Source: Candidatus Omnitrophota bacterium (GTDB taxonomy: Bacteria; Omnitrophota; Gorgyraeia; Zapsychrales; Zapsychraceae). Taken from it: a stretch of DNA of 64,000 nucleotides. Positions 1 through 64,000 of the stretch are shown in pieces. A model generated the notes under the pieces. The model did no database searches. It was not told where the DNA came from and saw nothing but the letters and a program-made list of their open reading frames with translations. A program made the position numbers and the translations under genes. How positions within the stretch are numbered: position 1 is the stretch's first letter; each line of letters starts with the position of its first letter. The stretch is from positions 207,984 to 271,983 of the forward strand of contig JAJDCA010000014.1 of the NCBI GenBank assembly GCA_029261055.1, written 5' to 3'.

Positions 1-161
1 CTTTCCTTAAACCTATGGCTTTGGCTATTGTCTGGGGTCTTTTGTTCGCGACAGGCATCACGCTTATTGCGATCCCCTGCATTTACGCTATCTTGGATGA
101 CATTACAACCTTATTTTTTCATCGTTCCATGGTCAAAAAGAATTCTTGGCAGAAGGATTAA
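1..161 (+). CDS. 3' end of a gene truncated by the window edge; C-terminal fragment of an integral membrane transporter (RND/MMPL-like last TM helix)
   Basis: Frame 3 is open from nt 3 to TAA at 159-161 and translates to FLKPMALAIVWGLLFATGITLIAIPCIYAILDDITTLFFHRSMVKKNSWQKD. This is a hydrophobic helix plus short polar tail typical of RND permease C-termini. The 85-aa frame-1 ORF in the track (28..285) has no such character. Confidence 0.35.
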   Translation, partial: FLKPMALAIVWGLLFATGITLIAIPCIYAILDDITTLFFHRSMVKKNSWQKD

Positions 162-370
162 TTGTATGCCATACTTTAAGTACAGAAATGAGGCGATGCC
201 TCGTTTTGTGATGTACATAATTAAAGGTAAACCATTTGTGAGAATGGGACACAAAGTCATGGATCCTAAACCCGGCAAGGTTTAAGACGGCCAGACTGCC
301 GCAACAATGCGTTAAATTAATGATCCCATTTCGTGAATATGAAATGGGATTTTTTTGTGGGGAAAAGACA

Positions 371-1483
371 ATGAAAAAAATAGGAAAGTTGCTATTAACA
401 ATAGGATTTATTTTAATGTTACAGCCGACGAATTTGCTTTTAGCCGGATCCAATTCTTTTACGCTGCAAACATATTACCCGGCCCCTTATGGTGCGTATG
501 ACCAGCTTATGCTTGTTCCGCGTACAGGTGTGCCATCAGCAGGGTGTGTTACGCATACTTTGGGGATGATGTATGTTAATGATGCCGACAACATCCTTAG
601 GGTCTGTCAGGATGATGGGACAGGAAATCTGAATTGGTTTGCCATGGCGAGTTGGGATTTTAACAGTAGTAATAAGACTCTGACATTAAGTGCTTTTGAT
701 ACGAAAGTTGGTATTGGAACGGTAAATCCTGAGACGACTTTACAAGTAGGTGAGGCCATAAAATTTAGTAATGTTGACGATCCTACCAAAGATCCGGATA
801 TTGAGTTTATGGGTTCTGCTTCGATTGTATCTGAAGGCGATTTACATTTAATAGTTGATGCAAATAATGATTATTCCGGTAATGGCGGGTTAATTATTGG
901 TAAAGATTCTTACACAACAAATGGGACTTTTAAAGAGTTAATGCGTGTGACCGATAATGGGAATGTTGGAGTTGGTGTAGATGATCCTACTGAAAAAATG
1001 GAAGTGGATGGGGGCATAAAAGGTAGACGAGTGACTGCTACTGAAGGCGTAGTCGTGGGGAATGTCACGAATCCTGTTGCAGGTGCTATTCGATTTAATG
1101 GGAGTGATTTTGAAGGTTACACGGGAACAAGTTGGACATCTTTGACGATGAGTAGTGGTAATTCTACTGAGATTACAGGAAATAACCCTACTTGTCCTAC
1201 GGGTACTATTGAAATTCAACGTAATTGGATTTCAAAAATATGTAGTAATCAGGATAAAGATCGATTTGGGCGCACGATGATGGATTGTCCTTCTCGATGT
1301 TCGGAGGGATCAAGGTCTGGTGAAATTCGCGCAGATTTTAGTTGTACAACAGGAGGTGGGTGGCAAGGTATTAGTAGCATCCCAAGCTGTACTTTTCGTG
1401 CTTGTGATCAAGGTGGAGGTCAATGTTCTCGGAGCCCAGTAGAATGCAATGCGGATGAGTGGAACGCTGTGAGGTGTTTATGA
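371..1483 (+). CDS. secreted hypothetical protein with tail-fibre-like Gly/Thr repeats and a Cys-rich C-terminal domain
   Basis: ATG at 371 gives MKKIGKLLLTIGFILMLQPTNLLLAGS (signal peptide). Internal motifs VGIGTVNPETTLQVGEA and VGVGVDDPTEKMEVDGG resemble phage tail-fibre/adhesin repeats. The last ~100 aa contain about 11 Cys. Confidence 0.6.
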   Translation: MKKIGKLLLTIGFILMLQPTNLLLAGSNSFTLQTYYPAPYGAYDQLMLVPRTGVPSAGCVTHTLGMMYVNDADNILRVCQDDGTGNLNWFAMASWDFNSSNKTLTLSAFDTKVGIGTVNPETTLQVGEAIKFSNVDDPTKDPDIEFMGSASIVSEGDLHLIVDANNDYSGNGGLIIGKDSYTTNGTFKELMRVTDNGNVGVGVDDPTEKMEVDGGIKGRRVTATEGVVVGNVTNPVAGAIRFNGSDFEGYTGTSWTSLTMSSGNSTEITGNNPTCPTGTIEIQRNWISKICSNQDKDRFGRTMMDCPSRCSEGSRSGEIRADFSCTTGGGWQGISSIPSCTFRACDQGGGQCSRSPVECNADEWNAVRCL

Positions 1484-1508
1484 TTGGTGTGAAACAAGAT
1501 GGCTGCTT

Positions 1509-1940
1509 TTATTTTTTTTCAAAGACATACCGGTATCCAGCCACATAAGCTGGGACATAGAGGGACAGCACGCCGAATAATCCAATGAAGGCAATCTTGG
1601 GGGACGAATACATCATGGCGATGAACGAGTTCCATTCATAGCCGTGTCCGGTCATATCAAAAAATATTTTTAGAAGAAGGAAATATTTCCAAAATTTTGT
1701 GGGAAATACTCGCCAGCGGTAGACATACATTCCTAATAATAGGCAATGCAATAAACTCATGAGGAGCTGTGTAAAATTGACAAAGTAAAAAAAGTAATGG
1801 GCTTTACTAAATGAACATAAGATGGAAAAAAAAAGGTAAACGTGGGATTGCGGTGAGAAAAAATCAAACACTCTATTCAAAGTGAAAAATAAAATAAGCA
1901 AGAAATAAATTTCAAATGGCCAATTCTTTTTTGAAAGCAT
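1509..1940 (-). CDS. hypothetical aromatic-rich integral membrane protein
   Basis: It is the only long ORF in a 700-nt gap between + strand genes. The product is strongly hydrophobic with several predicted TM segments (FLLILFFTL, LYVPAYVAGY). No recognisable family. Confidence 0.35.
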   Translation of the reverse strand: MLSKKNWPFEIYFLLILFFTLNRVFDFFSPQSHVYLFFSILCSFSKAHYFFYFVNFTQLLMSLLHCLLLGMYVYRWRVFPTKFWKYFLLLKIFFDMTGHGYEWNSFIAMMYSSPKIAFIGLFGVLSLYVPAYVAGYRYVFEKK

Positions 1941-2111
1941 GGGGACATTATGTCAAAGATTTTTAAAAAATCACGTATTATTTAGAAGTTATCTCAAAGC
2001 CTTTTGAGCCTGGTCATGCTAAAAATGTATTGATCAGGATTAAAACTAGATGCTTATTCATTGGGGATTTCTGGAAAATTTCTAGTTAAAACATTTTGAC
2101 GAATAATTTAA

Positions 2112-2139
2112 TTGACAAAAAAATAAAATTTGGCATAAT
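2112..2139 (+). promoter_or_regulatory. sigma70-like promoter upstream of rpsA
   Basis: TTGACA at 2112-2117, 16-nt spacer, cATAAT at 2134-2139. A good SD (AGAGGAAG) precedes the rpsA ATG at 2181. Confidence 0.4.
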
Positions 2140-2180
2140 GGCCGTTCAAAAATTCAAAAAAGAAAAGAGGAAGTAAACTT

Positions 2181-3728
2181 ATGAATCAGGAAAAACAATC
2201 ATTAATGGCAGAGTTGTACAACGAAACCTTTCATGATATCAAAGAAGGGGAGATCGTGAAGGGTACGATCGTTAGTTTGAGTGAAAAGGAGGCGGTGGTT
2301 GACATCGGGTTTAAATCCGAAGGTTTTGTGGCCATGGAAGAATTTCGCAATATTGATGATTTAGATATTAACAGTGAAATCGATGTTTTGGTTGAGTCAA
2401 TGGAAGACGACGAAGGTCGGTTGATTCTTTCGCATCTTAAGGCTGAAAAATTACGCGGCTGGATGAAGTTTGGCGACACGATTAAAGAGGGTGATGATGT
2501 TGAAGGAAGAGTTGTCAAGCAAGTTAAGGGCGGATTCATTATTGATGTAGAAGGCGTAGAAGCATTTCTTCCAATGTCTTTGTCTGCTTTTCGTGGAGTT
2601 GCTCCAAATGAAATTATGACAAGCAAGTACACGTTTCGTGTTGCAAAATTAAATAAAGCACGGCGCAACCTTATCCTTTCCCGTAGGGAAACTTTTCAAA
2701 AGGAAAAATTAGTTCTTCGCGAAAAATTGTGGGGCGAACTGAATAAAAGCGAAAAGCGTGAAGGGGTTGTTAAAGGAATCACAAATTTTGGTGCTTTCAT
2801 TGACTTAGGCGGTATTGATGGTCTTCTCCATATTACGGATATGAGTTGGACTCGTGTGAATCATCCTTCAGAAGTTGTTACTGTTGGGGATAAAATTGAA
2901 GTTATTGTTTTGGATTTTGATAAAGAGCAATCTAAGGTCTCTTTGGGGCTTAAGCAGATTGTGGATAATCCATGGACGAATATTTATGAAAAATATCCTT
3001 CCGGAACAAAAGTTCAAGGGATCATCGTTAATGTCATGCCGTACGGTGTTTTTGTAGAAATTGAGAGAGGGATTGAAGGTTTGTTACATTCTTCCGAAAT
3101 CACCTGGCAGAAAAAATTAGTTAACCCTCAAGAGATGTTTAAGGTTAAAGATACCATCGAGGTGCAGATTATTAATGTGGATCAAGATTCAAAGAGAATT
3201 TCTTTGAGTATGAAACAATTAGAGTCGAATCCTTGGGCCGATGCTGAAAAAAATTATCCTGTTGGGGCTAAGATTAACGGAAAGATTCGTGGATTCACCG
3301 ATTACGGTGCATTTGTTGAATTAGATTCAGGTTTAGAAGGAATGGTTCACATTTCGGATATGTCCTGGACTAAGAAAATTAATCATCCTCAGGATGTCCT
3401 CAAAAAAGGACAGGAAGTTGATGTAGTGGTTTTAGCTGTTTATCCTGAAGATCGAAAGATTAATTTAGGGCTAAAGCAGATGATTGAAAATCCTTGGCCG
3501 AAGTTAGCAGAAAAATACGCTATTGATTTAGTTGCGGAAGCTGAAGTTGTTCTTAATTCCAATTACGGCGTTTTTGTTAAACTGGAAGAAGATGTGGAAG
3601 CCTTGGTGTATTCTTCTGAAATAGACAAAACACAAGCCTCTACCTTAAAGTCTGGTGATAAACTTAAAGTTAAGATTATCAAAGTCGATGTAGAACAAAT
3701 GAAAATCGGCGTTAGTGCCAGACCGTAA
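2181..3728 (+). CDS. rpsA: 30S ribosomal protein S1
   Basis: 515 aa with repeated S1 domains (GxV.G.V....fGaFV.l..gveGLlHiSe motifs). Confidence 0.9.
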   Translation: MNQEKQSLMAELYNETFHDIKEGEIVKGTIVSLSEKEAVVDIGFKSEGFVAMEEFRNIDDLDINSEIDVLVESMEDDEGRLILSHLKAEKLRGWMKFGDTIKEGDDVEGRVVKQVKGGFIIDVEGVEAFLPMSLSAFRGVAPNEIMTSKYTFRVAKLNKARRNLILSRRETFQKEKLVLREKLWGELNKSEKREGVVKGITNFGAFIDLGGIDGLLHITDMSWTRVNHPSEVVTVGDKIEVIVLDFDKEQSKVSLGLKQIVDNPWTNIYEKYPSGTKVQGIIVNVMPYGVFVEIERGIEGLLHSSEITWQKKLVNPQEMFKVKDTIEVQIINVDQDSKRISLSMKQLESNPWADAEKNYPVGAKINGKIRGFTDYGAFVELDSGLEGMVHISDMSWTKKINHPQDVLKKGQEVDVVVLAVYPEDRKINLGLKQMIENPWPKLAEKYAIDLVAEAEVVLNSNYGVFVKLEEDVEALVYSSEIDKTQASTLKSGDKLKVKIIKVDVEQMKIGVSARP

Positions 3729-3830
3729 GTAAAAGTTTGAAATGGTCAGTGTTCAGTGATTAGTGATCAGAATTATGATTGTAAAGGTAATTTGACCACT
3801 GAAAATTGAGCGCTGACTACTTTTTTTATT

Positions 3831-4994
3831 ATGACCCCCAAAGAAACTATTCAAGAAATTTCCCGCGGAACGACTGAGATTATTAGTCTAGATAATCTTG
3901 AGAAAAAAATTTGTGCCAGTCAAAAAAAAGGAAAGCCTCTGCGTATCAAAGCAGGGTTTGACCCCACAGCCCCAGATGTTCATTTGGGTCATGTTGTTTT
4001 ATTGAAAAAATTAAAGCAATTTCAGGATTTAGGCCATGAGGTCATTTTACTCATAGGAGATTTTACGGCGCGTATTGGTGACCCCACAGGGCAAGATCAG
4101 CTCCGGGTTGTGCTGAGTCCGGAAGTTATTACAAAAAATGCAAAGACATATCAAGATCAGGTTTTTAAAATATTAGATCCAAAAAAGACTAAGGTTGTAT
4201 TTAATAGTGCGTGGTTGGATGCGTTGTCTTCGCATGATCTGTTACATTTAACAAAATATTCAACGGTAGCTCAAATGCTGGCAAGGGCAGATTTTAAAAA
4301 GCGTTTTGAACAGCAAAGAGAGATTAGCCTTCTTGAATTTATTTATCCTCTTCTTCAAGGGTATGATTCTGTGCATTTAAAGGCCGACGTTGAATTGGGT
4401 GGATTAGATCAAAAATTTAATCTTTTGATGGGGCGTCAATTGCAAGAAGTTTTTGATCAGGAGCCGCAAGTTGTCATTATGACCCCGCTTCTTGAAGGGA
4501 CAGATGGCGTCAAGAAGATGAGTAAGTCTTTAGGTAATTACATTGGGATTACAGAATCACCAAAAGAAATTTTTGGAAAGGTGATGTCGATCAATGATAA
4601 TTTAATGATGAAATATTTTGAATATTTAACAGGGTTTAATTTGGATGAAATTAAAGCGTTGCATCCTAAAGAAGCAAAATTGCAATTAGCGCAAGAGTTG
4701 GTAACGCAGTTTTATGATCAACACATGGCATTAAATGCGCGGAAAGATTTTGAAAAAACTTTTTCTCAAGGGCAATCCCCAGAGGAAATGGACGAATATA
4801 CATTGGGTAAAAATGAATGCCCCTTAGGTCAGATTTTATTGGAAAAAGGATATGTAAAATCTATGCGAGAATTTCAACGATTATTTTCGCAGGGTTCTAT
4901 TAGTCATGAAAATAAAAAAATCATCGATGCCCGTTGGGTGCCAGAAAAGGGAGTAGTGAGGATTGGCAAGCGTCGCTTCCTAAGGCTTAAGTGA
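3831..4994 (+). CDS. tyrS: tyrosine--tRNA ligase
   Basis: Class I signature HLGH (DVHLGHVV) and KMSKS (KMSKSLGN). 387 aa. Confidence 0.88.
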
Positions 4995-5054
4995 TATTTT
5001 AAAGTGTTCAAATAGCTTAACTTGTGATCTAAGTAAAAAATCAAAATAAAACGC

Positions 5055-5082
5055 TTGACATAATAAAAAAGGCGGTTATACT
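5055..5082 (+). promoter_or_regulatory. sigma70-like promoter for the tRNA-Thr/rpmG/tRNA-Trp/secE transcription unit
   Basis: TTGACA at 5055-5060, 16-nt spacer, TATACT at 5077-5082. The tRNA starts about 16 nt downstream. Confidence 0.5.
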
Positions 5083-5097
5083 TCTTATATTTATGCT

Positions 5098-5170
<73 letters not shown>

Positions 5171-5212
5171 TAATGAGTTAAGACCAAAATAAACCAATTG
5201 AGAATTTAAATA

Positions 5213-5365
5213 ATGCGTGAACCAATACAATTTCAATGCACCGAATGTAAGCAAATTAATTACAGTGCTACTAAAGATAAAAAGAAAGCGCCTGAAAGAA
5301 TAGAGTTAAAAAAATATTGCAGATTCTGTAGGAAGCACACTCCGCATAAAGAATTAAAGAAGTAG
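5213..5365 (+). CDS. rpmG: 50S ribosomal protein L33 (Cys4 zinc-ribbon form)
   Basis: 50-aa ORF not in the track (<60 aa): [50 protein letters not shown]. It sits in the classic rpmG-secE-nusG position. Confidence 0.8.
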
Positions 5366-5394
5366 TTTGGAGATCAATTTTCTGAAACATAGTT

Positions 5395-5468
5395 AGGCCT
5401 GTAGCTCTAACTGGCAGAGCAACGGTCTCCAAAACCGTGGGTTGTAGGTTCGAATCCTACCAGGCCTG
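5395..5468 (+). tRNA. tRNA-Trp (anticodon CCA)
   Basis: Acceptor AGGCCTG/CAGGCCT, D-arm GCTC-TAACTGGCA-GAGC, anticodon stem ACGGT/ACCGT with loop CTCCAAA, T-arm GTAGG-TTCGAAT-CCTAC. Confidence 0.85.
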
Positions 5469-5482
5469 TAAGATTAAAAAAT

Positions 5483-5665
5483 ATGAAAACTATTAAAAAA
5501 TTTTTTTCAGAAGTTTTTATTGAACTTAAAAAAGTGTCGTGGTTAACCCGGCGTGAATTAATAGATGCAACATGGATAGTTATCATAAGTTCGTTTTTTT
5601 TAGGTGGATTTATAGGGATATCAGATTTTGTTCTTTCAAAATTGTTAGGTCTTATAATAAGATAG
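5483..5665 (+). CDS. secE: preprotein translocase subunit SecE
   Basis: 60 aa with a single C-terminal TM helix, conserved position upstream of nusG. Confidence 0.85.
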   Translation: MKTIKKFFSEVFIELKKVSWLTRRELIDATWIVIISSFFLGGFIGISDFVLSKLLGLIIR

Positions 5666-5675
5666 GGTTCAATTC

Positions 5676-6209
5676 ATGAGTGATATGAAATGGTACATTG
5701 TGCATACGCAAACAGGATCCGAAGAGAAGGCTAAGGCTGGTCTCGAAGGACGGATAGCTACAACTGCATTAAAGCAATATATTGGTGAAGTCGTTGTTCC
5801 AACCGAACAAGTATCTGAAATTCGTGGAGGAAAAAAGAGAATTACTTCACGTAAATTCTTTCCTGGATACATCATTATTAAAATGGATATGAATAAAGAG
5901 AGTTGGTATCTTGTCAAAAGTACACCGGGAATTACTGGATTTATTGGCCCTGGTCGAAAGCCAACGCCCATTTCTGAACAGGAAGTAGAAGATATTGTAA
6001 GGCGGACAGAAGATACAGAGACAAAGCCAACCCCGAAAAAAACATTTGAAATTACTGAATCTATTAGGATCGCACAAGGTCCTTTCGCTAATTTTAATGG
6101 AACTGTTATGGAGATTTATCCGGATAGAGGTAAATTAAAGGTCAGCGTTTCTATTTTTGGTCGATCAACACTCGTCGAATTGGAATACTGGCAAATTGAG
6201 AAATTGTAA
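5676..6209 (+). CDS. nusG: transcription termination/antitermination factor NusG
   Basis: N-terminus KWYIVHTQTGSEEKAK (NGN domain) and a C-terminal KOW motif. Confidence 0.92.
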   Translation: MSDMKWYIVHTQTGSEEKAKAGLEGRIATTALKQYIGEVVVPTEQVSEIRGGKKRITSRKFFPGYIIIKMDMNKESWYLVKSTPGITGFIGPGRKPTPISEQEVEDIVRRTEDTETKPTPKKTFEITESIRIAQGPFANFNGTVMEIYPDRGKLKVSVSIFGRSTLVELEYWQIEKL

Positions 6210-6257
6210 TTATCTTGAAGAATTGCGCAGCAATCAATTCCTAAATTAGGTGAAATT

Positions 6258-6683
6258 ATGGCAAAAGAAGTAGTTGGACAAATTAAATTGTATGTCCCAG
6301 CAGGACAAGCAAATCCTGCGCCACCTGTTGGTCCTGCTTTGGGTCAGCATGGTGTGAACATCATGGGTTTTTGCAAGGCTTTTAATGAAAAAACTAAAGG
6401 AAGAGAAGGTCTTATTCTTCCTGCTGTTATTTCCGTGTATAAAGATAAATCGTTTGATTTTATTATTAAAACCCCACCGAGTTCAATTTTGATTAAAAAA
6501 GTGGCTAATTTAGCTAAGGCCTCAGGTACGGCTGGGAAAGAAACGATTGCAAAGATTACTAAACAGCAAGTGTCTGAAATTGCAAAAACAAAAATGGAAG
6601 ATTTAAACACAACAAGTTTAGATCAAGCTTGCAAAATTATTCAAGGAACAGCCCGAAGTATGGGCATTGAAGTAGAGGCGTAA
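6258..6683 (+). CDS. rplK: 50S ribosomal protein L11
   Basis: Conserved [23 protein letters not shown] motif. Confidence 0.95.
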
Positions 6684-6684
6684 A

Positions 6685-7365
6685 ATGGTTAAACTCAGCA
6701 AACGAATGAAAAAAGCTTTTGAATCACTTAATATAGAGAAAACATATTCTCTAGAAGAGGCTATGGAAAGGATAAGCACTTTTCCTAAAGTTAAATTTGA
6801 TGAAACAGTAGAATTGCATTTTTCTCTTTCAAGCAATCCTAAAAATTCTGACCAAATGGTAAGGGGGACAGTTGTTCTTCCTCATGGGCTGGGTAAGGAT
6901 GTTAAGGTTGCTGTTTTTTGTAAAGGGGAAGCTGAACAGAAAGCTAAGGATGCAGGGGCTGATTATGTTGGAAGTAAGGATCTTATTGAAAAAGTTTCAA
7001 AAGGTTTTTTAGGTTTTGATGTTGTTGTTGCCATGCCGGATATGATGCGTGATTTAAGTAAATTAGGTAAAGTATTGGGGCCTCGTGGGCTTATGCCAAC
7101 GCCAAAGGCTGGTACCGTGACGACGGATATTGAACGGGCTATTAAAGAGGTTAAAGCTGGAAAGGTTCAGTTTAAATCGGATAAGCAGGCAGGCATTCAC
7201 CTCGGAATCGGTAAAAGATCCTTTTCTAAAGAAAAAATTCTTGAAAATGCAAAGCATCTTTTAGAGGCTATTAATCATGCGAAACCAATGAGCATCAAAG
7301 GTCATTTAATAAAAAACTTGTCTGTGTCCACAACTATGGGCCCTGGATTGAGGATTGCCATATGA
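6685..7365 (+). CDS. rplA: 50S ribosomal protein L1
   Basis: 226 aa, typical L1 N-terminus (KLSKRMKKA...) and operon position. Confidence 0.95.
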   Translation: MVKLSKRMKKAFESLNIEKTYSLEEAMERISTFPKVKFDETVELHFSLSSNPKNSDQMVRGTVVLPHGLGKDVKVAVFCKGEAEQKAKDAGADYVGSKDLIEKVSKGFLGFDVVVAMPDMMRDLSKLGKVLGPRGLMPTPKAGTVTTDIERAIKEVKAGKVQFKSDKQAGIHLGIGKRSFSKEKILENAKHLLEAINHAKPMSIKGHLIKNLSVSTTMGPGLRIAI

Positions 7366-7883
7366 AGAGAGTAGGTCAAATTTATCGTGAAGATTTTGTC
7401 TCAAAAATAAAAGAAGGGATCGGGAATAATAATGCCTTTCTTTTGAGTCATTCTAATGTCGCTGGAAATCAACTTAGTGATTTTCGAAAAACCTTGAAGG
7501 CTTCAGGAGCAAGGATGAATGCTTCAAAAAATTCGCTTGTACGCATAGCCCTTAAGGATTTAAAATTTGACGCACTTGCAGATAAAGTTGAACGGCAAAC
7601 TTCTGTTGTCTGGAGTGATAAAGATGCCGTAGAGTTGGCAAAAATTTTAGTTAAATTTGAAGAAAGTCTTGATGAGGTTAAAATCCAAGGTGGTATTGTT
7701 GAAGGCGGAGTGCTTGAGCCTGTCGATATTAAAAGATTATCTGATTTACCTTCTCGTGAAGTTCTATTATCTCAACTTTTTGCTGCAATCCAATCACCTT
7801 TGACGCGTTTTGCCACAGCATTGAATGCCAAAACACGAGAATTATTGTCTGTATTAAAACAATTGGCAGATAAGAAAAAATAG
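7362..7883 (+). CDS. rplJ: 50S ribosomal protein L10
   Basis: Operon position between rplA and rplL. The start overlaps the rplA stop (ATGA). Confidence 0.9.
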   Translation: MKRVGQIYREDFVSKIKEGIGNNNAFLLSHSNVAGNQLSDFRKTLKASGARMNASKNSLVRIALKDLKFDALADKVERQTSVVWSDKDAVELAKILVKFEESLDEVKIQGGIVEGGVLEPVDIKRLSDLPSREVLLSQLFAAIQSPLTRFATALNAKTRELLSVLKQLADKKK

Positions 7884-7926
7884 TTTTTTTCTTATCTCTT
7901 AAGTGAAAAAAAAGGAGAAAATTAAG

Positions 7927-8355
7927 ATGTCAGAAGATACAGTAGTGGAAGAAGAAAAAAAAGAACTTTCCCCAAAACTAGAAGAAGTTTTAAAGACTAT
8001 TGAAGGATTAACTGCTCTTGAAATTTCCGAATTAGTTAAAGGTCTTGAGGATAAATTTGGGATTCAAGCAGCTGCACCTATGGCTGCCGGCATGATGATG
8101 CCAGGCGCTGGAGCTGGTGCAGGAGCAGCTGAGGAAGAAGAAAAGACTGAATTTGATGTTGTTCTTACCGAAGTTGGTGCTACTAAAATTGCTGTTATTA
8201 AAGAAGTTAGGGCGGCAACTAATTTAGGTTTGAAAGAGGCAAAGGATCTTGTCGAATCTGCTCCTAAGTCGGTTAAAGAAGGTATTTCTAAGGAAGAAGC
8301 TGAAGAATTGAAGAAAAAACTAGAAGCTGCCGGAGCAAAAGCTGAGCTGAAGTAG
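7927..8355 (+). CDS. rplL: 50S ribosomal protein L7/L12
   Basis: ATG at 7927 with AGGAG 9 nt upstream. Ala-rich hinge and conserved C-terminal domain ([28 protein letters not shown]). The track's upstream GTG start at 7903 is less likely. Confidence 0.93.
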
Positions 8356-8396
8356 TTCAATATTGATATTGTAAGGCGATCGAAACATCGTCTAAT

Positions 8397-8419
8397 GAGA
8401 CGTGGCAAAGCCACGTCTC
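8397..8419 (+). promoter_or_regulatory. perfect 9-bp stem-loop in the rplL-rpoB intergenic region (attenuator / RNA processing site candidate)
   Basis: GAGACGTGG-caaag-CCACGTCTC with no following U-tract. A second GTCTCAT copy at 8424-8430 offers alternative pairing with the 5' arm (AATGAGAC at 8394-8401). Confidence 0.5.
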
Positions 8420-8475
8420 TGCAGTCTCATACAACGAAGCCGTAAAGGCCCAATTCAACCCCTCGAGTTAAAAAT

Positions 8476-11400
8476 ATGAAAAAAATAGTCATTCGGAATA
8501 CTAGTAAAACTCAAGATCATTTTGAGTTGCCCCATTTGTTGGATATTCAACTAGTGGCTTATGCTCATTTTTTACAAAGAGAAGTCCCTGCAGATAAAAA
8601 ACAAGATCATGGTATTGAAGAAGTCTTTCGTGAGGTTTTTCCGTTCGAGAGTTATGATGGCCAAGTAAGGTTAGAATACATAAGCTACACCTTAGGTAAA
8701 GAAAAATATTCATCATTAGAATGTAAGCGTCGAGGGATGAATTATGCAGCGCCTTTAAAAGTAAAGCTTCGTTTAATTACCCCCATTGATATTAAAGAGC
8801 AAGAAGTCTATTTTGGTGATTTTCCGCTCATGACGGATACAGGAACGTTTATTATTAATGGTGATGAAAGAGTTGTTGTGTCTCAAATTCAGCGTCCTCC
8901 AGGAGTTTCTTTTGAAGAGGAAATGCATCCTACAGGAAAATGTCTTTATCATGGACGGATTATCCCAACCCGGGGAGCCTGGTTTGAAATTAAATACGAT
9001 TTAAATAATATTTTGCTTGTATATGTTGATCGTCGGCGAAATTTTCCAGCTACACAGATTCTAAGAATTATGGGGCTATCCAGTAATGAGGATATTCAAA
9101 AATTTTTGGGAGATGATTTTGAGAAAATACAACCAACTTTAGAAAAAGATCATACAACGAATAAAGACGAAGCCCTTTTAGATTTTTATCGAAAAATGCG
9201 CCCAACGGAACCCGCAACCGTGGAAGTTGCCGATGCACTTTTTTACCGTTTATTTTTTGACCCAAAACGTTATGATTTGAGTAGAGTTGGTCGGTATATT
9301 GTTAATCGTAAATTAAAAATGGATGTACCTTTAGAAAATAAAGTTTTAGACATTAAGATGGTTGCAGAGGTTATTCGTTATTTAATAAATCTTCAAGAAG
9401 GTAAGGGCGAGACCGATGACATTGACCATTTAGGTAACAGGCGTATAAAGACAGTTGGGGAATTGGTCCAAAATCAAGTGCGTATTGGGCTTGCAAGAAT
9501 TGAAAGGTCCATTAAAGAACGCCTAGTTGTTATGAGTAATTTTGAAAATTTAACAGCCCATCATTTAATCAATTCCAGGCTTTTCTCAAATCAAATTCAA
9601 GATTTTTTTGCCCGAAGTCAGTTATCTCAGTTTATGGATCAGGTGAACCCTTTATCAGAGATGACCCACAAGCGAAGATTAAGTGCTTTAGGTCCTGGTG
9701 GTTTATCTAGAGAGCGTGCGGGCTTTGAGGTTCGTGATGTTCATCCAACGCATTATGGGCGCGTTTGTCCCATTGAAACACCGGAAGGCCCGAATATTGG
9801 GCTGATTTCTTCTTTGACAAATTGTTCTCGTGTTAATGAGTTAGGTTTTATTGAAACGCCTTATCGAAAAGTTGTCAAGGGACGTGTTACGAAAAAAATT
9901 GAGTATCTTACAGCTGACAAAGATCAGAATGAACATATTGCGCAGGCCAATGCAAAAATTGATTCTCAGGGGAATTTTGAGGATAAAGAAATTGTATGTC
10001 GATATAAAACTGATTTTCCAAAAGTTAAACCGGAAGATATTGGATATATGGATGTTTCCGCCTTGCAGATTGTTTCAACTGCAGCCTCGTTGATTCCTTT
10101 TTTAGAACATGATGATGCCAATCGTGCTTTAATGGGGTCAAATATGCAGAGACAGTCGGTTCCTTTAATGATACCGGAGGTTCCGCATGTTGGAACAGGT
10201 ATGGAAGGAAAGGTAGCTCGAGACTCAGGGGTTGTCGTGTTGGCAAAGAAAGCTGGAACAGTTACAAAAGCAGATGCCAAAGAAATTGTTGTTGATAAGG
10301 AGGTATATTCTTTGATGAATTATCAAAGAACAAATGCCAATACATGTATTCATCAACGTCCATTAATAAGTGTGGGTGATAAAGTAGCGGCTGGTCAAGT
10401 TGTTGCGGATGGTGTGGGAACTCAGCATGGGCGGTTAGCCTTGGGGCGTAATGTTTTAGTTGCCTTCATGCCATGGCGTGGATACAATTTTGAAGATGCT
10501 ATTTTAATTAATGAAAAGGTAGTCCGGGAAGATATTTTTACATCTATTCATATTGAGAAATTTGAATTGGAATGCCGAGAGACACGTTTAGGAAGCGAAG
10601 AAATTACAAGGGATATTCCTAATGTAAGTGAAGAAGCTTTAGTGAATTTGAATGAAGATGGGATTATCCGTATTGGTGCCGAAGTTAAGGCTGGAGATAT
10701 TCTTGTTGGTAAAGTTACGCCAAAAAGTGAAAAAGAACTTTCTCCGGAAGAAAGATTGTTGAGGGCGATATTCGGTGAAAAAGCTGCGGATATTCGTGAT
10801 ACCTCATTAACGCTTTCCCCTGGTATTCAAGGTGTTGTGGTTAATATTGAAGTTTTTCAACGGAATGAACGTGGACGAAAAACAAAGGCAGATAGAGTTA
10901 AAGAGCAGGAAGCTATTGAAAAAATTAAAGCCTATTACAAGCAAGAGATAGAGTTTGCTGAAAAAGAAAAAGAAAAACGTTTATGCAAGCTTCTAGGTAT
11001 TGATAAAACTAAATTTAGTCGGCTTAAGGTGGAAAAATTTGATGAAGATTCTGAAGAGCGTGAACTTCTTTCATTTTACAATGATAAAATTGCAGAACTT
11101 GTTGACGATGAAAGTCATGAAATTGAACGGATTAAACGCGGTGATGAATTGCCAGCAGGCGTCCTTAAAAGAGTTATTGTCTATGTGGCCACAAAACGAA
11201 AAATTTCTGAAGGTGACAAAATGGCAGGACGTCATGGAAATAAGGGGATTGTTTCACGTATATTGCCGTCAGAGGATATGCCGTTTTTAGCGGATGGAAC
11301 TCCTGTGGACATTGTATTAAATCCATTGGGTGTGCCTTCACGTATGAATGTGGGGCAGTTATTAGAAACTCATTTGGGTTGGGCTGCAAAGACGTTAGGT

Positions 11401-11946
11401 TTTCATGCCGAAACGCCTGTATTTAACGGCGCTTCTGAATTAGAAATACGTCAAGCTTTGAAGGATGCTGGGCTTCCTGAAGATGGAAAGACAACTGTGT
11501 ATGATGGATATTCCGGTATGCCGTTTGATCAAAAAGTTACGGTGGGTGTTATTTATATGTTCAAGTTAAACCATCTTGTTGATGAAAAAATACATGCACG
11601 TTCAATAGGTCCATACTCATTAGTAACTCAACAACCTCTCGGCGGGAAGGCTCATTTTGGAGGTCAGCGGTTTGGAGAAATGGAGGTTTGGGCATTAGAA
11701 GCTTATGGCGCGGCCTATACGCTTCAGGAAATGTTGACAGTGAAGAGTGATGATGTAACGGGACGAAGCAGAATGTATGAGGCGATTGTTAAAGGGCAGC
11801 AAAAATTAATTCCTGGAACACCAGAATCATTTAATGTCCTTGTAAAAGAATTACAGGGTTTGTGTTTAGATATCAAAATGGTCCGAATAAATTCGGATCA
11901 GCCAAAAACTAAACTTTTGAATAATCTAAAAGGACAAAAAAACTAA
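8476..11946 (+). CDS. rpoB: DNA-directed RNA polymerase subunit beta
   Basis: 1156 aa with conserved RpoB blocks. Confidence 0.97.
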
Positions 11947-11947
11947 T

Positions 11948-14900
11948 ATGATTAAGCCAAAAGAAAAAATAGCGAAGGTAGAAAAAGTAGACCATATTAG
12001 CATACAAATAGCTTCACCAGAGGTTATACGGGGATGGTCTTCAGGAATAATTTCTAAAGCAGAAACTCTTAATTATAGGACGTTAAAGCCTGAAAAAGAT
12101 GGTCTTTTTTGTGAAAAAATCTTTGGCCCTGTGCGTGATTGGGAGTGTAATTGCGGCAAATACAAGGGAATAAAATTTAAAGGTATTACATGCGATCGTT
12201 GTGGTGTTTTGGTAACGCGCTCATCAGTTCGTCGTGAACGCATGGGGCATATTGAATTAGCCTGCCCTGTAACACATATTTGGTTTTATAAGGCTGTCCC
12301 TAGTCGACTGGCCGCTTTATTACAGTTAAGCTTACGGGATTTAGAGAAGCTTATTTATTATGAAGAATACATTGTCATTGATCCGGGTGATACGTCCTTA
12401 AAGCTGAAACAATTATTGTCGGAAGATGAGTATCAAAACGCTTTAGTGAAATATGGTGGGGCCTTTAAAGCTAAAATAGGCGCTGTAGCTGTTAAGGAGC
12501 TGCTTCGTGAGATTGATCTTGCTCAACTGTGCAAAAAATTACGAAAAGATTTAGAAAAAACTAATCCTACCGGAACAAATGCTAAGAAAATTGCCAAGAC
12601 TCTCAAAATATGTGAAGATTTTAGAAGTTCAAATAATCTAGCTGAGTATATGGTCTTAGAGGTTCTCCCTGTGATTCCACCAGATTTAAGGCCGTTGGTG
12701 CCTCTCGAAGGTGGGCGTTTTGCTACATCAGATTTAAATGATCTATATCGTCGTGTTATTAACCGAAATAATCGATTAAAAAAATTGATTGATTTAAAGG
12801 CTCCTGAAATTATTTGCCGTAATGAAAAACGTATGCTTCAGGAAGCTGTCGATGCGCTATTAGATAATGGACGTCACGGTCGCCCAGTACTTGGTTCGGG
12901 TAATCGTCCTTTGAAATCGCTTTCGGATATGCTTAAAGGTAAACAAGGTCGATTTCGTATGAATCTTCTAGGAAAGCGTGTCGATTATTCAGGGCGTTCC
13001 GTTATCGTTGTTGGGCCAAAGTTAAAATTGCATCAATGTGGTCTTCCGAAGAAAATGGCATTAGAGCTTTTTGAACCATTTATTATCCGGAAACTTCGTG
13101 AAAAAGGTTTTGTCCATACAATCAAAGGGGCAAAGCGGATGGTTGAAAAAGCTAAAATTGAGGTATGGGATATCCTTGATGAAGTTATTCAAGACCACCC
13201 GATTATGCTGAATCGAGCTCCAACTTTGCATAGGCTCAGTATTCAAGCGTTTTATCCTGTGCTTGTTGAAGGGAAAGCTATAAAGCTTCATCCTTTAGTG
13301 TGTGCTGCATTTAATGCCGATTTTGATGGAGATCAAATGGCGGTCCATGTTCCATTATCTGCGGAAGCACAAATAGAATGTCGGTTAGAGTTATTGTCGA
13401 TTAACAATTTATTTTCTCCAGCTGATGGACGACCGGTTATTACGCCATCTCAAGATGTCGTTTTAGGGTTATATTATATGACCAAAGAGGATCAGGTTGT
13501 CAAAGAGGGGGATAAGGTATATGGCTCAAGAGAAGAGGTTGTTATTGCATTTAATGATGGGGTTTTAAATATACATAAAAGTCTAAAATTGCGACTTGAT
13601 AAACCTGTGTGGGGCGAAGAAAAGCCTTCTTTAATTATTTCTCAAGAAAAAGCTATTCAAGGAACTGAAAGTGCTAATGAGGAGAAATCAAAGTATAATA
13701 TTATTGAAACAACAGTTGGGCGCGTTTTGTTCAATGAAATTTTACCGGAAGAATTTGGGTTTGTTAATGAGTTATTAGATAAGAAGAAAATAGGATCCAT
13801 TGTATCTAATTGTTATAAGCGTTTTGGTCAGAGTATGACTATAATTCTTTTAGATGACTTAAAAAATCTTGGCTTCGCGCATGCAACTTTGGCTGGAATT
13901 TCCATCAGTATATCCGATATGACAATGCCTAAAGAAAAATTTGATATTTTAAAAAGCTCCAAGGCGGAAGTTGCTAAAGTTGAAGAGCAATACCGAAAAG
14001 GAATTATTACAGGGCGTGAGCGATACAATAAAATTATTGATGTTTGGACGCATACGACAGAATCAGTTTCTGATTTAGTTTTTAAGCGTATGGATCCATT
14101 TAACCCTGTTTTTATTATGGCAGATTCCGGTGCGAGAGGTTCGCGTCTTCAAATTAGACAACTTTCTGGTATGCGTGGGTTGATGGCTAAGCCTTCAGGG
14201 GAAATTATTGAAAATCCTATTACGGCAAGTTTTCGCGAAGGGTTGACGGTGTTGGAATACTTTATCTCAACGCATGGTGCACGTAAAGGGCTTGCAGATA
14301 CAGCTTTGAAAACAGCCGATGCGGGTTATTTAACAAGGCGACTTGTCGATGTGGCTCAAGAAATGGTTGTTACTGAAATGGACTGTAAAACGATGAATGG
14401 AATTACAGTTGCGGCTATTGTTGAAGGAGATGAATTGGTTGTGAGTTTGAAAGAGCGCATTACAGGGCGCGTCGCATTGGATAGTATTGTGGATGTCGTT
14501 ACTGACCAGCGTGTTGTCGAAGCTGGCGATATTATTACCGAAGAGACATCTGAATTTATCGAACATTTGGGTATCGAAAAAGTTCGTATTCGAAGTGTCT
14601 TGACATGTGAGGCTGCACGTGGATTGTGTGTAAAATGTTATGGGCGAAATTTAGCAACACAGCGTTTAGTTGAAATTGGTGAAGCTGTTGGGACCATTGC
14701 TGCCCAAAGTATCGGCGAGCCAGGAACTCAGTTGACAATGCGTACATTTCATATTGGGGGGACAGCAAGTCGTTCCATTGAGCAATCATTTTATAAGGCA
14801 AAAAATGATGGCATGGTTAAATATCATCAATTACGCGTCGTCGAGAAAGGTAAAGAATTTATTGTACTTAACCGAAATGGCTCGATTAGTATTAATAATG

Positions 14901-16075
14901 AATTTGGGCGTGAATTTGAAAGATATCAGCTTCCTCAAGGAGCTGTCATAAAATTTGCAGATAATGCCAATATTAAAAAAGAAACTGTTTTTGTTACGTG
15001 GGACCCATACACTATTCCAATTATTACTGAAGTGAAGGGGTTTGTAAGTTCGGAAGATGTGATTTCTGACGTAACAGTTCAGGAGGAGCAAAATCCTGTT
15101 ACGGGTGTTACAGAACGAGTCGTCGTCGAGCATAAGCAAGAGTATTCTCCGCAAATTATTATTACCGACGAGAAAGGTGAAGTCGTGGGGATTTATTCAA
15201 TTCCTATCGGCGCGCATATCCGCGTACAAGATAAGCAGGCCATCCGTGCTGGTGACTTAATTGCTAAAATTCCACGAGGAGCAGGTAAGACAAGAGATAT
15301 TACGGGCGGTCTTCCACGGGTTGCAGAATTATTTGAAGCGCGTAAACCTAAAGACCCTGCAATTATTAGTGAAATAGATGGTACGGTTGAATTTGGAGAA
15401 GATAAGCGTGGTCGTCGAACTATTATTGTAAAAAGTCAAACGGACATGACGGTGGAATATACCATACCTCATGGAAAGCATCCGAATGTTTATAAAGGGG
15501 ATCGTGTATTTTCAGGTCAGCAATTAACAGATGGCCCTGTTGTTCCTCATGATATTTTGAGAGTTTGTGGAGATAAAGTTCTTCAAGAATATTTACTTAA
15601 TGAAGTTCAAGAGGTTTATCGGCTCCAGGGTGTGCGTATTAATGATAAACATATCGAGTTAATTATTTCTCAAATGCTCAAAAAAGTTAAAATTGAAAAT
15701 TCTGGTGATACAGATTTCTTGATTGGCGAGAGTATAGATCGTAATGCATTTAAAAGAGCAAATGAAAAAGTATTAACAAAAAAAGGAAAACCAGCTCAAG
15801 CCACACCAATACTTTTAGGGATCACAAAGGTTTCCTTGACGACGGATAGCTTTATATCTGCGGCAAGTTTTCAAGAAACAACAAGGGTCTTGACAGATGC
15901 AGCTTCTTCTGGTAAAATTGACGTTCTTTCCGGCTTGAAAGAGAACGTAATTGTAGGGCATCTCGTACCAGCAGGGACGGGATTAAAACAATATGAACAA
16001 GTAGAAATGGTGAAATATGCCAACGATACAACAACTGATTCGGAAGAGAAGAACACAGAAAAGCAAGAAGAGTAA
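11948..16075 (+). CDS. rpoC: DNA-directed RNA polymerase subunit beta'
   Basis: 1375 aa with the Zn-binding [12 protein letters not shown] motif and NADFDGD catalytic motif. Starts 1 nt after the rpoB stop. Confidence 0.97.
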
Positions 16076-16397
16076 ATCGCCTGCATTAACAAATTGTCCT
16101 TTTCGTAGAGGCGTTTGTCTTCAGGTGAAAACAATGACACCAAAAAAACCTAATTCGGCTTTACGTAAAATAGCCAGGGTTCGGTTGTCAAATAAATTTG
16201 AAGTAACTTCATATATTCCGGGTGAGGGACATAACTTACAAGAACATTCAATTGTACTTGTTCGAGGTGGACGTGTTAAAGATTTACCGGGAGTTCGTTA
16301 CCATATTGTAAGAGGCTCATTAGACACTGCAGGTGTCAATAAAAGAAAAAAATCCCGTTCCAAATATGGAACTAAAAAAGAAAAAGTAAAATCTTAA
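16017..16397 (+). CDS. rpsL: 30S ribosomal protein S12
   Basis: [10 protein letters not shown]...[10 protein letters not shown] canonical S12. The start lies 59 nt inside the rpoC 3' end. Confidence 0.93.
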
Positions 16398-16400
16398 GTT

Positions 16401-16871
16401 ATGAGAAGACGAAAAGCAGAACGAAGAATAGTAGAACCTGATGCAAAATATAATAGTCGTTTAGTGGCAAAATTTATCAATGCTGTTATGCTCGAAGGCA
16501 AAAAAACTGTAGCAGAACACATTGTCTATGGCGCCTTAGACGTGATTGAAACAAAGACACATGAAAATAATGGTTTAAAAGTATTTAATAAGGCGATTGA
16601 AAATGTGCGACCCAGGCTTGAAGTAAAAGCCCGGCGAGTAGGGGGTGCAACCTATCAAGTTCCCACCGAAGTTTCTTCAGCCCGAGGAAATGCATTAGCC
16701 ATGCGATGGATAAGAGATTTTTCCCGTAAGAAAAAGGGAAAAGCTATGATGAATAAATTGGCAGATGAACTCCTCTCTGCATACAAAGGAGAAGGCGCAG
16801 CCGTTAAAAAGCGTGATGACACGCATAAAATGGCTGATTCCAACAAGGCTTTTTCTCACCTACGGTGGTAA
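16401..16871 (+). CDS. rpsG: 30S ribosomal protein S7
   Basis: 156 aa; str operon position. Confidence 0.95.
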   Translation: MRRRKAERRIVEPDAKYNSRLVAKFINAVMLEGKKTVAEHIVYGALDVIETKTHENNGLKVFNKAIENVRPRLEVKARRVGGATYQVPTEVSSARGNALAMRWIRDFSRKKKGKAMMNKLADELLSAYKGEGAAVKKRDDTHKMADSNKAFSHLRW

Positions 16872-16877
16872 ATAAAA

Positions 16878-18971
16878 ATGGCAGAATTCGAACTTAAAGA
16901 TGTAAGAAACATAGGCATTATTGCGCATATTGATGCCGGTAAAACAACGACCACAGAACGCATTTTGTTCTATTGTGGAGAAATTCATAAGATGGGTACC
17001 GTTGATGAAGGTAACGCCACTATGGATTGGATGGCTCAAGAGCAAGAGCGAGGTATTACGATTACTTCTGCTAATACGACGTGCTATTGGAAAGATAAGA
17101 AAATAAATATTATTGATACTCCGGGACACGTTGATTTTACTATTGAGGTCGAGAGATCTTTAAAGGTTTTAGATGGTGCGGTTGTTGTTTTGTGTGCAAC
17201 CAGCGGTGTTCAGTCTCAGACAGAAACTGTTTGGCGTCAAGCAGATCGTTATAAAGTTCCACGTGTCGCATTTATTAATAAATTAGATCGCCTTGGAGCC
17301 AGTTTTGACCGCGTCCTTGGGGAAATTCATGAGCGTTTAGGTGCTAATGCAGCAGCAATTCAGTTTCCTAATGCTTCGGAAGAGGATTTCAAGGGTATTG
17401 TCGATGTTGTTACAGAAAAATACCATGTCTACAATGATGATAAGGGTGAGGATATTACGGTATCCGATGTTCCTGAAGAATTTCAAGAAAAATTAAAGGA
17501 ATTTAGACATGTTTTATTGGAGCGATTATCTGATGCTGACGATGAGATTATGGAAAAATTCCTAGAAGAAAAAGAAATTACGACCGAAGATATTAAATCT
17601 GCTATTCGACGGGCTGTTGTTAAGAGTGCATTTTTACCTGTTTTATGTGGAACGGCTTTACGAAATAAAGGTGTTCAATTGGTGTTAGATGCAGTAAATG
17701 ATTATTTGCCGTCCCCATTAGATGTTCCCCCTGTTGAAGGGATAGATATTGAAACAGAAGAAAAAATTACACGTGAGACAAAGGTTGAAGAACCTCTAAG
17801 TGCGCTTGTTTTTAAAGTTGCAACAGATCCATATGTGGGAAAATTATTTTATACAAGAATATATTCTGGTGTAATTACATCAGGTACACAAGTCTACAAT
17901 TCTTCAGAAGACAAAAAAGAAAGAATAGCAAAAATTGTTGTTATGCACTCTAATAAGCAAGAAATTGTGCCACAAGCTGCTGCTGGGGAAATTGTCGCCC
18001 TGGTCGGGTTGAAACAGTCGAAATCAGGAAATACGCTTTGTGATTTTGATAATAAAATTCTTATTGAGAATATGCGAATTCCTGAGCCTGTTGTGTCTAT
18101 GTCTATTGAACCAAAGACTAAAGCTGATCAAGATAAAATGGGTTTAACTTTGAAGAAATTTTTGGATGAGGATCCTTCGTTAAGGGTTAAATATGATGAT
18201 GATACTGCGCAGACTATAATTTCAGGGATGGGAGAATTGCATTTAGAGATTATTATTGACCGCATGAAGAGAGAATTTAATTTAGATACAAATATAGGTC
18301 GTCCGCAGGTTGCGTACAAAGAAACTATTACAGGAAAAGCTAATAATATTTCAGGGAAATTTATTACGCAAACAGGTGGGCGTGGACAATATGGACATTG
18401 TGTTATTAATATTGAGCCGGCAGAGAAAAAAGGGGCTGGCGTTACATTTATAAATCAGATTAAAGGTGGTGCTATTCCCCGAGAATATATTAAACCTGTT
18501 GAAAAAGGTATTCGTGATGGTGCTTTAACAGGTATTTTGGCAGGGTATCCTGTTACAGATTTTACGATTACTTTAATTGACGGATCATATCATGATGTGG
18601 ATTCTAGTGAGCTTGCTTTTCATTTGGCTGCTAAAGCGGCTTTAAAAGAAGGTTTACACAAGGCTGGTTCTGTATTTTTGGAGCCGATTATGGATGTTGA
18701 ATTGGGTGCTCCTGAAGAGTTCATGGGGCCTGTCTTAGGTGATTTAAATCAACGACGAGCTAAGATTGTTAATCTTGGGAATATAGGAAATTTAAAAACA
18801 GCGCGTTGTGAAGTTCCATTAGCAGAAATGTTTAATTATGCTAATGCTTTAAGATCTTTAACTCAAGGTCGAGCATCATTTTCAATGGAGCCGGCTTTTT
18901 ATGCAGAAGTGCCGAAGTATATTGCCGACAAAATTATTGGAGCAAGAGAAGAATTATCTGGTAAAAAATAG
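16878..18971 (+). CDS. fusA: elongation factor G
   Basis: [13 protein letters not shown]-domain motif; 697 aa. Confidence 0.97.
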
Positions 18972-18994
18972 AATGAAAAAAGGAGATATTAAAA

Positions 18995-20188
18995 ATGGCT
19001 AAAGAAAAATTCGTACGAAACAAACCGCATTTAAACATTGGAACCATAGGGCACGTTGACCACGGAAAAACAACCCTTAGTGCTGCGATTACAACATATT
19101 TAGAAAAAGACGGTATGGCTCAAGCAAGATCTTATGATTCTATTGATAATGCTCCTGAAGAAAAAGAGCGAGGGGTTACGATTAATATTGCTCACTTAGA
19201 GTATGAAACAGAAAAGCGTCATTATGCTCATATTGATTGTCCGGGACATGCTGATTATATTAAAAATATGATCACCGGGGCGGCTCAAATGGATGGGGCT
19301 ATCCTTGTGGTTTCTGCTGCTGATGGGGCGATGCCTCAAACCAAAGAGCATATCCTTTTAGCTCGCCAGGTAAATGTTCCTTCATTAGTTGTTTTTTTAA
19401 ACAAATGTGACCAAGTTGAAGATAAAGAGCTTCTTGAGCTCGTTGAAATGGAATTGAGAGAACTTTTAACAAAATATCAATATGATGGAGATAACACACC
19501 TATTATTCAGGGGAGTGCATTGCAAGCTCTTGAGAATATGGGCGATGCCGAAAAAACAAAGCCTATTGATGATCTTATGAAGGCTGTTGATGATTTTATT
19601 CCAGAGCCACCGCGCGAATTAGATAAGCCATTTTTGATGGCTGTTGAAGATGTTTTTTCAATCTCTGGTCGGGGAACTGTTGCGACAGGGCGGATTGAAA
19701 GAGGTAAGGTTCATGTGGGTGAAGAAGTGGAAATTGTAGGTATGAAAGAAGAGATTGCTAAGACTATAGTTACTGGTGTCGAAATGTTTCGTAAGGAATT
19801 AGATGAAGGCCAAGCAGGCGACAATGTTGGGCTACTATTAAGAGGTGTTGATAAAGAAAGTATCGAAAGAGGGCAAGTTTTAGCGGAAAAGGGTTCAATC
19901 AAATCGCATACAAAATTTAAAGCTAAGGCATACATTTTAACAAAAGAAGAAGGTGGTCGACACACCCCATTTTTTAAAGGGTATAGACCACAATTTTACT
20001 TTCGTACTACAGACGTTACAGGAACGGCAACGCTACCAGAAGGTGTTGAAATGTGCATGCCTGGTGATGACGTGGAAATGGAAGTTGAATTGATCGTGCC
20101 TATCGCGATTGAAAAGGAATTAAGATTTGCTATTCGTGAGGGTGGGCGTACTGTTGGGGCCGGCGTTATTCATGAGATTCTGGCATAA
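18995..20188 (+). CDS. tuf: elongation factor Tu
   Basis: [18 protein letters not shown] and NKCD motifs; 397 aa. Confidence 0.97.
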
Positions 20189-20206
20189 AATAGGTTTAAT
20201 GATATT

Positions 20207-20509
20207 ATGCAAAAAATAAGAATAAGATTAAAAGCCTTTGATCATCGACTTATTGATCAGTCGGCACAAGAAATAGTTGATACAGCAATACGTACTGGTG
20301 CAAAAGTTTCGGGACCAGTGCCATTGCCAACAAAAAAAGAGCTTTATACTGTTTTAAGATCTCCTGTTATTGATAAAAAATCCAGGGAGCAATTTGGTCT
20401 TGCAACACATAAGAGACTAATTGATCTTATTGAGCCAACAGGTAAAACAGTAGAGGCTTTGCGAAAACTTAACTTACCCGCAGGGGTAGATGTGGAAATC
20501 AAACAATGA
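20207..20509 (+). CDS. rpsJ: 30S ribosomal protein S10
   Basis: [19 protein letters not shown]... canonical S10. Confidence 0.95.
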
Positions 20510-21243
20510 TTAATGGCTTATTAGGAAAAAAAGTTGGCATGACTCAAATTTTTGATAAGGAGGGAAATATTATTCCTGTAACACTTATTGAAACGGGTCC
20601 TTGTAAGATTGTAGAGCTTCTTGACTCCCCTCTGAAGGTTAAAGTAGGTTTTGATGAGACTAAAGAATCAAGAGTAACAAAGCCTCTGCGAGGAATGTAT
20701 AAAAAAGCTGGTGTTAATCCTATGCGTATCTGTAAAGAGTTTTTTTCTTCTGATAATAAAGATTATACAATTGGGCAAGAAATAAAAGCCGATTTATTCA
20801 AGCCGGGTGATTATGTTGATATTTCTGGGAAATCTATAGGAAAAGGATTTCAAGGTGGCATGAAGCGCTGGGGATGGTCTGGTGGTCCTGCAGGGCATGG
20901 TTCCAGGCATCATAGGCGAGTAGGATCCATTGGAGCCTGTGCTGATCCATCGAAAACAAACAGAGGTCGCCATATGCCCGGTCAAATGGGTGCAACGAAC
21001 GTTACCGTGCAAGGTTTAAGGGTCATGGATGTTAATTCAGAAAAAAATATTATTTTAGTTAAAGGTGCTGTCCCAGGATGTGTTAATGCTATTGTTACGC
21101 TTAATCTTTCAAAAAAGAAGAAATTTAAGGCTTTGGATGAAAAGAAAAAAGTTGTGGTTCATAAAGTAAATCCGATGAAACAAAGCAAGGCTAAGGCTGG
21201 TGCAAGCAAGGCAAAAGGTAAATCTAAAGGTAAAAAGAAATAA
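20506..21243 (+). CDS. rplC: 50S ribosomal protein L3 (with ~35-aa Lys-rich C-terminal extension)
   Basis: L3 core is followed by [43 protein letters not shown]. 245 aa versus the usual ~210. Confidence 0.92.
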
Positions 21244-21254
21244 GGGAGAATTAA

Positions 21255-21908
21255 GTGGCGGTTCTTGCAGTAACAGATAAAAACGGAAAAAAGACTGAAA
21301 GCATTGAATTACCTGATGCAATTTTTAATCCAAAAATTAATACAAAAGTGATTCATCAAGCAGTTGTGATGTATCAAGCTTCTCTTAGAGAGGGTAATGC
21401 CTCAACCAAAGAACGTGCAGATGTTTCTGGAGGAGGGCGAAAGCCTTATCGTCAAAAAGGGACGGGTCGTGCACGAGCTGGTTCATCCCGTTCACCATTG
21501 TGGAGAGGTGGTGGAACCACTTTTGGTCCACATCCTAGAGATTTTAGCTATACATTGCCAAAAAAGATAAGAACAGCAGCTTTGAGAGAAAGTTTAAACG
21601 TGAAGTATCAAGATAACAATATACTCTGTGTTGAAGATTTGAATGAGGCTCTAAATAAAACAAAAGAATTTGCAGGTATATTAAAAAATTTAAATCTTAA
21701 TGGAAAGATTCTTGCCATTTTAGATGGAAGTGATCCCGCTATTCAGCGTGTTTCACAAAATATTGCACGATTATCTTTAATGAGATCTCAAGATGTCAAT
21801 GCGTACGACGTAATGCGATGTAAAAAAATATTAGTATCTAGAAGTGCGATTACAAATTTGATAACTAGAGTTGAAACAAAACAAGTTAAGACTGAGAATA
21901 AAGAATGA
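21255..21908 (+). CDS. rplD: 50S ribosomal protein L4
   Basis: GTG start; S10 operon order. Confidence 0.9.
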   Translation: MAVLAVTDKNGKKTESIELPDAIFNPKINTKVIHQAVVMYQASLREGNASTKERADVSGGGRKPYRQKGTGRARAGSSRSPLWRGGGTTFGPHPRDFSYTLPKKIRTAALRESLNVKYQDNNILCVEDLNEALNKTKEFAGILKNLNLNGKILAILDGSDPAIQRVSQNIARLSLMRSQDVNAYDVMRCKKILVSRSAITNLITRVETKQVKTENKE

Positions 21909-22183
21909 TTACCTGTTACGATATAATTAAAGCTTTGCTCCGTACAGAAAAAGGAGCTATGTTCGAGTCTGATAGAAAATATTTTTTTCAGGTAGCTTCA
22001 AAATCTAATAAAATAGAAATTAAAAAGGCTATCGAAGAAATTTATAAAGTAAAGGTTGCTTCTGTTAATACAACAATGGTTCCTGGAAAATTGAAAAGAG
22101 TTCGCAGGGAAATTGGAAGAACAACATCTTGGAAAAAGGCCATCGTTACTTTAAAAGAAGGTCAAAAAATAGAAACAACTTGA
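21905..22183 (+). CDS. rplW: 50S ribosomal protein L23
   Basis: 92 aa; operon position. Confidence 0.92.
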   Translation: MITCYDIIKALLRTEKGAMFESDRKYFFQVASKSNKIEIKKAIEEIYKVKVASVNTTMVPGKLKRVRREIGRTTSWKKAIVTLKEGQKIETT

Positions 22184-22232
22184 TGTAGTGTTCACAAAGC
22201 ATTTTTAGAATACTATACTTGGGGATAATTAA

Positions 22233-23072
22233 ATGGGTATTAAAAGATTTAAACCAACAACTAGCACATTACGCCATACAAAAATTTCGGATTTTGCTGA
22301 AATTACAAAGTCAAAACCGGAAAAGTCTTTGCTTCGTCCATTGAAGAAAACTGGAGGGCGCAATGTCTATGGGAGAATTACAGCGAGACACCGTGGTGGT
22401 GGGCATAAGCGAATGTATCGACTCATAGATTTTAAACGTGATCGAATTGATGAAAATGCAGAAGTTTTAGCTATTGAATATGATCCAAACCGTTCATGTC
22501 GAATTGCATTAATTCAGTACGAGGATGAGACAAAATCATACATTCTTGCGCCGCTAGAAGTGACCGTTGGGGATAAGTTGATGAGTACCTATGATAAAGA
22601 AATTGAATTTAAAGCAGGGAATTGTATGCCTTTAAAAAGGATTCCTTTAGGTTCAGCTGTACATAACATTGAATTAAAGCCTGGGAAAGGTGGACAAATT
22701 GCGCGTTCTGCTGGTGTCTCAGCCCAGATTATGGCGAAAGAAGGCGCATTTTGCTTTATCCGTATGCCATCCAGTGAAGTAAGAAAAATTAATATTGAGT
22801 GTCGTTCAACGATTGGGCAAATTGGTAATGTTGAACATGAATCACAAACTATAGGTAAGGCTGGAAGAATGCGTTGGCTGGGACGGCGAGGTAAGGTTCG
22901 CGGTGTGGTAATGAATCCCGTTGACCATCCGCATGGCGGTGGTGAAGGAAAGGCTCCGCAGGGTAATCCACATCCTGTTACTCCTTGGGGAAAAGCTACT
23001 AAAGGTTTGAAAACACGGAAAAAGCAAAAATATTCACAAAAATATATTGTTAGAAGACGAGGGGCAAAATAA
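22233..23072 (+). CDS. rplB: 50S ribosomal protein L2
   Basis: [19 protein letters not shown] and PHGGGEG motifs. Confidence 0.96.
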
Positions 23073-23074
23073 AG

Positions 23075-23362
23075 ATGGCACGTTCGATTAAAAAAGGGCC
23101 GTATATTGAAGAAACATTATTAAAGAAATTAAAACGGATGATGGATACTGGGCAAAAATTGCCTATTAAAACATGGTCAAGGCGATCAACCATTACCCCT
23201 GAATTTGTAGGTTACACTGTGTCAGTGCATAATGGAAAAAAGCATATTCCAGTGTATGTTACAGAAAACATGGTTGGGTATAAGTTTGGAGAGTTTTCCT
23301 CTACACGAACATTTAAAAAGCATGGTGGAGTTAAAGCCAAGAAAGCAGCTCAAAAGACATAG
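23075..23362 (+). CDS. rpsS: 30S ribosomal protein S19
   Basis: [10 protein letters not shown]... canonical S19. Confidence 0.95.
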
Positions 23363-23374
23363 GGCATTATTCAT

Positions 23375-23707
23375 ATGATATCTACAGCAAAAGGAAAATA
23401 TATTCGCACGTCACCTACAAAAATTAGGCAAGTAATTGATCTAATTAGGGGGAAGGATGTTTCTTCAGCTCAAGCAGTGTTAACGCATTTAGCTAAAGGA
23501 TCAACGCAGGTAATTAATAAAATTTTAGCATCAGCAGTCAATAATGCGGAACAAAAAGGCTTAACTCAAGAACAACTTTTCATTTCAAAAATTCATGCTG
23601 ATCAAGGACGAACCGAAAAACGATTTAGAGCTGCTGCTTTTGGGCGTGCCACGGGTATTAGAAAGAAAAGTACACACTTAACCATAGAATTAGATTTAAT
23701 CGCTTAG
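23375..23707 (+). CDS. rplV: 50S ribosomal protein L22
   Basis: 110 aa; operon position. Confidence 0.93.
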   Translation: MISTAKGKYIRTSPTKIRQVIDLIRGKDVSSAQAVLTHLAKGSTQVINKILASAVNNAEQKGLTQEQLFISKIHADQGRTEKRFRAAAFGRATGIRKKSTHLTIELDLIA

Positions 23708-23717
23708 GAGAATATTA

Positions 23718-24371
23718 ATGGGTCAAAAAGTAAGTCCTATTGCATTAAGGCTGGGATATATTGAAAATTGGAGAAGTCTTTGGTTTGCGGAAAAACAACA
23801 ATACAGCCAAAATATTATTGAAGATAATAAAATTAGAACGTACATAAAGAAAAAATTTATACAAGCTGCTGTAGCTAATGTAATTATTGAACGTTTGGCA
23901 GAAAAAATAAAAGTAATTATTCATACCGCTCGGCCAGGGGTAATTATTGGAAGAAGAGGCGCCGATATTGACCGATTGAAGGAAGGGTTAGCAAAAATTA
24001 CAACGAAAGAAATTACTGTTGATCCAAGGGAAATTAAAATGCCCTCTGCAGAGGCTCAACTTGTTGCTCAAAATATTGCTTTTCAATTAGAAAAACGTAT
24101 TGCCTTTAGACGAGCAATGAAACGGGCTCTTGACCAGGCTATGAATTCGGGTGTTAAAGGTATTAAAATAAAATGTTCCGGACGTCTTAATGGGATTGAA
24201 ATGGCACGTAAAGAATCTTATCAGTTAGGAAAACTTCCCTTGCATACCTTTAGGGCAAAAATTGATTATGGTTTTGCTGAAGCATTCACAACATATGGTG
24301 TTCTTGGGGTTAAAGTTTGGATTAATAAGGGCGAAGTTATTAAAGAAATAAAGAGGCAGGGTAACAAATGA
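23718..24371 (+). CDS. rpsC: 30S ribosomal protein S3
   Basis: MGQKVSPIALRLG... with KH domain. Confidence 0.95.
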   Translation: MGQKVSPIALRLGYIENWRSLWFAEKQQYSQNIIEDNKIRTYIKKKFIQAAVANVIIERLAEKIKVIIHTARPGVIIGRRGADIDRLKEGLAKITTKEITVDPREIKMPSAEAQLVAQNIAFQLEKRIAFRRAMKRALDQAMNSGVKGIKIKCSGRLNGIEMARKESYQLGKLPLHTFRAKIDYGFAEAFTTYGVLGVKVWINKGEVIKEIKRQGNK

Positions 24372-24778
24372 TTTTAATGCCAAGAAAAATTAAATACCGT
24401 AAATCTCAAAAAGGAAAAATGCGTGGCTTGGCAACGGTAGGGAATAAGATTCATTTTGGGGAGTATGGAATAAAAGCTTTGGAAAATGGTTATATACGGG
24501 CAAATCATATTGAAGCCTGTCGTATTGTAGTTGCGCGAAAGATGAAAGGTGCAGGAAAATTGTGGATCAATATTTTTCCGCATAAACCAGTTTCAAAAAA
24601 GCCGGCTGAAACACGTATGGGTAAGGGTAAGGGCGATTTAGATCATTGGGTCGCTGTTGTCAAAAGAGGAAAAGTACTATTTGAAATTAGTGGAGTTCCT
24701 GAAGACTTTGCAAAAATGATTTTTCGATTAGTTTCATTTAAACTTCCTATTAAAACAAAATTTGTATCACGTGCATAA
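24368..24778 (+). CDS. rplP: 50S ribosomal protein L16
   Basis: MLMPRKIKYRK...; 136 aa. Confidence 0.95.
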   Translation: MILMPRKIKYRKSQKGKMRGLATVGNKIHFGEYGIKALENGYIRANHIEACRIVVARKMKGAGKLWINIFPHKPVSKKPAETRMGKGKGDLDHWVAVVKRGKVLFEISGVPEDFAKMIFRLVSFKLPIKTKFVSRA

Positions 24779-24789
24779 GGAATAATTCA

Positions 24790-25008
24790 ATGAAAGCGGT
24801 TAAATTTAGAGATTTGGGTAAGGAAGAATTAATTGAGAAAGAAAAAGGAATTAAAAAAGATCTTTTTGACCTTACCTATCAACGAAAAATTGGACAAGTA
24901 GAAAAGCCTCATCAATTTAAGGCATTTAAAAAAGATATTGCAAGAATTATGACCATTTTAAGGGAAAGAGATTTATCTAATGAGCGAAACGACAAAAAGA
25001 CAGAATAG
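24790..25008 (+). CDS. rpmC: 50S ribosomal protein L29
   Basis: 72 aa; operon position. Confidence 0.9.
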   Translation: MKAVKFRDLGKEELIEKEKGIKKDLFDLTYQRKIGQVEKPHQFKAFKKDIARIMTILRERDLSNERNDKKTE

Positions 25009-25240
25009 AAGACGGTTTTTACAAGGTACAGTCCTTAGTGATAAAATGGACAAAACTCGGGTAGTTCAAGTTAAGTGGGGAACTAAACATAAAATGTATC
25101 AAAAAATTATGCGTGTTGCGACAAAATATAAAGCGCATGATGAAAAAAATGAATCAAAGGCAGGAGATGTTGTCCGTATGATGGAGACAAGGCCTCTTTC
25201 TAAAGATAAAAGGTGGGTTATTTTAGAAGTCGTAAAATAA
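24980..25240 (+). CDS. rpsQ: 30S ribosomal protein S17
   Basis: RRRFLQGTVLSDKMDKTRVVQV matches the S17 core. The start overlaps the rpmC 3' end by 29 nt. Confidence 0.88.
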   Translation: MSETTKRQNRRRFLQGTVLSDKMDKTRVVQVKWGTKHKMYQKIMRVATKYKAHDEKNESKAGDVVRMMETRPLSKDKRWVILEVVK

Positions 25241-25251
25241 TAATTATTATT

Positions 25252-25620
25252 ATGATTTATATGAAAACAATTTTAGATGTAGCAGATAATTCAGGCGCTC
25301 GTAAGGCTTCAATGATTGGAGTCTTGAATGCCAAGGGGAGACGGTGTGCCCATGTTGGGGATATTGTTCGAGTAAATATTAAAGAGTCTTCTCCTGAAGC
25401 CGCTATTAAAAAAGGGGAAAAGGCAAAAGGTATTATCGTACGAACGAAGTCACCTATAAGGCGTCAAGATGGAACGTATGTTAGGTTTGATACTAATGCG
25501 ATTGTGATTATTGATGATGCAGGTAATCCAAAAGGAACACGTGTTTTTGGGCCTGTCGCGCGTGAGTTAAGAAATATGGATTATATGAAAATTATTTCCT
25601 TAGCTCCAGAAGTTGTTTAA
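25252..25620 (+). CDS. rplN: 50S ribosomal protein L14
   Basis: MIYMKTILDVADNSGARKA aligns with the canonical MIQ....VADNSGAR. The track's longer N-terminus (25213) overlaps rpsQ and is unlikely. Confidence 0.9.
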   Translation: MIYMKTILDVADNSGARKASMIGVLNAKGRRCAHVGDIVRVNIKESSPEAAIKKGEKAKGIIVRTKSPIRRQDGTYVRFDTNAIVIIDDAGNPKGTRVFGPVARELRNMDYMKIISLAPEVV

Positions 25621-25646
25621 AATTTTAATTTAAAGAGATTCGAAAA

Positions 25647-25958
25647 ATGTTAAATATTAAAAAAAATGACCAAGTCTGTATCATAGCAGGGAAAGATAAA
25701 GGCAAAAAAGGAAAGGTTCTTAAAATTTTTCCAAAAGCACAACGCATCCTTGTAGAAAATATTAATATTGTCAAAAAAGCTCAAAGAAAAACTCAAGAAA
25801 ATCAGCAGGGAGGATTTCTTGAAATAGAGGCACCCATGCATATTTCTAATGTGATGCTTTTTGACAAGAAAGTCAATAAACCAGCTCGTTTTGGAGTATC
25901 CATTCTAAAGGATGGCACAAAAGTACGCATAAGTAAGAAAAGCGGAGAGGCTATTTAA
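25647..25958 (+). CDS. rplX: 50S ribosomal protein L24
   Basis: KOW motif ([15 protein letters not shown]). Confidence 0.93.
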
Positions 25959-25959
25959 A

Positions 25960-26505
25960 GTGAGCACAAAATTACAAAAAAAATATAATGATGAATTTCT
26001 TCCAAAAATGATGGACAAATTTGGTATTAAGAATAAAATGGCTGTTCCACGCCTTGAAAAAATTTCCATTAATATGGGTGTTGGTAAAGCAATTGGGGAT
26101 ATGAAAATATTAGAGGGTGCCTTAAAAGACTTAACCAATATAACTGGACAAAAACCTGTTATGACACGAGCTAAAGTCGCTATCTCTAATTTTAAATTAC
26201 GTGAAGATATGCCAATTGGATGTAAGGTAACATTACGGCGTGCACGTATGTATGAATTTTTAGACCGATTAGTTAACGTTACTTTGCCTCGAATTCGGGA
26301 TTTTAATGGGGTTCCAAAAAAATCATTTGATAAGCAAGGAAACTATACCATGGGCATTGTGGATCAAGCAATATTTCCAGAAATTGATACAGGAAAAATG
26401 CCCTATACTCAAGGGATGGATATAACTATTGTATTTAACCATGGCCCCAAAGAATGGACCTCTGAATTATTGGTACTTTTTGGGATGCCATTTACTAAGA
26501 AATAA
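25960..26505 (+). CDS. rplE: 50S ribosomal protein L5
   Basis: GTG start; spc operon order. Confidence 0.92.
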
Positions 26506-26508
26506 CCT

Positions 26509-26694
26509 ATGGCTAAAAAATCATTAATTATTAAAGCACAAAGAAAACCAAAATTTTCAACACGACAGTATCACCGATGTAAGTTGTGTGGACGTTCTAA
26601 AGGGTATTTAAGGCGTTTTGCTTTGTGCCGCATTTGTTTCAGGGAGCTTGCCTGGCGAGGAGAAATCCCGGGTGTTAAAAAGGCTAGTTGGTAA
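26509..26694 (+). CDS. rpsN: 30S ribosomal protein S14 type Z (zinc-binding)
   Basis: 61 aa with CKLCGR...CRIC Cys4 motif. Confidence 0.93.
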
Positions 26695-26760
26695 TAGGTT
26701 TGAGCATTGAACCATTTGGTTTAAAGCATTACCAGTGTAATTAGATTAAGGAAAAGAATT

Positions 26761-27156
26761 ATGTCATTAAGTGATCCAATCAGCAATATGCTGACTAATA
26801 TTCGAAACGGTGTTCAAGTGAGGAAAGAATTTGTTGATATTCCTGCTTCGAAAATTATAGGCAAAATTTTAGATGTTTTTAAAAGCGATGGATATATTGA
26901 AGATTGCCGATTAATGAAAGATAATATTCAAGGCAATTACAAAGTATATTTGAAATATGACAGTAAAAAACCTGTTATTATTGGAATGAAAAGGATATCA
27001 AAACCTGGATTAAGAATTTATGTTCAGAAAGATGAAATCCCGCGGGTATTAAATGGTTTAGGCACAGCTGTTATTTCTACTTCTAAAGGAATTATGAGTG
27101 GCAGAGAGGCTCGTAAATTAAAAATTGGTGGCGAAATTTTATGCCACATATGGTGA
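26761..27156 (+). CDS. rpsH: 30S ribosomal protein S8
   Basis: SDPISNMLTNIRN... canonical S8. Confidence 0.95.
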   Translation: MSLSDPISNMLTNIRNGVQVRKEFVDIPASKIIGKILDVFKSDGYIEDCRLMKDNIQGNYKVYLKYDSKKPVIIGMKRISKPGLRIYVQKDEIPRVLNGLGTAVISTSKGIMSGREARKLKIGGEILCHIW

Positions 27157-27162
27157 TCGATT

Positions 27163-27702
27163 ATGTCAAGAAAAGGTAAAGTACCAATAGAAATTCCTGA
27201 AAAGGTTAAAGCAATCGTAGATGCTCGGAAAGTGAGTATTGAAGGGCCAAATGGAAAGTTACATTTAGATGTTCCTTCTGGTATTAATATTGAGCAGAAT
27301 GATAAGAATTTGATCGTTACCCGAGCTAATAATGTAAAACAAAATAGAGCAAATCATGGAACTGTACGTGCTAATTTAGCAAATATGATTGTCGGTGTAA
27401 CAACAGGGCATAAAAAGGATTTAGAATTGCAGGGAATTGGTATTCGAGCTCAATTACAAGGAACAAAAATAGTATTCAGCCTTGGATTCAGTCATCCTGT
27501 TGAATTTTTAGTGCCTAAAGATGTTAAAGTGACTATTCCGAATCAAACATCTATTTCCATTGAAGGGGCTAACTGTGTTTTGGTTGGGTTGATCGCTTCA
27601 AAAATTAGAGATTTAAAGCCTGTTGAGCCTTATAAAGGCAAGGGTATAAGGTATCTTGGGGAAATTGTTAGAAGGAAACAAGGAAAGTCTGTAGCTAAAT
27701 AG
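27163..27702 (+). CDS. rplF: 50S ribosomal protein L6
   Basis: 179 aa; operon position. Confidence 0.93.
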   Translation: MSRKGKVPIEIPEKVKAIVDARKVSIEGPNGKLHLDVPSGINIEQNDKNLIVTRANNVKQNRANHGTVRANLANMIVGVTTGHKKDLELQGIGIRAQLQGTKIVFSLGFSHPVEFLVPKDVKVTIPNQTSISIEGANCVLVGLIASKIRDLKPVEPYKGKGIRYLGEIVRRKQGKSVAK

Positions 27703-27787
27703 AAGTTATTTAAAATTTCTTTTGAGCCCCTTAATGACAAAAGAGTTTTGGAATAACTGCTAAATTTAAATTAGGAAATATTTAATA

Positions 27788-28156
27788 ATGAGCAACGTAA
27801 AAGATAAAGCATTAAAAAGAAATTTTCGTCACAAAAGAATAAGAAAAAAAATTTCAGGAACAAGTGATCAGCCTCGTGCATGCATTTATCGTAGTTTAAA
27901 AAATTTGTATGTCCAAGTTGTTGATGATACAACGCATAAAATTCTTTTAGGTCTGTCAACACAAACAAAAGAATTAAAAAATACCATTAAAAGTGGAAGT
28001 AATGTTGCTGCCGCAACTCTTCTCGGAGAGCAATTTGCTGCGGAGGCACAAAAAAAAGGAATCAAAAAAATTTGTTTTGATAGGGGCGGGTATCTTTATC
28101 ATGGCCGAGTTAAAGCTTTTGCAGAAGCGGCTCGAAAAGGTGGAATGGAGTTTTAA
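27788..28156 (+). CDS. rplR: 50S ribosomal protein L18
   Basis: 122 aa; operon position. Confidence 0.92.
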   Translation: MSNVKDKALKRNFRHKRIRKKISGTSDQPRACIYRSLKNLYVQVVDDTTHKILLGLSTQTKELKNTIKSGSNVAAATLLGEQFAAEAQKKGIKKICFDRGGYLYHGRVKAFAEAARKGGMEF

Positions 28157-28162
28157 GACAAT

Positions 28163-28798
28163 ATGAGCACATCAAACGAAAACACTAAAAAAAACGAAGA
28201 GGAAGTAAAAGCAAAAATTAGCACTCCAGAAATTGCACCTGCAAAAACTGCACCTGCAAAAACTAATGTTCCGGTTCAGACAAATCAAAAACGAGTTCCT
28301 GGAAAAAACCGCAAAACAGGCTCCAAAAGTGAAGCGAAAGACAGTCAAGATGACGCGCCTGAAATTTCAGAGAAGGTTATTTCGATTAATCGTATTACAA
28401 AAGTGACTAAAGGTGGAAAAAAACTATCTTTTAGTGCGTTAGTCGTCGTTGGAGATATGAAAGGTAATGTGGGTTATAGTTTATCTAAAGCGCCAGAAGT
28501 AGCTACAGCTATTCGGAAGGCCATAGGCTCTGCAAAAAAGAATATGCAAAAAATCCCTATGCGTGGGACAACTATTACACATGAAATTATTGGTCAATGC
28601 GGCGGGGCACGTGTTTTGTTAAAGCCTGCTTGTGAAGGAACAGGTGTTATAGCTTCGGGGCCTGTCCGTGCCGTCTGTGATGGGGCAGGAATACATAATA
28701 TATTAACAAAATGTCATAGGTCTAATAATCCAATTAATGTGGTTAAAGCTACCATTGATGGGCTAACTCGGTTAAAAATAAATCATGCAATTAAATGA
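28163..28798 (+). CDS. rpsE: 30S ribosomal protein S5 (with ~50-aa low-complexity N-terminal extension)
   Basis: S5 core ([24 protein letters not shown]...) is preceded by an AKTAPAKT-rich segment. 211 aa versus the usual ~166. Confidence 0.92.
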
Positions 28799-29222
28799 AT
28801 TGAAATCCCCTAAGGGGTCAAGAAAACGAAAAAAAATTGTCGGTCGAGGCAAAGCATCTGGCACTGGAAAAACCAGTGGTCGTGGTGAAAATGGTCAAAA
28901 ATCACGTACAGGACGTTGGGCTGTTGGGGGTTCAGAGGGAGGGCAAATGCGTCTAATTCGACGTCTTCCTAAAGTTGGGTTTAGATGTCAAAGTCGAACA
29001 CTCTATCAAGTTGTCAATGTAGAGCGGTTAAATAATTTTGAAAAAAACACGGAAATAACAGCGGAATTTTTGAAATCCCAAGGTCTAATTAATAGCCTCA
29101 ATAAACCTTTTAAAATTTTAGGAAAGGGCAAGATAGAAAAATCTTTAATTTTTAAAGTAAAAAATCTATCCAAGTCAGCTAAAGAAAAAATTATTCAGGC
29201 TGGTGGTAAAATTGAATCATGA
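28785..29222 (+). CDS. rplO: 50S ribosomal protein L15
   Basis: [34 protein letters not shown] canonical L15. It overlaps the rpsE 3' end, so there is no room for rpmD. Confidence 0.93.
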
Positions 29223-30571
29223 TTTCATCATTTCTTAATTGTTTTAAAATACCAGAATTAAAAAAGAAAATTCTGTTTACGTTGGCGCTTTTAGCTGCTT
29301 ATCGTGTGGGATGTTATATCCCTACACCGGGGGTTAATGGTGCGGTGTTGGCAGAATTTTTTCAACGCCTCAGTACATCAACGGGTGGAAGTGTTTTTGG
29401 AATAATGAATTTATTTTCAGGGGGAGCGTTGGAAAAAGCTACCGTATTTGCTTTGGGCATTATGCCATATATTTCTGCTTCAATTATTATGCAATTGCTT
29501 ACGGCTGTCATTCCAGCTTTAGAAAAATTAGCAAAAGAAGGGCAAGCAGGTTATCAAAAAATTAATCAATATACGCGTTACGGGACTTTGGTGTTAGCGT
29601 TGATTCAGTCTTTTTTTATTGCTCTTTGGCTTGAAGATAAATCGGGGGCACTTTTTCAAGGGTTGCCGGTCGTTAATAATCCAGGATGGGGATTTCGTAT
29701 TATAACAGTTTTTACTTTATCATGCGGAACGCTTTTACTTATGTGGTTAGGGGAGCAGATTCAAGAGCGAGGGATTGGAAGTGGTATTTCTCTTATTATT
29801 ACAGCAGGTATTATTTCTGCAGCACCGTCCGCTATTAGTAATTTAGCTTTGTTATTATCACCACGTTCAGGTGGGGCTGCACAATTGCAACCATTGACAC
29901 TATTAATTATGATTGGTTTTTTGATTGGAGTTATAATTTCGATTACACTTATAACACAAGCGCTAAGAAAGATTCCTGTTCAATATGCACGGCGTGTTGT
30001 TGGGCGTAAGTTATATGCAGGGCAAAGTACTTATCTTCCTCTTAAAGTAGATACTTCAGGTGTTATTGCAATCATTTTTGCCCAAAGTATTATTTTGTTT
30101 CCGGCCACATTAGCTAGTTTTATTCCGAATGCTGCTTTTCAATCGTTAGCAGGTCTAATACAGCGCGGAGGCGCTTTGTATTATATTATTTATGGTATTT
30201 TAATTATCTTCTTTTGTTATTTTTATACAGCTATTGTGTTTAACCCTGTAGATTTTGCAGAGAATATGAAAAAACAGGGAGGGTTTATTCCTGGTATTCG
30301 GCCGGGGACACAAACAGCAGATTATCTTGATTTTGTTATGACACGCATTACATTAGCTGGGGCAATATTCATTTGCTGTATCGCGATTATGCCTGATGCT
30401 ATTATGGCTTCATTTAAAGTCCCTTATCTTGTTGCCTCATTTTTTGGTGGCACAGGAATTTTAATTATTGTAGGCGTTATGCTTGATACTATGAAACAAA
30501 TTGAATCACACCTTGTTATGAGGCACTACGATGGGTTTATGAAATCCGGTCAAATCAGGGGTAGGCGATGA
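29219..30571 (+). CDS. secY: preprotein translocase subunit SecY
   Basis: 450 aa, 10 TM segments, operon position. Confidence 0.95.
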   Translation: MISSFLNCFKIPELKKKILFTLALLAAYRVGCYIPTPGVNGAVLAEFFQRLSTSTGGSVFGIMNLFSGGALEKATVFALGIMPYISASIIMQLLTAVIPALEKLAKEGQAGYQKINQYTRYGTLVLALIQSFFIALWLEDKSGALFQGLPVVNNPGWGFRIITVFTLSCGTLLLMWLGEQIQERGIGSGISLIITAGIISAAPSAISNLALLLSPRSGGAAQLQPLTLLIMIGFLIGVIISITLITQALRKIPVQYARRVVGRKLYAGQSTYLPLKVDTSGVIAIIFAQSIILFPATLASFIPNAAFQSLAGLIQRGGALYYIIYGILIIFFCYFYTAIVFNPVDFAENMKKQGGFIPGIRPGTQTADYLDFVMTRITLAGAIFICCIAIMPDAIMASFKVPYLVASFFGGTGILIIVGVMLDTMKQIESHLVMRHYDGFMKSGQIRGRR

Positions 30572-31230
30572 GATTAGTTTTATTGGGTGCTCCTGGAGCA
30601 GGTAAGGGTACTTTGGCAAGTTCTTTGAAAAATAAGTTTGGTTTAACGCATATATCAACAGGCGATATTCTTAGGGAAGAAATCAAAAATAATACACCAC
30701 TTGGTCAAGAAGCTAAAAAATACATTGAAAGTGGTGGCCTTGTGCCAGATGATGTTGTAACAAAACTTATCGAACATAAATTCTTAAATGATAAACAAAC
30801 TGAATTAGGATATATGCTTGATGGTTTTCCAAGAACAAAGCAACAAGCGGAAGACCTAGATAAAATTTTAGTAAATATTAAGCTTCCTATAGAGCAGGCC
30901 ATTTATATGGAAGCAACATTACCCGTTATCATAGTTCGTTTAATTGGTAGGCGTGTGTGTCGCGATTGTGGTGAACTATTTCATATTAAAAATAAGCCAT
31001 CAATCAAAGAAGGGGTATGTGATATTTGTGAAGGTGAATTATATCAAAGATCTGATGATAATGAAGAAACAATAAAAACGCGCCTGGATGTTTATGTCAA
31101 AAATGTTACACCTATAATTTCATTTTATGAAGCACAAAATAAGCTTATAAAATTAAATGCTGATAATGATTCTGCAAAGCTTCAAGAAAATTTGATTCGG
31201 ATACTTAATGAGGACAAAAAACTCGATTAG
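30568..31230 (+). CDS. adk: adenylate kinase (Cys4 zinc-lid type)
   Basis: GAPGAGKGT P-loop; lid CRDCGELFH...CDICEGEL. Confidence 0.93.
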   Translation: MRLVLLGAPGAGKGTLASSLKNKFGLTHISTGDILREEIKNNTPLGQEAKKYIESGGLVPDDVVTKLIEHKFLNDKQTELGYMLDGFPRTKQQAEDLDKILVNIKLPIEQAIYMEATLPVIIVRLIGRRVCRDCGELFHIKNKPSIKEGVCDICEGELYQRSDDNEETIKTRLDVYVKNVTPIISFYEAQNKLIKLNADNDSAKLQENLIRILNEDKKLD

Positions 31231-31969
31231 CATTAAATCTGATGATGAACTTAAGATCCTTCGAGAAGGAGGAATTATTTTATCATCAATTATTAAAGAA
31301 TTAAAAGGTTCTTTGACGCCCAATATAACTACCCATGAGGTAGATCAAATTGCTGAAAATTTGATAAGTAACAGAAATGTCAAGCCTGCTTTTAAAGGAT
31401 ATCGAGGATTTCCTGGATGTGTATGTGCTTCAGTTAATGAAGAAGTTGTTCATGGAATTCCAAGTGGCCGAATGTTGTTAGAGGGGGATATACTCAGTAT
31501 CGATATTGGAATAATTCATAAAGAATTTTATATGGATTCTGCTATAACCGTAGGCATTGGAAAAATAAAACCGGAATTTGAACGTCTTTTAGCGATAACA
31601 CAAGAATCCTTGTATAAAGGAATTGATCAAGCCTGTGTGAATAATCAAGTGTCAGATATATCGCATGCAATTCAAACTTTGGTCGAAGCGCATGAATATT
31701 CTATAGTAAGAGATTTTGTTGGTCATGGAATCGGAAGAAATTTACATGAAGATCCAGAAATTCCAAATTTTGGACCACCACATACAGGACCTGTTTTAAA
31801 AGAGGGTATGGTTCTTGCCATTGAACCCATGGTAAATTTAGGAACATGGAAAACAAAAATACTGAAGGATGGATGGACAGTAGCCACTGAGGATGGAAAG
31901 TTTTCAGCGCATTTTGAACACACAATTGCGATCACAAAAAATGGTCCCGAAATATTAACAAAGCAATAA
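31208..31969 (+). CDS. map: type I methionyl aminopeptidase
   Basis: Operon position after adk; conserved metal-ligand blocks (HGIGR, EPM). Confidence 0.9.
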   Translation: MRTKNSISIKSDDELKILREGGIILSSIIKELKGSLTPNITTHEVDQIAENLISNRNVKPAFKGYRGFPGCVCASVNEEVVHGIPSGRMLLEGDILSIDIGIIHKEFYMDSAITVGIGKIKPEFERLLAITQESLYKGIDQACVNNQVSDISHAIQTLVEAHEYSIVRDFVGHGIGRNLHEDPEIPNFGPPHTGPVLKEGMVLAIEPMVNLGTWKTKILKDGWTVATEDGKFSAHFEHTIAITKNGPEILTKQ

Positions 31970-32012
31970 AAAATAATATAAAACATTTTGGTTTAAGGAG
32001 TTTATTAAAGTA

Positions 32013-32126
32013 ATGAAAGTAAAATCATCCGTAAAACGGGTTTGTAATAATTGTAAAATTGTACGAAGAAAAGGTGTTGTTCGTGTAATTTGCTCAAATC
32101 CAAAACATAAACAAAGGCAGGGGTAA
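32013..32126 (+). CDS. rpmJ: 50S ribosomal protein L36 (zinc form)
   Basis: 37-aa ORF not in the track: [37 protein letters not shown]. infA is absent between map and rpmJ. Confidence 0.85.
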
Positions 32127-32129
32127 ATT

Positions 32130-32504
32130 ATGCCACGTATTCTAGGTGTTGACATTCCACGGGAAAAACGTATTGTAGCTTCATTAATATATATATATGG
32201 TATCGGATCAAAGATTGCCAGTAATATATTGGATGAAGCCACAATTGACTGTAACAGAAGAGCCAAAGACTTATCTGATGAAGAAATTGCTAAAATTACA
32301 GCAATTATTCAGAATAATTATGTTGTCGAGGGAGATCTTAGGCGAAATGTAGGTGATAATGTAAAGCGACTTATGGATATCGGAACCTATCGTGGGCTTC
32401 GACATCGAAGAGGTCTTCCTGTTCGGGGGCAAAGAACAAAAACAAATTCTAGGACAAGAAAAGGTCGAAAACCTTCTGTTGGCGGTAAAGGGAAGAGAAA
32501 ATAA
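32130..32504 (+). CDS. rpsM: 30S ribosomal protein S13
   Basis: [16 protein letters not shown]... canonical S13. Confidence 0.95.
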
Positions 32505-32516
32505 AAGGAAAAAATA

Positions 32517-32930
32517 ATGGCCAAACAACAGGCAAAAAGAAAAGACAAGGCTAAAGAAAAAGCAAAGAAAAAATCTTTAAAAGGTATTACTTCAGGTGTC
32601 GCTTTTATCAAAGCAACTTTTAATAACACTATAATTACAATAACAGGTCCTCAAGGAAATGTTATAGCGTGGTCGACGCCAGGAGTTGTTGGATTTAATG
32701 GTTCAAGAAAATCTACCCCTTTTGCGGCCCAGGTAGCCGGTTCTGATGCAGCGAGGAAAGCAAAAGATTTAGGGCTAAAAACTGTTGAAGTATTTGTAAA
32801 AGGCCCTGGATCTGGAAGGGAATCAGCCATTCGTGCTCTTCAAGCGAATGGTTTAATGGTGACGTCGATTAAAGATATTACGCCACTTCCTCATAATGGT
32901 TGTCGACCGAGGAAAAAACGCCGCGTATAG
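32517..32930 (+). CDS. rpsK: 30S ribosomal protein S11
   Basis: 137 aa; operon position. Confidence 0.95.
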
Positions 32931-32947
32931 TTTTTGGGAGAATAAAT

Positions 32948-33577
32948 ATGGGAAAATATACTGATTCAATTTGTCGTTTATGTCGAAGAGAAGGTGAGAA
33001 ATTATTTCTGAAAGGGGCAAGATGTTCAACACATCGATGCGCTATAGATCGGAGAGCTTATGCTCCTGGGCAACATGGAAATGCGCGTAGAGTAAAGCAA
33101 TCTAATTATGGTTTGCAATTACGTGAAAAACAAAAAGTTAAAAGAATTTATGGTCTTTATGAAAAGCAATTCAGAAATTATTTCAAAAAGGCTGTACATA
33201 AAGACGGTGTAACCGGTGAAATTCTACTTCAATTTTTAGAAAGACGGTTAGATAATGTTATATATCAACTTGGTTATTGTACATCACGAAAGCAAGCTAG
33301 ACAAATTGTTAGTCATGGTTTTGTTTATGTGAATGATCAGCGTGTTGATATTTCTTCCTTCCTTGTTAAAGAAAATGATGAAATTTTGATCAAATTAAAG
33401 AAAAAAGGTGAGAAATTAATCAAGGACAATATTAAAGCATTTGAGGGTAGGACGGCACCTGAATGGTTGGAAGCCAATCATAGTCAATATAAAGGAAAAA
33501 TAAAAAAGTTGCCTATGCGGGAAGATATTGCTTTTCCTGTAAATGAACAGTTGATCGTAGAGCTTTATTCTAGATAA
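32948..33577 (+). CDS. rpsD: 30S ribosomal protein S4 (Cys4 zinc form)
   Basis: ATG at 32948 (MGKYTDSICRLCRREGEKLFLKGARCSTHRC). The track ORF begins upstream inside rpsK. Confidence 0.93.
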   Translation: MGKYTDSICRLCRREGEKLFLKGARCSTHRCAIDRRAYAPGQHGNARRVKQSNYGLQLREKQKVKRIYGLYEKQFRNYFKKAVHKDGVTGEILLQFLERRLDNVIYQLGYCTSRKQARQIVSHGFVYVNDQRVDISSFLVKENDEILIKLKKKGEKLIKDNIKAFEGRTAPEWLEANHSQYKGKIKKLPMREDIAFPVNEQLIVELYSR

Positions 33578-33641
33578 ATTTATACACACTATTTACGTTT
33601 AAATTTTTTCGTAAATTGTGCATTCATTCAAGGAGGAAAAT

Positions 33642-34628
33642 ATGGGAGTAAAATGGCGTGATTTTCAAATGCCTAAACGTCTTGATTGCGAAGAAGGACA
33701 GTATACAGAGCTTTATGGAAAATTTGTAGCTGAACCATTTGAGCGAGGTTATGGTGTAACTCTAGGGAATTCTCTTAGACGTATTTTACTCAATTCTATT
33801 GAAGGAAGTGCAGTCACAAGCATAAAAATAGATGGAGTCAGGCACGAATATTCCACTCTACCAGGGGTTATGGAGTCAGTAACAGAGATAGTTTTAAATG
33901 TTAAGAATTTAATTTTAAGATTACATTCGAAAATTCCAAAAACTATTTATATAAAAGTGGATAAAAAGGGAGAAATTAAAGCTGGGGATATTATATGTGA
34001 CGAAACAATAGAAATTTTAAACCCTGATCTTCACATCGCAACTTTATCCCGTGATACTCATTTTTCCATGGAATTAGAAGTTGCTCGAGGACGCGGCTAT
34101 GTTCCTGCAGAGTCAAATAAAAAAGAAGGTGGAGTTGATTTAATTGCTGTTGACTCTATTTTTACGCCTATTACAAAGGTTAATTTTGACGTTGAGAATA
34201 CCCGTGTCGGTCAAAGGACAGATTATGACAAATTAATTCTTGAAATTTGGACGAATGGTGGCATTAGTCCCAAAGAAGCCTTATTATATGGCGCAAATAT
34301 TTTACAAAGACATTTGGATGTTTTTGTAAGTTATGGTCGACTTCCAGAAGAAGAGGAAGAAGTTTCTGCAGAAGAAGAAGCTCTTTATGAAAAGTTACGT
34401 CTTCCAATTTCAGAATTAGAATTATCTGTGCGAAGCGCTAATTGTTTAAAGGATGCTAATATTAAAACAATTGCTGAACTTGTCAGAAAACAAGAATCTG
34501 AACTTTTGACATTTCGTAATTTTGGAAAAAAATCTTTAACTGAAATTAATGATCTTTTAAAGATTATGGGAATCAATTTAGGTATGAAAATTGATATGAA
34601 GAAGTTAAGGAAAAAGGATAAGGACTAA
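33642..34628 (+). CDS. rpoA: DNA-directed RNA polymerase subunit alpha
   Basis: AGGAGG SD before the ATG at 33642; alpha NTD/CTD. Confidence 0.93.
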   Translation: MGVKWRDFQMPKRLDCEEGQYTELYGKFVAEPFERGYGVTLGNSLRRILLNSIEGSAVTSIKIDGVRHEYSTLPGVMESVTEIVLNVKNLILRLHSKIPKTIYIKVDKKGEIKAGDIICDETIEILNPDLHIATLSRDTHFSMELEVARGRGYVPAESNKKEGGVDLIAVDSIFTPITKVNFDVENTRVGQRTDYDKLILEIWTNGGISPKEALLYGANILQRHLDVFVSYGRLPEEEEEVSAEEEALYEKLRLPISELELSVRSANCLKDANIKTIAELVRKQESELLTFRNFGKKSLTEINDLLKIMGINLGMKIDMKKLRKKDKD

Positions 34629-34629
34629 A

Positions 34630-35232
34630 ATGCGACATGGAATTTCTGGAAATAAATTAAATAGACAAACAAGCCATCGAAAGGCTACGGTCAGAGATAT
34701 AGCTAAAGCTACTTTGCAAAAACAGCGGATATGCACGACAATAGCTAAAGCAAAAGAAGCCCGTAAGCTTGTTGATAAGCTTATTACTCTAAGTAAGGCA
34801 GGTGCATTAGCTGATAAACGACGGGCTTTTTCTATTTTATGTGATCATAAAATAGTCAGTGAATTGTTCACAGAAACAGCTCCTCGGTTTAAAAATCGTG
34901 TAGGCGGTTACACAAGAATTATTCCTCTTGGGACAAGAAGGGGTGATAATGCTCAGTTAGCTTATTTGGAATTGACAGAGAAAAAAGAAATTATCATTAG
35001 TAAAGCAAAGTCAACCGCCTCAGCTAAAATAGGAAAAATTACTCCTGTAGTACAAGAAGCTCAAGAGGAAAAATTGGGTGAAAAAACAAAATCCTCTGAT
35101 GAAAGTAAGAAAAAAGAATTCCAAAAACAACAAACGCAAAAAGCTCAAGAACCTCAAGATAAAAGTAAATCAAGCAAGAAATTCATGGGTGGTATACGTA
35201 AAATGTTTAATCGGAAACAGTCTGGGAAATAA
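34630..35232 (+). CDS. rplQ: 50S ribosomal protein L17 (with ~75-aa K/E/Q-rich C-terminal extension)
   Basis: L17 core to about residue 125, then a low-complexity tail (…EEKLGEKTKSSDESKKKEFQKQQTQKAQEPQDKSKSSKK…). Confidence 0.9.
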   Translation: MRHGISGNKLNRQTSHRKATVRDIAKATLQKQRICTTIAKAKEARKLVDKLITLSKAGALADKRRAFSILCDHKIVSELFTETAPRFKNRVGGYTRIIPLGTRRGDNAQLAYLELTEKKEIIISKAKSTASAKIGKITPVVQEAQEEKLGEKTKSSDESKKKEFQKQQTQKAQEPQDKSKSSKKFMGGIRKMFNRKQSGK

Positions 35233-35250
35233 GAAAACAGGGGTTAACGT

Positions 35251-36435
35251 TTGAATTTCAAAGTTAATAAGAGAATAAAACAAGTTGTAGGATCATCAAC
35301 ATTAGCAATAACCGCACGTGCAAAAGAATTAAAGGCCCAAGGTAAAGATGTAGTCAATTTTGCAGCTGGCGAGCCTGACTTTGATACCCCTGATTCTATA
35401 AAACGTGCAGCGATTGATTCTATTAACCAAGGTTTTACGAAATATACTCCCAGTACAGGAACAATTCAGTTAAAAGAAGCCATAGCGGCAAAGTTTTCTA
35501 AAGAAAACCATCTTGAGTATAAACCTTCCCAAATTGCTGTTTCATGTGGGGCCAAACACTCCATTTTTAATATAATTCAAGTTCTTGCTGATGAAGGAGA
35601 AGAAGTTTTGATTCCATCACCATATTGGGTCAGTTATCCTGAAATGGTAAAATTAGCTGGTGCAACGCCAAAAATTATTACTACCTCAGCAGAAAATAAT
35701 TTTAAAATTACTGGAGAACAACTTTCTGAAAGTATTAATAATAAAACAAAATTGTTAATCCTTAATTCCCCTTCAAATCCGACGGGAATGCTTTATACAA
35801 AAGAAGAATTAGAATCTATTGCTGATGTTTGTGTTAAAAATAAGATTTTTGTGATAAGTGATGAAATTTATGAAAAACTTATTTATGATACTTCAGAATA
35901 CACTTCTTTGGCTTCTTTGAGTAAAGATATTTATGATTTAACTATAACCGTCAATGGTGTTTCAAAAGCTTTTTCCATGACAGGTTGGCGAATAGGTTAT
36001 TGTGCAGGAAATGAAGAGGTGATAAACTTTATTAAAAAATTTCAAGATCATTCTACTTCAAATCCGACATCAATTAGTCAATCGGCTGCATTGCAGGCTT
36101 TGAAAGAGCCTAACGAAATTACATCTTCTATGCGTGATGAATTTAAAAAGCGGCGTGATTTAATGATGTCTGCTATTAGCGATATTTCAGAATTAAGTTA
36201 TTGTAAGCCAGATGGAGCTTTTTATTTATTTTGTGATTTTTCCAAGTTAGGAGAATCATTTGATATTGCAAAACGTATTTTAGATGATGTGAATGTCGCT
36301 ATGATACCTGGCGAAGGTTTTGGTGCTCCGGGATTTATGCGCTTAAGTTTTGCCACCTCATCTGAACGAATTAAGGAAGGTACAAAGCGTATTGCAAATT
36401 GGATAAGCAAAAACGCGCTTTGTGTCAATAAATAA
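35251..36435 (+). CDS. pyridoxal-phosphate-dependent aminotransferase (aspartate aminotransferase family)
   Basis: SKAFSMTGWRIGY PLP-lysine motif; 394 aa class I fold. Confidence 0.85.
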   Translation: MNFKVNKRIKQVVGSSTLAITARAKELKAQGKDVVNFAAGEPDFDTPDSIKRAAIDSINQGFTKYTPSTGTIQLKEAIAAKFSKENHLEYKPSQIAVSCGAKHSIFNIIQVLADEGEEVLIPSPYWVSYPEMVKLAGATPKIITTSAENNFKITGEQLSESINNKTKLLILNSPSNPTGMLYTKEELESIADVCVKNKIFVISDEIYEKLIYDTSEYTSLASLSKDIYDLTITVNGVSKAFSMTGWRIGYCAGNEEVINFIKKFQDHSTSNPTSISQSAALQALKEPNEITSSMRDEFKKRRDLMMSAISDISELSYCKPDGAFYLFCDFSKLGESFDIAKRILDDVNVAMIPGEGFGAPGFMRLSFATSSERIKEGTKRIANWISKNALCVNK

Positions 36436-36465
36436 TAATCTATTATCACTCCATCCTAGGCTAAA

Positions 36466-37530
36466 ATGGTAGATATCAAAGATTTCCTTAAGCTTTGCAT
36501 AGAAAATAAAGCTTCTGACCTTCACCTCACCGAAAATAGTCCTCCTATACTAAGAATTGATGGAAAATTAGTTTTAACTGACCGTCAAGTGCTCACTAAA
36601 GATGATCTTAAGAAGTGTATTTATGGAATCATTGACGATAGTCAAAAGGAAAAGTTTGAACGTGACCGTGAATTAGATTTTTCTGTTGCTTTTGAGGGAA
36701 TGGAACGGTTTCGTGTGAATATTCATATTCAAAAAGGATCTGTTGAAGCTGCTTTTCGGCGTATTCCATTATATATTCCTTCTGCTTCTGAGTTAAGTTT
36801 ACCTAAGGCTATTTTTGATTTTGCGCGTAAACCAAGTGGCTTGGTTTTGATTACAGGTCCAACGGGTGTTGGAAAGACAACAACTTTAGCCTCGATGATT
36901 GATCTTATTAATGAAGAGCGATCTTGTTTAATTATGTGTATTGAGGATCCTATTGAATATATCCATCAAAACAAAAAGTCAGTTATCAAACAACGTGAAG
37001 TTTTTAGTGATACGCATTCTTTTTCTGAAGCACTTAAACGGTGTTTAAGACAGGACCCTGATGTTATTGTCGTCGGGGAAATGAGAGACTTAGAAACGAT
37101 TTCGACAGCATTAACGGCTGCCGAAACAGGCCATTTAGTATTAGCAACGGTGCATACACCAGATGCCCCACAAACTATTGAGAGAATTATTGATGTCTTT
37201 CCGCCCCATCAACAGCAACAGGTTCGTTTGCAGTTATCAACGGCCCTTCAAGGAATTGTTTCACAGACGCTTCTTCCACGTGCCGAAGGAGAGGGAAGAG
37301 TTATGGGGTCAGAAGTGCTGGTTGCCACACCAGCTATTCGAAATTTAATACGAGAAAAATCTATTGAACAAATTCCAACAGCTATTCAGACGGGACTGCA
37401 ATATGGTATGCACACAATGGATATGTCTTTAAAAATATTGTATGAGGAAGGAATTATTACATTAGAAGATGCTTTAATGAAGGTGAAAAATGTTGAAGAA
37501 TTTCAACAAATGCTCAGTAATTCTAAATAG
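36466..37530 (+). CDS. pilT: type IV pilus twitching-motility ATPase PilT
   Basis: Walker A GPTGVGKTTT, Asp box and His box; 354 aa PilT/PilU family. Confidence 0.85.
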   Translation: MVDIKDFLKLCIENKASDLHLTENSPPILRIDGKLVLTDRQVLTKDDLKKCIYGIIDDSQKEKFERDRELDFSVAFEGMERFRVNIHIQKGSVEAAFRRIPLYIPSASELSLPKAIFDFARKPSGLVLITGPTGVGKTTTLASMIDLINEERSCLIMCIEDPIEYIHQNKKSVIKQREVFSDTHSFSEALKRCLRQDPDVIVVGEMRDLETISTALTAAETGHLVLATVHTPDAPQTIERIIDVFPPHQQQQVRLQLSTALQGIVSQTLLPRAEGEGRVMGSEVLVATPAIRNLIREKSIEQIPTAIQTGLQYGMHTMDMSLKILYEEGIITLEDALMKVKNVEEFQQMLSNSK

Positions 37531-37556
37531 AACCTACTAAAAGGTTCTATTTTATT
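37529..37556 (+). terminator. Rho-independent terminator after pilT
   Basis: AGAACCT-actaaa-AGGTTCT followed by ATTTTATT. Confidence 0.6.
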
Positions 37557-37646
37557 CATAATATTTGCCCCGGCCCAATATGATTTATTGGTAACATTAC
37601 AGTCATGGTTCGGGGTTTCATTTTTTGATAAGAAAATAATAAAGAA

Positions 37647-38342
37647 ATGACATCAACAGTACAATTCGATAAACTATGTCACGTTATTGATTTAGGGTGT
37701 ATAGAATATTCGAAAGCCTTAAAGATTCAAGAAAATTACGTTGAACAATGTCTACAAAATGAAGAAAATATTTTATTGTTATGTGAACATCCTCCCGTTT
37801 TAACGAGGGGAAGATTAACCGATGGACGTAATTTATTGCTTTCCCAAAAGAAGCTCCAGGATAAAGGCATTGCTATGCATGATATCAGCCGAGGAGGTGA
37901 TATTACTTTGCATGCACCTGGTCAACTTATTATTTATCCTATTTTTCATTTAGGCCAGTTTGGCAAGGACTTAAAGCGGTATTTGTATAATTTAGAACAA
38001 GTTACTATTGAGGTATTAAAGGATTTTGGTATAGTAGCAACTCGAATTTCAAAGCATCGAGGAGTTTGGGTCAAAAGCAAGAAAATTGCTTCCGTTGGTA
38101 TTGGTGTACGTAAATGGATTTCGTTTCATGGGTTAGCAATTAATGTTAATACAGACTTAAATCTTTTTTCAATGATTAAGCCCTGCGGATTGAATGTTGA
38201 TATGACCTCTGTTAAAGAAGTGTTAGAAAAAGAAATTGATATGCAGTTAGTAAAAGAAAAGATTATAAATAAGTTTTGTCATGTTTTTGGTTTAGATATT
38301 AAAATCTTTTTATCTGAAGCGAAAGGAGTTGGATGTGACTGA
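37647..38342 (+). CDS. lipB: octanoyltransferase LipB
   Basis: 231 aa with conserved lipoate-protein ligase B blocks (…RGG.ITLHAPGQL..YP…, KIASVGIGVRKWISFHG). Confidence 0.85.
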   Translation: MTSTVQFDKLCHVIDLGCIEYSKALKIQENYVEQCLQNEENILLLCEHPPVLTRGRLTDGRNLLLSQKKLQDKGIAMHDISRGGDITLHAPGQLIIYPIFHLGQFGKDLKRYLYNLEQVTIEVLKDFGIVATRISKHRGVWVKSKKIASVGIGVRKWISFHGLAINVNTDLNLFSMIKPCGLNVDMTSVKEVLEKEIDMQLVKEKIINKFCHVFGLDIKIFLSEAKGVGCD

Positions 38343-38574
38343 AATTTGTCTTCCAGAATTGGGCGAAGGAATTGAAAGCGCGACTATTGCATTTTTACAT
38401 CATCAAAGAGGAGATTTAGTAAAAAAAGATGAAGATATTGTTGAAGTAGTCACTGACAAAGCCGCTTTTAATATACCAACGGATGCTGCAGGTACTATTC
38501 AAGAAATTTTTGTTAAAGAAGGTCAGGAAATCAAAATAGGTGATGTTCTTGCCACAATTCATAATTCAGATTAA
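38335..38574 (+). CDS. stand-alone lipoyl-domain protein (79 aa)
   Basis: GTG at 38335, 6 nt after AAAGGAG. EICLPELGEGIESATIAF...VVTDKAAFNIPTD matches E2/GcvH-type lipoyl domains with the modified Lys in TDKA. It overlaps the lipB stop. Confidence 0.7.
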   Translation: MTEICLPELGEGIESATIAFLHHQRGDLVKKDEDIVEVVTDKAAFNIPTDAAGTIQEIFVKEGQEIKIGDVLATIHNSD

Positions 38575-38576
38575 TC

Positions 38577-39728
38577 ATGAATCCTGTAATTAAAATTAAA
38601 TCTAAAAATAAGCGTATTCTTTTAATGTATATCACAAAGGTATCTGGTCATAGACAAGCTACCGTTGCTGTACAGCAAGCCTTGCGCCACTTAGATCCAC
38701 AAGTTGAAGCTCCGGCTGTTAATGGTTTTGGTTATACTTATCCGGTGTTAGAAAAGCTTGTGCATCAAACATATATGGGGGTTATTAAAAGCACTCCTAA
38801 AGTCTGGGATTATCTTTACGATAACCCAAAAGTTGTTAAAAAATCTCAATCTATCAAGAATTTTCTTCATAAAACAAGTCATAAAAAATTAGATATGCTT
38901 TTTAAGCGTCATTGTCCGGATACGGTTGTGTGTACTCAGGCTTTTCCTTGTGGTATGGTCGCAGACTATAAAATGACACATAAATTAGATATAACTCTTG
39001 TTGGTGTGTTAACAGACTTTTCACCACATTCTTTTTGGGTTAATGAGGGGATTGATTATTACATTGTTCCAGCTGCCGAAGTAAAAGATCGCTTTGTTCA
39101 AAAAGGAGTTCATCCGGATAAAATTAAAGTGTATGGTATCCCATTACGATCAAAGTTTGCTGTACAATTAGATAAAAAACCAATTGCCAAAAGTCTTAAT
39201 CTTAACCCAGATATTCCGACTATTCTTATTATGGGGGGTGGGCAAGGGATTGGGCCGATTAAATCCATTGTTAAATCTCTCATGAAAGTAGATATGGAAT
39301 TTCAATTGATTGTTTTGACAGGACGAAATAAAAAAATTATTAATAGTTTGAATAAATATGCTAAGAAAACACATAAGAAAATTTTAATTTTAGGATATAC
39401 TAACAACGTCGATGAAATTATGGAGTTAGCTACAATCATTATTACCAAACCGGGAGGGATGACAACATCGGAATGTTTGGCCAAAGGACTACCTATGGTT
39501 CTTGTGGATCCCATCCCTGGTCAAGAAATGCGCAATACAGATTTTCTCATTAAAAAGGGAATAGGCATTCGTATCGATGATACGAATGATATAGGAGAAG
39601 AGGTAGAATTTCTTTTAAAATCTCCAAATCGTCTGGCATCCATGAGTCAAGCAGCTTATGCTAATGCAAAACCCCATGCAGCCATGGATGTTTCAAAATT
39701 AATCCTTGAGCATACGAACACCGCATAA
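38577..39728 (+). CDS. GT28 glycolipid synthase (UgtP/MGDG-synthase-like diacylglycerol glycosyltransferase)
   Basis: Blocks matching B. subtilis UgtP: LTDFSPHSFWVNEGIDYYIV, ITKPGGMTTSECLAKGLPMVLVDPIPGQE. Confidence 0.72.
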   Translation: MNPVIKIKSKNKRILLMYITKVSGHRQATVAVQQALRHLDPQVEAPAVNGFGYTYPVLEKLVHQTYMGVIKSTPKVWDYLYDNPKVVKKSQSIKNFLHKTSHKKLDMLFKRHCPDTVVCTQAFPCGMVADYKMTHKLDITLVGVLTDFSPHSFWVNEGIDYYIVPAAEVKDRFVQKGVHPDKIKVYGIPLRSKFAVQLDKKPIAKSLNLNPDIPTILIMGGGQGIGPIKSIVKSLMKVDMEFQLIVLTGRNKKIINSLNKYAKKTHKKILILGYTNNVDEIMELATIIITKPGGMTTSECLAKGLPMVLVDPIPGQEMRNTDFLIKKGIGIRIDDTNDIGEEVEFLLKSPNRLASMSQAAYANAKPHAAMDVSKLILEHTNTA

Positions 39729-39752
39729 TTTCTTCAGTTCACTTTGTCAATA

Positions 39753-40622
39753 ATGTTTAGATATAGCATATTTAAATTCGGGCAATTTCTTATTGATCAT
39801 TTGTCAGAATCAACAGCATATAAATTTGCCAATGTATTATCTAATTTACATTATATTTTTTCAAAAACAGATCGAAGGGCTGTACGGAATAATCTAAAAA
39901 AGATTATTGCACAGGAAAAGAATCTTTCTTTTTTGACAAAAGAAGTGTTTATAAATTTTGGGCGTTATATTGTAGAATTTTTTCAAATCAGAAAAAATAT
40001 TACCCAGAATTTTCTTAAAACAAAAGTTCAATTATATGGTGTTGAGCACATTGACCATGTTTTAAAGAAAGGTAATGGTGGAATTGTTATTACCGCACAC
40101 ATAGGTAACTGGGAATTAGGGGCGATCTTTCTCAGTATGTTGGGTTATCCTGTTACAGCTGTTGCCTTGCCGCATAGAGAACAAAAAGTGAATGATTTTT
40201 TTAATGATCAAAGAAAAATTAAAGGGGTAGAAGTTATACAATCTAATGAAGCTGTACAAGAATGTGTGGATGCTTTAAAAAATAATAAACTCATTGCCCT
40301 TGTCGCTGATCGTGATTTTAGTTTAAAAGGAGAGGTTGTTGATTTCTTAGGTGAAAAAACATTGATTCCTAAAGGTCCGGCTATTTTTTCACAAAAAACA
40401 GGCGCCCCGATCATCCCTGTATTCTTGATTCGTCAAAAAGATAATACATTTTGTCTGACTGTTTGTGCTCCCATTTATTCTGAAGGTTTCTATGAAAAAA
40501 AATTAGGACAAAAAGATATTGTGAAATGTATTATGAGGCAGTATATAACTATTATTGAAAATAAAATTCGCCAGTATCCGGCTCAATGGTTAATGTTTCG
40601 AGAGTTTTGGAAAAAGGATTAA
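39753..40622 (+). CDS. lysophospholipid/lipid A acyltransferase (LpxL/HtrB-like)
   Basis: HIGNWELG motif typical of the Lip_A_acyltrans family; 289 aa. Confidence 0.65.
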   Translation: MFRYSIFKFGQFLIDHLSESTAYKFANVLSNLHYIFSKTDRRAVRNNLKKIIAQEKNLSFLTKEVFINFGRYIVEFFQIRKNITQNFLKTKVQLYGVEHIDHVLKKGNGGIVITAHIGNWELGAIFLSMLGYPVTAVALPHREQKVNDFFNDQRKIKGVEVIQSNEAVQECVDALKNNKLIALVADRDFSLKGEVVDFLGEKTLIPKGPAIFSQKTGAPIIPVFLIRQKDNTFCLTVCAPIYSEGFYEKKLGQKDIVKCIMRQYITIIENKIRQYPAQWLMFREFWKKD

Positions 40623-40627
40623 CGCAT

Positions 40628-41302
40628 ATGAAAATTTGTATTATTATTCCCGCCTATAATGAAGAGAAAACAATTGGATTACTTGTCCAGTCAATTCATA
40701 AAAAAGGATTTGATTGTTACGTAGTAGATGATTGCTCAGATGATAGTACCGGACAAATAGCTAAAAGTAATGGGGCAAATGTTCTTCAGCATAATCAACG
40801 ACAAGGAAAGGGGGCCTCTCTTCGGACAGGATTTCAGCATGCTGTAAAACTTAATTATGATGGGGTTATTATTATGGATGCTGATGGTCAGCATGATACA
40901 GGTGATATTGATCAGTTTATTCAATGTGCGGCACGAAATAATGTGGGAATTATTACAGGAAATCGTATGGGCAATTCTAAAGGGATGCCCTTGTTGAGAT
41001 ATATGGTAAATCATTTTATGTCTTTTCTTATTTCGATGGCTTGTCGACAAAAAATTCCAGATACTCAGTGTGGCTTTCGTTTTATACGTTGTGATGCTTT
41101 AAAAGAATTAAGTTTAGTATGTAATAATTTTGAAATTGAAACAGAAATATTAATGAAAGCCCGAAAAAAAAATATTAAAATAACTTCAGTACCAGTTAGG
41201 ACGATTTATAACAATGAAAAAAGCAAAATAAAGCCTTTAAGAGATACTATGCGTTTTTTTGCGTATTTTTTAAAGGAAATCTGGAGTATTCGTGGGAAAT
41301 AA
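40628..41302 (+). CDS. family 2 glycosyltransferase (DPM1/GtrB-like)
   Basis: MKICIIIPAYNEE…DDCSDDST…MDADGQHD (DxD). Confidence 0.8.
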   Translation: MKICIIIPAYNEEKTIGLLVQSIHKKGFDCYVVDDCSDDSTGQIAKSNGANVLQHNQRQGKGASLRTGFQHAVKLNYDGVIIMDADGQHDTGDIDQFIQCAARNNVGIITGNRMGNSKGMPLLRYMVNHFMSFLISMACRQKIPDTQCGFRFIRCDALKELSLVCNNFEIETEILMKARKKNIKITSVPVRTIYNNEKSKIKPLRDTMRFFAYFLKEIWSIRGK

Positions 41303-41984
41303 ATTGTTGTATGGATCGTTGTGCTTTTCCTGTATTATTCATTTTGCTCTATTCGCTTATTTATCAATTTCAAGGCAAAAAGTAATACATAATAAGCCCC
41401 TTAAGCAAATTGAAGTAACCTATCAAACTATCAAATCAAAGAAAAATTCTTCACCAAAACAGTTTCGTCAGAAATTAAAAATTTTTAAGAAAAAAGAGAC
41501 TCTAGATAATTCACCACGTATTACAAAAAAACATAGCCATTTTCCCTTTAGAGGCAAGGATGTAAAAGATATAACAAAGCTTTCCAATCAGCTATCTTCT
41601 AAAGAAAAATTGACATCAAGAATTCAGAAATTAGATCGTGGACAAAAAATCACGGTGCCCCTTTTAAAAGCCGAGAAGATCAGTAATCCAAAATATTTAA
41701 GCTATAATCAAACGATTAGATATAAGATAAAACAACGAGCCTATTTATACATTGATCACCCTGATTTTAAAGCAGGGGAGGTTTATTTAACCTTTATATT
41801 AACCTCTGATGGTGATTTAAAGCGGATCAAAATTATTGAAGAAAAAACGACAGCGAATAGTTATTTGCGTAGTGTAGGGTTAAGGAGTATTCAGGAGTCT
41901 AGTCCATTTGCATCATTCCCAAAAGATTTGAATTATCCTGAATTAACGTTCAATGTTGTCATATCGTTTGAGGTAAATGATTGA
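41292..41984 (+). CDS. TonB-family C-terminal-domain protein
   Basis: N-terminal TM segment and a C-terminal block (GEVYLTFILTSDGDLKRIKI…YPELTFNVVISFEV) resembling the TonB C-terminal domain. Confidence 0.5.
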   Translation: MGNKLLYGSLCFSCIIHFALFAYLSISRQKVIHNKPLKQIEVTYQTIKSKKNSSPKQFRQKLKIFKKKETLDNSPRITKKHSHFPFRGKDVKDITKLSNQLSSKEKLTSRIQKLDRGQKITVPLLKAEKISNPKYLSYNQTIRYKIKQRAYLYIDHPDFKAGEVYLTFILTSDGDLKRIKIIEEKTTANSYLRSVGLRSIQESSPFASFPKDLNYPELTFNVVISFEVND

Positions 41985-42016
41985 CAAGAATTAGGGGGAA
42001 TGATAAGGTACCAGCC

Positions 42017-42190
42017 ATGATTGATCAGAAATTATTAGAAATTCTTTCTTGTCCTTCCTGTAACGGAGATGTGGAACATAAAGAGGACAAAATTATTTGC
42101 CTTCAATGCGGACGAAAATATCCTGTAAAAGGTGGTATTCCCGGTATGCTTATTGATGAATCCGAGGAGGGGAGTGCTTATCATGGATAA
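42017..42190 (+). CDS. Trm112-like zinc-finger protein
   Basis: [21 protein letters not shown]…[18 protein letters not shown] (UPF0434/Trm112 signature). Confidence 0.7.
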
Positions 42191-42626
42191 AATTCTAGTT
42201 ATTCACGGTCCAAACCTCAATCTTTTAGGGCAGCGTGAGGAAGATATTTACGGGAAGATGACTCTTGGTGAAATTAATGCACAGCTCGAAGCCTTGGCCC
42301 AAAAAAATAATATGGCACTGCATATTGTTCAATCAAACCATGAAGGTGAAATTGTTGACGTCATTGGACAATCTTCAAAGGATGATTTTAAAGCGATTCT
42401 CATTAATCCTGCCGCGTTCACACACACCAGTGTCGCCGTAAGGGATGCTATTGCTGCTGTTCCTATTCCTGCTGTTGAAGTCCATCTATCAAATATTTAT
42501 GCCCGTGAAGATTTTCGGCATACATCCCACATTGCCCCAGTTTGCCACGGCCAAATTTCCGGATTCGGCCCACAAAGCTACATCTTAGGCCTGCAGGCCC
42601 TAGGCAATTTAATTAAAAATTCTTAG
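42183..42626 (+). CDS. aroQ: type II 3-dehydroquinate dehydratase
   Basis: [19 protein letters not shown]… canonical AroQ N-terminus; GAGGAGG SD. Confidence 0.9.
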
Positions 42627-43684
42627 TGTTCATGAATTCAAAAATAAAAAAAGTCATCGGTTGTTTTTCAGAAAAACGTATTGATGCGCTTCTAATTACA
42701 CGAGATGTTAATATTCAATACCTCATGGATTTTCCAGCTTCGGAATCTTGGTTGTTGATTACGCCTAAAAAGGTGTTTTATATTACAGATTCTCGTTATG
42801 TTTTAGAGGCTCGAGAAGGACTTAAAGGGGTTCAGGTTAAGCAATATACGAAGTCTATTTATGAGTTGATGTTTCAGCTCGCTAAGCAACAGGGATGTAA
42901 ACGTATTGGATTTGATGCACGGTATTTTTCACTGGAGCAATATGAAATATTAAAAAAACGAAGTTGCAGTGATATAAAATTGATCAAAGCTAACAATATG
43001 GTTGAGGATTTGCGGGAAATTAAAACAGCTACAGAAGTTGAAAAGATAAAATATGCGCTAAAATTACACAGGCAGGCACACCAATATCTAAAGAAAATTG
43101 TTAGGCCAGGGCTTTCTGAGAAAGAAATATTGTGTAAATTAGAACGATTCGTTAAGTCAAGAGGGGCTGGTTTTTCTTTTGATCCTATTATAGCGAGCGG
43201 GCCTAATTCTTGTTATCCTCATGCCAGAGTGACGGATCGTAAAATAAAGGATAACGAGCCAGTACTTATAGATATGGGGATCGACATAAATGGCTATAAG
43301 TCCGACTTGACACGTATGTTTTTTTTAGGTAAAATGGCGCAACTTGTTCAGGATGTAAATGATTTTGTTTTTGAATCACAGCGACGAGCTATTAAGAAAA
43401 TTTGTGAGGGTGTTTCCGCGTCAGAAATAGATCGGACAGCACGTAACTTCTTAGGAAAAAACAAGTTAGCAAAGTATTTTGGCCATTCTTTGGGGCATGG
43501 AGTTGGATTAGAAATTCATGAAAATCCTCGCTTGTCTCAAAAAAGCACATCTATTCTTAAAGAAGGAATGATTATTACCATTGAACCGGGCGTTTATATT
43601 CCGAAAAAATTTGGTGTTCGTATTGAAGATATGGTTTTAGTCAAAAAACAAGGGTATGAAATTTTAAGTGACGATATCTATTAA
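42626..43684 (+). CDS. Xaa-Pro aminopeptidase (M24 family)
   Basis: M24 metal-ligand blocks (DMG.D..GY.SD, HGVGLEIHE, EPG.Y). Confidence 0.85.
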   Translation: MFMNSKIKKVIGCFSEKRIDALLITRDVNIQYLMDFPASESWLLITPKKVFYITDSRYVLEAREGLKGVQVKQYTKSIYELMFQLAKQQGCKRIGFDARYFSLEQYEILKKRSCSDIKLIKANNMVEDLREIKTATEVEKIKYALKLHRQAHQYLKKIVRPGLSEKEILCKLERFVKSRGAGFSFDPIIASGPNSCYPHARVTDRKIKDNEPVLIDMGIDINGYKSDLTRMFFLGKMAQLVQDVNDFVFESQRRAIKKICEGVSASEIDRTARNFLGKNKLAKYFGHSLGHGVGLEIHENPRLSQKSTSILKEGMIITIEPGVYIPKKFGVRIEDMVLVKKQGYEILSDDIY

Positions 43685-44234
43685 TCAAATTAGATCAGGC
43701 ATGGGACTCTGTATCGATGGTAAAATTTATTTGATCATGGAGTATCATCATGTAAAGCCAGGCAAAGGAACAGCCTTTGTTCGTATAAAATTAAAAAATG
43801 TTAAAACAAAACAAGTTCTAGAAAGAACTTTCAAGACAGCTGATAAATTGGATGATGTCGAATTAGAAGAAAAAAAACTTCAGAATCTTTATCGTGCAGG
43901 CGATTCTTTTCATTTTATGGATCAAAATGCTTATGAAGAGGTTGTCATTTCAGAAGATGTTCTTGGTGCCAATATAAAATTCTTACAAGAAGATTTGGAG
44001 GTGACAGGGATTTTTTACAAAGATGAAGTCCTTGATGTGGCTCTACCAACATTTATTGAAGCTGAAATTACACATACGGAAGTTGGGCTAAAAGGAGATT
44101 CCTCAAAGGCAGGTACAAAACCTGCAACTATTGATACGGGCGCAGTTATTCAGGTTCCGTTATTTATTACCATGGATGACAAGGTGAAAATTGATACCAG
44201 GACAGGAGAATATGTCGAAAGGGTAAAAAAATGA
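43668..44234 (+). CDS. efp: elongation factor P
   Basis: …HHVKPGKGTAFVRIKLKN… EF-P KOW-like domain. Confidence 0.9.
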   Translation: MTISINQIRSGMGLCIDGKIYLIMEYHHVKPGKGTAFVRIKLKNVKTKQVLERTFKTADKLDDVELEEKKLQNLYRAGDSFHFMDQNAYEEVVISEDVLGANIKFLQEDLEVTGIFYKDEVLDVALPTFIEAEITHTEVGLKGDSSKAGTKPATIDTGAVIQVPLFITMDDKVKIDTRTGEYVERVKK

Positions 44235-44686
44235 ATTTGAAAGAAATAAAAGAAATAATAAAATTAATGAATGAGAATGAGCTGGTTGAAATTGAAGTTG
44301 AGCGCGATGGCAGCAAGATTAAAGTTAAAAAAGCAAATACCGAATCTAATGAGGTTATTTATAAAAGGCCTATTGAGTATAAAGTTGCCCCACCATCAAG
44401 ACAAGAAGTTAAAGAAAGTTCTTCTGAGCCTGTAGTCGACTCGAATAAAAAAGAAATTAAATCGCCAATGGTCGGAACTTTTTATTCCGCCCCATCCCCA
44501 GAAGCATCTCCATTCGCTGAGGTCGGAAAAGTTGTCGAAATCGGGCAGGTTGTTTGTATTGTTGAGGCTATGAAATTAATGAATGAAATTAAATCAGAAG
44601 TTAAGGGTAAAATTGTTGAAATTTTAGTTTCGAATGCTCAACCTGTAGAATTTGGACAAACCTTATTCACTGTTGATCCGGTATAA
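44231..44686 (+). CDS. accB: acetyl-CoA carboxylase biotin carboxyl carrier protein
   Basis: Biotinylation motif EAMKLMNEI. Confidence 0.88.
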
Positions 44687-44688
44687 AT

Positions 44689-46047
44689 ATGTTTTCTAAA
44701 ATACTTATTGCTAATAGAGGGGAAATTGCCCTAAGAATTATACGGGCCTGTCGGGAGTTAAATATTCAGACGGTGGCAGTTTATTCTGAAGCTGATCGAG
44801 ATTCTCTTCATGTTCGTTTTGCAGATGAAACCGTGTGTATCGGTCCGTCGTCTAGTTTAGATAGTTATCTTAATATTCCAGCTATTATTTCTGCAGCAGA
44901 AATTACAGATGTAGAAGCTGTGCATCCAGGTTATGGTTTTCTTGCAGAAAATGCCCATTTTGCAGAAATTTGTGAATCGTGTGGCATTACTTTTATTGGT
45001 CCAAGTGCCTCCGTAATTAGATCAATGGGAGATAAAGTTGTAGCACGAGAAACTATGCGTAAAAACGGAGTTCCGCTAACACCTGGCGGTAAGGGAATTA
45101 TCAAGAGTAAAGAAGATGCTCTTACTGTTGCTAAGAAAATTAAATATCCTGTTATCATCAAAGCCGTTTCCGGCGGTGGTGGAAAAGGTATGAGAGTGTG
45201 TCATAACGATGTGTCTTTGATGAATTCTGTTGTCATTGCTCAGAATGAAGCGGAAGCCAACTTTGGAAATTCCGAAGTGTATATTGAAAAATATATCCAA
45301 GATCCTCGGCACATTGAATTTCAAATAATCGCGGATAAGCATGGCAATGTTATACATTTGGGTGAAAGAGATTGTAGCATTCAAAGGCGGCATCAGAAAT
45401 TATTAGAAGAAGCCCCTTCACCAGCTTTAAATAGCAAATTGAGAAAACGTATGGGAGAGGTTGCCGTTAAAGCTGCAAAGGCCGTCAATTATGAAAATGT
45501 TGGTACAATTGAATTTCTTTTAGATAGTAGTGGTGAATTCTATTTTATGGAAATGAATACCCGTGTTCAGGTAGAGCATCCTGTTACAGAAATGGTTACA
45601 GGGATCGACATCGTTAAAGAACAAATTAAGATTGCCACTGGTGAAAAGCTGACGATTAAACAGGAGGATGTTAAAATTCGCGGTGCCGCTATTGAATGTC
45701 GTATCAATGCAGAGGATCCAAAAAATAATTTTATGCCCTCTCCTGGAACAATTGAACAATTAAATCTTCCAGGGGGTAGAGGAATAAGGATCGATACGCA
45801 TATATACCCTGGTTATAAAATTAGTCCATTTTATGATTCTATGGTGGCTAAATTAATTGCTTATGGCGATGATCGAAAAGAAGCCATAGCCATCATGAAA
45901 AGAGCGTTAGATGAATTTTATATAAGTCCAGTTAAAACAACCAGTGGGTTACATAGTGAAATTTTGAACCATCCTACATTTTTAGAAGGAAAAATTACGA
46001 CACATTTTTTAGAAAAAATGATGAAAAATGAAGGGGAAAATGTCTAA
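44689..46047 (+). CDS. accC: acetyl-CoA carboxylase biotin carboxylase
   Basis: [21 protein letters not shown]… ATP-grasp; 452 aa. Confidence 0.95.
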
Positions 46048-46403
46048 TGAAACAGAATGATACTCTTGATCTTGGTTCTGTACAGATTCACAGAAAAGTT
46101 TTGGCTGAAATAATTAATTCAGCTATCGAGAGCGTTGATGGTGTTCAATTGATTCAACATAATTTTTCTTTAAAAGTTTCTCAATTTTTTAAGCGTAATA
46201 ATTTTCCTGGTATTCTTATTAAAGAAGATGATAAACATAATGTTAGTCTTGAATTAAAAGTTTTTGTTCGTTATGGTATTAACATTCCTGATGCGGCTCG
46301 ACAAATTCAAACAAGCGTACGGGCAGCAGTTAAGAAAACGGTTGATCTTAATTTTAAGGATATTAATATTCATATTGAAGGGATAGAAAGGGGGCAAGGA
46401 TGA
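46047..46403 (+). CDS. Asp23/Gls24-family alkaline-shock protein
   Basis: 118 aa, IHRKVLAEIINSAIESVDGV… Asp23 family. Confidence 0.65.
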   Translation: MKQNDTLDLGSVQIHRKVLAEIINSAIESVDGVQLIQHNFSLKVSQFFKRNNFPGILIKEDDKHNVSLELKVFVRYGINIPDAARQIQTSVRAAVKKTVDLNFKDINIHIEGIERGQG

Positions 46404-47017
46404 GTTTTTTTCAAAGAGTGATTGGTCTATTTTATGTTTTATTAGTTTTATTTCTAACCTGTAGTTTTGGTTTGTTTCTTTTGCATAAAATTTCTTTTGA
46501 TCAAGCAATTACATTTATTTATTTGATATACAGTGACGAGCAATTAAGAATTATTTTTGGAAGTGCAACGGGTTTGTTATTAGTAGTGAATTTTGCTTTC
46601 TTCAAGTTATTTACTCGTAATTCCAAAAAAGAGAAAATTATTGCTTTTGATAATCCTTCCGGAAGGGTGAGTGTGGCATTAACAGCTTTAGAGGACTTGG
46701 TCAAACGGATGACGGTTAAGTTATCAGAGGTGAGAGATGTTAAATCAAGTATTACTACTTCCAAAAAGGGATTGAAAATTAAGATTCGGTTGGTACTTTG
46801 TTCTGAGGTTAATATCCCTGAAGTCACATCTAGAGTACAAGATTCTGTTAAGAAAAAAATTCAAGATACCATAGGGCTTGATGAAGCTGTGGATATTGCG
46901 ATATACGTTGGAAAAATTGTTCCAGAGCCTTCCAAAAAAGAAAAACAGCAAGATAAAGTCGAACCAAAGCAAGAAAATCTTGAACCCAATATTCCTTTTC
47001 AAGGTTACAGAGCATAA
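46400..47017 (+). CDS. Asp23-associated membrane-anchor protein (AmaP-like), hypothetical
   Basis: Two N-terminal TM helices then a soluble domain; translationally coupled to the Asp23 gene. Confidence 0.4.
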   Translation: MSFFQRVIGLFYVLLVLFLTCSFGLFLLHKISFDQAITFIYLIYSDEQLRIIFGSATGLLLVVNFAFFKLFTRNSKKEKIIAFDNPSGRVSVALTALEDLVKRMTVKLSEVRDVKSSITTSKKGLKIKIRLVLCSEVNIPEVTSRVQDSVKKKIQDTIGLDEAVDIAIYVGKIVPEPSKKEKQQDKVEPKQENLEPNIPFQGYRA

Positions 47018-47022
47018 AATTT

Positions 47023-48045
47023 ATGAAAAAAATAGGCATATTAACAGGTGGTGTTGATTGTCCTGGTTTGAACTCAGTCATTCGTGCTGTTGTCAGAAAA
47101 TCACTTCACGAAGGATATGTTGTCACCGGGATTAAGAATGGTTGGAATGGTCTTGTCGAAAATGACATGCGTGTATTAGACTTGCGCATAACTTCCGGCA
47201 TTTTAGACCGGGGGGGGACGATTTTAGGTACGAGTTTATGTCATTCCCCTCTTGAGACTGAAAAAATGGCCGCCATTATGGAAAATTTTAAACGTGGGGG
47301 CATGGATGCGTTAATTGCTGTTGGAGGAGAAAATACCTTAAAAGTCGCTTTGGACTTATATGAACAAAATGGGCTTCCGGTTGTCGGGGTCCCAAAATCC
47401 ATAGATAATGCTCTTTCGGGCACTGATTATGCTTTTGGTTTTGACACGGCGGTCGATGTTGCTACGGCTTGTATTGATCGTCTTCATACAACAGCAGAAA
47501 GTCATCATCGCATTATTGTTATTGAAGTTATGGGGCGGCACACAGGATGGATAGCTCTGGAGGCTGGTATTGCTGGTGGAGCAAATATTATACTTGTCCC
47601 TGAATATCCTATTGATCTTCAAGAAGTTTGTGAATCTATAAGTTCCCGTCATAAGCGTGGAAAAACATTTAGTATTATTGTTGTATCCGAAGGTGCAAAG
47701 ATTAAGGGCCAAGCCGCTCGTGAAAATGATGATGAGGGCCCAAGAAAACATGCGGATAATATTGGGAAAATTATTGCTAATTTAATTGAAGAAAAAACAG
47801 GATATGAAACTCGTGTGAGTGTTTTGGGTCACATTCAAAGAGGAGGTTCTCCTTCTGCATACGATCGAATTCTTGGAACACGTTTTGGTGTGAAGGCCGT
47901 TGATTTGATAAAAGAAAGTCAATTCGGAAAAATGGTAAATTTGCATAATAATAAGATTAATTGTGTCGATATTTCCGAAGCCGTTAAAAAACATAAATCA
48001 ATTAATAAGGATTTGTTTTCGATTGCACAGTTATTTTCCGCATGA
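47023..48045 (+). CDS. pfkA: 6-phosphofructokinase-family (PfkA) sugar-phosphate kinase
   Basis: GILTGGVDCPGLNSVIRAVV, EVMGRHTGWIAL and LGHIQRGG motifs. The canonical GGDGS reads GGENT here. Confidence 0.8.
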   Translation: MKKIGILTGGVDCPGLNSVIRAVVRKSLHEGYVVTGIKNGWNGLVENDMRVLDLRITSGILDRGGTILGTSLCHSPLETEKMAAIMENFKRGGMDALIAVGGENTLKVALDLYEQNGLPVVGVPKSIDNALSGTDYAFGFDTAVDVATACIDRLHTTAESHHRIIVIEVMGRHTGWIALEAGIAGGANIILVPEYPIDLQEVCESISSRHKRGKTFSIIVVSEGAKIKGQAARENDDEGPRKHADNIGKIIANLIEEKTGYETRVSVLGHIQRGGSPSAYDRILGTRFGVKAVDLIKESQFGKMVNLHNNKINCVDISEAVKKHKSINKDLFSIAQLFSA

Positions 48046-48611
48046 TGATGAAAGAAAAAATTACAAAGATTTTTGAAGAATCTATCCATGTCAAACAAAA
48101 GACCCTCGCCGAAAATATTGATCCTATAATCAAAGTTGTTAAAGAAATTACAAAAGTCTTTAAACGAAAAGGTAAGGTTTTGTTTTTTGGTAATGGCGGT
48201 TCTGCAGCAGATAGTCAACATATTGCGGCTGAGTTTATAGGACGATTTCAAAAAGAACGTAAAGCCTTACCAGCACTTGCTCTCACCACAGACACATCTA
48301 TTTTAACTGCCTTGGGAAATGATTATATTTTTGATATTATATTCGCACGTCAAATTGAAGGGTTAGGGAAAAAGGGAGATATGGCTTTTGGGATTTCCAC
48401 AAGTGGCAATTCTAAAAATGTCATCGCTGGAATAAAGCAGGCGAAGAAAATGGGGATGACAACGGTTTCTTTAACCGGATGTCGCGGAGGAAAACTTGCC
48501 CGGTTAACGGATATAAATCTTATTGTACCATCTTCTAACACAGCCAGGATTCAAGAATCTCATATTTGTATCGCCCATACGATTTGTGAATTGGTTGAGA
48601 ATCAATTTTAA
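48042..48611 (+). CDS. gmhA: D-sedoheptulose-7-phosphate isomerase (SIS domain)
   Basis: 189 aa SIS fold (FFGNGGSAADSQH…ISTSGNS). Confidence 0.85.
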   Translation: MMMKEKITKIFEESIHVKQKTLAENIDPIIKVVKEITKVFKRKGKVLFFGNGGSAADSQHIAAEFIGRFQKERKALPALALTTDTSILTALGNDYIFDIIFARQIEGLGKKGDMAFGISTSGNSKNVIAGIKQAKKMGMTTVSLTGCRGGKLARLTDINLIVPSSNTARIQESHICIAHTICELVENQF

Positions 48612-48616
48612 GTTCT

Positions 48617-49099
48617 ATGCCTTCTAAGAAAAATCCTACTATTACTGCATTAAAAAAAGAAATTATCCGACATCGTCGACAAGGAAAGAAAATCGTTTTT
48701 ACAAATGGTTGTTTTGATATTCTTCATTGGGGGCATGTCCAATATTTACAGACCGTTAAGAAAACAAACAGGATTTTGGTTGTCGGATTAAACAGTGACA
48801 GTTCTATACGAGAAATTAAAGGACCAAAGCGACCGATTCTTCCTCAGCAGGCTCGTTTGAATGTTCTAACCGCTTTAGAATGTGTTGACTATGTGATTAT
48901 GTTTAATGAAGCAACCCCTTACCGCCTTATTTCGTCTGTAAAGCCGGATATCCTTGTGAAGGGAGCAGATTGGAAGGGCAAACAAGTTGTCGGGAGTGAC
49001 GTCGTTGAAAAAAGTGGAGGGAAGGTTGAATACATTAAATACTTACCTAAATATTCTACATCAAACATAATAGAGACGATTCTGAAGCGTTGTTCATGA
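48617..49099 (+). CDS. D-beta-D-heptose 1-phosphate adenylyltransferase (HldE domain II / RfaE2-like cytidylyltransferase)
   Basis: FTNGCFDILHWGHVQYL nucleotidyltransferase motif; 160 aa and no kinase domain. Confidence 0.8.
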   Translation: MPSKKNPTITALKKEIIRHRRQGKKIVFTNGCFDILHWGHVQYLQTVKKTNRILVVGLNSDSSIREIKGPKRPILPQQARLNVLTALECVDYVIMFNEATPYRLISSVKPDILVKGADWKGKQVVGSDVVEKSGGKVEYIKYLPKYSTSNIIETILKRCS

Positions 49100-49147
49100 A
49101 CTGAGCAATGTTTCATTTCTTTATGCTTCACAATACTTAAATTCTGT

Positions 49148-49561
49148 ATGTCGATCGAAAAACAAAAATTATATCGCATTGTAGACGCCAATTTTAATCG
49201 AGCTAAAGAAGGGCTAAGAGTTTGTGAAGACATTTGCCGTTTTATTTATGACGATAAAACGGCAACAAAAAAATATAAGCACATTCGGCATCGTTTAACG
49301 AGTATTATCTCTTTATTTAAATGGTCTCAAATTATTTTGGCACGAGATATTGTCGGGGATGTAGGCAAGCCAACCATTGACGTTGAGTTGAAACGTAAAA
49401 AAGTGCAGGATATTTTTTATGCTAATTCTCAACGGGTCAAAGAATCTGTCCGTGTTTTAGAGGAATTTACGAAACTTTTTAATAAAAAAGCAGCCCAAGC
49501 ATTGAAAGAATTACGTTATCAAGTTTATGACATCGAAAAGAAAATTGTTGGAAAAATGTAG
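49148..49561 (+). CDS. hypothetical protein, thiE-associated
   Basis: 137 aa (…YRIVDANFNRAKEGLRVCEDICRFI…). It overlaps the thiE start by 35 nt. Family not recognised with confidence. Confidence 0.5.
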   Translation: MSIEKQKLYRIVDANFNRAKEGLRVCEDICRFIYDDKTATKKYKHIRHRLTSIISLFKWSQIILARDIVGDVGKPTIDVELKRKKVQDIFYANSQRVKESVRVLEEFTKLFNKKAAQALKELRYQVYDIEKKIVGKM

Positions 49562-50174
49562 GTTGTATTTAATTCTAGATACGCAGGTTGCCGATTATGC
49601 CAAGCTTTTAAATGTTGCCAAAAAAGCAATGTCTGCAGGGGTTGATATTATTCAACTACGTGACAAACATGGTTCTGCTCGGGATATTATAAAGTTTTCA
49701 AACCATCTAATCAAACTAACACGCAATAAAATTCCCTTTATTATCAATGACCGTGCGGATTTAGCTTATGTATGTAATGCTTCAGGTGTTCATTTAGGCC
49801 AGGATGATATGCCTATGCAGGCAGCCAGGAAAATATTGGGTGCACGATCTATAATCGGGGTTTCCTGCCAGAGTTTAGCTCATGTGCGAAAAGCTATTAC
49901 CGATGGGGCCGACTACCTCGGTTTTGGTTCGGTATTCAAGACGCAGACAAAGCCGGAACGCGACCCCATGGCCGTTTCATTATTAGCCAAAGTAGCTAAA
50001 GTAACTCGCCTTAAGCAAATTCCTATTTTTGCTATCGGAGGGATAACACCTAAAAATTTACCACAAATACAAGCAGTTGGTGTTAATCGTATTGCTGTTT
50101 GTCGGGCGATTTCTGAGGTGAAAAATGTCAGTGAGGTTTCTCGGAATTTTAAAAGATTTTTACTGGAAAAATAG
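49527..50174 (+). CDS. thiE: thiamine-phosphate synthase
   Basis: LYLILDT… and ThiE TIM-barrel blocks (IQLRDK, HLGQDD, GVSCQS). Confidence 0.85.
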   Translation: MTSKRKLLEKCRLYLILDTQVADYAKLLNVAKKAMSAGVDIIQLRDKHGSARDIIKFSNHLIKLTRNKIPFIINDRADLAYVCNASGVHLGQDDMPMQAARKILGARSIIGVSCQSLAHVRKAITDGADYLGFGSVFKTQTKPERDPMAVSLLAKVAKVTRLKQIPIFAIGGITPKNLPQIQAVGVNRIAVCRAISEVKNVSEVSRNFKRFLLEK

Positions 50175-50254
50175 CTTCGGGAGTTCTTAAGATATTATCT
50201 GATCTCCGTCGATAAATATGTTCTTAAAAGTTGTTTAAAAGCTACAAAAGGATC

Positions 50255-50283
50255 TTGTCATAAAGAGTATCTTATGCTAAGAT
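50255..50283 (+). promoter_or_regulatory. sigma70-like promoter for tRNA-Gly
   Basis: TTGTCA at 50255-50260, 17-nt spacer, TAAGAT at 50278-50283. Confidence 0.45.
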
Positions 50284-50319
50284 TTCCAATCATGCTAAAC
50301 TATAAATCGAACCATATTT

Positions 50320-50390
50320 GCGAGGGTCGTTCAGGGGTAGGACATCAGCTTCCCAAGCTGAGAACACGGGTTCGATTCCCGTTCCTCGCT
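50320..50390 (+). tRNA. tRNA-Gly (anticodon CCC)
   Basis: By hand: GCGAGGG-UC-GUUC-AGGGGUA-GGAC-A-UCAGC-UUCCCAA-GCUGA-GAAC-ACGGG-UUCGAUU-CCCGU-UCCUCGC-U. Near-identical architecture to E. coli tRNA-Gly(CCC). Confidence 0.8.
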
Positions 50391-50396
50391 TTTTTT

Positions 50397-51041
50397 ATGG
50401 TATCTGCGATGTTAATATCCGGTTGCTCAACGTTTGAAGTCGCTCCGGAGTATGTTTATACAGAACTTCCTGAACCAGATAAAAATGGTGTTTATCATAA
50501 AGTTAATGTAGGTGAAACTATTTGGCGTATTGCCAAAACATATGATGTTGCAATTGATGATATTATCAAGGCGAATAATATTCCCAATGTAGCCAAGGTA
50601 GAGAAGGATCAGCTTCTTTTTATTCCGGGAGCCTATTCTCAAAAAAAAATTATTCTTGATACTGGTGACAACAAAAATGAATTTGTATGGCCGGTAAAAG
50701 GAAAAGTTATTCATTATTTTCATCAGCGCTATGGAAATCAGATTAACAAGGGGATTGATATCCAGGCTAAAGATGGGGCTCCCGTACTGGCCGCTCGGAC
50801 AGGTCGTGTAGTATTAGCCGATTATCTGGGAGGGTATGGCCACACCGTCATTTTAGATCATTTAGACGGCTTTTATTCCGTTTATGCGCATAATGCAAAA
50901 CTTTCGGTTAGGTTAGATGAGCTTGTTTTAAAAAATAAAGAAATTGCCTTAGTAGGAAAAAATGAAAATCAGTTAGCTTATTTGCATTTTGAGGTACGTA
51001 AAAATTCAATTGAAGATAATCCGTTGTATTATTTGCCATAA
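50397..51041 (+). CDS. LysM-domain M23 peptidase lipoprotein (NlpD-like)
   Basis: Start reassigned to the ATG at 50397 (MVSAMLISGC lipobox) because the track ORF (50274) runs through the tRNA-Gly. LysM block VNVGETIWRIAKTYDV and M23 blocks (GIDIQAKDGAPVLAA, GHTVILDH). Confidence 0.8.
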   Translation: MVSAMLISGCSTFEVAPEYVYTELPEPDKNGVYHKVNVGETIWRIAKTYDVAIDDIIKANNIPNVAKVEKDQLLFIPGAYSQKKIILDTGDNKNEFVWPVKGKVIHYFHQRYGNQINKGIDIQAKDGAPVLAARTGRVVLADYLGGYGHTVILDHLDGFYSVYAHNAKLSVRLDELVLKNKEIALVGKNENQLAYLHFEVRKNSIEDNPLYYLP

Positions 51042-51054
51042 GGTATTTTAGGAA

Positions 51055-52689
51055 ATGAATCCAATCGATATTAGAAGAGATTTTTTTGGGCGCAAAGAAC
51101 ATTTAGATCTTCTTAAGCGACGTGTGATTGATCTTAAAGAGGGGTATCGACAAAATGTAGCTCTTTTGGGAAATCGTTACGTTGGTAAAAGTATGCTTTT
51201 ACAATATTTTCTTTCCGAGTTAGATGATGATGATAAAATTGTTATTTATCTCGACTTAGAGAATAAAGATTTTCATTACTTTTTTTCTAAGTTTACAACA
51301 AGCCTTCTATACAATTTTTCAAAAAGTAAACATTTACCAATCTATGATGATTTAAATCTTTTTTTAGAAAGTACAAAGAGCATTATTCCGCATACCATCG
51401 AAGTGATTCGAAAAATTCAAGCAGATTATCAAAAAGGGAAATTTGAAGATACTTATTTAGGATTGTTAACTTTGCCTGAGGTGTTTACCCATGAAACAGG
51501 GCAATATTGTTTGCTTATTTTAGATGAATTTCAGAATTTAGATGTTTTTGATTTTCCGAATGTTTTTCAAGATCTTGGTAAGAAAATTATGACACAAAAA
51601 AAGTGTTTTTATATTGTGACAAGTTCTTATCCTGAAACAGCAAAAAAGATTTTATCAGAAAAATTGTCATTGCTTTTTGGGAATTTTGAAGTCATCAACC
51701 TTGAGCCCTTTGATATACAGGAAGGTCAAAAGTGTATTACGAATAATTTAGCTGATAATAAAATTGGACTACAGCTATGCAGTTTTTTAGCAGATTTTAC
51801 CGGAGGACACCCGTTGTATTTAAATTTGATTTGTCAGGAATTAATCAGTCTTTGTGCTATCCATAATCAAAATGAAATTTATAAACCGGTACTTTCCCAG
51901 GCTGTAGAAAATACAATATTTGGTCGATGGGGTGTGATTAGTAGGCATTTTGAATTAATTGTTAATGAATTATGTAGTGGTAAAGGGAATCGATTGATGT
52001 CTTCCGTTTTAATGTCTTTATCTAATGGGAAGCATAAAGTGGATGATTTAGTAAATGATATTGGTGTGAAAAAAGGGCAGATAGCGCAAAAAATTAACCG
52101 GCTTTTAGAATTAGGCATTGTTGTTAAAAATGGTAATTTTCATTATTTGCAGGACAAGCTTTTTAGATATTGGATTAAATTTGTTTATCAGAAAAGAATG
52201 AAAGATTTAGAATTAACCCCGGATAAACAAAGAAAACAATTTAAAGAAGAGTTTCACCTGAGTGTTGAGAATTTTAAAATGTCTTCACGTAAAGATTTCG
52301 CGTCCAGAATTACAGAGCTTTTATATTGTTTTGATAATGAAGCTTTTCATCTCAACGGCAGGAAATATAAATTACCTGTGTTTCGTGAAATTGTTCCTAT
52401 TAAACTCAAAAGTGATAAAGGAATGTATTTTGATATGCTCAAGGCTTCAACGCGAGATGATACGTGGTTTGTTGTGGTCAAAAAAGATCATCTTGGGGAA
52501 AATGATGTGAATGAAATTCTTGCAGCTTCGAAAGAAATTGTAAAGAAACCTGGTCGGTATGTAATTATATCGCTTGCCGCCCTTGACCAAAATACGCGTT
52601 TAAAGGCTTTGCAAGAAAGATTTTGGATTTGGAATGAGGGAGAATTAAACGATTTATTAACCCTTTTTGATAAACCTTATATAGTTTAA
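51055..52689 (+). CDS. large P-loop ATPase of the Arch_ATPase (PF01637-like) type with a C-terminal DUF234-like domain; function unknown
   Basis: DFFGRKEHLDLLKRRV…LLGNRYVGKSMLL (Walker A), LLILDEFQNL (Walker B); 544 aa. Confidence 0.7.
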   Translation: MNPIDIRRDFFGRKEHLDLLKRRVIDLKEGYRQNVALLGNRYVGKSMLLQYFLSELDDDDKIVIYLDLENKDFHYFFSKFTTSLLYNFSKSKHLPIYDDLNLFLESTKSIIPHTIEVIRKIQADYQKGKFEDTYLGLLTLPEVFTHETGQYCLLILDEFQNLDVFDFPNVFQDLGKKIMTQKKCFYIVTSSYPETAKKILSEKLSLLFGNFEVINLEPFDIQEGQKCITNNLADNKIGLQLCSFLADFTGGHPLYLNLICQELISLCAIHNQNEIYKPVLSQAVENTIFGRWGVISRHFELIVNELCSGKGNRLMSSVLMSLSNGKHKVDDLVNDIGVKKGQIAQKINRLLELGIVVKNGNFHYLQDKLFRYWIKFVYQKRMKDLELTPDKQRKQFKEEFHLSVENFKMSSRKDFASRITELLYCFDNEAFHLNGRKYKLPVFREIVPIKLKSDKGMYFDMLKASTRDDTWFVVVKKDHLGENDVNEILAASKEIVKKPGRYVIISLAALDQNTRLKALQERFWIWNEGELNDLLTLFDKPYIV

Positions 52690-52695
52690 AAAAAC

Positions 52696-53175
52696 ATGAA
52701 AATAGGCGTTATTTCAGATACACATTCGCTTGAAATTCCAAAACAAGTGCTTAAAGCTTTTGAAGAGGTGGATTTCATTATTCATGCGGGTGATTTTTGT
52801 GCAGTAGATGATTTGAACATATTGACAGATATTAAAGAAGTGAAAGCTGTTTATGGTAATATGGATGAATCTAAGATTGTTACAAAGTTTCCTCAACGAC
52901 AAATTTTTTCGTTTGGGAAATTTCTGATCGGGTTGTATCATGGGGAAGGCCCTCCAAAACGGGTATTAGATTTTGTTGTTAGAGAATTTGAAGGGGAGAA
53001 AGTGGATGCGGTTATCTTTGGCCATTCGCATTATCCGTTGATTAAAAAAGTAAATAATGTGCTGTATTTTAACCCTGGAAGTCCGAACGATACTATTCGG
53101 GCTCCATACTGTTCTTATGGTATTTTAGAAATCATTAATGATGAGCTTGTCGCAAAAATTATCAAATTAGGGTAA
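52696..53175 (+). CDS. YfcE/MJ0936-family metallophosphoesterase
   Basis: MKIGVISDTHS…HAGDF…GHSHYP. Confidence 0.8.
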   Translation: MKIGVISDTHSLEIPKQVLKAFEEVDFIIHAGDFCAVDDLNILTDIKEVKAVYGNMDESKIVTKFPQRQIFSFGKFLIGLYHGEGPPKRVLDFVVREFEGEKVDAVIFGHSHYPLIKKVNNVLYFNPGSPNDTIRAPYCSYGILEIINDELVAKIIKLG

Positions 53176-53179
53176 AAAA

Positions 53180-53659
53180 ATGGAAAAAATATGGGCTCCG
53201 TGGAGAGATCAATACATTACAAAAATTGTTAAGGAAAATAAACAATGCGTTTTTTGTAAAATTCTTGAAGAAAAAAAAGATAAAAAGAATTATATTTTTA
53301 TGCGTAGAAAATATGCCTATGCGGTTCTCAACATTTTTCCCTATAATAATGGTCATATCCTGATAATACCAAATCGACATGTATCGGATATGAGTAAACT
53401 GAAGAAAGCAGAACGCGATGAACTTTTTGATCTTTTGGAGGAAGCTAAGTCTGTTGTCGGTAAAATTCTTTCTCCGGAAGGATATAACATTGGTATCAAC
53501 CTTGGTCGTGTAGCTGGGGCAGGTTTTCCGCAACATTTACACGTTCATCTTGTCCCGCGTTGGTTTGGGGATGTTAATTTTATGCCTGTAACGGCCAATA
53601 CAAAAGTTATATCGCAATCCTTAAAAAGCCTACATGAAAAGTTAGTGAAACATGCGTAA
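53180..53659 (+). CDS. HIT-family nucleotide hydrolase
   Basis: Histidine triad QHLHVHLVPRW; 159 aa. Confidence 0.8.
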   Translation: MEKIWAPWRDQYITKIVKENKQCVFCKILEEKKDKKNYIFMRRKYAYAVLNIFPYNNGHILIIPNRHVSDMSKLKKAERDELFDLLEEAKSVVGKILSPEGYNIGINLGRVAGAGFPQHLHVHLVPRWFGDVNFMPVTANTKVISQSLKSLHEKLVKHA

Positions 53660-54818
53660 TCGTTTAGACATTGAAGAACTAGAAAAAAAGATATTGGCAC
53701 CTTATGCAATGAAAAGTTGTGAAAGTGCAGGGCGTATTTATGAAGAACCTAAACATGAGGTGCGCACGTGTTATCAGCGTGATAGAGATCGTGTAGTCCA
53801 TTGTGAAGCCTTTAGGAAATTAGAATATAAGACGCAAGTTTTTGTTATTTTTGAAGGGGACTATTACCGGACACGATTGACGCACACCATCGAAGTTGCT
53901 CAAATTGCGCGTACCATTGGACGAAGTCTACAGTTAAACGAAGACCTTATTGAGGCCATTGCCTTGGCGCATGATTTGGGGCATCCACCATTTGGACACG
54001 CTGGAGAACATGCTTTAGATGGTATAATGAAGTCTCTTCATGAGCAGGGTTTTAATCATAATTTGCGTAGTTTTGAAATTGTGACTAAATTTGAAAAGCG
54101 TTATCCTGATTTTGATGGTTTGAATCTGACGGAAGAGGTTTTGATCGGTATTTTAAAACACAAAACAGCCTATGATAAACCAGGAATTTCAGATAAATTT
54201 ACCCATAAAGGCCCTTCATTAGAAGCTCAGGTTGTGGATATCGCTGATTCTTTAGCCTATTTGTCGCATGATATCGATGATGGGTTAACATCTGGATGTA
54301 TTACGGAAGAAGATTTGATCGAAAGTAATTTTTGGCAAAAGGCTTATCAGATTGCCAAAGATCATGTGAGTGTATCCAATAAGGAAATGTTGAAATATCA
54401 GATAGTAAAAGCTTTGATTGATATGCAGATAAGGGACTTATTATCTTTTTCGGGGGATAAAATTACGGCATTAAATTTTCAGAGTTCTGAGGAAGTAAGA
54501 AGTCATGCTGAAACAGTTATTGATTTTAGTCCTGGGATGAACCAAGATAGAAATACTTTGCAAGGTTTATTAAATAAAAAAGTTTATCATCATTACCGTG
54601 TGGAGAGAATGACATCTAAAGCCGCGCGAATTATTAATGATTTATTTGAAGTTTATAAAAAAAATCCAAGTCAATTGCCGTATGCCGTTTATCAGCGGGA
54701 TCAAAAATATGCGGATAAAGATGTGTATGAAATTATTTGTAATTATATTGCGTCCATGACGGACAGGTTTGCCCTCAATGAGCACAAAAAACTCTTCGAC
54801 CCCTACAAAAAAGTATAA
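53652..54818 (+). CDS. dgt: dGTP triphosphohydrolase-like HD-domain protein
   Basis: …QRDRDRVVHCEAFRKLEYKTQVF…RLTHTIEVAQIARTIG…AHDLGHPPFGHAGE; 388 aa. Confidence 0.85.
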   Translation: MRNRLDIEELEKKILAPYAMKSCESAGRIYEEPKHEVRTCYQRDRDRVVHCEAFRKLEYKTQVFVIFEGDYYRTRLTHTIEVAQIARTIGRSLQLNEDLIEAIALAHDLGHPPFGHAGEHALDGIMKSLHEQGFNHNLRSFEIVTKFEKRYPDFDGLNLTEEVLIGILKHKTAYDKPGISDKFTHKGPSLEAQVVDIADSLAYLSHDIDDGLTSGCITEEDLIESNFWQKAYQIAKDHVSVSNKEMLKYQIVKALIDMQIRDLLSFSGDKITALNFQSSEEVRSHAETVIDFSPGMNQDRNTLQGLLNKKVYHHYRVERMTSKAARIINDLFEVYKKNPSQLPYAVYQRDQKYADKDVYEIICNYIASMTDRFALNEHKKLFDPYKKV

Positions 54819-55851
54819 ATTGATTTTATCAGCTGTTCATATGGTTTATAGATTGGTTAATTCTACCTATAATGAACAGGAATTAGTTCTTCGTTTAACG
54901 CGACTACTTTGTCAATTTATTAAAGCTAGTTCGTCCACAATTTATTTATTAAATCCTAAAACAAAAAAAATTGAGCTGATTGGTATTTTTGACAATAAAA
55001 TTAATATTCTTGTGACGAAAAAAAGAGAACTTGCCAAAATTTCAAAAGAAGAATATAGGGTGACACAAGGATATGCTATTTTTGAAAAACATCTTCTAGG
55101 GATACCTCTTGTGGCGGATGACAATGTCGGTGCGGTTTTTATCAAACGTAAAATTCATGAGCCAGCGTTTACTGAATTTGACAAAGAAATTCTTTCTGTT
55201 GTTGCAGAACAATCTGTAACGGCTATTAAGAATTTGCAGTTGTACGAGGAACAACAAAAGGTCATATTGGCGAGTATTAAATTTATTGGAACGTTATTAG
55301 ATCAGCATGGTCCTGCCTGGGGCGTATCGCATACGCCAGTTTTTTTTAAAATTATAAAATGTTTAGGGGACGCTCTTAAAATTGGTGAAGATGAGGTCAA
55401 TAATTTGTATTATGCTAGTGTGTTGCGTGATGCGGGAGCTATTGATGTTCCTTACGAAATTTTATCCAAAACAAGTCAGTTGACACCTGAGGAATTTAAA
55501 GTCATCCGTAATCAACCGGCAAAAAGCGTAGAACTCATTCGTCCGGTTAGGTTTTTGAAACCGGTGTTACCTATTATTTTGTATCACCATGAAAAATATG
55601 ATGGTTCGGGATACCCCTCAGGATTGAAGAAGGAACAAATACCTATAGGGGCCAGAATTATGGCTGTTGTTGATGCTTTTGAAGCTATGACGATAGATAG
55701 GCCCTATAAAAAACGTTTGTCTGTTGAAGAAGCCCTTGAAGAGTTAAAGCACAACAGAGGGACGCAGTTTGATCCTAATGTGGTCAATACCTTTATAAAA
55801 TTATCGCGTCAAAAAAAGTTTAGAAAATACTTGTCTTCTCATCATATATAA
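54769..55851 (+). CDS. GAF-domain HD-GYP phosphodiesterase (c-di-GMP signalling)
   Basis: C-terminal HHEKYDGSGYP (HD-GYP) and an N-terminal GAF-like region. Start uncertain (ATG 54769/54778/54841). The 54769 start overlaps dgt by 50 nt. Confidence 0.75.
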   Translation: MPSMSTKNSSTPTKKYKLILSAVHMVYRLVNSTYNEQELVLRLTRLLCQFIKASSSTIYLLNPKTKKIELIGIFDNKINILVTKKRELAKISKEEYRVTQGYAIFEKHLLGIPLVADDNVGAVFIKRKIHEPAFTEFDKEILSVVAEQSVTAIKNLQLYEEQQKVILASIKFIGTLLDQHGPAWGVSHTPVFFKIIKCLGDALKIGEDEVNNLYYASVLRDAGAIDVPYEILSKTSQLTPEEFKVIRNQPAKSVELIRPVRFLKPVLPIILYHHEKYDGSGYPSGLKKEQIPIGARIMAVVDAFEAMTIDRPYKKRLSVEEALEELKHNRGTQFDPNVVNTFIKLSRQKKFRKYLSSHHI

Positions 55852-55887
55852 AATTATAATAGATATTATATAAATCAATAAATAAAA

Positions 55888-56475
55888 ATGACTAATAAAA
55901 TAAATAATCAATCTCAATTTGAGCTTTTTCCTGCAAATACACCACCTATCCAAAAAGATAAGAATAAAGGGGGTCCATTAAAAGACTTGACATTCTCAGC
56001 CGAAAATATTATTGTTTTATGCATTGTTTTCGTCATGGTTTTGGTGTTTTGCTTTTCTTTTGGGGTTGACCGCGGGAAAAAGGTAGTTAAACCGCCCTCC
56101 AAAGATGTTATTTCACGCGATTTCCATCAAAATGAGGATGTTGAGATTGTAATTGAAGAGAAAGTAGCAGTTCCATTAAAGGCTCAATTAGCTCCAATAA
56201 AAGAGCCGATCAATGTGGAAAACGAAGTAACATCTGCTGTAGAACTTTCCGTAATAGAAGATTTATTTACTGTCCAAGTCGCCTCCTTTAAAAATGAGGA
56301 AAATGCTCAACGTGAAGCGCAGCGTTTACAGGATTTTGGAGAAGATATATTTGTGCTAACGAAAGGCAGCCATTCGATTGTCTGTATAGGAAAATTTAAT
56401 CTAAAAGAGAATGCCAAAGAGCTTTCTCACAAACTTAAATCAAAATACAATGATTGTTTAGTCAGGAGATTATAA
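55888..56475 (+). CDS. SPOR-domain membrane protein
   Basis: One TM segment and a C-terminal SPOR-like block (FTVQVASFKNEENAQREAQRLQDFGEDIFVL…IGKFNLKENAKEL). Confidence 0.65.
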   Translation: MTNKINNQSQFELFPANTPPIQKDKNKGGPLKDLTFSAENIIVLCIVFVMVLVFCFSFGVDRGKKVVKPPSKDVISRDFHQNEDVEIVIEEKVAVPLKAQLAPIKEPINVENEVTSAVELSVIEDLFTVQVASFKNEENAQREAQRLQDFGEDIFVLTKGSHSIVCIGKFNLKENAKELSHKLKSKYNDCLVRRL

Positions 56476-56477
56476 TT

Positions 56478-56702
56478 ATGTCATTACATCCTTCATTACG
56501 TGTCGATACAGCCGGAGCCCAACAACGCACGGTTTTAACGCGCATTGAACGCATCAAGGACCTTATGAAAAAAGGGCTCTGGGAAGATGGTCGTTCTGTT
56601 ACAGGTTTACCTAAAACAAAGATTATCAAAATTAAGGCTCAAAAGAAAACTAAAGAAGAAGATGAAGATACAGATGCTGCGGCAAAAGAGGTTAAAAAAT
56701 AA
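56478..56702 (+). CDS. small basic hypothetical protein (74 aa)
   Basis: MSLHPSLRVDTAGAQQRTVLTRIERIKDLMKKGLWEDGRS… with an acidic/Lys-rich tail. SD GGAG upstream. Confidence 0.5.
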   Translation: MSLHPSLRVDTAGAQQRTVLTRIERIKDLMKKGLWEDGRSVTGLPKTKIIKIKAQKKTKEEDEDTDAAAKEVKK

Positions 56703-56720
56703 AATTAATTTATAATTTTT

Positions 56721-56787
56721 AAGCGTGAAGTGTGAAGCATGAAATGTAGCGTTTAATACGTTTTATGAGCAATGCTTCACGCTTCAT
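56721..56787 (+). terminator. long imperfect hairpin downstream of the small ORF (terminator-like or regulatory RNA structure)
   Basis: AAGCGTGAAG-TGTGAAGCAT … 31-nt loop … ATGCTTCACGCTTCAT. The 5' arm carries an internal GTGAAG duplication. A weak T-tract (AATTTT) follows. Confidence 0.4.
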
Positions 56788-56818
56788 AATTTTCCCCATC
56801 TCATAAGTTTTACTATCC

Positions 56819-57739
56819 ATGAAAAAAATAATTTCTAATTTCTTCCTAATTACATTCTTCACAATAGGGCTTTCAAGTAGAGGGTGGGCGCAAGATGTAT
56901 TTCCATTCTTAGCAAAAGTTACATCGAAACATGTAAATGTTCGATCAGGGCAAAGTGTGAATTTTGAGTCCTTATATCAGTTTAATAAGGATGATAAGGT
57001 CATTGTTGTTGGAAAAGAATATAGTTGGTACAAAATTGAGCTACCCCCTTTGGCCAAAAGTTTTGTCCATAAAGATTTTGTGCAGAAGATCAATGCGACA
57101 ATTGCTCAGGTTATTGCTGCTCGTGTCAATGTGCGGGCGGGTAAAGGTATTGAACATATGATTCTTGGGCAATTGAACAAAGGCTCGCGAGTACGTATTT
57201 TAGAAGAGACCGAAGAATGGTACAAAATTGAACCTGTCGCCAATACGTATGGATGGATATCCGATAAATTTTTAGAATATGAATCTAAGAGTGTTGCTAT
57301 ACAAAATAAAAAACAAGACATCAGATTATTTGTTGAAGAAAAACAAGAAGAAAAACACGAAGTAAAGCAAAAAGTAAATAAGGATGTAAATCGGAAAGTA
57401 AAGAAGGAAGTAAAGCGGAAAGTAAAGCAGAAAGTAAAACCGCCAAAGGCAGAAAAACAGAAAAAGATCGCCCGCACCACGAAGCCTACCAATCAACCTA
57501 AGTTAGAAAAAGGGCAAGTGGCTGTTGAAGGATATTTAAAGCCCATTCAAAATGCCAAATCGATTGAAGTGCAATATCAGTTTATTATAAATGAACAACA
57601 TGTGTATGATATCCAAGGCCTTAAGCCGGTTTTTGATGAGTTTTTATACCGCAAAGTCGCTATTGAAGGGGTCATTAACACAAAAATATCTTCATTGTAT
57701 CCCGTCATTTTAGTATCCAGAGTGCAATTAATGTTATAG
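56819..57739 (+). CDS. secreted protein with two bacterial SH3 domains and a KVKxKV tandem-repeat linker
   Basis: Signal peptide, two SH3b-like blocks (…SWYKIELPP…, …EEWYKIEPV…WISDKFL) and the repeat KHEVKQKVNKDVNRKVKKEVKRKVKQKVKP. Confidence 0.65.
   Translation: MKKIISNFFLITFFTIGLSSRGWAQDVFPFLAKVTSKHVNVRSGQSVNFESLYQFNKDDKVIVVGKEYSWYKIELPPLAKSFVHKDFVQKINATIAQVIAARVNVRAGKGIEHMILGQLNKGSRVRILEETEEWYKIEPVANTYGWISDKFLEYESKSVAIQNKKQDIRLFVEEKQEEKHEVKQKVNKDVNRKVKKEVKRKVKQKVKPPKAEKQKKIARTTKPTNQPKLEKGQVAVEGYLKPIQNAKSIEVQYQFIINEQHVYDIQGLKPVFDEFLYRKVAIEGVINTKISSLYPVILVSRVQLML
57352..57440 (+). repeat. in-frame tandem 12/24-nt repeats (GAAAGTAAAG units) encoding (K/R)KVK(K/Q)(E/K)V
   Basis: Direct repeats are visible in the sequence at 57352-57440. 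Confidence 0.7.
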
Positions 57740-57742
57740 GAG

Positions 57743-58373
57743 ATGTATCATTTTTGTTCTTCTCATTTTATTTATCACCATCGTCCTTCACGAGTATGCC
57801 CATGCATGGACCGCGTATAAATTAGGAGACCCTACGGCAAAAAACGCAGGGCGACTTACTTTAAATCCCCTCAAGCATGTGGATCCTGTTGGTACCATTT
57901 TTATTCCTGGAATGCTTTATCTATTAAGTCGTTTTGGTATGCCATTGATTTTGTTTGGCTGGGCTAAGCCTGTTCCGGTTAATTTTCAACGGTTATCCAA
58001 TCCTAAGCGAGATATGATTCTTGTCGGCATGGCCGGGCCGGCTATTAATATTTTTATTGCGGTTGTATTAAGTGTGTTTATCAAATTTAATCCAAAACTA
58101 GCTTTCAATGAATGGATGCTGGCAGTCATGTTTATTAATTTGCTGCTAGCGATTTTTAATATGATGCCTATACCGCCTTTGGATGGATCCCGGTTAGTTA
58201 TGGGTTTATTGCCAAATCGTTTGGCATTGCCATATAGTCGGATAGAGCCTTTTGGTATTCCACTTGTGCTGATAGCCGTTATTTATTTTGATATATTTGA
58301 GAAAGTTATTTTACCCATTATTGAAGTATGCGGAAATATGTTGGGTGTAAAATTTATAGGAGTAATTATCTGA
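57743..58373 (+). CDS. M50/site-2-protease family zinc metalloprotease, apparent frameshift at the start (possible pseudogene or assembly indel)
   Basis: The HEYAHAW (HExxH) motif and preceding TM helix are in frame with the 57879 ORF but lie upstream of any ATG/GTG/TTG. An ATG at 57743 with an adjacent AGGAG is in the +2 frame. Removing one T from the T5 run (57751-57755) gives MYHFVLLILFITIVLHEYAHAW…. Confidence 0.5.
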
Positions 58374-59473
58374 TGTCTATCGTTAATGTCGCATTAAAAC
58401 AAAATGCTTATAAAATTGTTGTCGGGCAAAATATTTTAGAAAATTTAGGGAAGCAGGTGAGTAGCCTAAAGATAGGTCTGGATGCTGTGATTATCACGAA
58501 TCCTATTATTAAAAAACATTATGGGAAATTGGTTGCTGCGAGTTTGACTCAAAAGGGTTTTACAGTAAAGTTTTTTGAGGTTCCCGAAGGAGAGAAGAGC
58601 AAGTCGGCAAAGATGGCCTTTCAGCTTATTGAAAAGGTTGCGCAGTATGATCGTTTAAAGAGAGTGTTTATTGTGGCTATGGGGGGCGGTGTTGTTGGGG
58701 ATTTGGCTGGATATGTTGCCGCGGCTTATAAAAGAGGGATACCGTACTTTCAGTTACCAACCACATTTTTGGCCCAAATTGATTCGGCTATCGGTGGAAA
58801 AGTCGGCATTGATTTGCCGATGGGAAAGAATTTAGTAGGAGCCTTTTATCAGCCTAAAGTCGTCTTTAGTGATGTGGCCTCATTGGCAACATTGTCCAAA
58901 CGGCAAATCCGTAACGGTTTGGCTGAAGCAATCAAATATGGCATTATTTATGATAAGAAATTATTTGATTTTATTGCGCGTCACTATGAAAGCCTTTTAA
59001 ATCACGATTTGAAGGCTTTAGAAAAAGTCGTTTTAAGTTGTAGTAAAATAAAAGCCGAAGTGGTTGTGGCTGATGAAAAAGAGACTAAAGGAATTCGTAC
59101 GATACTCAATTTTGGGCATACAGTTGGCCACGCAATTGAAGCAGCCGGCACTTACAATGATTACCAGCATGGTGAAGCGATTGCCTTGGGTATGCGTGTG
59201 GCTGCGGATATTTCGTATCAGTTAAAATTATTATCTTCAGAAAACGTTTTAAAAATTAATCAACTTTTATCCGCTGTAGGGCTTCCGGAAAAAATTCAAA
59301 AAATCCGTTTGGCTGATATTATGCACAAAATGCAACACGATAAGAAATTTCAATCCGGAAAGAATCGTTTTGTTCTTGCTGAAGCGATTGGTAAGGTTAG
59401 CGTTGTCGAAGGGATTGATCTAAAAATAATTAAGCAGGCCATTAAGGCGTATATGTATTCTTCCCGCGTTTGA
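58373..59473 (+). CDS. aroB: 3-dehydroquinate synthase
   Basis: ATG overlaps the upstream TGA (TGATG). Conserved DHQS blocks (GGGVVGDLAGYVAA, NFGHTVGHAIE). Confidence 0.88.
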   Translation: MSIVNVALKQNAYKIVVGQNILENLGKQVSSLKIGLDAVIITNPIIKKHYGKLVAASLTQKGFTVKFFEVPEGEKSKSAKMAFQLIEKVAQYDRLKRVFIVAMGGGVVGDLAGYVAAAYKRGIPYFQLPTTFLAQIDSAIGGKVGIDLPMGKNLVGAFYQPKVVFSDVASLATLSKRQIRNGLAEAIKYGIIYDKKLFDFIARHYESLLNHDLKALEKVVLSCSKIKAEVVVADEKETKGIRTILNFGHTVGHAIEAAGTYNDYQHGEAIALGMRVAADISYQLKLLSSENVLKINQLLSAVGLPEKIQKIRLADIMHKMQHDKKFQSGKNRFVLAEAIGKVSVVEGIDLKIIKQAIKAYMYSSRV

Positions 59474-60053
59474 TATTGAGGGTGATCGTTTTACCGCTAT
59501 CTGTCCGTAGCTGAACTTCTTTTAATGTAACAGCCATTACTTCAATTACTTCGATACCTTCCACAAATTCTCCCACCGCATAGATTTCATCATTAATTAG
59601 GGCTACATATGTTTCATCGGCTAACATTATGCCACCAAGAATAAGGGTTCTATTATTTGGGATGGCGATTTTTTTAGGTGTTATTTCTTTTGTCACAATA
59701 GGGGCAGATTTTTGTGTTAGTTCGTTCGAGGAAAGGGGCTCTGGCTTTTCAGAAAGGGTAGTCTGGGATGATGTGAAAGTTTGAGTTAATTTTTCCAATT
59801 CAGGGCGATCAAATTTCTTTATTAGAAGAGTAATGGCAAGTCCTGAAATAAAACAGAAGATGGCGATGGCAATAATTATGAATATTGATTGTGTATTGTG
59901 TTTTTTTAGCGGAGTTGGTTTTGAGCTTGGAGTATTTTCTTTTGTATCAGAGGTGTTTTGATTTTTTAATTTGGGGGCCGTTGGAGAGGTTACCGTTTGG
60001 GTTTCTTGTAAATTATTTTGTGTTTTCTTAAGGGCGTCGTGAATAATACTCAT
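59442..60053 (-). CDS. GspB/ExeB-like membrane protein
   Basis: N-terminus MSIIHDALKK resembles the GspB family start. One TM segment. Its start overlaps the stop of the upstream gspA-like gene. Confidence 0.5.
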   Translation of the reverse strand: MSIIHDALKKTQNNLQETQTVTSPTAPKLKNQNTSDTKENTPSSKPTPLKKHNTQSIFIIIAIAIFCFISGLAITLLIKKFDRPELEKLTQTFTSSQTTLSEKPEPLSSNELTQKSAPIVTKEITPKKIAIPNNRTLILGGIMLADETYVALINDEIYAVGEFVEGIEVIEVMAVTLKEVQLRTDSGKTITLNIKRGKNTYTP

Positions 60054-60886
60054 TATGCAACGACCTCCTCAGCACATTTATGAATAATGTGTTCATCAAT
60101 ACGACCGGTTTCTTCTATAAACCCGGCTAGCAGAGCTCTGTCACATAAAATATTTATCATTCGAGGTGTTCCTAATGAGTAGTTATAAATGGCATCAACG
60201 GCTTCGGAAGTGAAGCGTAGGCCGCATAAGAAATTTTGTGGAGAATTTGCGACTTTTAATCTGTGTTGGATGTATTCTTGGAGTTCAGTGCGGTCCAATG
60301 GTTTGATGTTGAAGCATACGGTAATTCTTTGTTTGAGTTGGCGTAATTCTGGCAGCAGAAGTTTATCGGTTAGTTCCGGCTGGCCAACTAAAATAATTTG
60401 AAGAAGTTTTTCTTTTGTTGTTTCAAGGTTAGAGAGGAGGCGGATTTGCTCTAGCTGCTTGACTTTTAAATTCTGAGATTCATCAATAATGAGGACCACA
60501 TTGTTCCCCTGGTTTGATTCTTCAAGGAGGTATGTGTTTAAGGCATCTATGAGAGCAAATTTATTTCTTGCTTTGGATGTTATCCCAAGGTCCTTGAGAA
60601 TAAATTGAAGTAATTGTATATCGGAAAAACTTGGGTTTAATATAAATGCAGACTTTGTTTTTTTGTCTAATCGGTTTAGAAGCGCTCGGCAGAGGGTTGT
60701 CTTACCTGTGCCGACTTCTCCGGTGATAAGCATAATGCCTTTACGGTGGCTGATCCCGTATAAAAGATTAGAAAATGCTTCGGCATGATTTACGCTGGGG
60801 TAAAAAAAATCGGGATCGGCCGTAATATTAAAAGGGCTTTCGGTAAGTTTATAAAAGTCATTGTACATATGTAAAGAGTATATCAT
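60053..60886 (-). CDS. GspA/ExeA/MshM-like AAA ATPase
   Basis: …FYKLTESPF…MLITGEVGTGKTTLCRALL…; 277 aa. Confidence 0.75.
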   Translation of the reverse strand: MIYSLHMYNDFYKLTESPFNITADPDFFYPSVNHAEAFSNLLYGISHRKGIMLITGEVGTGKTTLCRALLNRLDKKTKSAFILNPSFSDIQLLQFILKDLGITSKARNKFALIDALNTYLLEESNQGNNVVLIIDESQNLKVKQLEQIRLLSNLETTKEKLLQIILVGQPELTDKLLLPELRQLKQRITVCFNIKPLDRTELQEYIQHRLKVANSPQNFLCGLRFTSEAVDAIYNYSLGTPRMINILCDRALLAGFIEETGRIDEHIIHKCAEEVVA

Positions 60887-61013
60887 TTTGTGTTTGTTTG
60901 TAAATGATGGAAACGATTCTTAAAATTTTTTAATTATTTGTAAGCATATAGTTTTTTTATGATAAGCTACTTTTATTGATGAAGTTAGACCATTTTTAGA
61001 ATTTGCTTACGTT

Positions 61014-63344
61014 ATGATTAAATATTATTTACATAAGAAAATTCCTTTTTTTGCTGTTGTCATAATCCTTATGTGTTTTGGGCTTATCGGTTGCGAAAAA
61101 AGATCAAAAGAATCTATCCCCTCTGCGCAACAATCTCAATCCAAACCTATCCAAATAGCGACGCCGGCTGTTGAAATTCCTGTGGTGAAAAATCTGAATG
61201 TTATGGTACAGACGTATATAGAAGAAAGTCCTCTGTGTAGTGATCATGATTTATTGGATCTTGATCAGTGTTCATCTTGTGGGCAATCGTCTGGTACAGA
61301 ATGTGTTTTATCTAAGCAGTTGGCTGGAGGAGTACCGTGTTATAGCTGTGTTGAAAAAGACGAGGAATGTGCTGATAGCGGAAAAATGGATTGGCGGGAT
61401 TGCTCTTTGTGTACAGAAATTCCAGGGGCTCGATGTGTTCCCACACAAAAAGTTATGCGAGGACGGACTTGTTATAAATGTGTTCAAAGAAAACAAGAAT
61501 GTTTTCGGCTTAAATTATTAACTGAATCGGAATGTGATCCGTGTAGTAATCACCAGGCTTTGGAATGTATTCCAGCCCAGAAGACGATAGATGGCGAACA
61601 ATGTTATCAATGTATTGATAAACCTGGCAGTTGTGAAGACGTTGGGTATCTAACGAGGCAAGATTGTCGGTTATGCGAAAAAGATGAATCTAAAGAATGT
61701 GAGAAAGCCTTTAAAACTAAAAAAGGTAAGAGGTGTTATCAGTGCGTCGATAAGCCACAAAAGTGCAAGGATTTGGGGCAGATGAATTTAAGGCCATGTA
61801 ATCGCTGCGCGCAAAATCCTGATAAAGAATGTTTGCCCGGTCAGAAAACTAAAACAGGGCTGCAATGTTATCAATGCTTAGATTTTCCTCAAACATGTGA
61901 AGCGCTTGGGCTGTTGGGTTTTGAAGGTTGCAGCAATTGTTCCAAAACGCCGGATAAACAGTGTCAAAAAGCCGCACAAACCAAAGAAGGTTTGCAATGC
62001 TTTACTTGTGTCGACGCACCTCAAACATGTGCACAGTTGGATCTTTTAGATGCAAAGAGTTGTGTAAATTGTGATAAGGATCCAAAGAAAGAATGTATAA
62101 AGGATCAAAAGACAAAAGAAGGAAAGCAGTGCTTTAGATGCCAAGACAAGCCACAGGAATGTGGTGATTTGGGATTAATCGATGAAGCAGCTTGCGGTGA
62201 TTGCACGTCGGATCCGAAGAAAGAATGTATGGCGGGTGAAATAACGAAAGAAGGTAAACAGTGTTATGCGTGTCAGGATAAACCACAGGAATGTGGTGAG
62301 TTGGGATTAATCAATGAAGCAGCTTGCGGTGATTGCACGTCGGATCCTAAAAAAGAATGTGTAGCTGGTGAAACAACAAAAGAAAGTAAGCAGTGTTATG
62401 TTTGCCAGGACAAACCTCAGGAATGTGGTGAGTTGGGATTAATCGATGAAGCAGCTTGCGATGATTGCACGTCGGATCCGAAGAAAGAATGTGTGGCTGG
62501 GGAAAAGACAAGAGAAGGAAAGCTGTGTTATGCATGTCAGGACAAACCTCAGGAATGTGGTGAGTTGGGATTAATAGATGAGGCAGCTTGTGGAGAATGC
62601 ACGTCGGATCCTAAAAAAGAATGTGTAGCTGGTGAAACAACAAAAGAAAGTAAGCAGTGTTATGTTTGCCAGGACAAACCTCAGGAATGTGGTGATTTGG
62701 GATTAATCGATGAAGCAGCTTGCGGTGATTGCAGGGCGGATCCGAAGAAGGAATGTGTGGCGGGTGAAAAAACAAAAGAAGGTAAACAATGTTATGTCTG
62801 TGCTGCGCGAAAACAAAAATGTGTTGATTTAAATTTAATCAACGAAGGGACGTGTTCATCTTGCGAAGCTGATGGTAAGCGGGAATGCATTGCGGATAGA
62901 GAAACAGAAGAAGGCGATCAGTGTTACCAATGTGTTGATAAACCGGAAGAATGTCAAGATTTAGATCTTATCAATAAAAGTGATTGTTCGTCATGTGAAC
63001 AAGATGCACAAGCTTATTGCAAACAAGCTTCCAAAACCAAAGAAGGTAAACAGTGTTATTTCTGTCAACCCAAAACACAGGCATGCACGTCGTTGGGATT
63101 GTTAAATTCTCTCGACTGTGAATCAAAATGTACAAATTGTGTGGAAGCTCAAAAAGCTGACAATGGCGAACAATGTTTTCGATGCGACATGCCGCAAGGG
63201 CATGCCAAATGTTTAGAAGAAGATTATTACCGTGATTGTTCCGCGTGCCAAGAAAATGAAATCTGCGAAGCCATGACACTTATTCAATTTTATGCTGCCC
63301 AGCGTAAAGAAATGCTGACCTGCTACACCTGCTCACCGAGATGA
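61014..63344 (+). CDS. cysteine-rich tandem-repeat lipoprotein (about 17 x 44-aa six-Cys repeats)
   Basis: Lipobox MCFGLIGC. Repeat consensus ECGELGLIDEAACGDCTSDPKKECVAGEKTKEGKQCYVCQDKPQ, about 100 Cys in total. Confidence 0.8.
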   Translation: MIKYYLHKKIPFFAVVIILMCFGLIGCEKRSKESIPSAQQSQSKPIQIATPAVEIPVVKNLNVMVQTYIEESPLCSDHDLLDLDQCSSCGQSSGTECVLSKQLAGGVPCYSCVEKDEECADSGKMDWRDCSLCTEIPGARCVPTQKVMRGRTCYKCVQRKQECFRLKLLTESECDPCSNHQALECIPAQKTIDGEQCYQCIDKPGSCEDVGYLTRQDCRLCEKDESKECEKAFKTKKGKRCYQCVDKPQKCKDLGQMNLRPCNRCAQNPDKECLPGQKTKTGLQCYQCLDFPQTCEALGLLGFEGCSNCSKTPDKQCQKAAQTKEGLQCFTCVDAPQTCAQLDLLDAKSCVNCDKDPKKECIKDQKTKEGKQCFRCQDKPQECGDLGLIDEAACGDCTSDPKKECMAGEITKEGKQCYACQDKPQECGELGLINEAACGDCTSDPKKECVAGETTKESKQCYVCQDKPQECGELGLIDEAACDDCTSDPKKECVAGEKTREGKLCYACQDKPQECGELGLIDEAACGECTSDPKKECVAGETTKESKQCYVCQDKPQECGDLGLIDEAACGDCRADPKKECVAGEKTKEGKQCYVCAARKQKCVDLNLINEGTCSSCEADGKRECIADRETEEGDQCYQCVDKPEECQDLDLINKSDCSSCEQDAQAYCKQASKTKEGKQCYFCQPKTQACTSLGLLNSLDCESKCTNCVEAQKADNGEQCFRCDMPQGHAKCLEEDYYRDCSACQENEICEAMTLIQFYAAQRKEMLTCYTCSPR
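62157..62816 (+). repeat. five near-identical 132-bp tandem DNA repeats inside the Cys-rich lipoprotein gene
   Basis: Units begin at 62157, 62289, 62421, 62553 and 62685. Units 2 and 4 share an exactly identical stretch of about 95 nt. Confidence 0.85.
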
Positions 63345-63518
63345 AAACAACCATTCTGATGAAATGTATATGACAGAGAAAGACGGGGTAGAATTCTTGG
63401 CCATGCAAATATATTATACGCGTACTTGAAAATTACTGGATTGGAATAATTTTTACGGCATCAGCAAGAAAACTTTTTTACCACGATGGACTGTAGGCTG
63501 GAATTTGACAAAATAAAA

Positions 63519-63550
63519 AAAGCATGTTATTTTAACGAATGCTTTTTTTC
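63519..63550 (+). terminator. Rho-independent (bidirectional-looking) terminator
   Basis: AAAGCAT-gttattttaacga-ATGCTTT followed by TTTTTC, with an A-run upstream. Confidence 0.5.
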
Positions 63551-63680
63551 TTTTCTTTTCATTATCCTAAGCATTCATTCCCACATTTTTTCTCTAACTC
63601 TCATTGCTCCAACAACATTCATTTCTTTTTAAAAATCAACGGAATAATAAATTTTTTCTAGCAAAAAAGGAACCCGCTCT

Positions 63681-64000
63681 ATGCAAATAACAAAAAATTC
63701 ACTCTGGCGAAATTTATGTATTAAACCATTGTTAGGCATTTTTATTTTTATGCTGACGTTAGGTAACCCGCAAATGGTACCGGAACTCTGGGCCCAAAGT
63801 GCATCGACAGTCATTGATGTGCGTATTTCTGAATCTCTCGGAGATGCCGAAGAGAAATCGACAGATGGCCGAATGTATTTAACCAGCTCTGTCCTTGAAC
63901 TAACAAAATATTATTCCTATGGTGATCTAACCGTTGGGTTGCGTTATCCAGGATTAAACATTCCGCAAGGGGCGCAAATCACCGATGCGTATGTTCAGTT
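63681..64000 (+). CDS. secreted hypothetical protein, 3' truncated by the window edge
   Basis: ATG at 63681; MQITKNSLWRNLCIKPLLGIFIFMLTLGNPQMVPELWAQS signal peptide; open to the end of the window. Confidence 0.5.
   Translation, partial: MQITKNSLWRNLCIKPLLGIFIFMLTLGNPQMVPELWAQSASTVIDVRISESLGDAEEKSTDGRMYLTSSVLELTKYYSYGDLTVGLRYPGLNIPQGAQITDAYVQ

Follow-up and report, generated by a model that had tools for sequence, protein, structure and literature searches.

The 64-kb window of DNA from Candidatus Omnitrophota that was analysed here contains a complete gene for a 776-aa lipoprotein made almost entirely of tandem copies of one small six-cysteine module. This module, which repeats with a 44-aa period and combines a helix with a β-hairpin, is previously uncurated and has no Pfam, NCBIfam or PDB counterpart, and its family has been seen so far only in Candidatus Omnitrophota, on seven genome loci. 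We hold the structural description of the protein and of its module with high confidence. As to function, the reading that we favour, at a probability of about 0.5, is that the module may be a new extracytoplasmic, disulfide-rich stalk domain in a fibrillar-adhesin-like lipoprotein, for which we infer disulfide chemistry, a rod shape, a surface location and an adhesive role. Omnitrophota are widespread nanobacteria without cultured members, and attachment to other microbes and predation on them have been inferred for the group.

Results

The open reading frame, uninterrupted over 2.3 kb, occupies positions 61014..63344 of the forward strand including the stop codon, exactly the position and the 776-aa length given in an earlier note made from the sequence alone. 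Its product consists of a lipobox signal, a 46-aa linker, 14 exact 44-aa units and a conserved two-module C-terminal cap. The signal peptide (61014..61094, +) is of the Sec/SPII type, without a twin-arginine motif, and has the charged n-region (lysines K3, K8 and K9), h-region and lipobox ([LVI][ASTVI][GAS]C within the first ~40 residues) of bacterial lipoproteins. It ends in FGLIGC, where a regular expression for the PROSITE-style lipobox rule finds L-I-G-C, with Cys27 as the predicted lipidated residue; this cysteine aligns, invariant, with the lipobox cysteine of homologues. The linker that follows (residues 28-73; 61095..61232, +) is of Pro/Gln/Ser/charged composition and ends in the motif Y-[LI]-x3-P-x-C, which is conserved directly before the first module and whose Tyr68 is invariant in eight homologues.

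The 14 canonical modules (residues 74-689; 61233..63080, +) each carry the spacing C-x10-C-x2-C-x7-C-x11-C-x2-C, and across them the 44-aa period is exact, without a single indel, and all six cysteine columns are invariant. Within each period the core domain spans ~38 residues, and consecutive modules are joined by 6-residue, Pro-containing linkers. Units 8-12 (62157..62816, +) form a homogenised array core with 77-95% nucleotide identity and TRF periods of 132 and 264 nt, while units outside it share 39-65% identity at the nucleotide level and 25-57% at the protein level, and all units are mutually different. The unit consensus quoted earlier is that of units 8-12. Among units 8-12 dS ranges from 0.18 to 1.2, synonymous differences predominate, and dN/dS averages 0.18, so that purifying selection acts on the units at the protein level.

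The C-terminal cap (residues 690-776; 63081..63341, +) is made of two degenerate six-cysteine modules; all complete members of the family keep it, even where a long array is missing. Its first module is shortened (C-x10-C-x3-C-x2-C-x11-C-x2-C); its second, which we call type B, has the spacing C-x8-C-x2-C-x5-C-x18-C-x2-C and a hydrophobic hairpin that reads LIQFY here and mostly LILFY in relatives, and the protein terminates three residues past the last cysteine. The chain is acidic (pI 4.8), and the protein contains 98 cysteines in 776 aa (12.6%), 96 of them in the 16 modules and two in the signal peptide. These counts, 16 modules (14 canonical and two terminal) and 98 cysteines, replace the earlier approximations of 17 and 100; the description of a lipobox protein composed nearly entirely of six-cysteine 44-aa units is borne out by the LIGC at Cys27, the 14 units of exact spacing and the two degenerate ones. 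With an HMM score of 820 bits over 16 domains, the array lies far beyond chance.

The repeat gene is flanked on its 5' side by a 127-nt, AT-rich divergent intergenic spacer (60887..61013). Promoter-like hexamers occur on both of its strands as consensus-level matches at a frequency no higher than in shuffles. On the 3' side, ~170 nt past the stop codon, a terminator-like hairpin followed by a T run (63510..63554, +; dG -10.2 kcal/mol, z -3.0), which a simple terminator scan overlooked, agrees with the claim that the gene has its own terminator. Across the spacer lies the gene of a 277-aa AAA_22 ATPase (60053..60886, -; AAA_22 match 3e-28), whose best NCBIfam match is the XrtA/PEP-CTERM-system-associated ATPase TIGR03015, at 288 bits below the curated cut-off of 324.5. 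Its stop codon abuts the start of a gene for a 203-aa single-pass membrane protein (59442..60053, -), in which HMM searches detected no family and no GspB match. The head-to-head arrangement reported for a gspA/gspB-like pair holds for the ATPase gene. Envelope-related genes (M23/LysM peptidase, SPOR, SH3_3 and M50 protease) lie nearby in the window, and an HMM search found no second copy of the array gene within its 64 kb.

The two neighbours do not travel with the family. Neither the ATPase nor the 203-aa protein was found by tblastn at 10 related loci (L001-L010), and two further loci (L011 and L012) have no GspA-like ATPase among their called genes. The suggested link with a gspA/gspB-like pair is thus conserved at none of these loci, and we reject functional coupling to GspA/GspB (ExeA/ExeB), or a role as their secretion cargo, because the association is not conserved. 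The relatives' own neighbours, among them a GGDEF protein, a DUF3313 lipoprotein and a PP-loop ATPase in three loci and an NHL β-propeller in four, differ by subgroup, and the neighbourhood gives no consistent functional hint.

That the module could not be placed in a known family at first reading is borne out. The whole protein matches no Pfam or NCBIfam family at E <= 1, and single units, unit pairs, the cap and the N-terminal region, searched at E <= 10, return nothing better than E = 0.28. Pfam-A and NCBIfam should cover the EGF, Kazal, TNFR_c6, LDL-A and Myxococcus Cys-rich repeats. Homologues likewise carry no Pfam domain on their arrays, no PDB sequence family matches the module significantly (the weak profile match to the MDM2 RING has E = 0.03), and no description of the family was found in the literature on Cys-rich, disulfide or lipoprotein topics in Omnitrophota/Omnitrophica or on Velamenicoccus cysteine. 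AlphaFold models the module with confidence (pLDDT 88-90) as a short turn helix, a helix with Cys13 and Cys16, and a β-hairpin with Cys24 and Cys36/Cys39, with no significant fold match in the PDB. This prediction does not sustain the zinc-ribbon or knottin-like fold suggested earlier.

Relatives were scarce. A word-indexed homology search with the whole protein returned nothing, which we regard as a prefilter false negative, since 30 relatives emerged with a 44-column profile; these were the only ones among 1.84 billion representatives, and family clusters number 12 in 5.8 billion. The 776-aa product, together with three alternative ATG starts, was absent by exact look-up from a 15-billion-protein collection that holds its neighbours. 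We attribute both this absence and the near invisibility of the family in protein databases to the arrays, which fragment short-read assemblies and gene calls. A scan with a three-sequence cap alignment located the relatives' genome loci: the seven genome loci all belong to Candidatus Omnitrophota, three more are metagenome loci, and a phage origin is rejected, the family being on no viral contig.

Module numbers across members are 16, 26, 26, 27, 36, 48 and 45. The end units are divergent and the central units homogenised, reaching 100% identity in a complete 3.36-Mb chromosome (OY759724.1). Three minimal relatives (P0013, P0015 and P0022) retain the signal, one or two units and the cap, but an acidic low-complexity spacer takes the place of the array; since both ends are kept when the array is exchanged in this way, the array appears to act as a spacer or length-variable stalk. 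A lipobox is present in 10 of the 14 known N-termini of the short (non-S8) family, with E, D, G or S after the lipid cysteine. Lipid anchoring is not universal, since three relatives have ordinary signal peptides and in another (L004) the lipobox position reads FIRC, which is non-canonical.

The profile search also found giant Cys-rich S8 subtilases (P0004, P0006, P0012, P0014, P0019, P0026 and P0030), without taxonomic assignment, in which the six-cysteine modules sit N-terminal to Peptidase_S8 in secreted proteins of 1300-2400 aa. They share with the repeat lipoprotein its canonical module (type A), the type B module of its cap and the long N-terminal array behind a signal peptide. They differ from it in having a C-terminal Peptidase_S8 and further regions, in lacking a lipobox, and in alternating types A and B where the array of the lipoprotein is pure type A.

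The cysteine pattern of the family bears on the chemistry of the module. Every family member has six cysteines per module plus those of the signal peptide, and 307 of 315 family units keep all six; the only losses are of Cys13 and Cys24 together. This paired loss occurred in two independent modules that keep the other four cysteines, and the orthologues of both keep all six. It speaks for three disulfides in each module and against a Zn(CxxC)2 site. Judging from these natural variants, Cys13 and Cys24 probably form one disulfide, and the hairpin register of the predicted model would pair Cys16 with Cys36 and Cys2 with Cys39; independent support exists for one of the three proposed bonds, Cys13-Cys24. 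On the earlier question of zinc sites or disulfides, disulfide-locked beads are thus favoured and zinc held by two CxxC pairs is disfavoured.

Several known architectures can be set against the module. It resembles CS-αβ mini-proteins such as insect defensins and scorpion toxins in size (~38 residues), in its six cysteines and in a predicted helix that disulfides from two helix cysteines one turn apart would pin to a two-stranded antiparallel hairpin. A knottin/CS-αβ assignment is nevertheless rejected: it requires 1-4, 2-5, 3-6 connectivity, and the paired loss points to a 2-4 bond (Cys13-Cys24). With the MDM2 RING it shares the spacing C-x2-C-x7-C-x11-C-x2-C over 27 residues and a few residues besides, in a match that is Cys-driven; structure comparison recognised no zinc-ribbon, treble clef or RING fold, and the prediction puts the first CxxC in a helix but the second in a strand. 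Moreover, in a Zn(Cys)4 site all four CxxC ligands are indispensable; the motif is present, yet two variants lack Cys13 (and Cys24), and these modules are retained without one "ligand" in proteins that are extracytoplasmic and Sec-exported. We therefore reject a zinc ribbon or RING. A multihaem c-type cytochrome is rejected for want of any CxxCH (4 His in 776 aa, none after a CxxC), and an Fe-S or rubredoxin wire because of the Sec signal and the absence of a family match.

Discussion

We propose that the protein would be exported by Sec and anchored by lipid, with a flexible tether of ~46 aa after the lipobox cysteine. Each module may fold independently into the predicted N-terminal turn, α-helix (Cys13, Cys16) and β-hairpin (Cys24; Cys36, Cys39), stapled by three intradomain disulfides, and the resulting bead chain would be an acidic, protease- and force-resistant, semi-rigid stalk. 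Unequal recombination could tune its length, giving the 16 to 48 modules seen between species, and the stalk would keep the membrane anchor and the conserved C-terminal cap tens of nanometres apart. The role that seems most likely is that of an extracytoplasmic structure with which the cell reaches, or attaches to, other cells or surfaces, because Omnitrophota are predicted to be predatory or epibiotic and because the same module occurs in the giant secreted S8 subtilases. Omnitrophota have been described as inferred predators with adhesion- and S8-bearing giant proteins (bioRxiv 10.1101/2023.11.21.568195).

Fibrillar adhesins combine tandem stalk domains, a distal adhesive domain and an anchor (PMC8286594). 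The repeat lipoprotein resembles them in its anchor at one end, its long tandem array of one small domain with short linkers (16 modules, 6-residue separations), its highly similar central repeats, a copy number that varies among relatives, and a distinct conserved element distal to the anchor. It differs in that the stalk module lies outside known stalk families and is predicted to be disulfide-rich, with six cysteines in 38 residues, and in being anchored through an N-terminal lipobox and not a sortase motif, an autotransporter, or a T1SS or T9SS signal. No recognised distal adhesive domain was found, neither the protein nor its cap having a Pfam domain at E <= 10; the distal cap is itself two variant modules. 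The evidence favours the earlier picture of adhesin-like, disulfide-locked beads on a string.

That the array is a chimeric or collapsed repeat assembly, and not a real gene of such length, is highly improbable. Short-read assemblies do break at arrays of this family: most relatives in the databases are fragments from contig ends, two (P0036 and P0037) resemble chimeras with unrelated proteins, the repeat gene is split into several called ORFs in L011 and L012, and, with units 8-12 up to 95% similar, the copy number here could be under-counted. Here, however, the ORF has both conserved ends in place on a source contig of 321 kb, its units all differ from one another, and synonymous differences prevail. 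We consider the array real because 26-48 modules occur in relatives, one of which lies in a complete chromosome; full-length relatives occur in seven genomes, and the chimera envisaged as a possible refutation is not what was found. An unlikely alternative, on the chemical side, is a chain of metal beads, in which Cys13-x2-Cys16 and Cys36-x2-Cys39 of each module would hold Zn, or Fe as in rubredoxin, with Cys2/Cys24 as a disulfide or as extra ligands, and the protein would be an extracytoplasmic metal store, buffer or redox relay of 16-48 sites. The two CxxC pairs per unit, ~19 residues apart, the identical spacing in the MDM2 RING profile and the 96 thiols of the mature protein speak for it. 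Against the disulfide-stalk reading that we favour, many Omnitrophota are regarded as anaerobes, and neither the window nor the relatives' loci showed an oxidative-folding gene. We find it quite doubtful that the module is a new extracytoplasmic metal-thiolate domain, binding Zn or Fe in each bead through two CxxC pairs, and not a disulfide knot; if it were, lipoproteins and giant subtilases of Omnitrophota would bear 16-48 metal centres in a chain, which could serve as a metal reservoir, as a redox-sensitive switch or to relay electrons at the cell surface.

The location of the protein allows a further alternative, which we consider rather unlikely, namely a lipoprotein that stays inside the envelope as a tether, ruler or scaffold and has no role in cell contact. 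Diderm lipoproteins face the periplasm by default, the window contains the envelope-related genes named above, and an acidic, rigid repeat would be compatible with a spacer. A three-fold range in module number (16-48) between species would, however, imply very different envelope dimensions, and the same module is found in giant secreted subtilases and in relatives without a lipid anchor. It is very unlikely that the protein is instead a multi-headed protease inhibitor or shield, analogous to multi-Kazal proteins and protecting the cell's own envelope from the giant S8 subtilases that carry such modules or from prey proteases, even though single polypeptides combine the module with Peptidase_S8 domains and multi-domain serine-protease inhibitors typically have small six-cysteine domains in long tandem arrays.

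If the arrays are disulfide-stapled stalks, as we favour, they would be candidate attachment or reach structures of Omnitrophota and a new class of stalk domain for adhesin-prediction pipelines, and they would imply a heavy use of extracytoplasmic disulfides in a largely anaerobic lineage.

Results

A tandem array of six-cysteine modules

The gene at 61014..63344 (+ strand), listed as a single open reading frame, codes for a 776-aa protein with 98 cysteines (12.6% of its residues). Between aa 74 and 689 it is made of 14 canonical units with the pattern C-x10-C-x2-C-x7-C-x11-C-x2-C and an exact 44-aa period, the cysteine spacing 11-3-8-12-3-7 being repeated 14 times with no indels. Two further six-Cys modules of altered spacing (aa 690-776), here called the cap, end the protein; the resulting 16 modules hold 96 cysteines and the signal peptide adds two. 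The N-terminus fits a PROSITE-style lipobox rule (LIGC, Cys27), and the mature form has an acidic (pI 4.8, net charge about -34), hydrophilic (GRAVY -0.75) composition. Open reading frame, cysteine count and lipobox rule thus bear out the spacing, period and lipoprotein nature described in the earlier note, while its figure of about 17 modules has to be corrected to 16.

Across the 14 aligned canonical units, the six cysteines are the only invariant columns; in a wider alignment of 28 units, conservation also reaches at least 90% at Thr30 and Gly33, both in the hairpin turn. Units 8-12 share 77-95% DNA identity, and Tandem Repeats Finder (TRF) periods in the array were 132 and 264 nt. Outside units 8-12 identity falls to 39-65% in DNA and 25-57% in protein, with length and cysteines kept exactly. 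Since mean dN/dS is 0.18 and dS 0.18-1.2 among units 8-12, the repeats are translated and constrained, and are not very recent copies.

The whole protein had no match in Pfam-A or NCBIfam at E <= 1, and separate searches of both at E <= 10, with one unit, a unit pair, the cap or the N-terminal region as query, gave nothing better than E = 0.28, so that the module, as previously claimed, could not be placed in a known family. PDB sequences had no match for the protein, and with a unit profile the sole result was a weak match to the MDM2 RING (E = 0.03), which has the spacing C-x2-C-x7-C-x11-C-x2-C in common with the unit. The six-Cys module family is real and previously uncurated.

Relatives and their distribution

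A word-indexed homology search with the whole protein found no relatives; an exhaustive search of 1.84 billion representatives with a 44-column profile found 30 related proteins, which fall into two groups. Members of one are proteins like that of the window, or contig-end fragments of such proteins; all share its cap (alignments A2 and A4), and several also have its lipobox and N-terminal junction motif. The other comprises giant secreted proteins of 1300-2400 aa (P0004, P0006, P0012, P0014, P0019, P0026 and P0030; P0012 is coded at 18-4013 of locus L013), in which a signal peptide is followed by alternating arrays of canonical (type A) and related (type B) six-Cys modules, not covered by any Pfam model, and by a C-terminal Peptidase_S8 domain. 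Scanning one genome per GTDB species yielded seven loci, each of them in a MAG of Candidatus Omnitrophota; three more were found in JGI metagenomes and none in the viral contigs scanned.

Module counts of the full-length proteins from those genomes are 26, 26, 27, 36, 48 and 45, again with a period of exactly 44 aa, and the cysteine number of every member equals six per module plus those of the signal peptide. End units are divergent and middle units homogenised; the array at L007, a locus on a complete chromosome of 3.36 Mb, has many units that are 100% identical. Full-length relatives with variable module numbers, one of them in a complete chromosome, show that the array is real, heritable and variable in length. 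The relatives also make it most likely that the window comes from an Omnitrophota bacterium. The family, so far confined to Omnitrophota (seven genome loci), makes length-variable arrays on lipoproteins and on subtilases.

These arrays clearly disturb assembly and gene calling, and are systematically mis-assembled or mis-called. Contig-end fragments make up most of the database members; P0036, with an Hsp20 domain (PF00011) ahead of the units, and P0037, with about one unit joined to unrelated sequence, have the look of chimeras made in metagenome assembly; and the array gene is split into 2-5 called genes at L011 (7279-12544) and L012 (2075-4529). A 15-billion-protein collection includes the contig's neighbouring proteins (NCBI) but neither the 776-aa product nor three versions of it with alternative starts, and the gene seems to be uncalled, or differently called, in the public record. 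In the window, by contrast, the reading frame is intact with both conserved ends in place, each unit differs from all others, and the source contig is long (321,631 bp); some central units of the array may nonetheless have been collapsed.

Gene neighbourhood

The divergent neighbour (60053-60886, - strand) is an AAA_22 ATPase whose nearest model, the XrtA/PEP-CTERM-system-associated ATPase, falls short of its cut-off (288 against 324.5 bits); next to it lies a 203-aa membrane protein that matched no family in Pfam-A or NCBIfam. Downstream of the array gene, a terminator-like hairpin (63510-63554) precedes an open reading frame whose N-terminus resembles a signal peptide; this frame had no Pfam match and runs off the window end (63681-64000, + strand). 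Promoter-like sites were no more frequent than in shuffles. All three neighbours lacked tblastn matches in ten related loci (L001-L010), and none of the relatives' neighbour genes is present in the window. Upstream of the array gene, L001, L003 and L004 carry genes for a GGDEF protein, a DUF3313 lipoprotein and a PP-loop ATPase; the downstream side holds DUF4126 in L001 and stops at the contig edge in the other two. In L012 the gene is preceded by an ABC transporter and followed by PDH genes. Given these differing contexts and the lack of matches, the proposed link with a gspA/gspB-like pair is not supported.

Among the more divergent loci, L005 (3789-5879), L006 (1722-3884), L007 (2625-4751) and L011 (5162-7282) carry, immediately upstream and on the same strand, a gene for a secreted NHL-repeat double beta-propeller of about 700 aa, which was not found in the window or in the L001/L003/L004 group. 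The overlap of its stop with the array gene start in L007 points to an operon partner. Just downstream of the array gene, L007 (11244-12032, - strand) and L011 (13636-14397, - strand) have a VWA/DUF1194 protein with a PEP-CTERM sorting signal; together with the resemblance of the window's ATPase to the PEP-CTERM-system-associated model, this is possibly a loose exosortase link, or a coincidence.

Elsewhere in the window, a run of cell-envelope genes (50274-58373, + strand) codes for an M23 peptidase with LysM, a SPOR-domain protein, an SH3_3-domain protein and an M50 protease fragment, and is followed by 3-dehydroquinate synthase (58328-59473). Up to 59473, every reading frame of 150 aa or more lies on the + strand; the GC skew stays positive throughout, and GC content is about 33-40%. 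By gene sizes alone, positions 1-58000 look like an rpoB/rpoC, fusA, tuf and ribosomal-protein region.

Predicted structure and cysteine pairing

AlphaFold2 modelled aa 558-776, with homologues and internal unit triplets aligned, at a mean pLDDT of 87.8 and a pTM of 0.45, and one unit, with 28 aligned units, at a pLDDT of 89.9. The high pLDDT and low pTM fit predicted beads that are well defined and of uncertain mutual orientation. Every unit is predicted to have a short turn helix (residues 2-5), a beta-bridge (residue 8), a helix with Cys13 and Cys16 (10-17), and two strands, one with Cys24 (22-29) and one with Cys36 and Cys39 (35-41). In the DSSP register of the modelled hairpin (29 opposite 35, etc.), Cys24 and Cys36 share one sheet face within reach of the helix, and Cys39 lies on the opposite face within reach of the N-terminal segment bearing Cys2. 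From this register we infer a predicted connectivity of Cys2-Cys39, Cys13-Cys24 and Cys16-Cys36.

All six cysteines are kept in 307 of the 315 full units from all relatives; five have CxxxC in place of CxxC, and in three both Cys13 and Cys24 are missing. P0014 has a second four-Cys variant without these two cysteines, while its module orthologues in P0019, P0024 and P0026 retain six. Cys13 and Cys24 have thus been lost as a pair twice independently, with Cys2, Cys16, Cys36 and Cys39 kept. Judged from these sequences, such losses are what a Cys13-Cys24 disulfide would predict, and are contrary to what a Zn(Cys13, Cys16, Cys36, Cys39) site would predict.

Discussion

The structural description of the array protein is, in our judgement, very probably correct, and the most likely mechanism would be a stalk of modules stapled by disulfides. 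The main exotic alternative, a metal-binding bead chain, appears improbable: the weak RING match and the CxxC pairs notwithstanding, Sec/SPII export with no twin-arginine signal, the near absence of His and the absence of CxxCH count against metal or haem centres, and the module has no HMM or fold match to rubredoxin, ferredoxin or zinc fingers.

What the array may do is indicated by three minimal members, P0013, P0015 and P0022, which have a signal or lipobox, a linker, one or two units and the two-module cap; an acidic low-complexity spacer of about 75-120 aa, with short repeats of its own in P0013, stands where the long array would be. The middle of the protein is therefore interchangeable and its ends are not. 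Together with the three-fold range of module numbers, the homogenised central units and the N-terminal use of the arrays in subtilases, this indicates that the array is a stalk or spacer fixing the distance from the membrane anchor to the C-terminal cap. The array protein shares the anchor-stalk-tip logic of fibrillar adhesins (PMC8286594) but, unlike them, has no recognised adhesive domain, and we put the probability of a stalk or adhesin-like role for the predicted protein at about 0.5.

The array protein would belong with the tandem-domain envelope or surface stalk proteins, its module being new to curation. Omnitrophota are inferred to be predators or epibionts and possess giant proteins with adhesion and S8 domains (bioRxiv 10.1101/2023.11.21.568195), a habit and a protein repertoire that make a function in contact or reach plausible.
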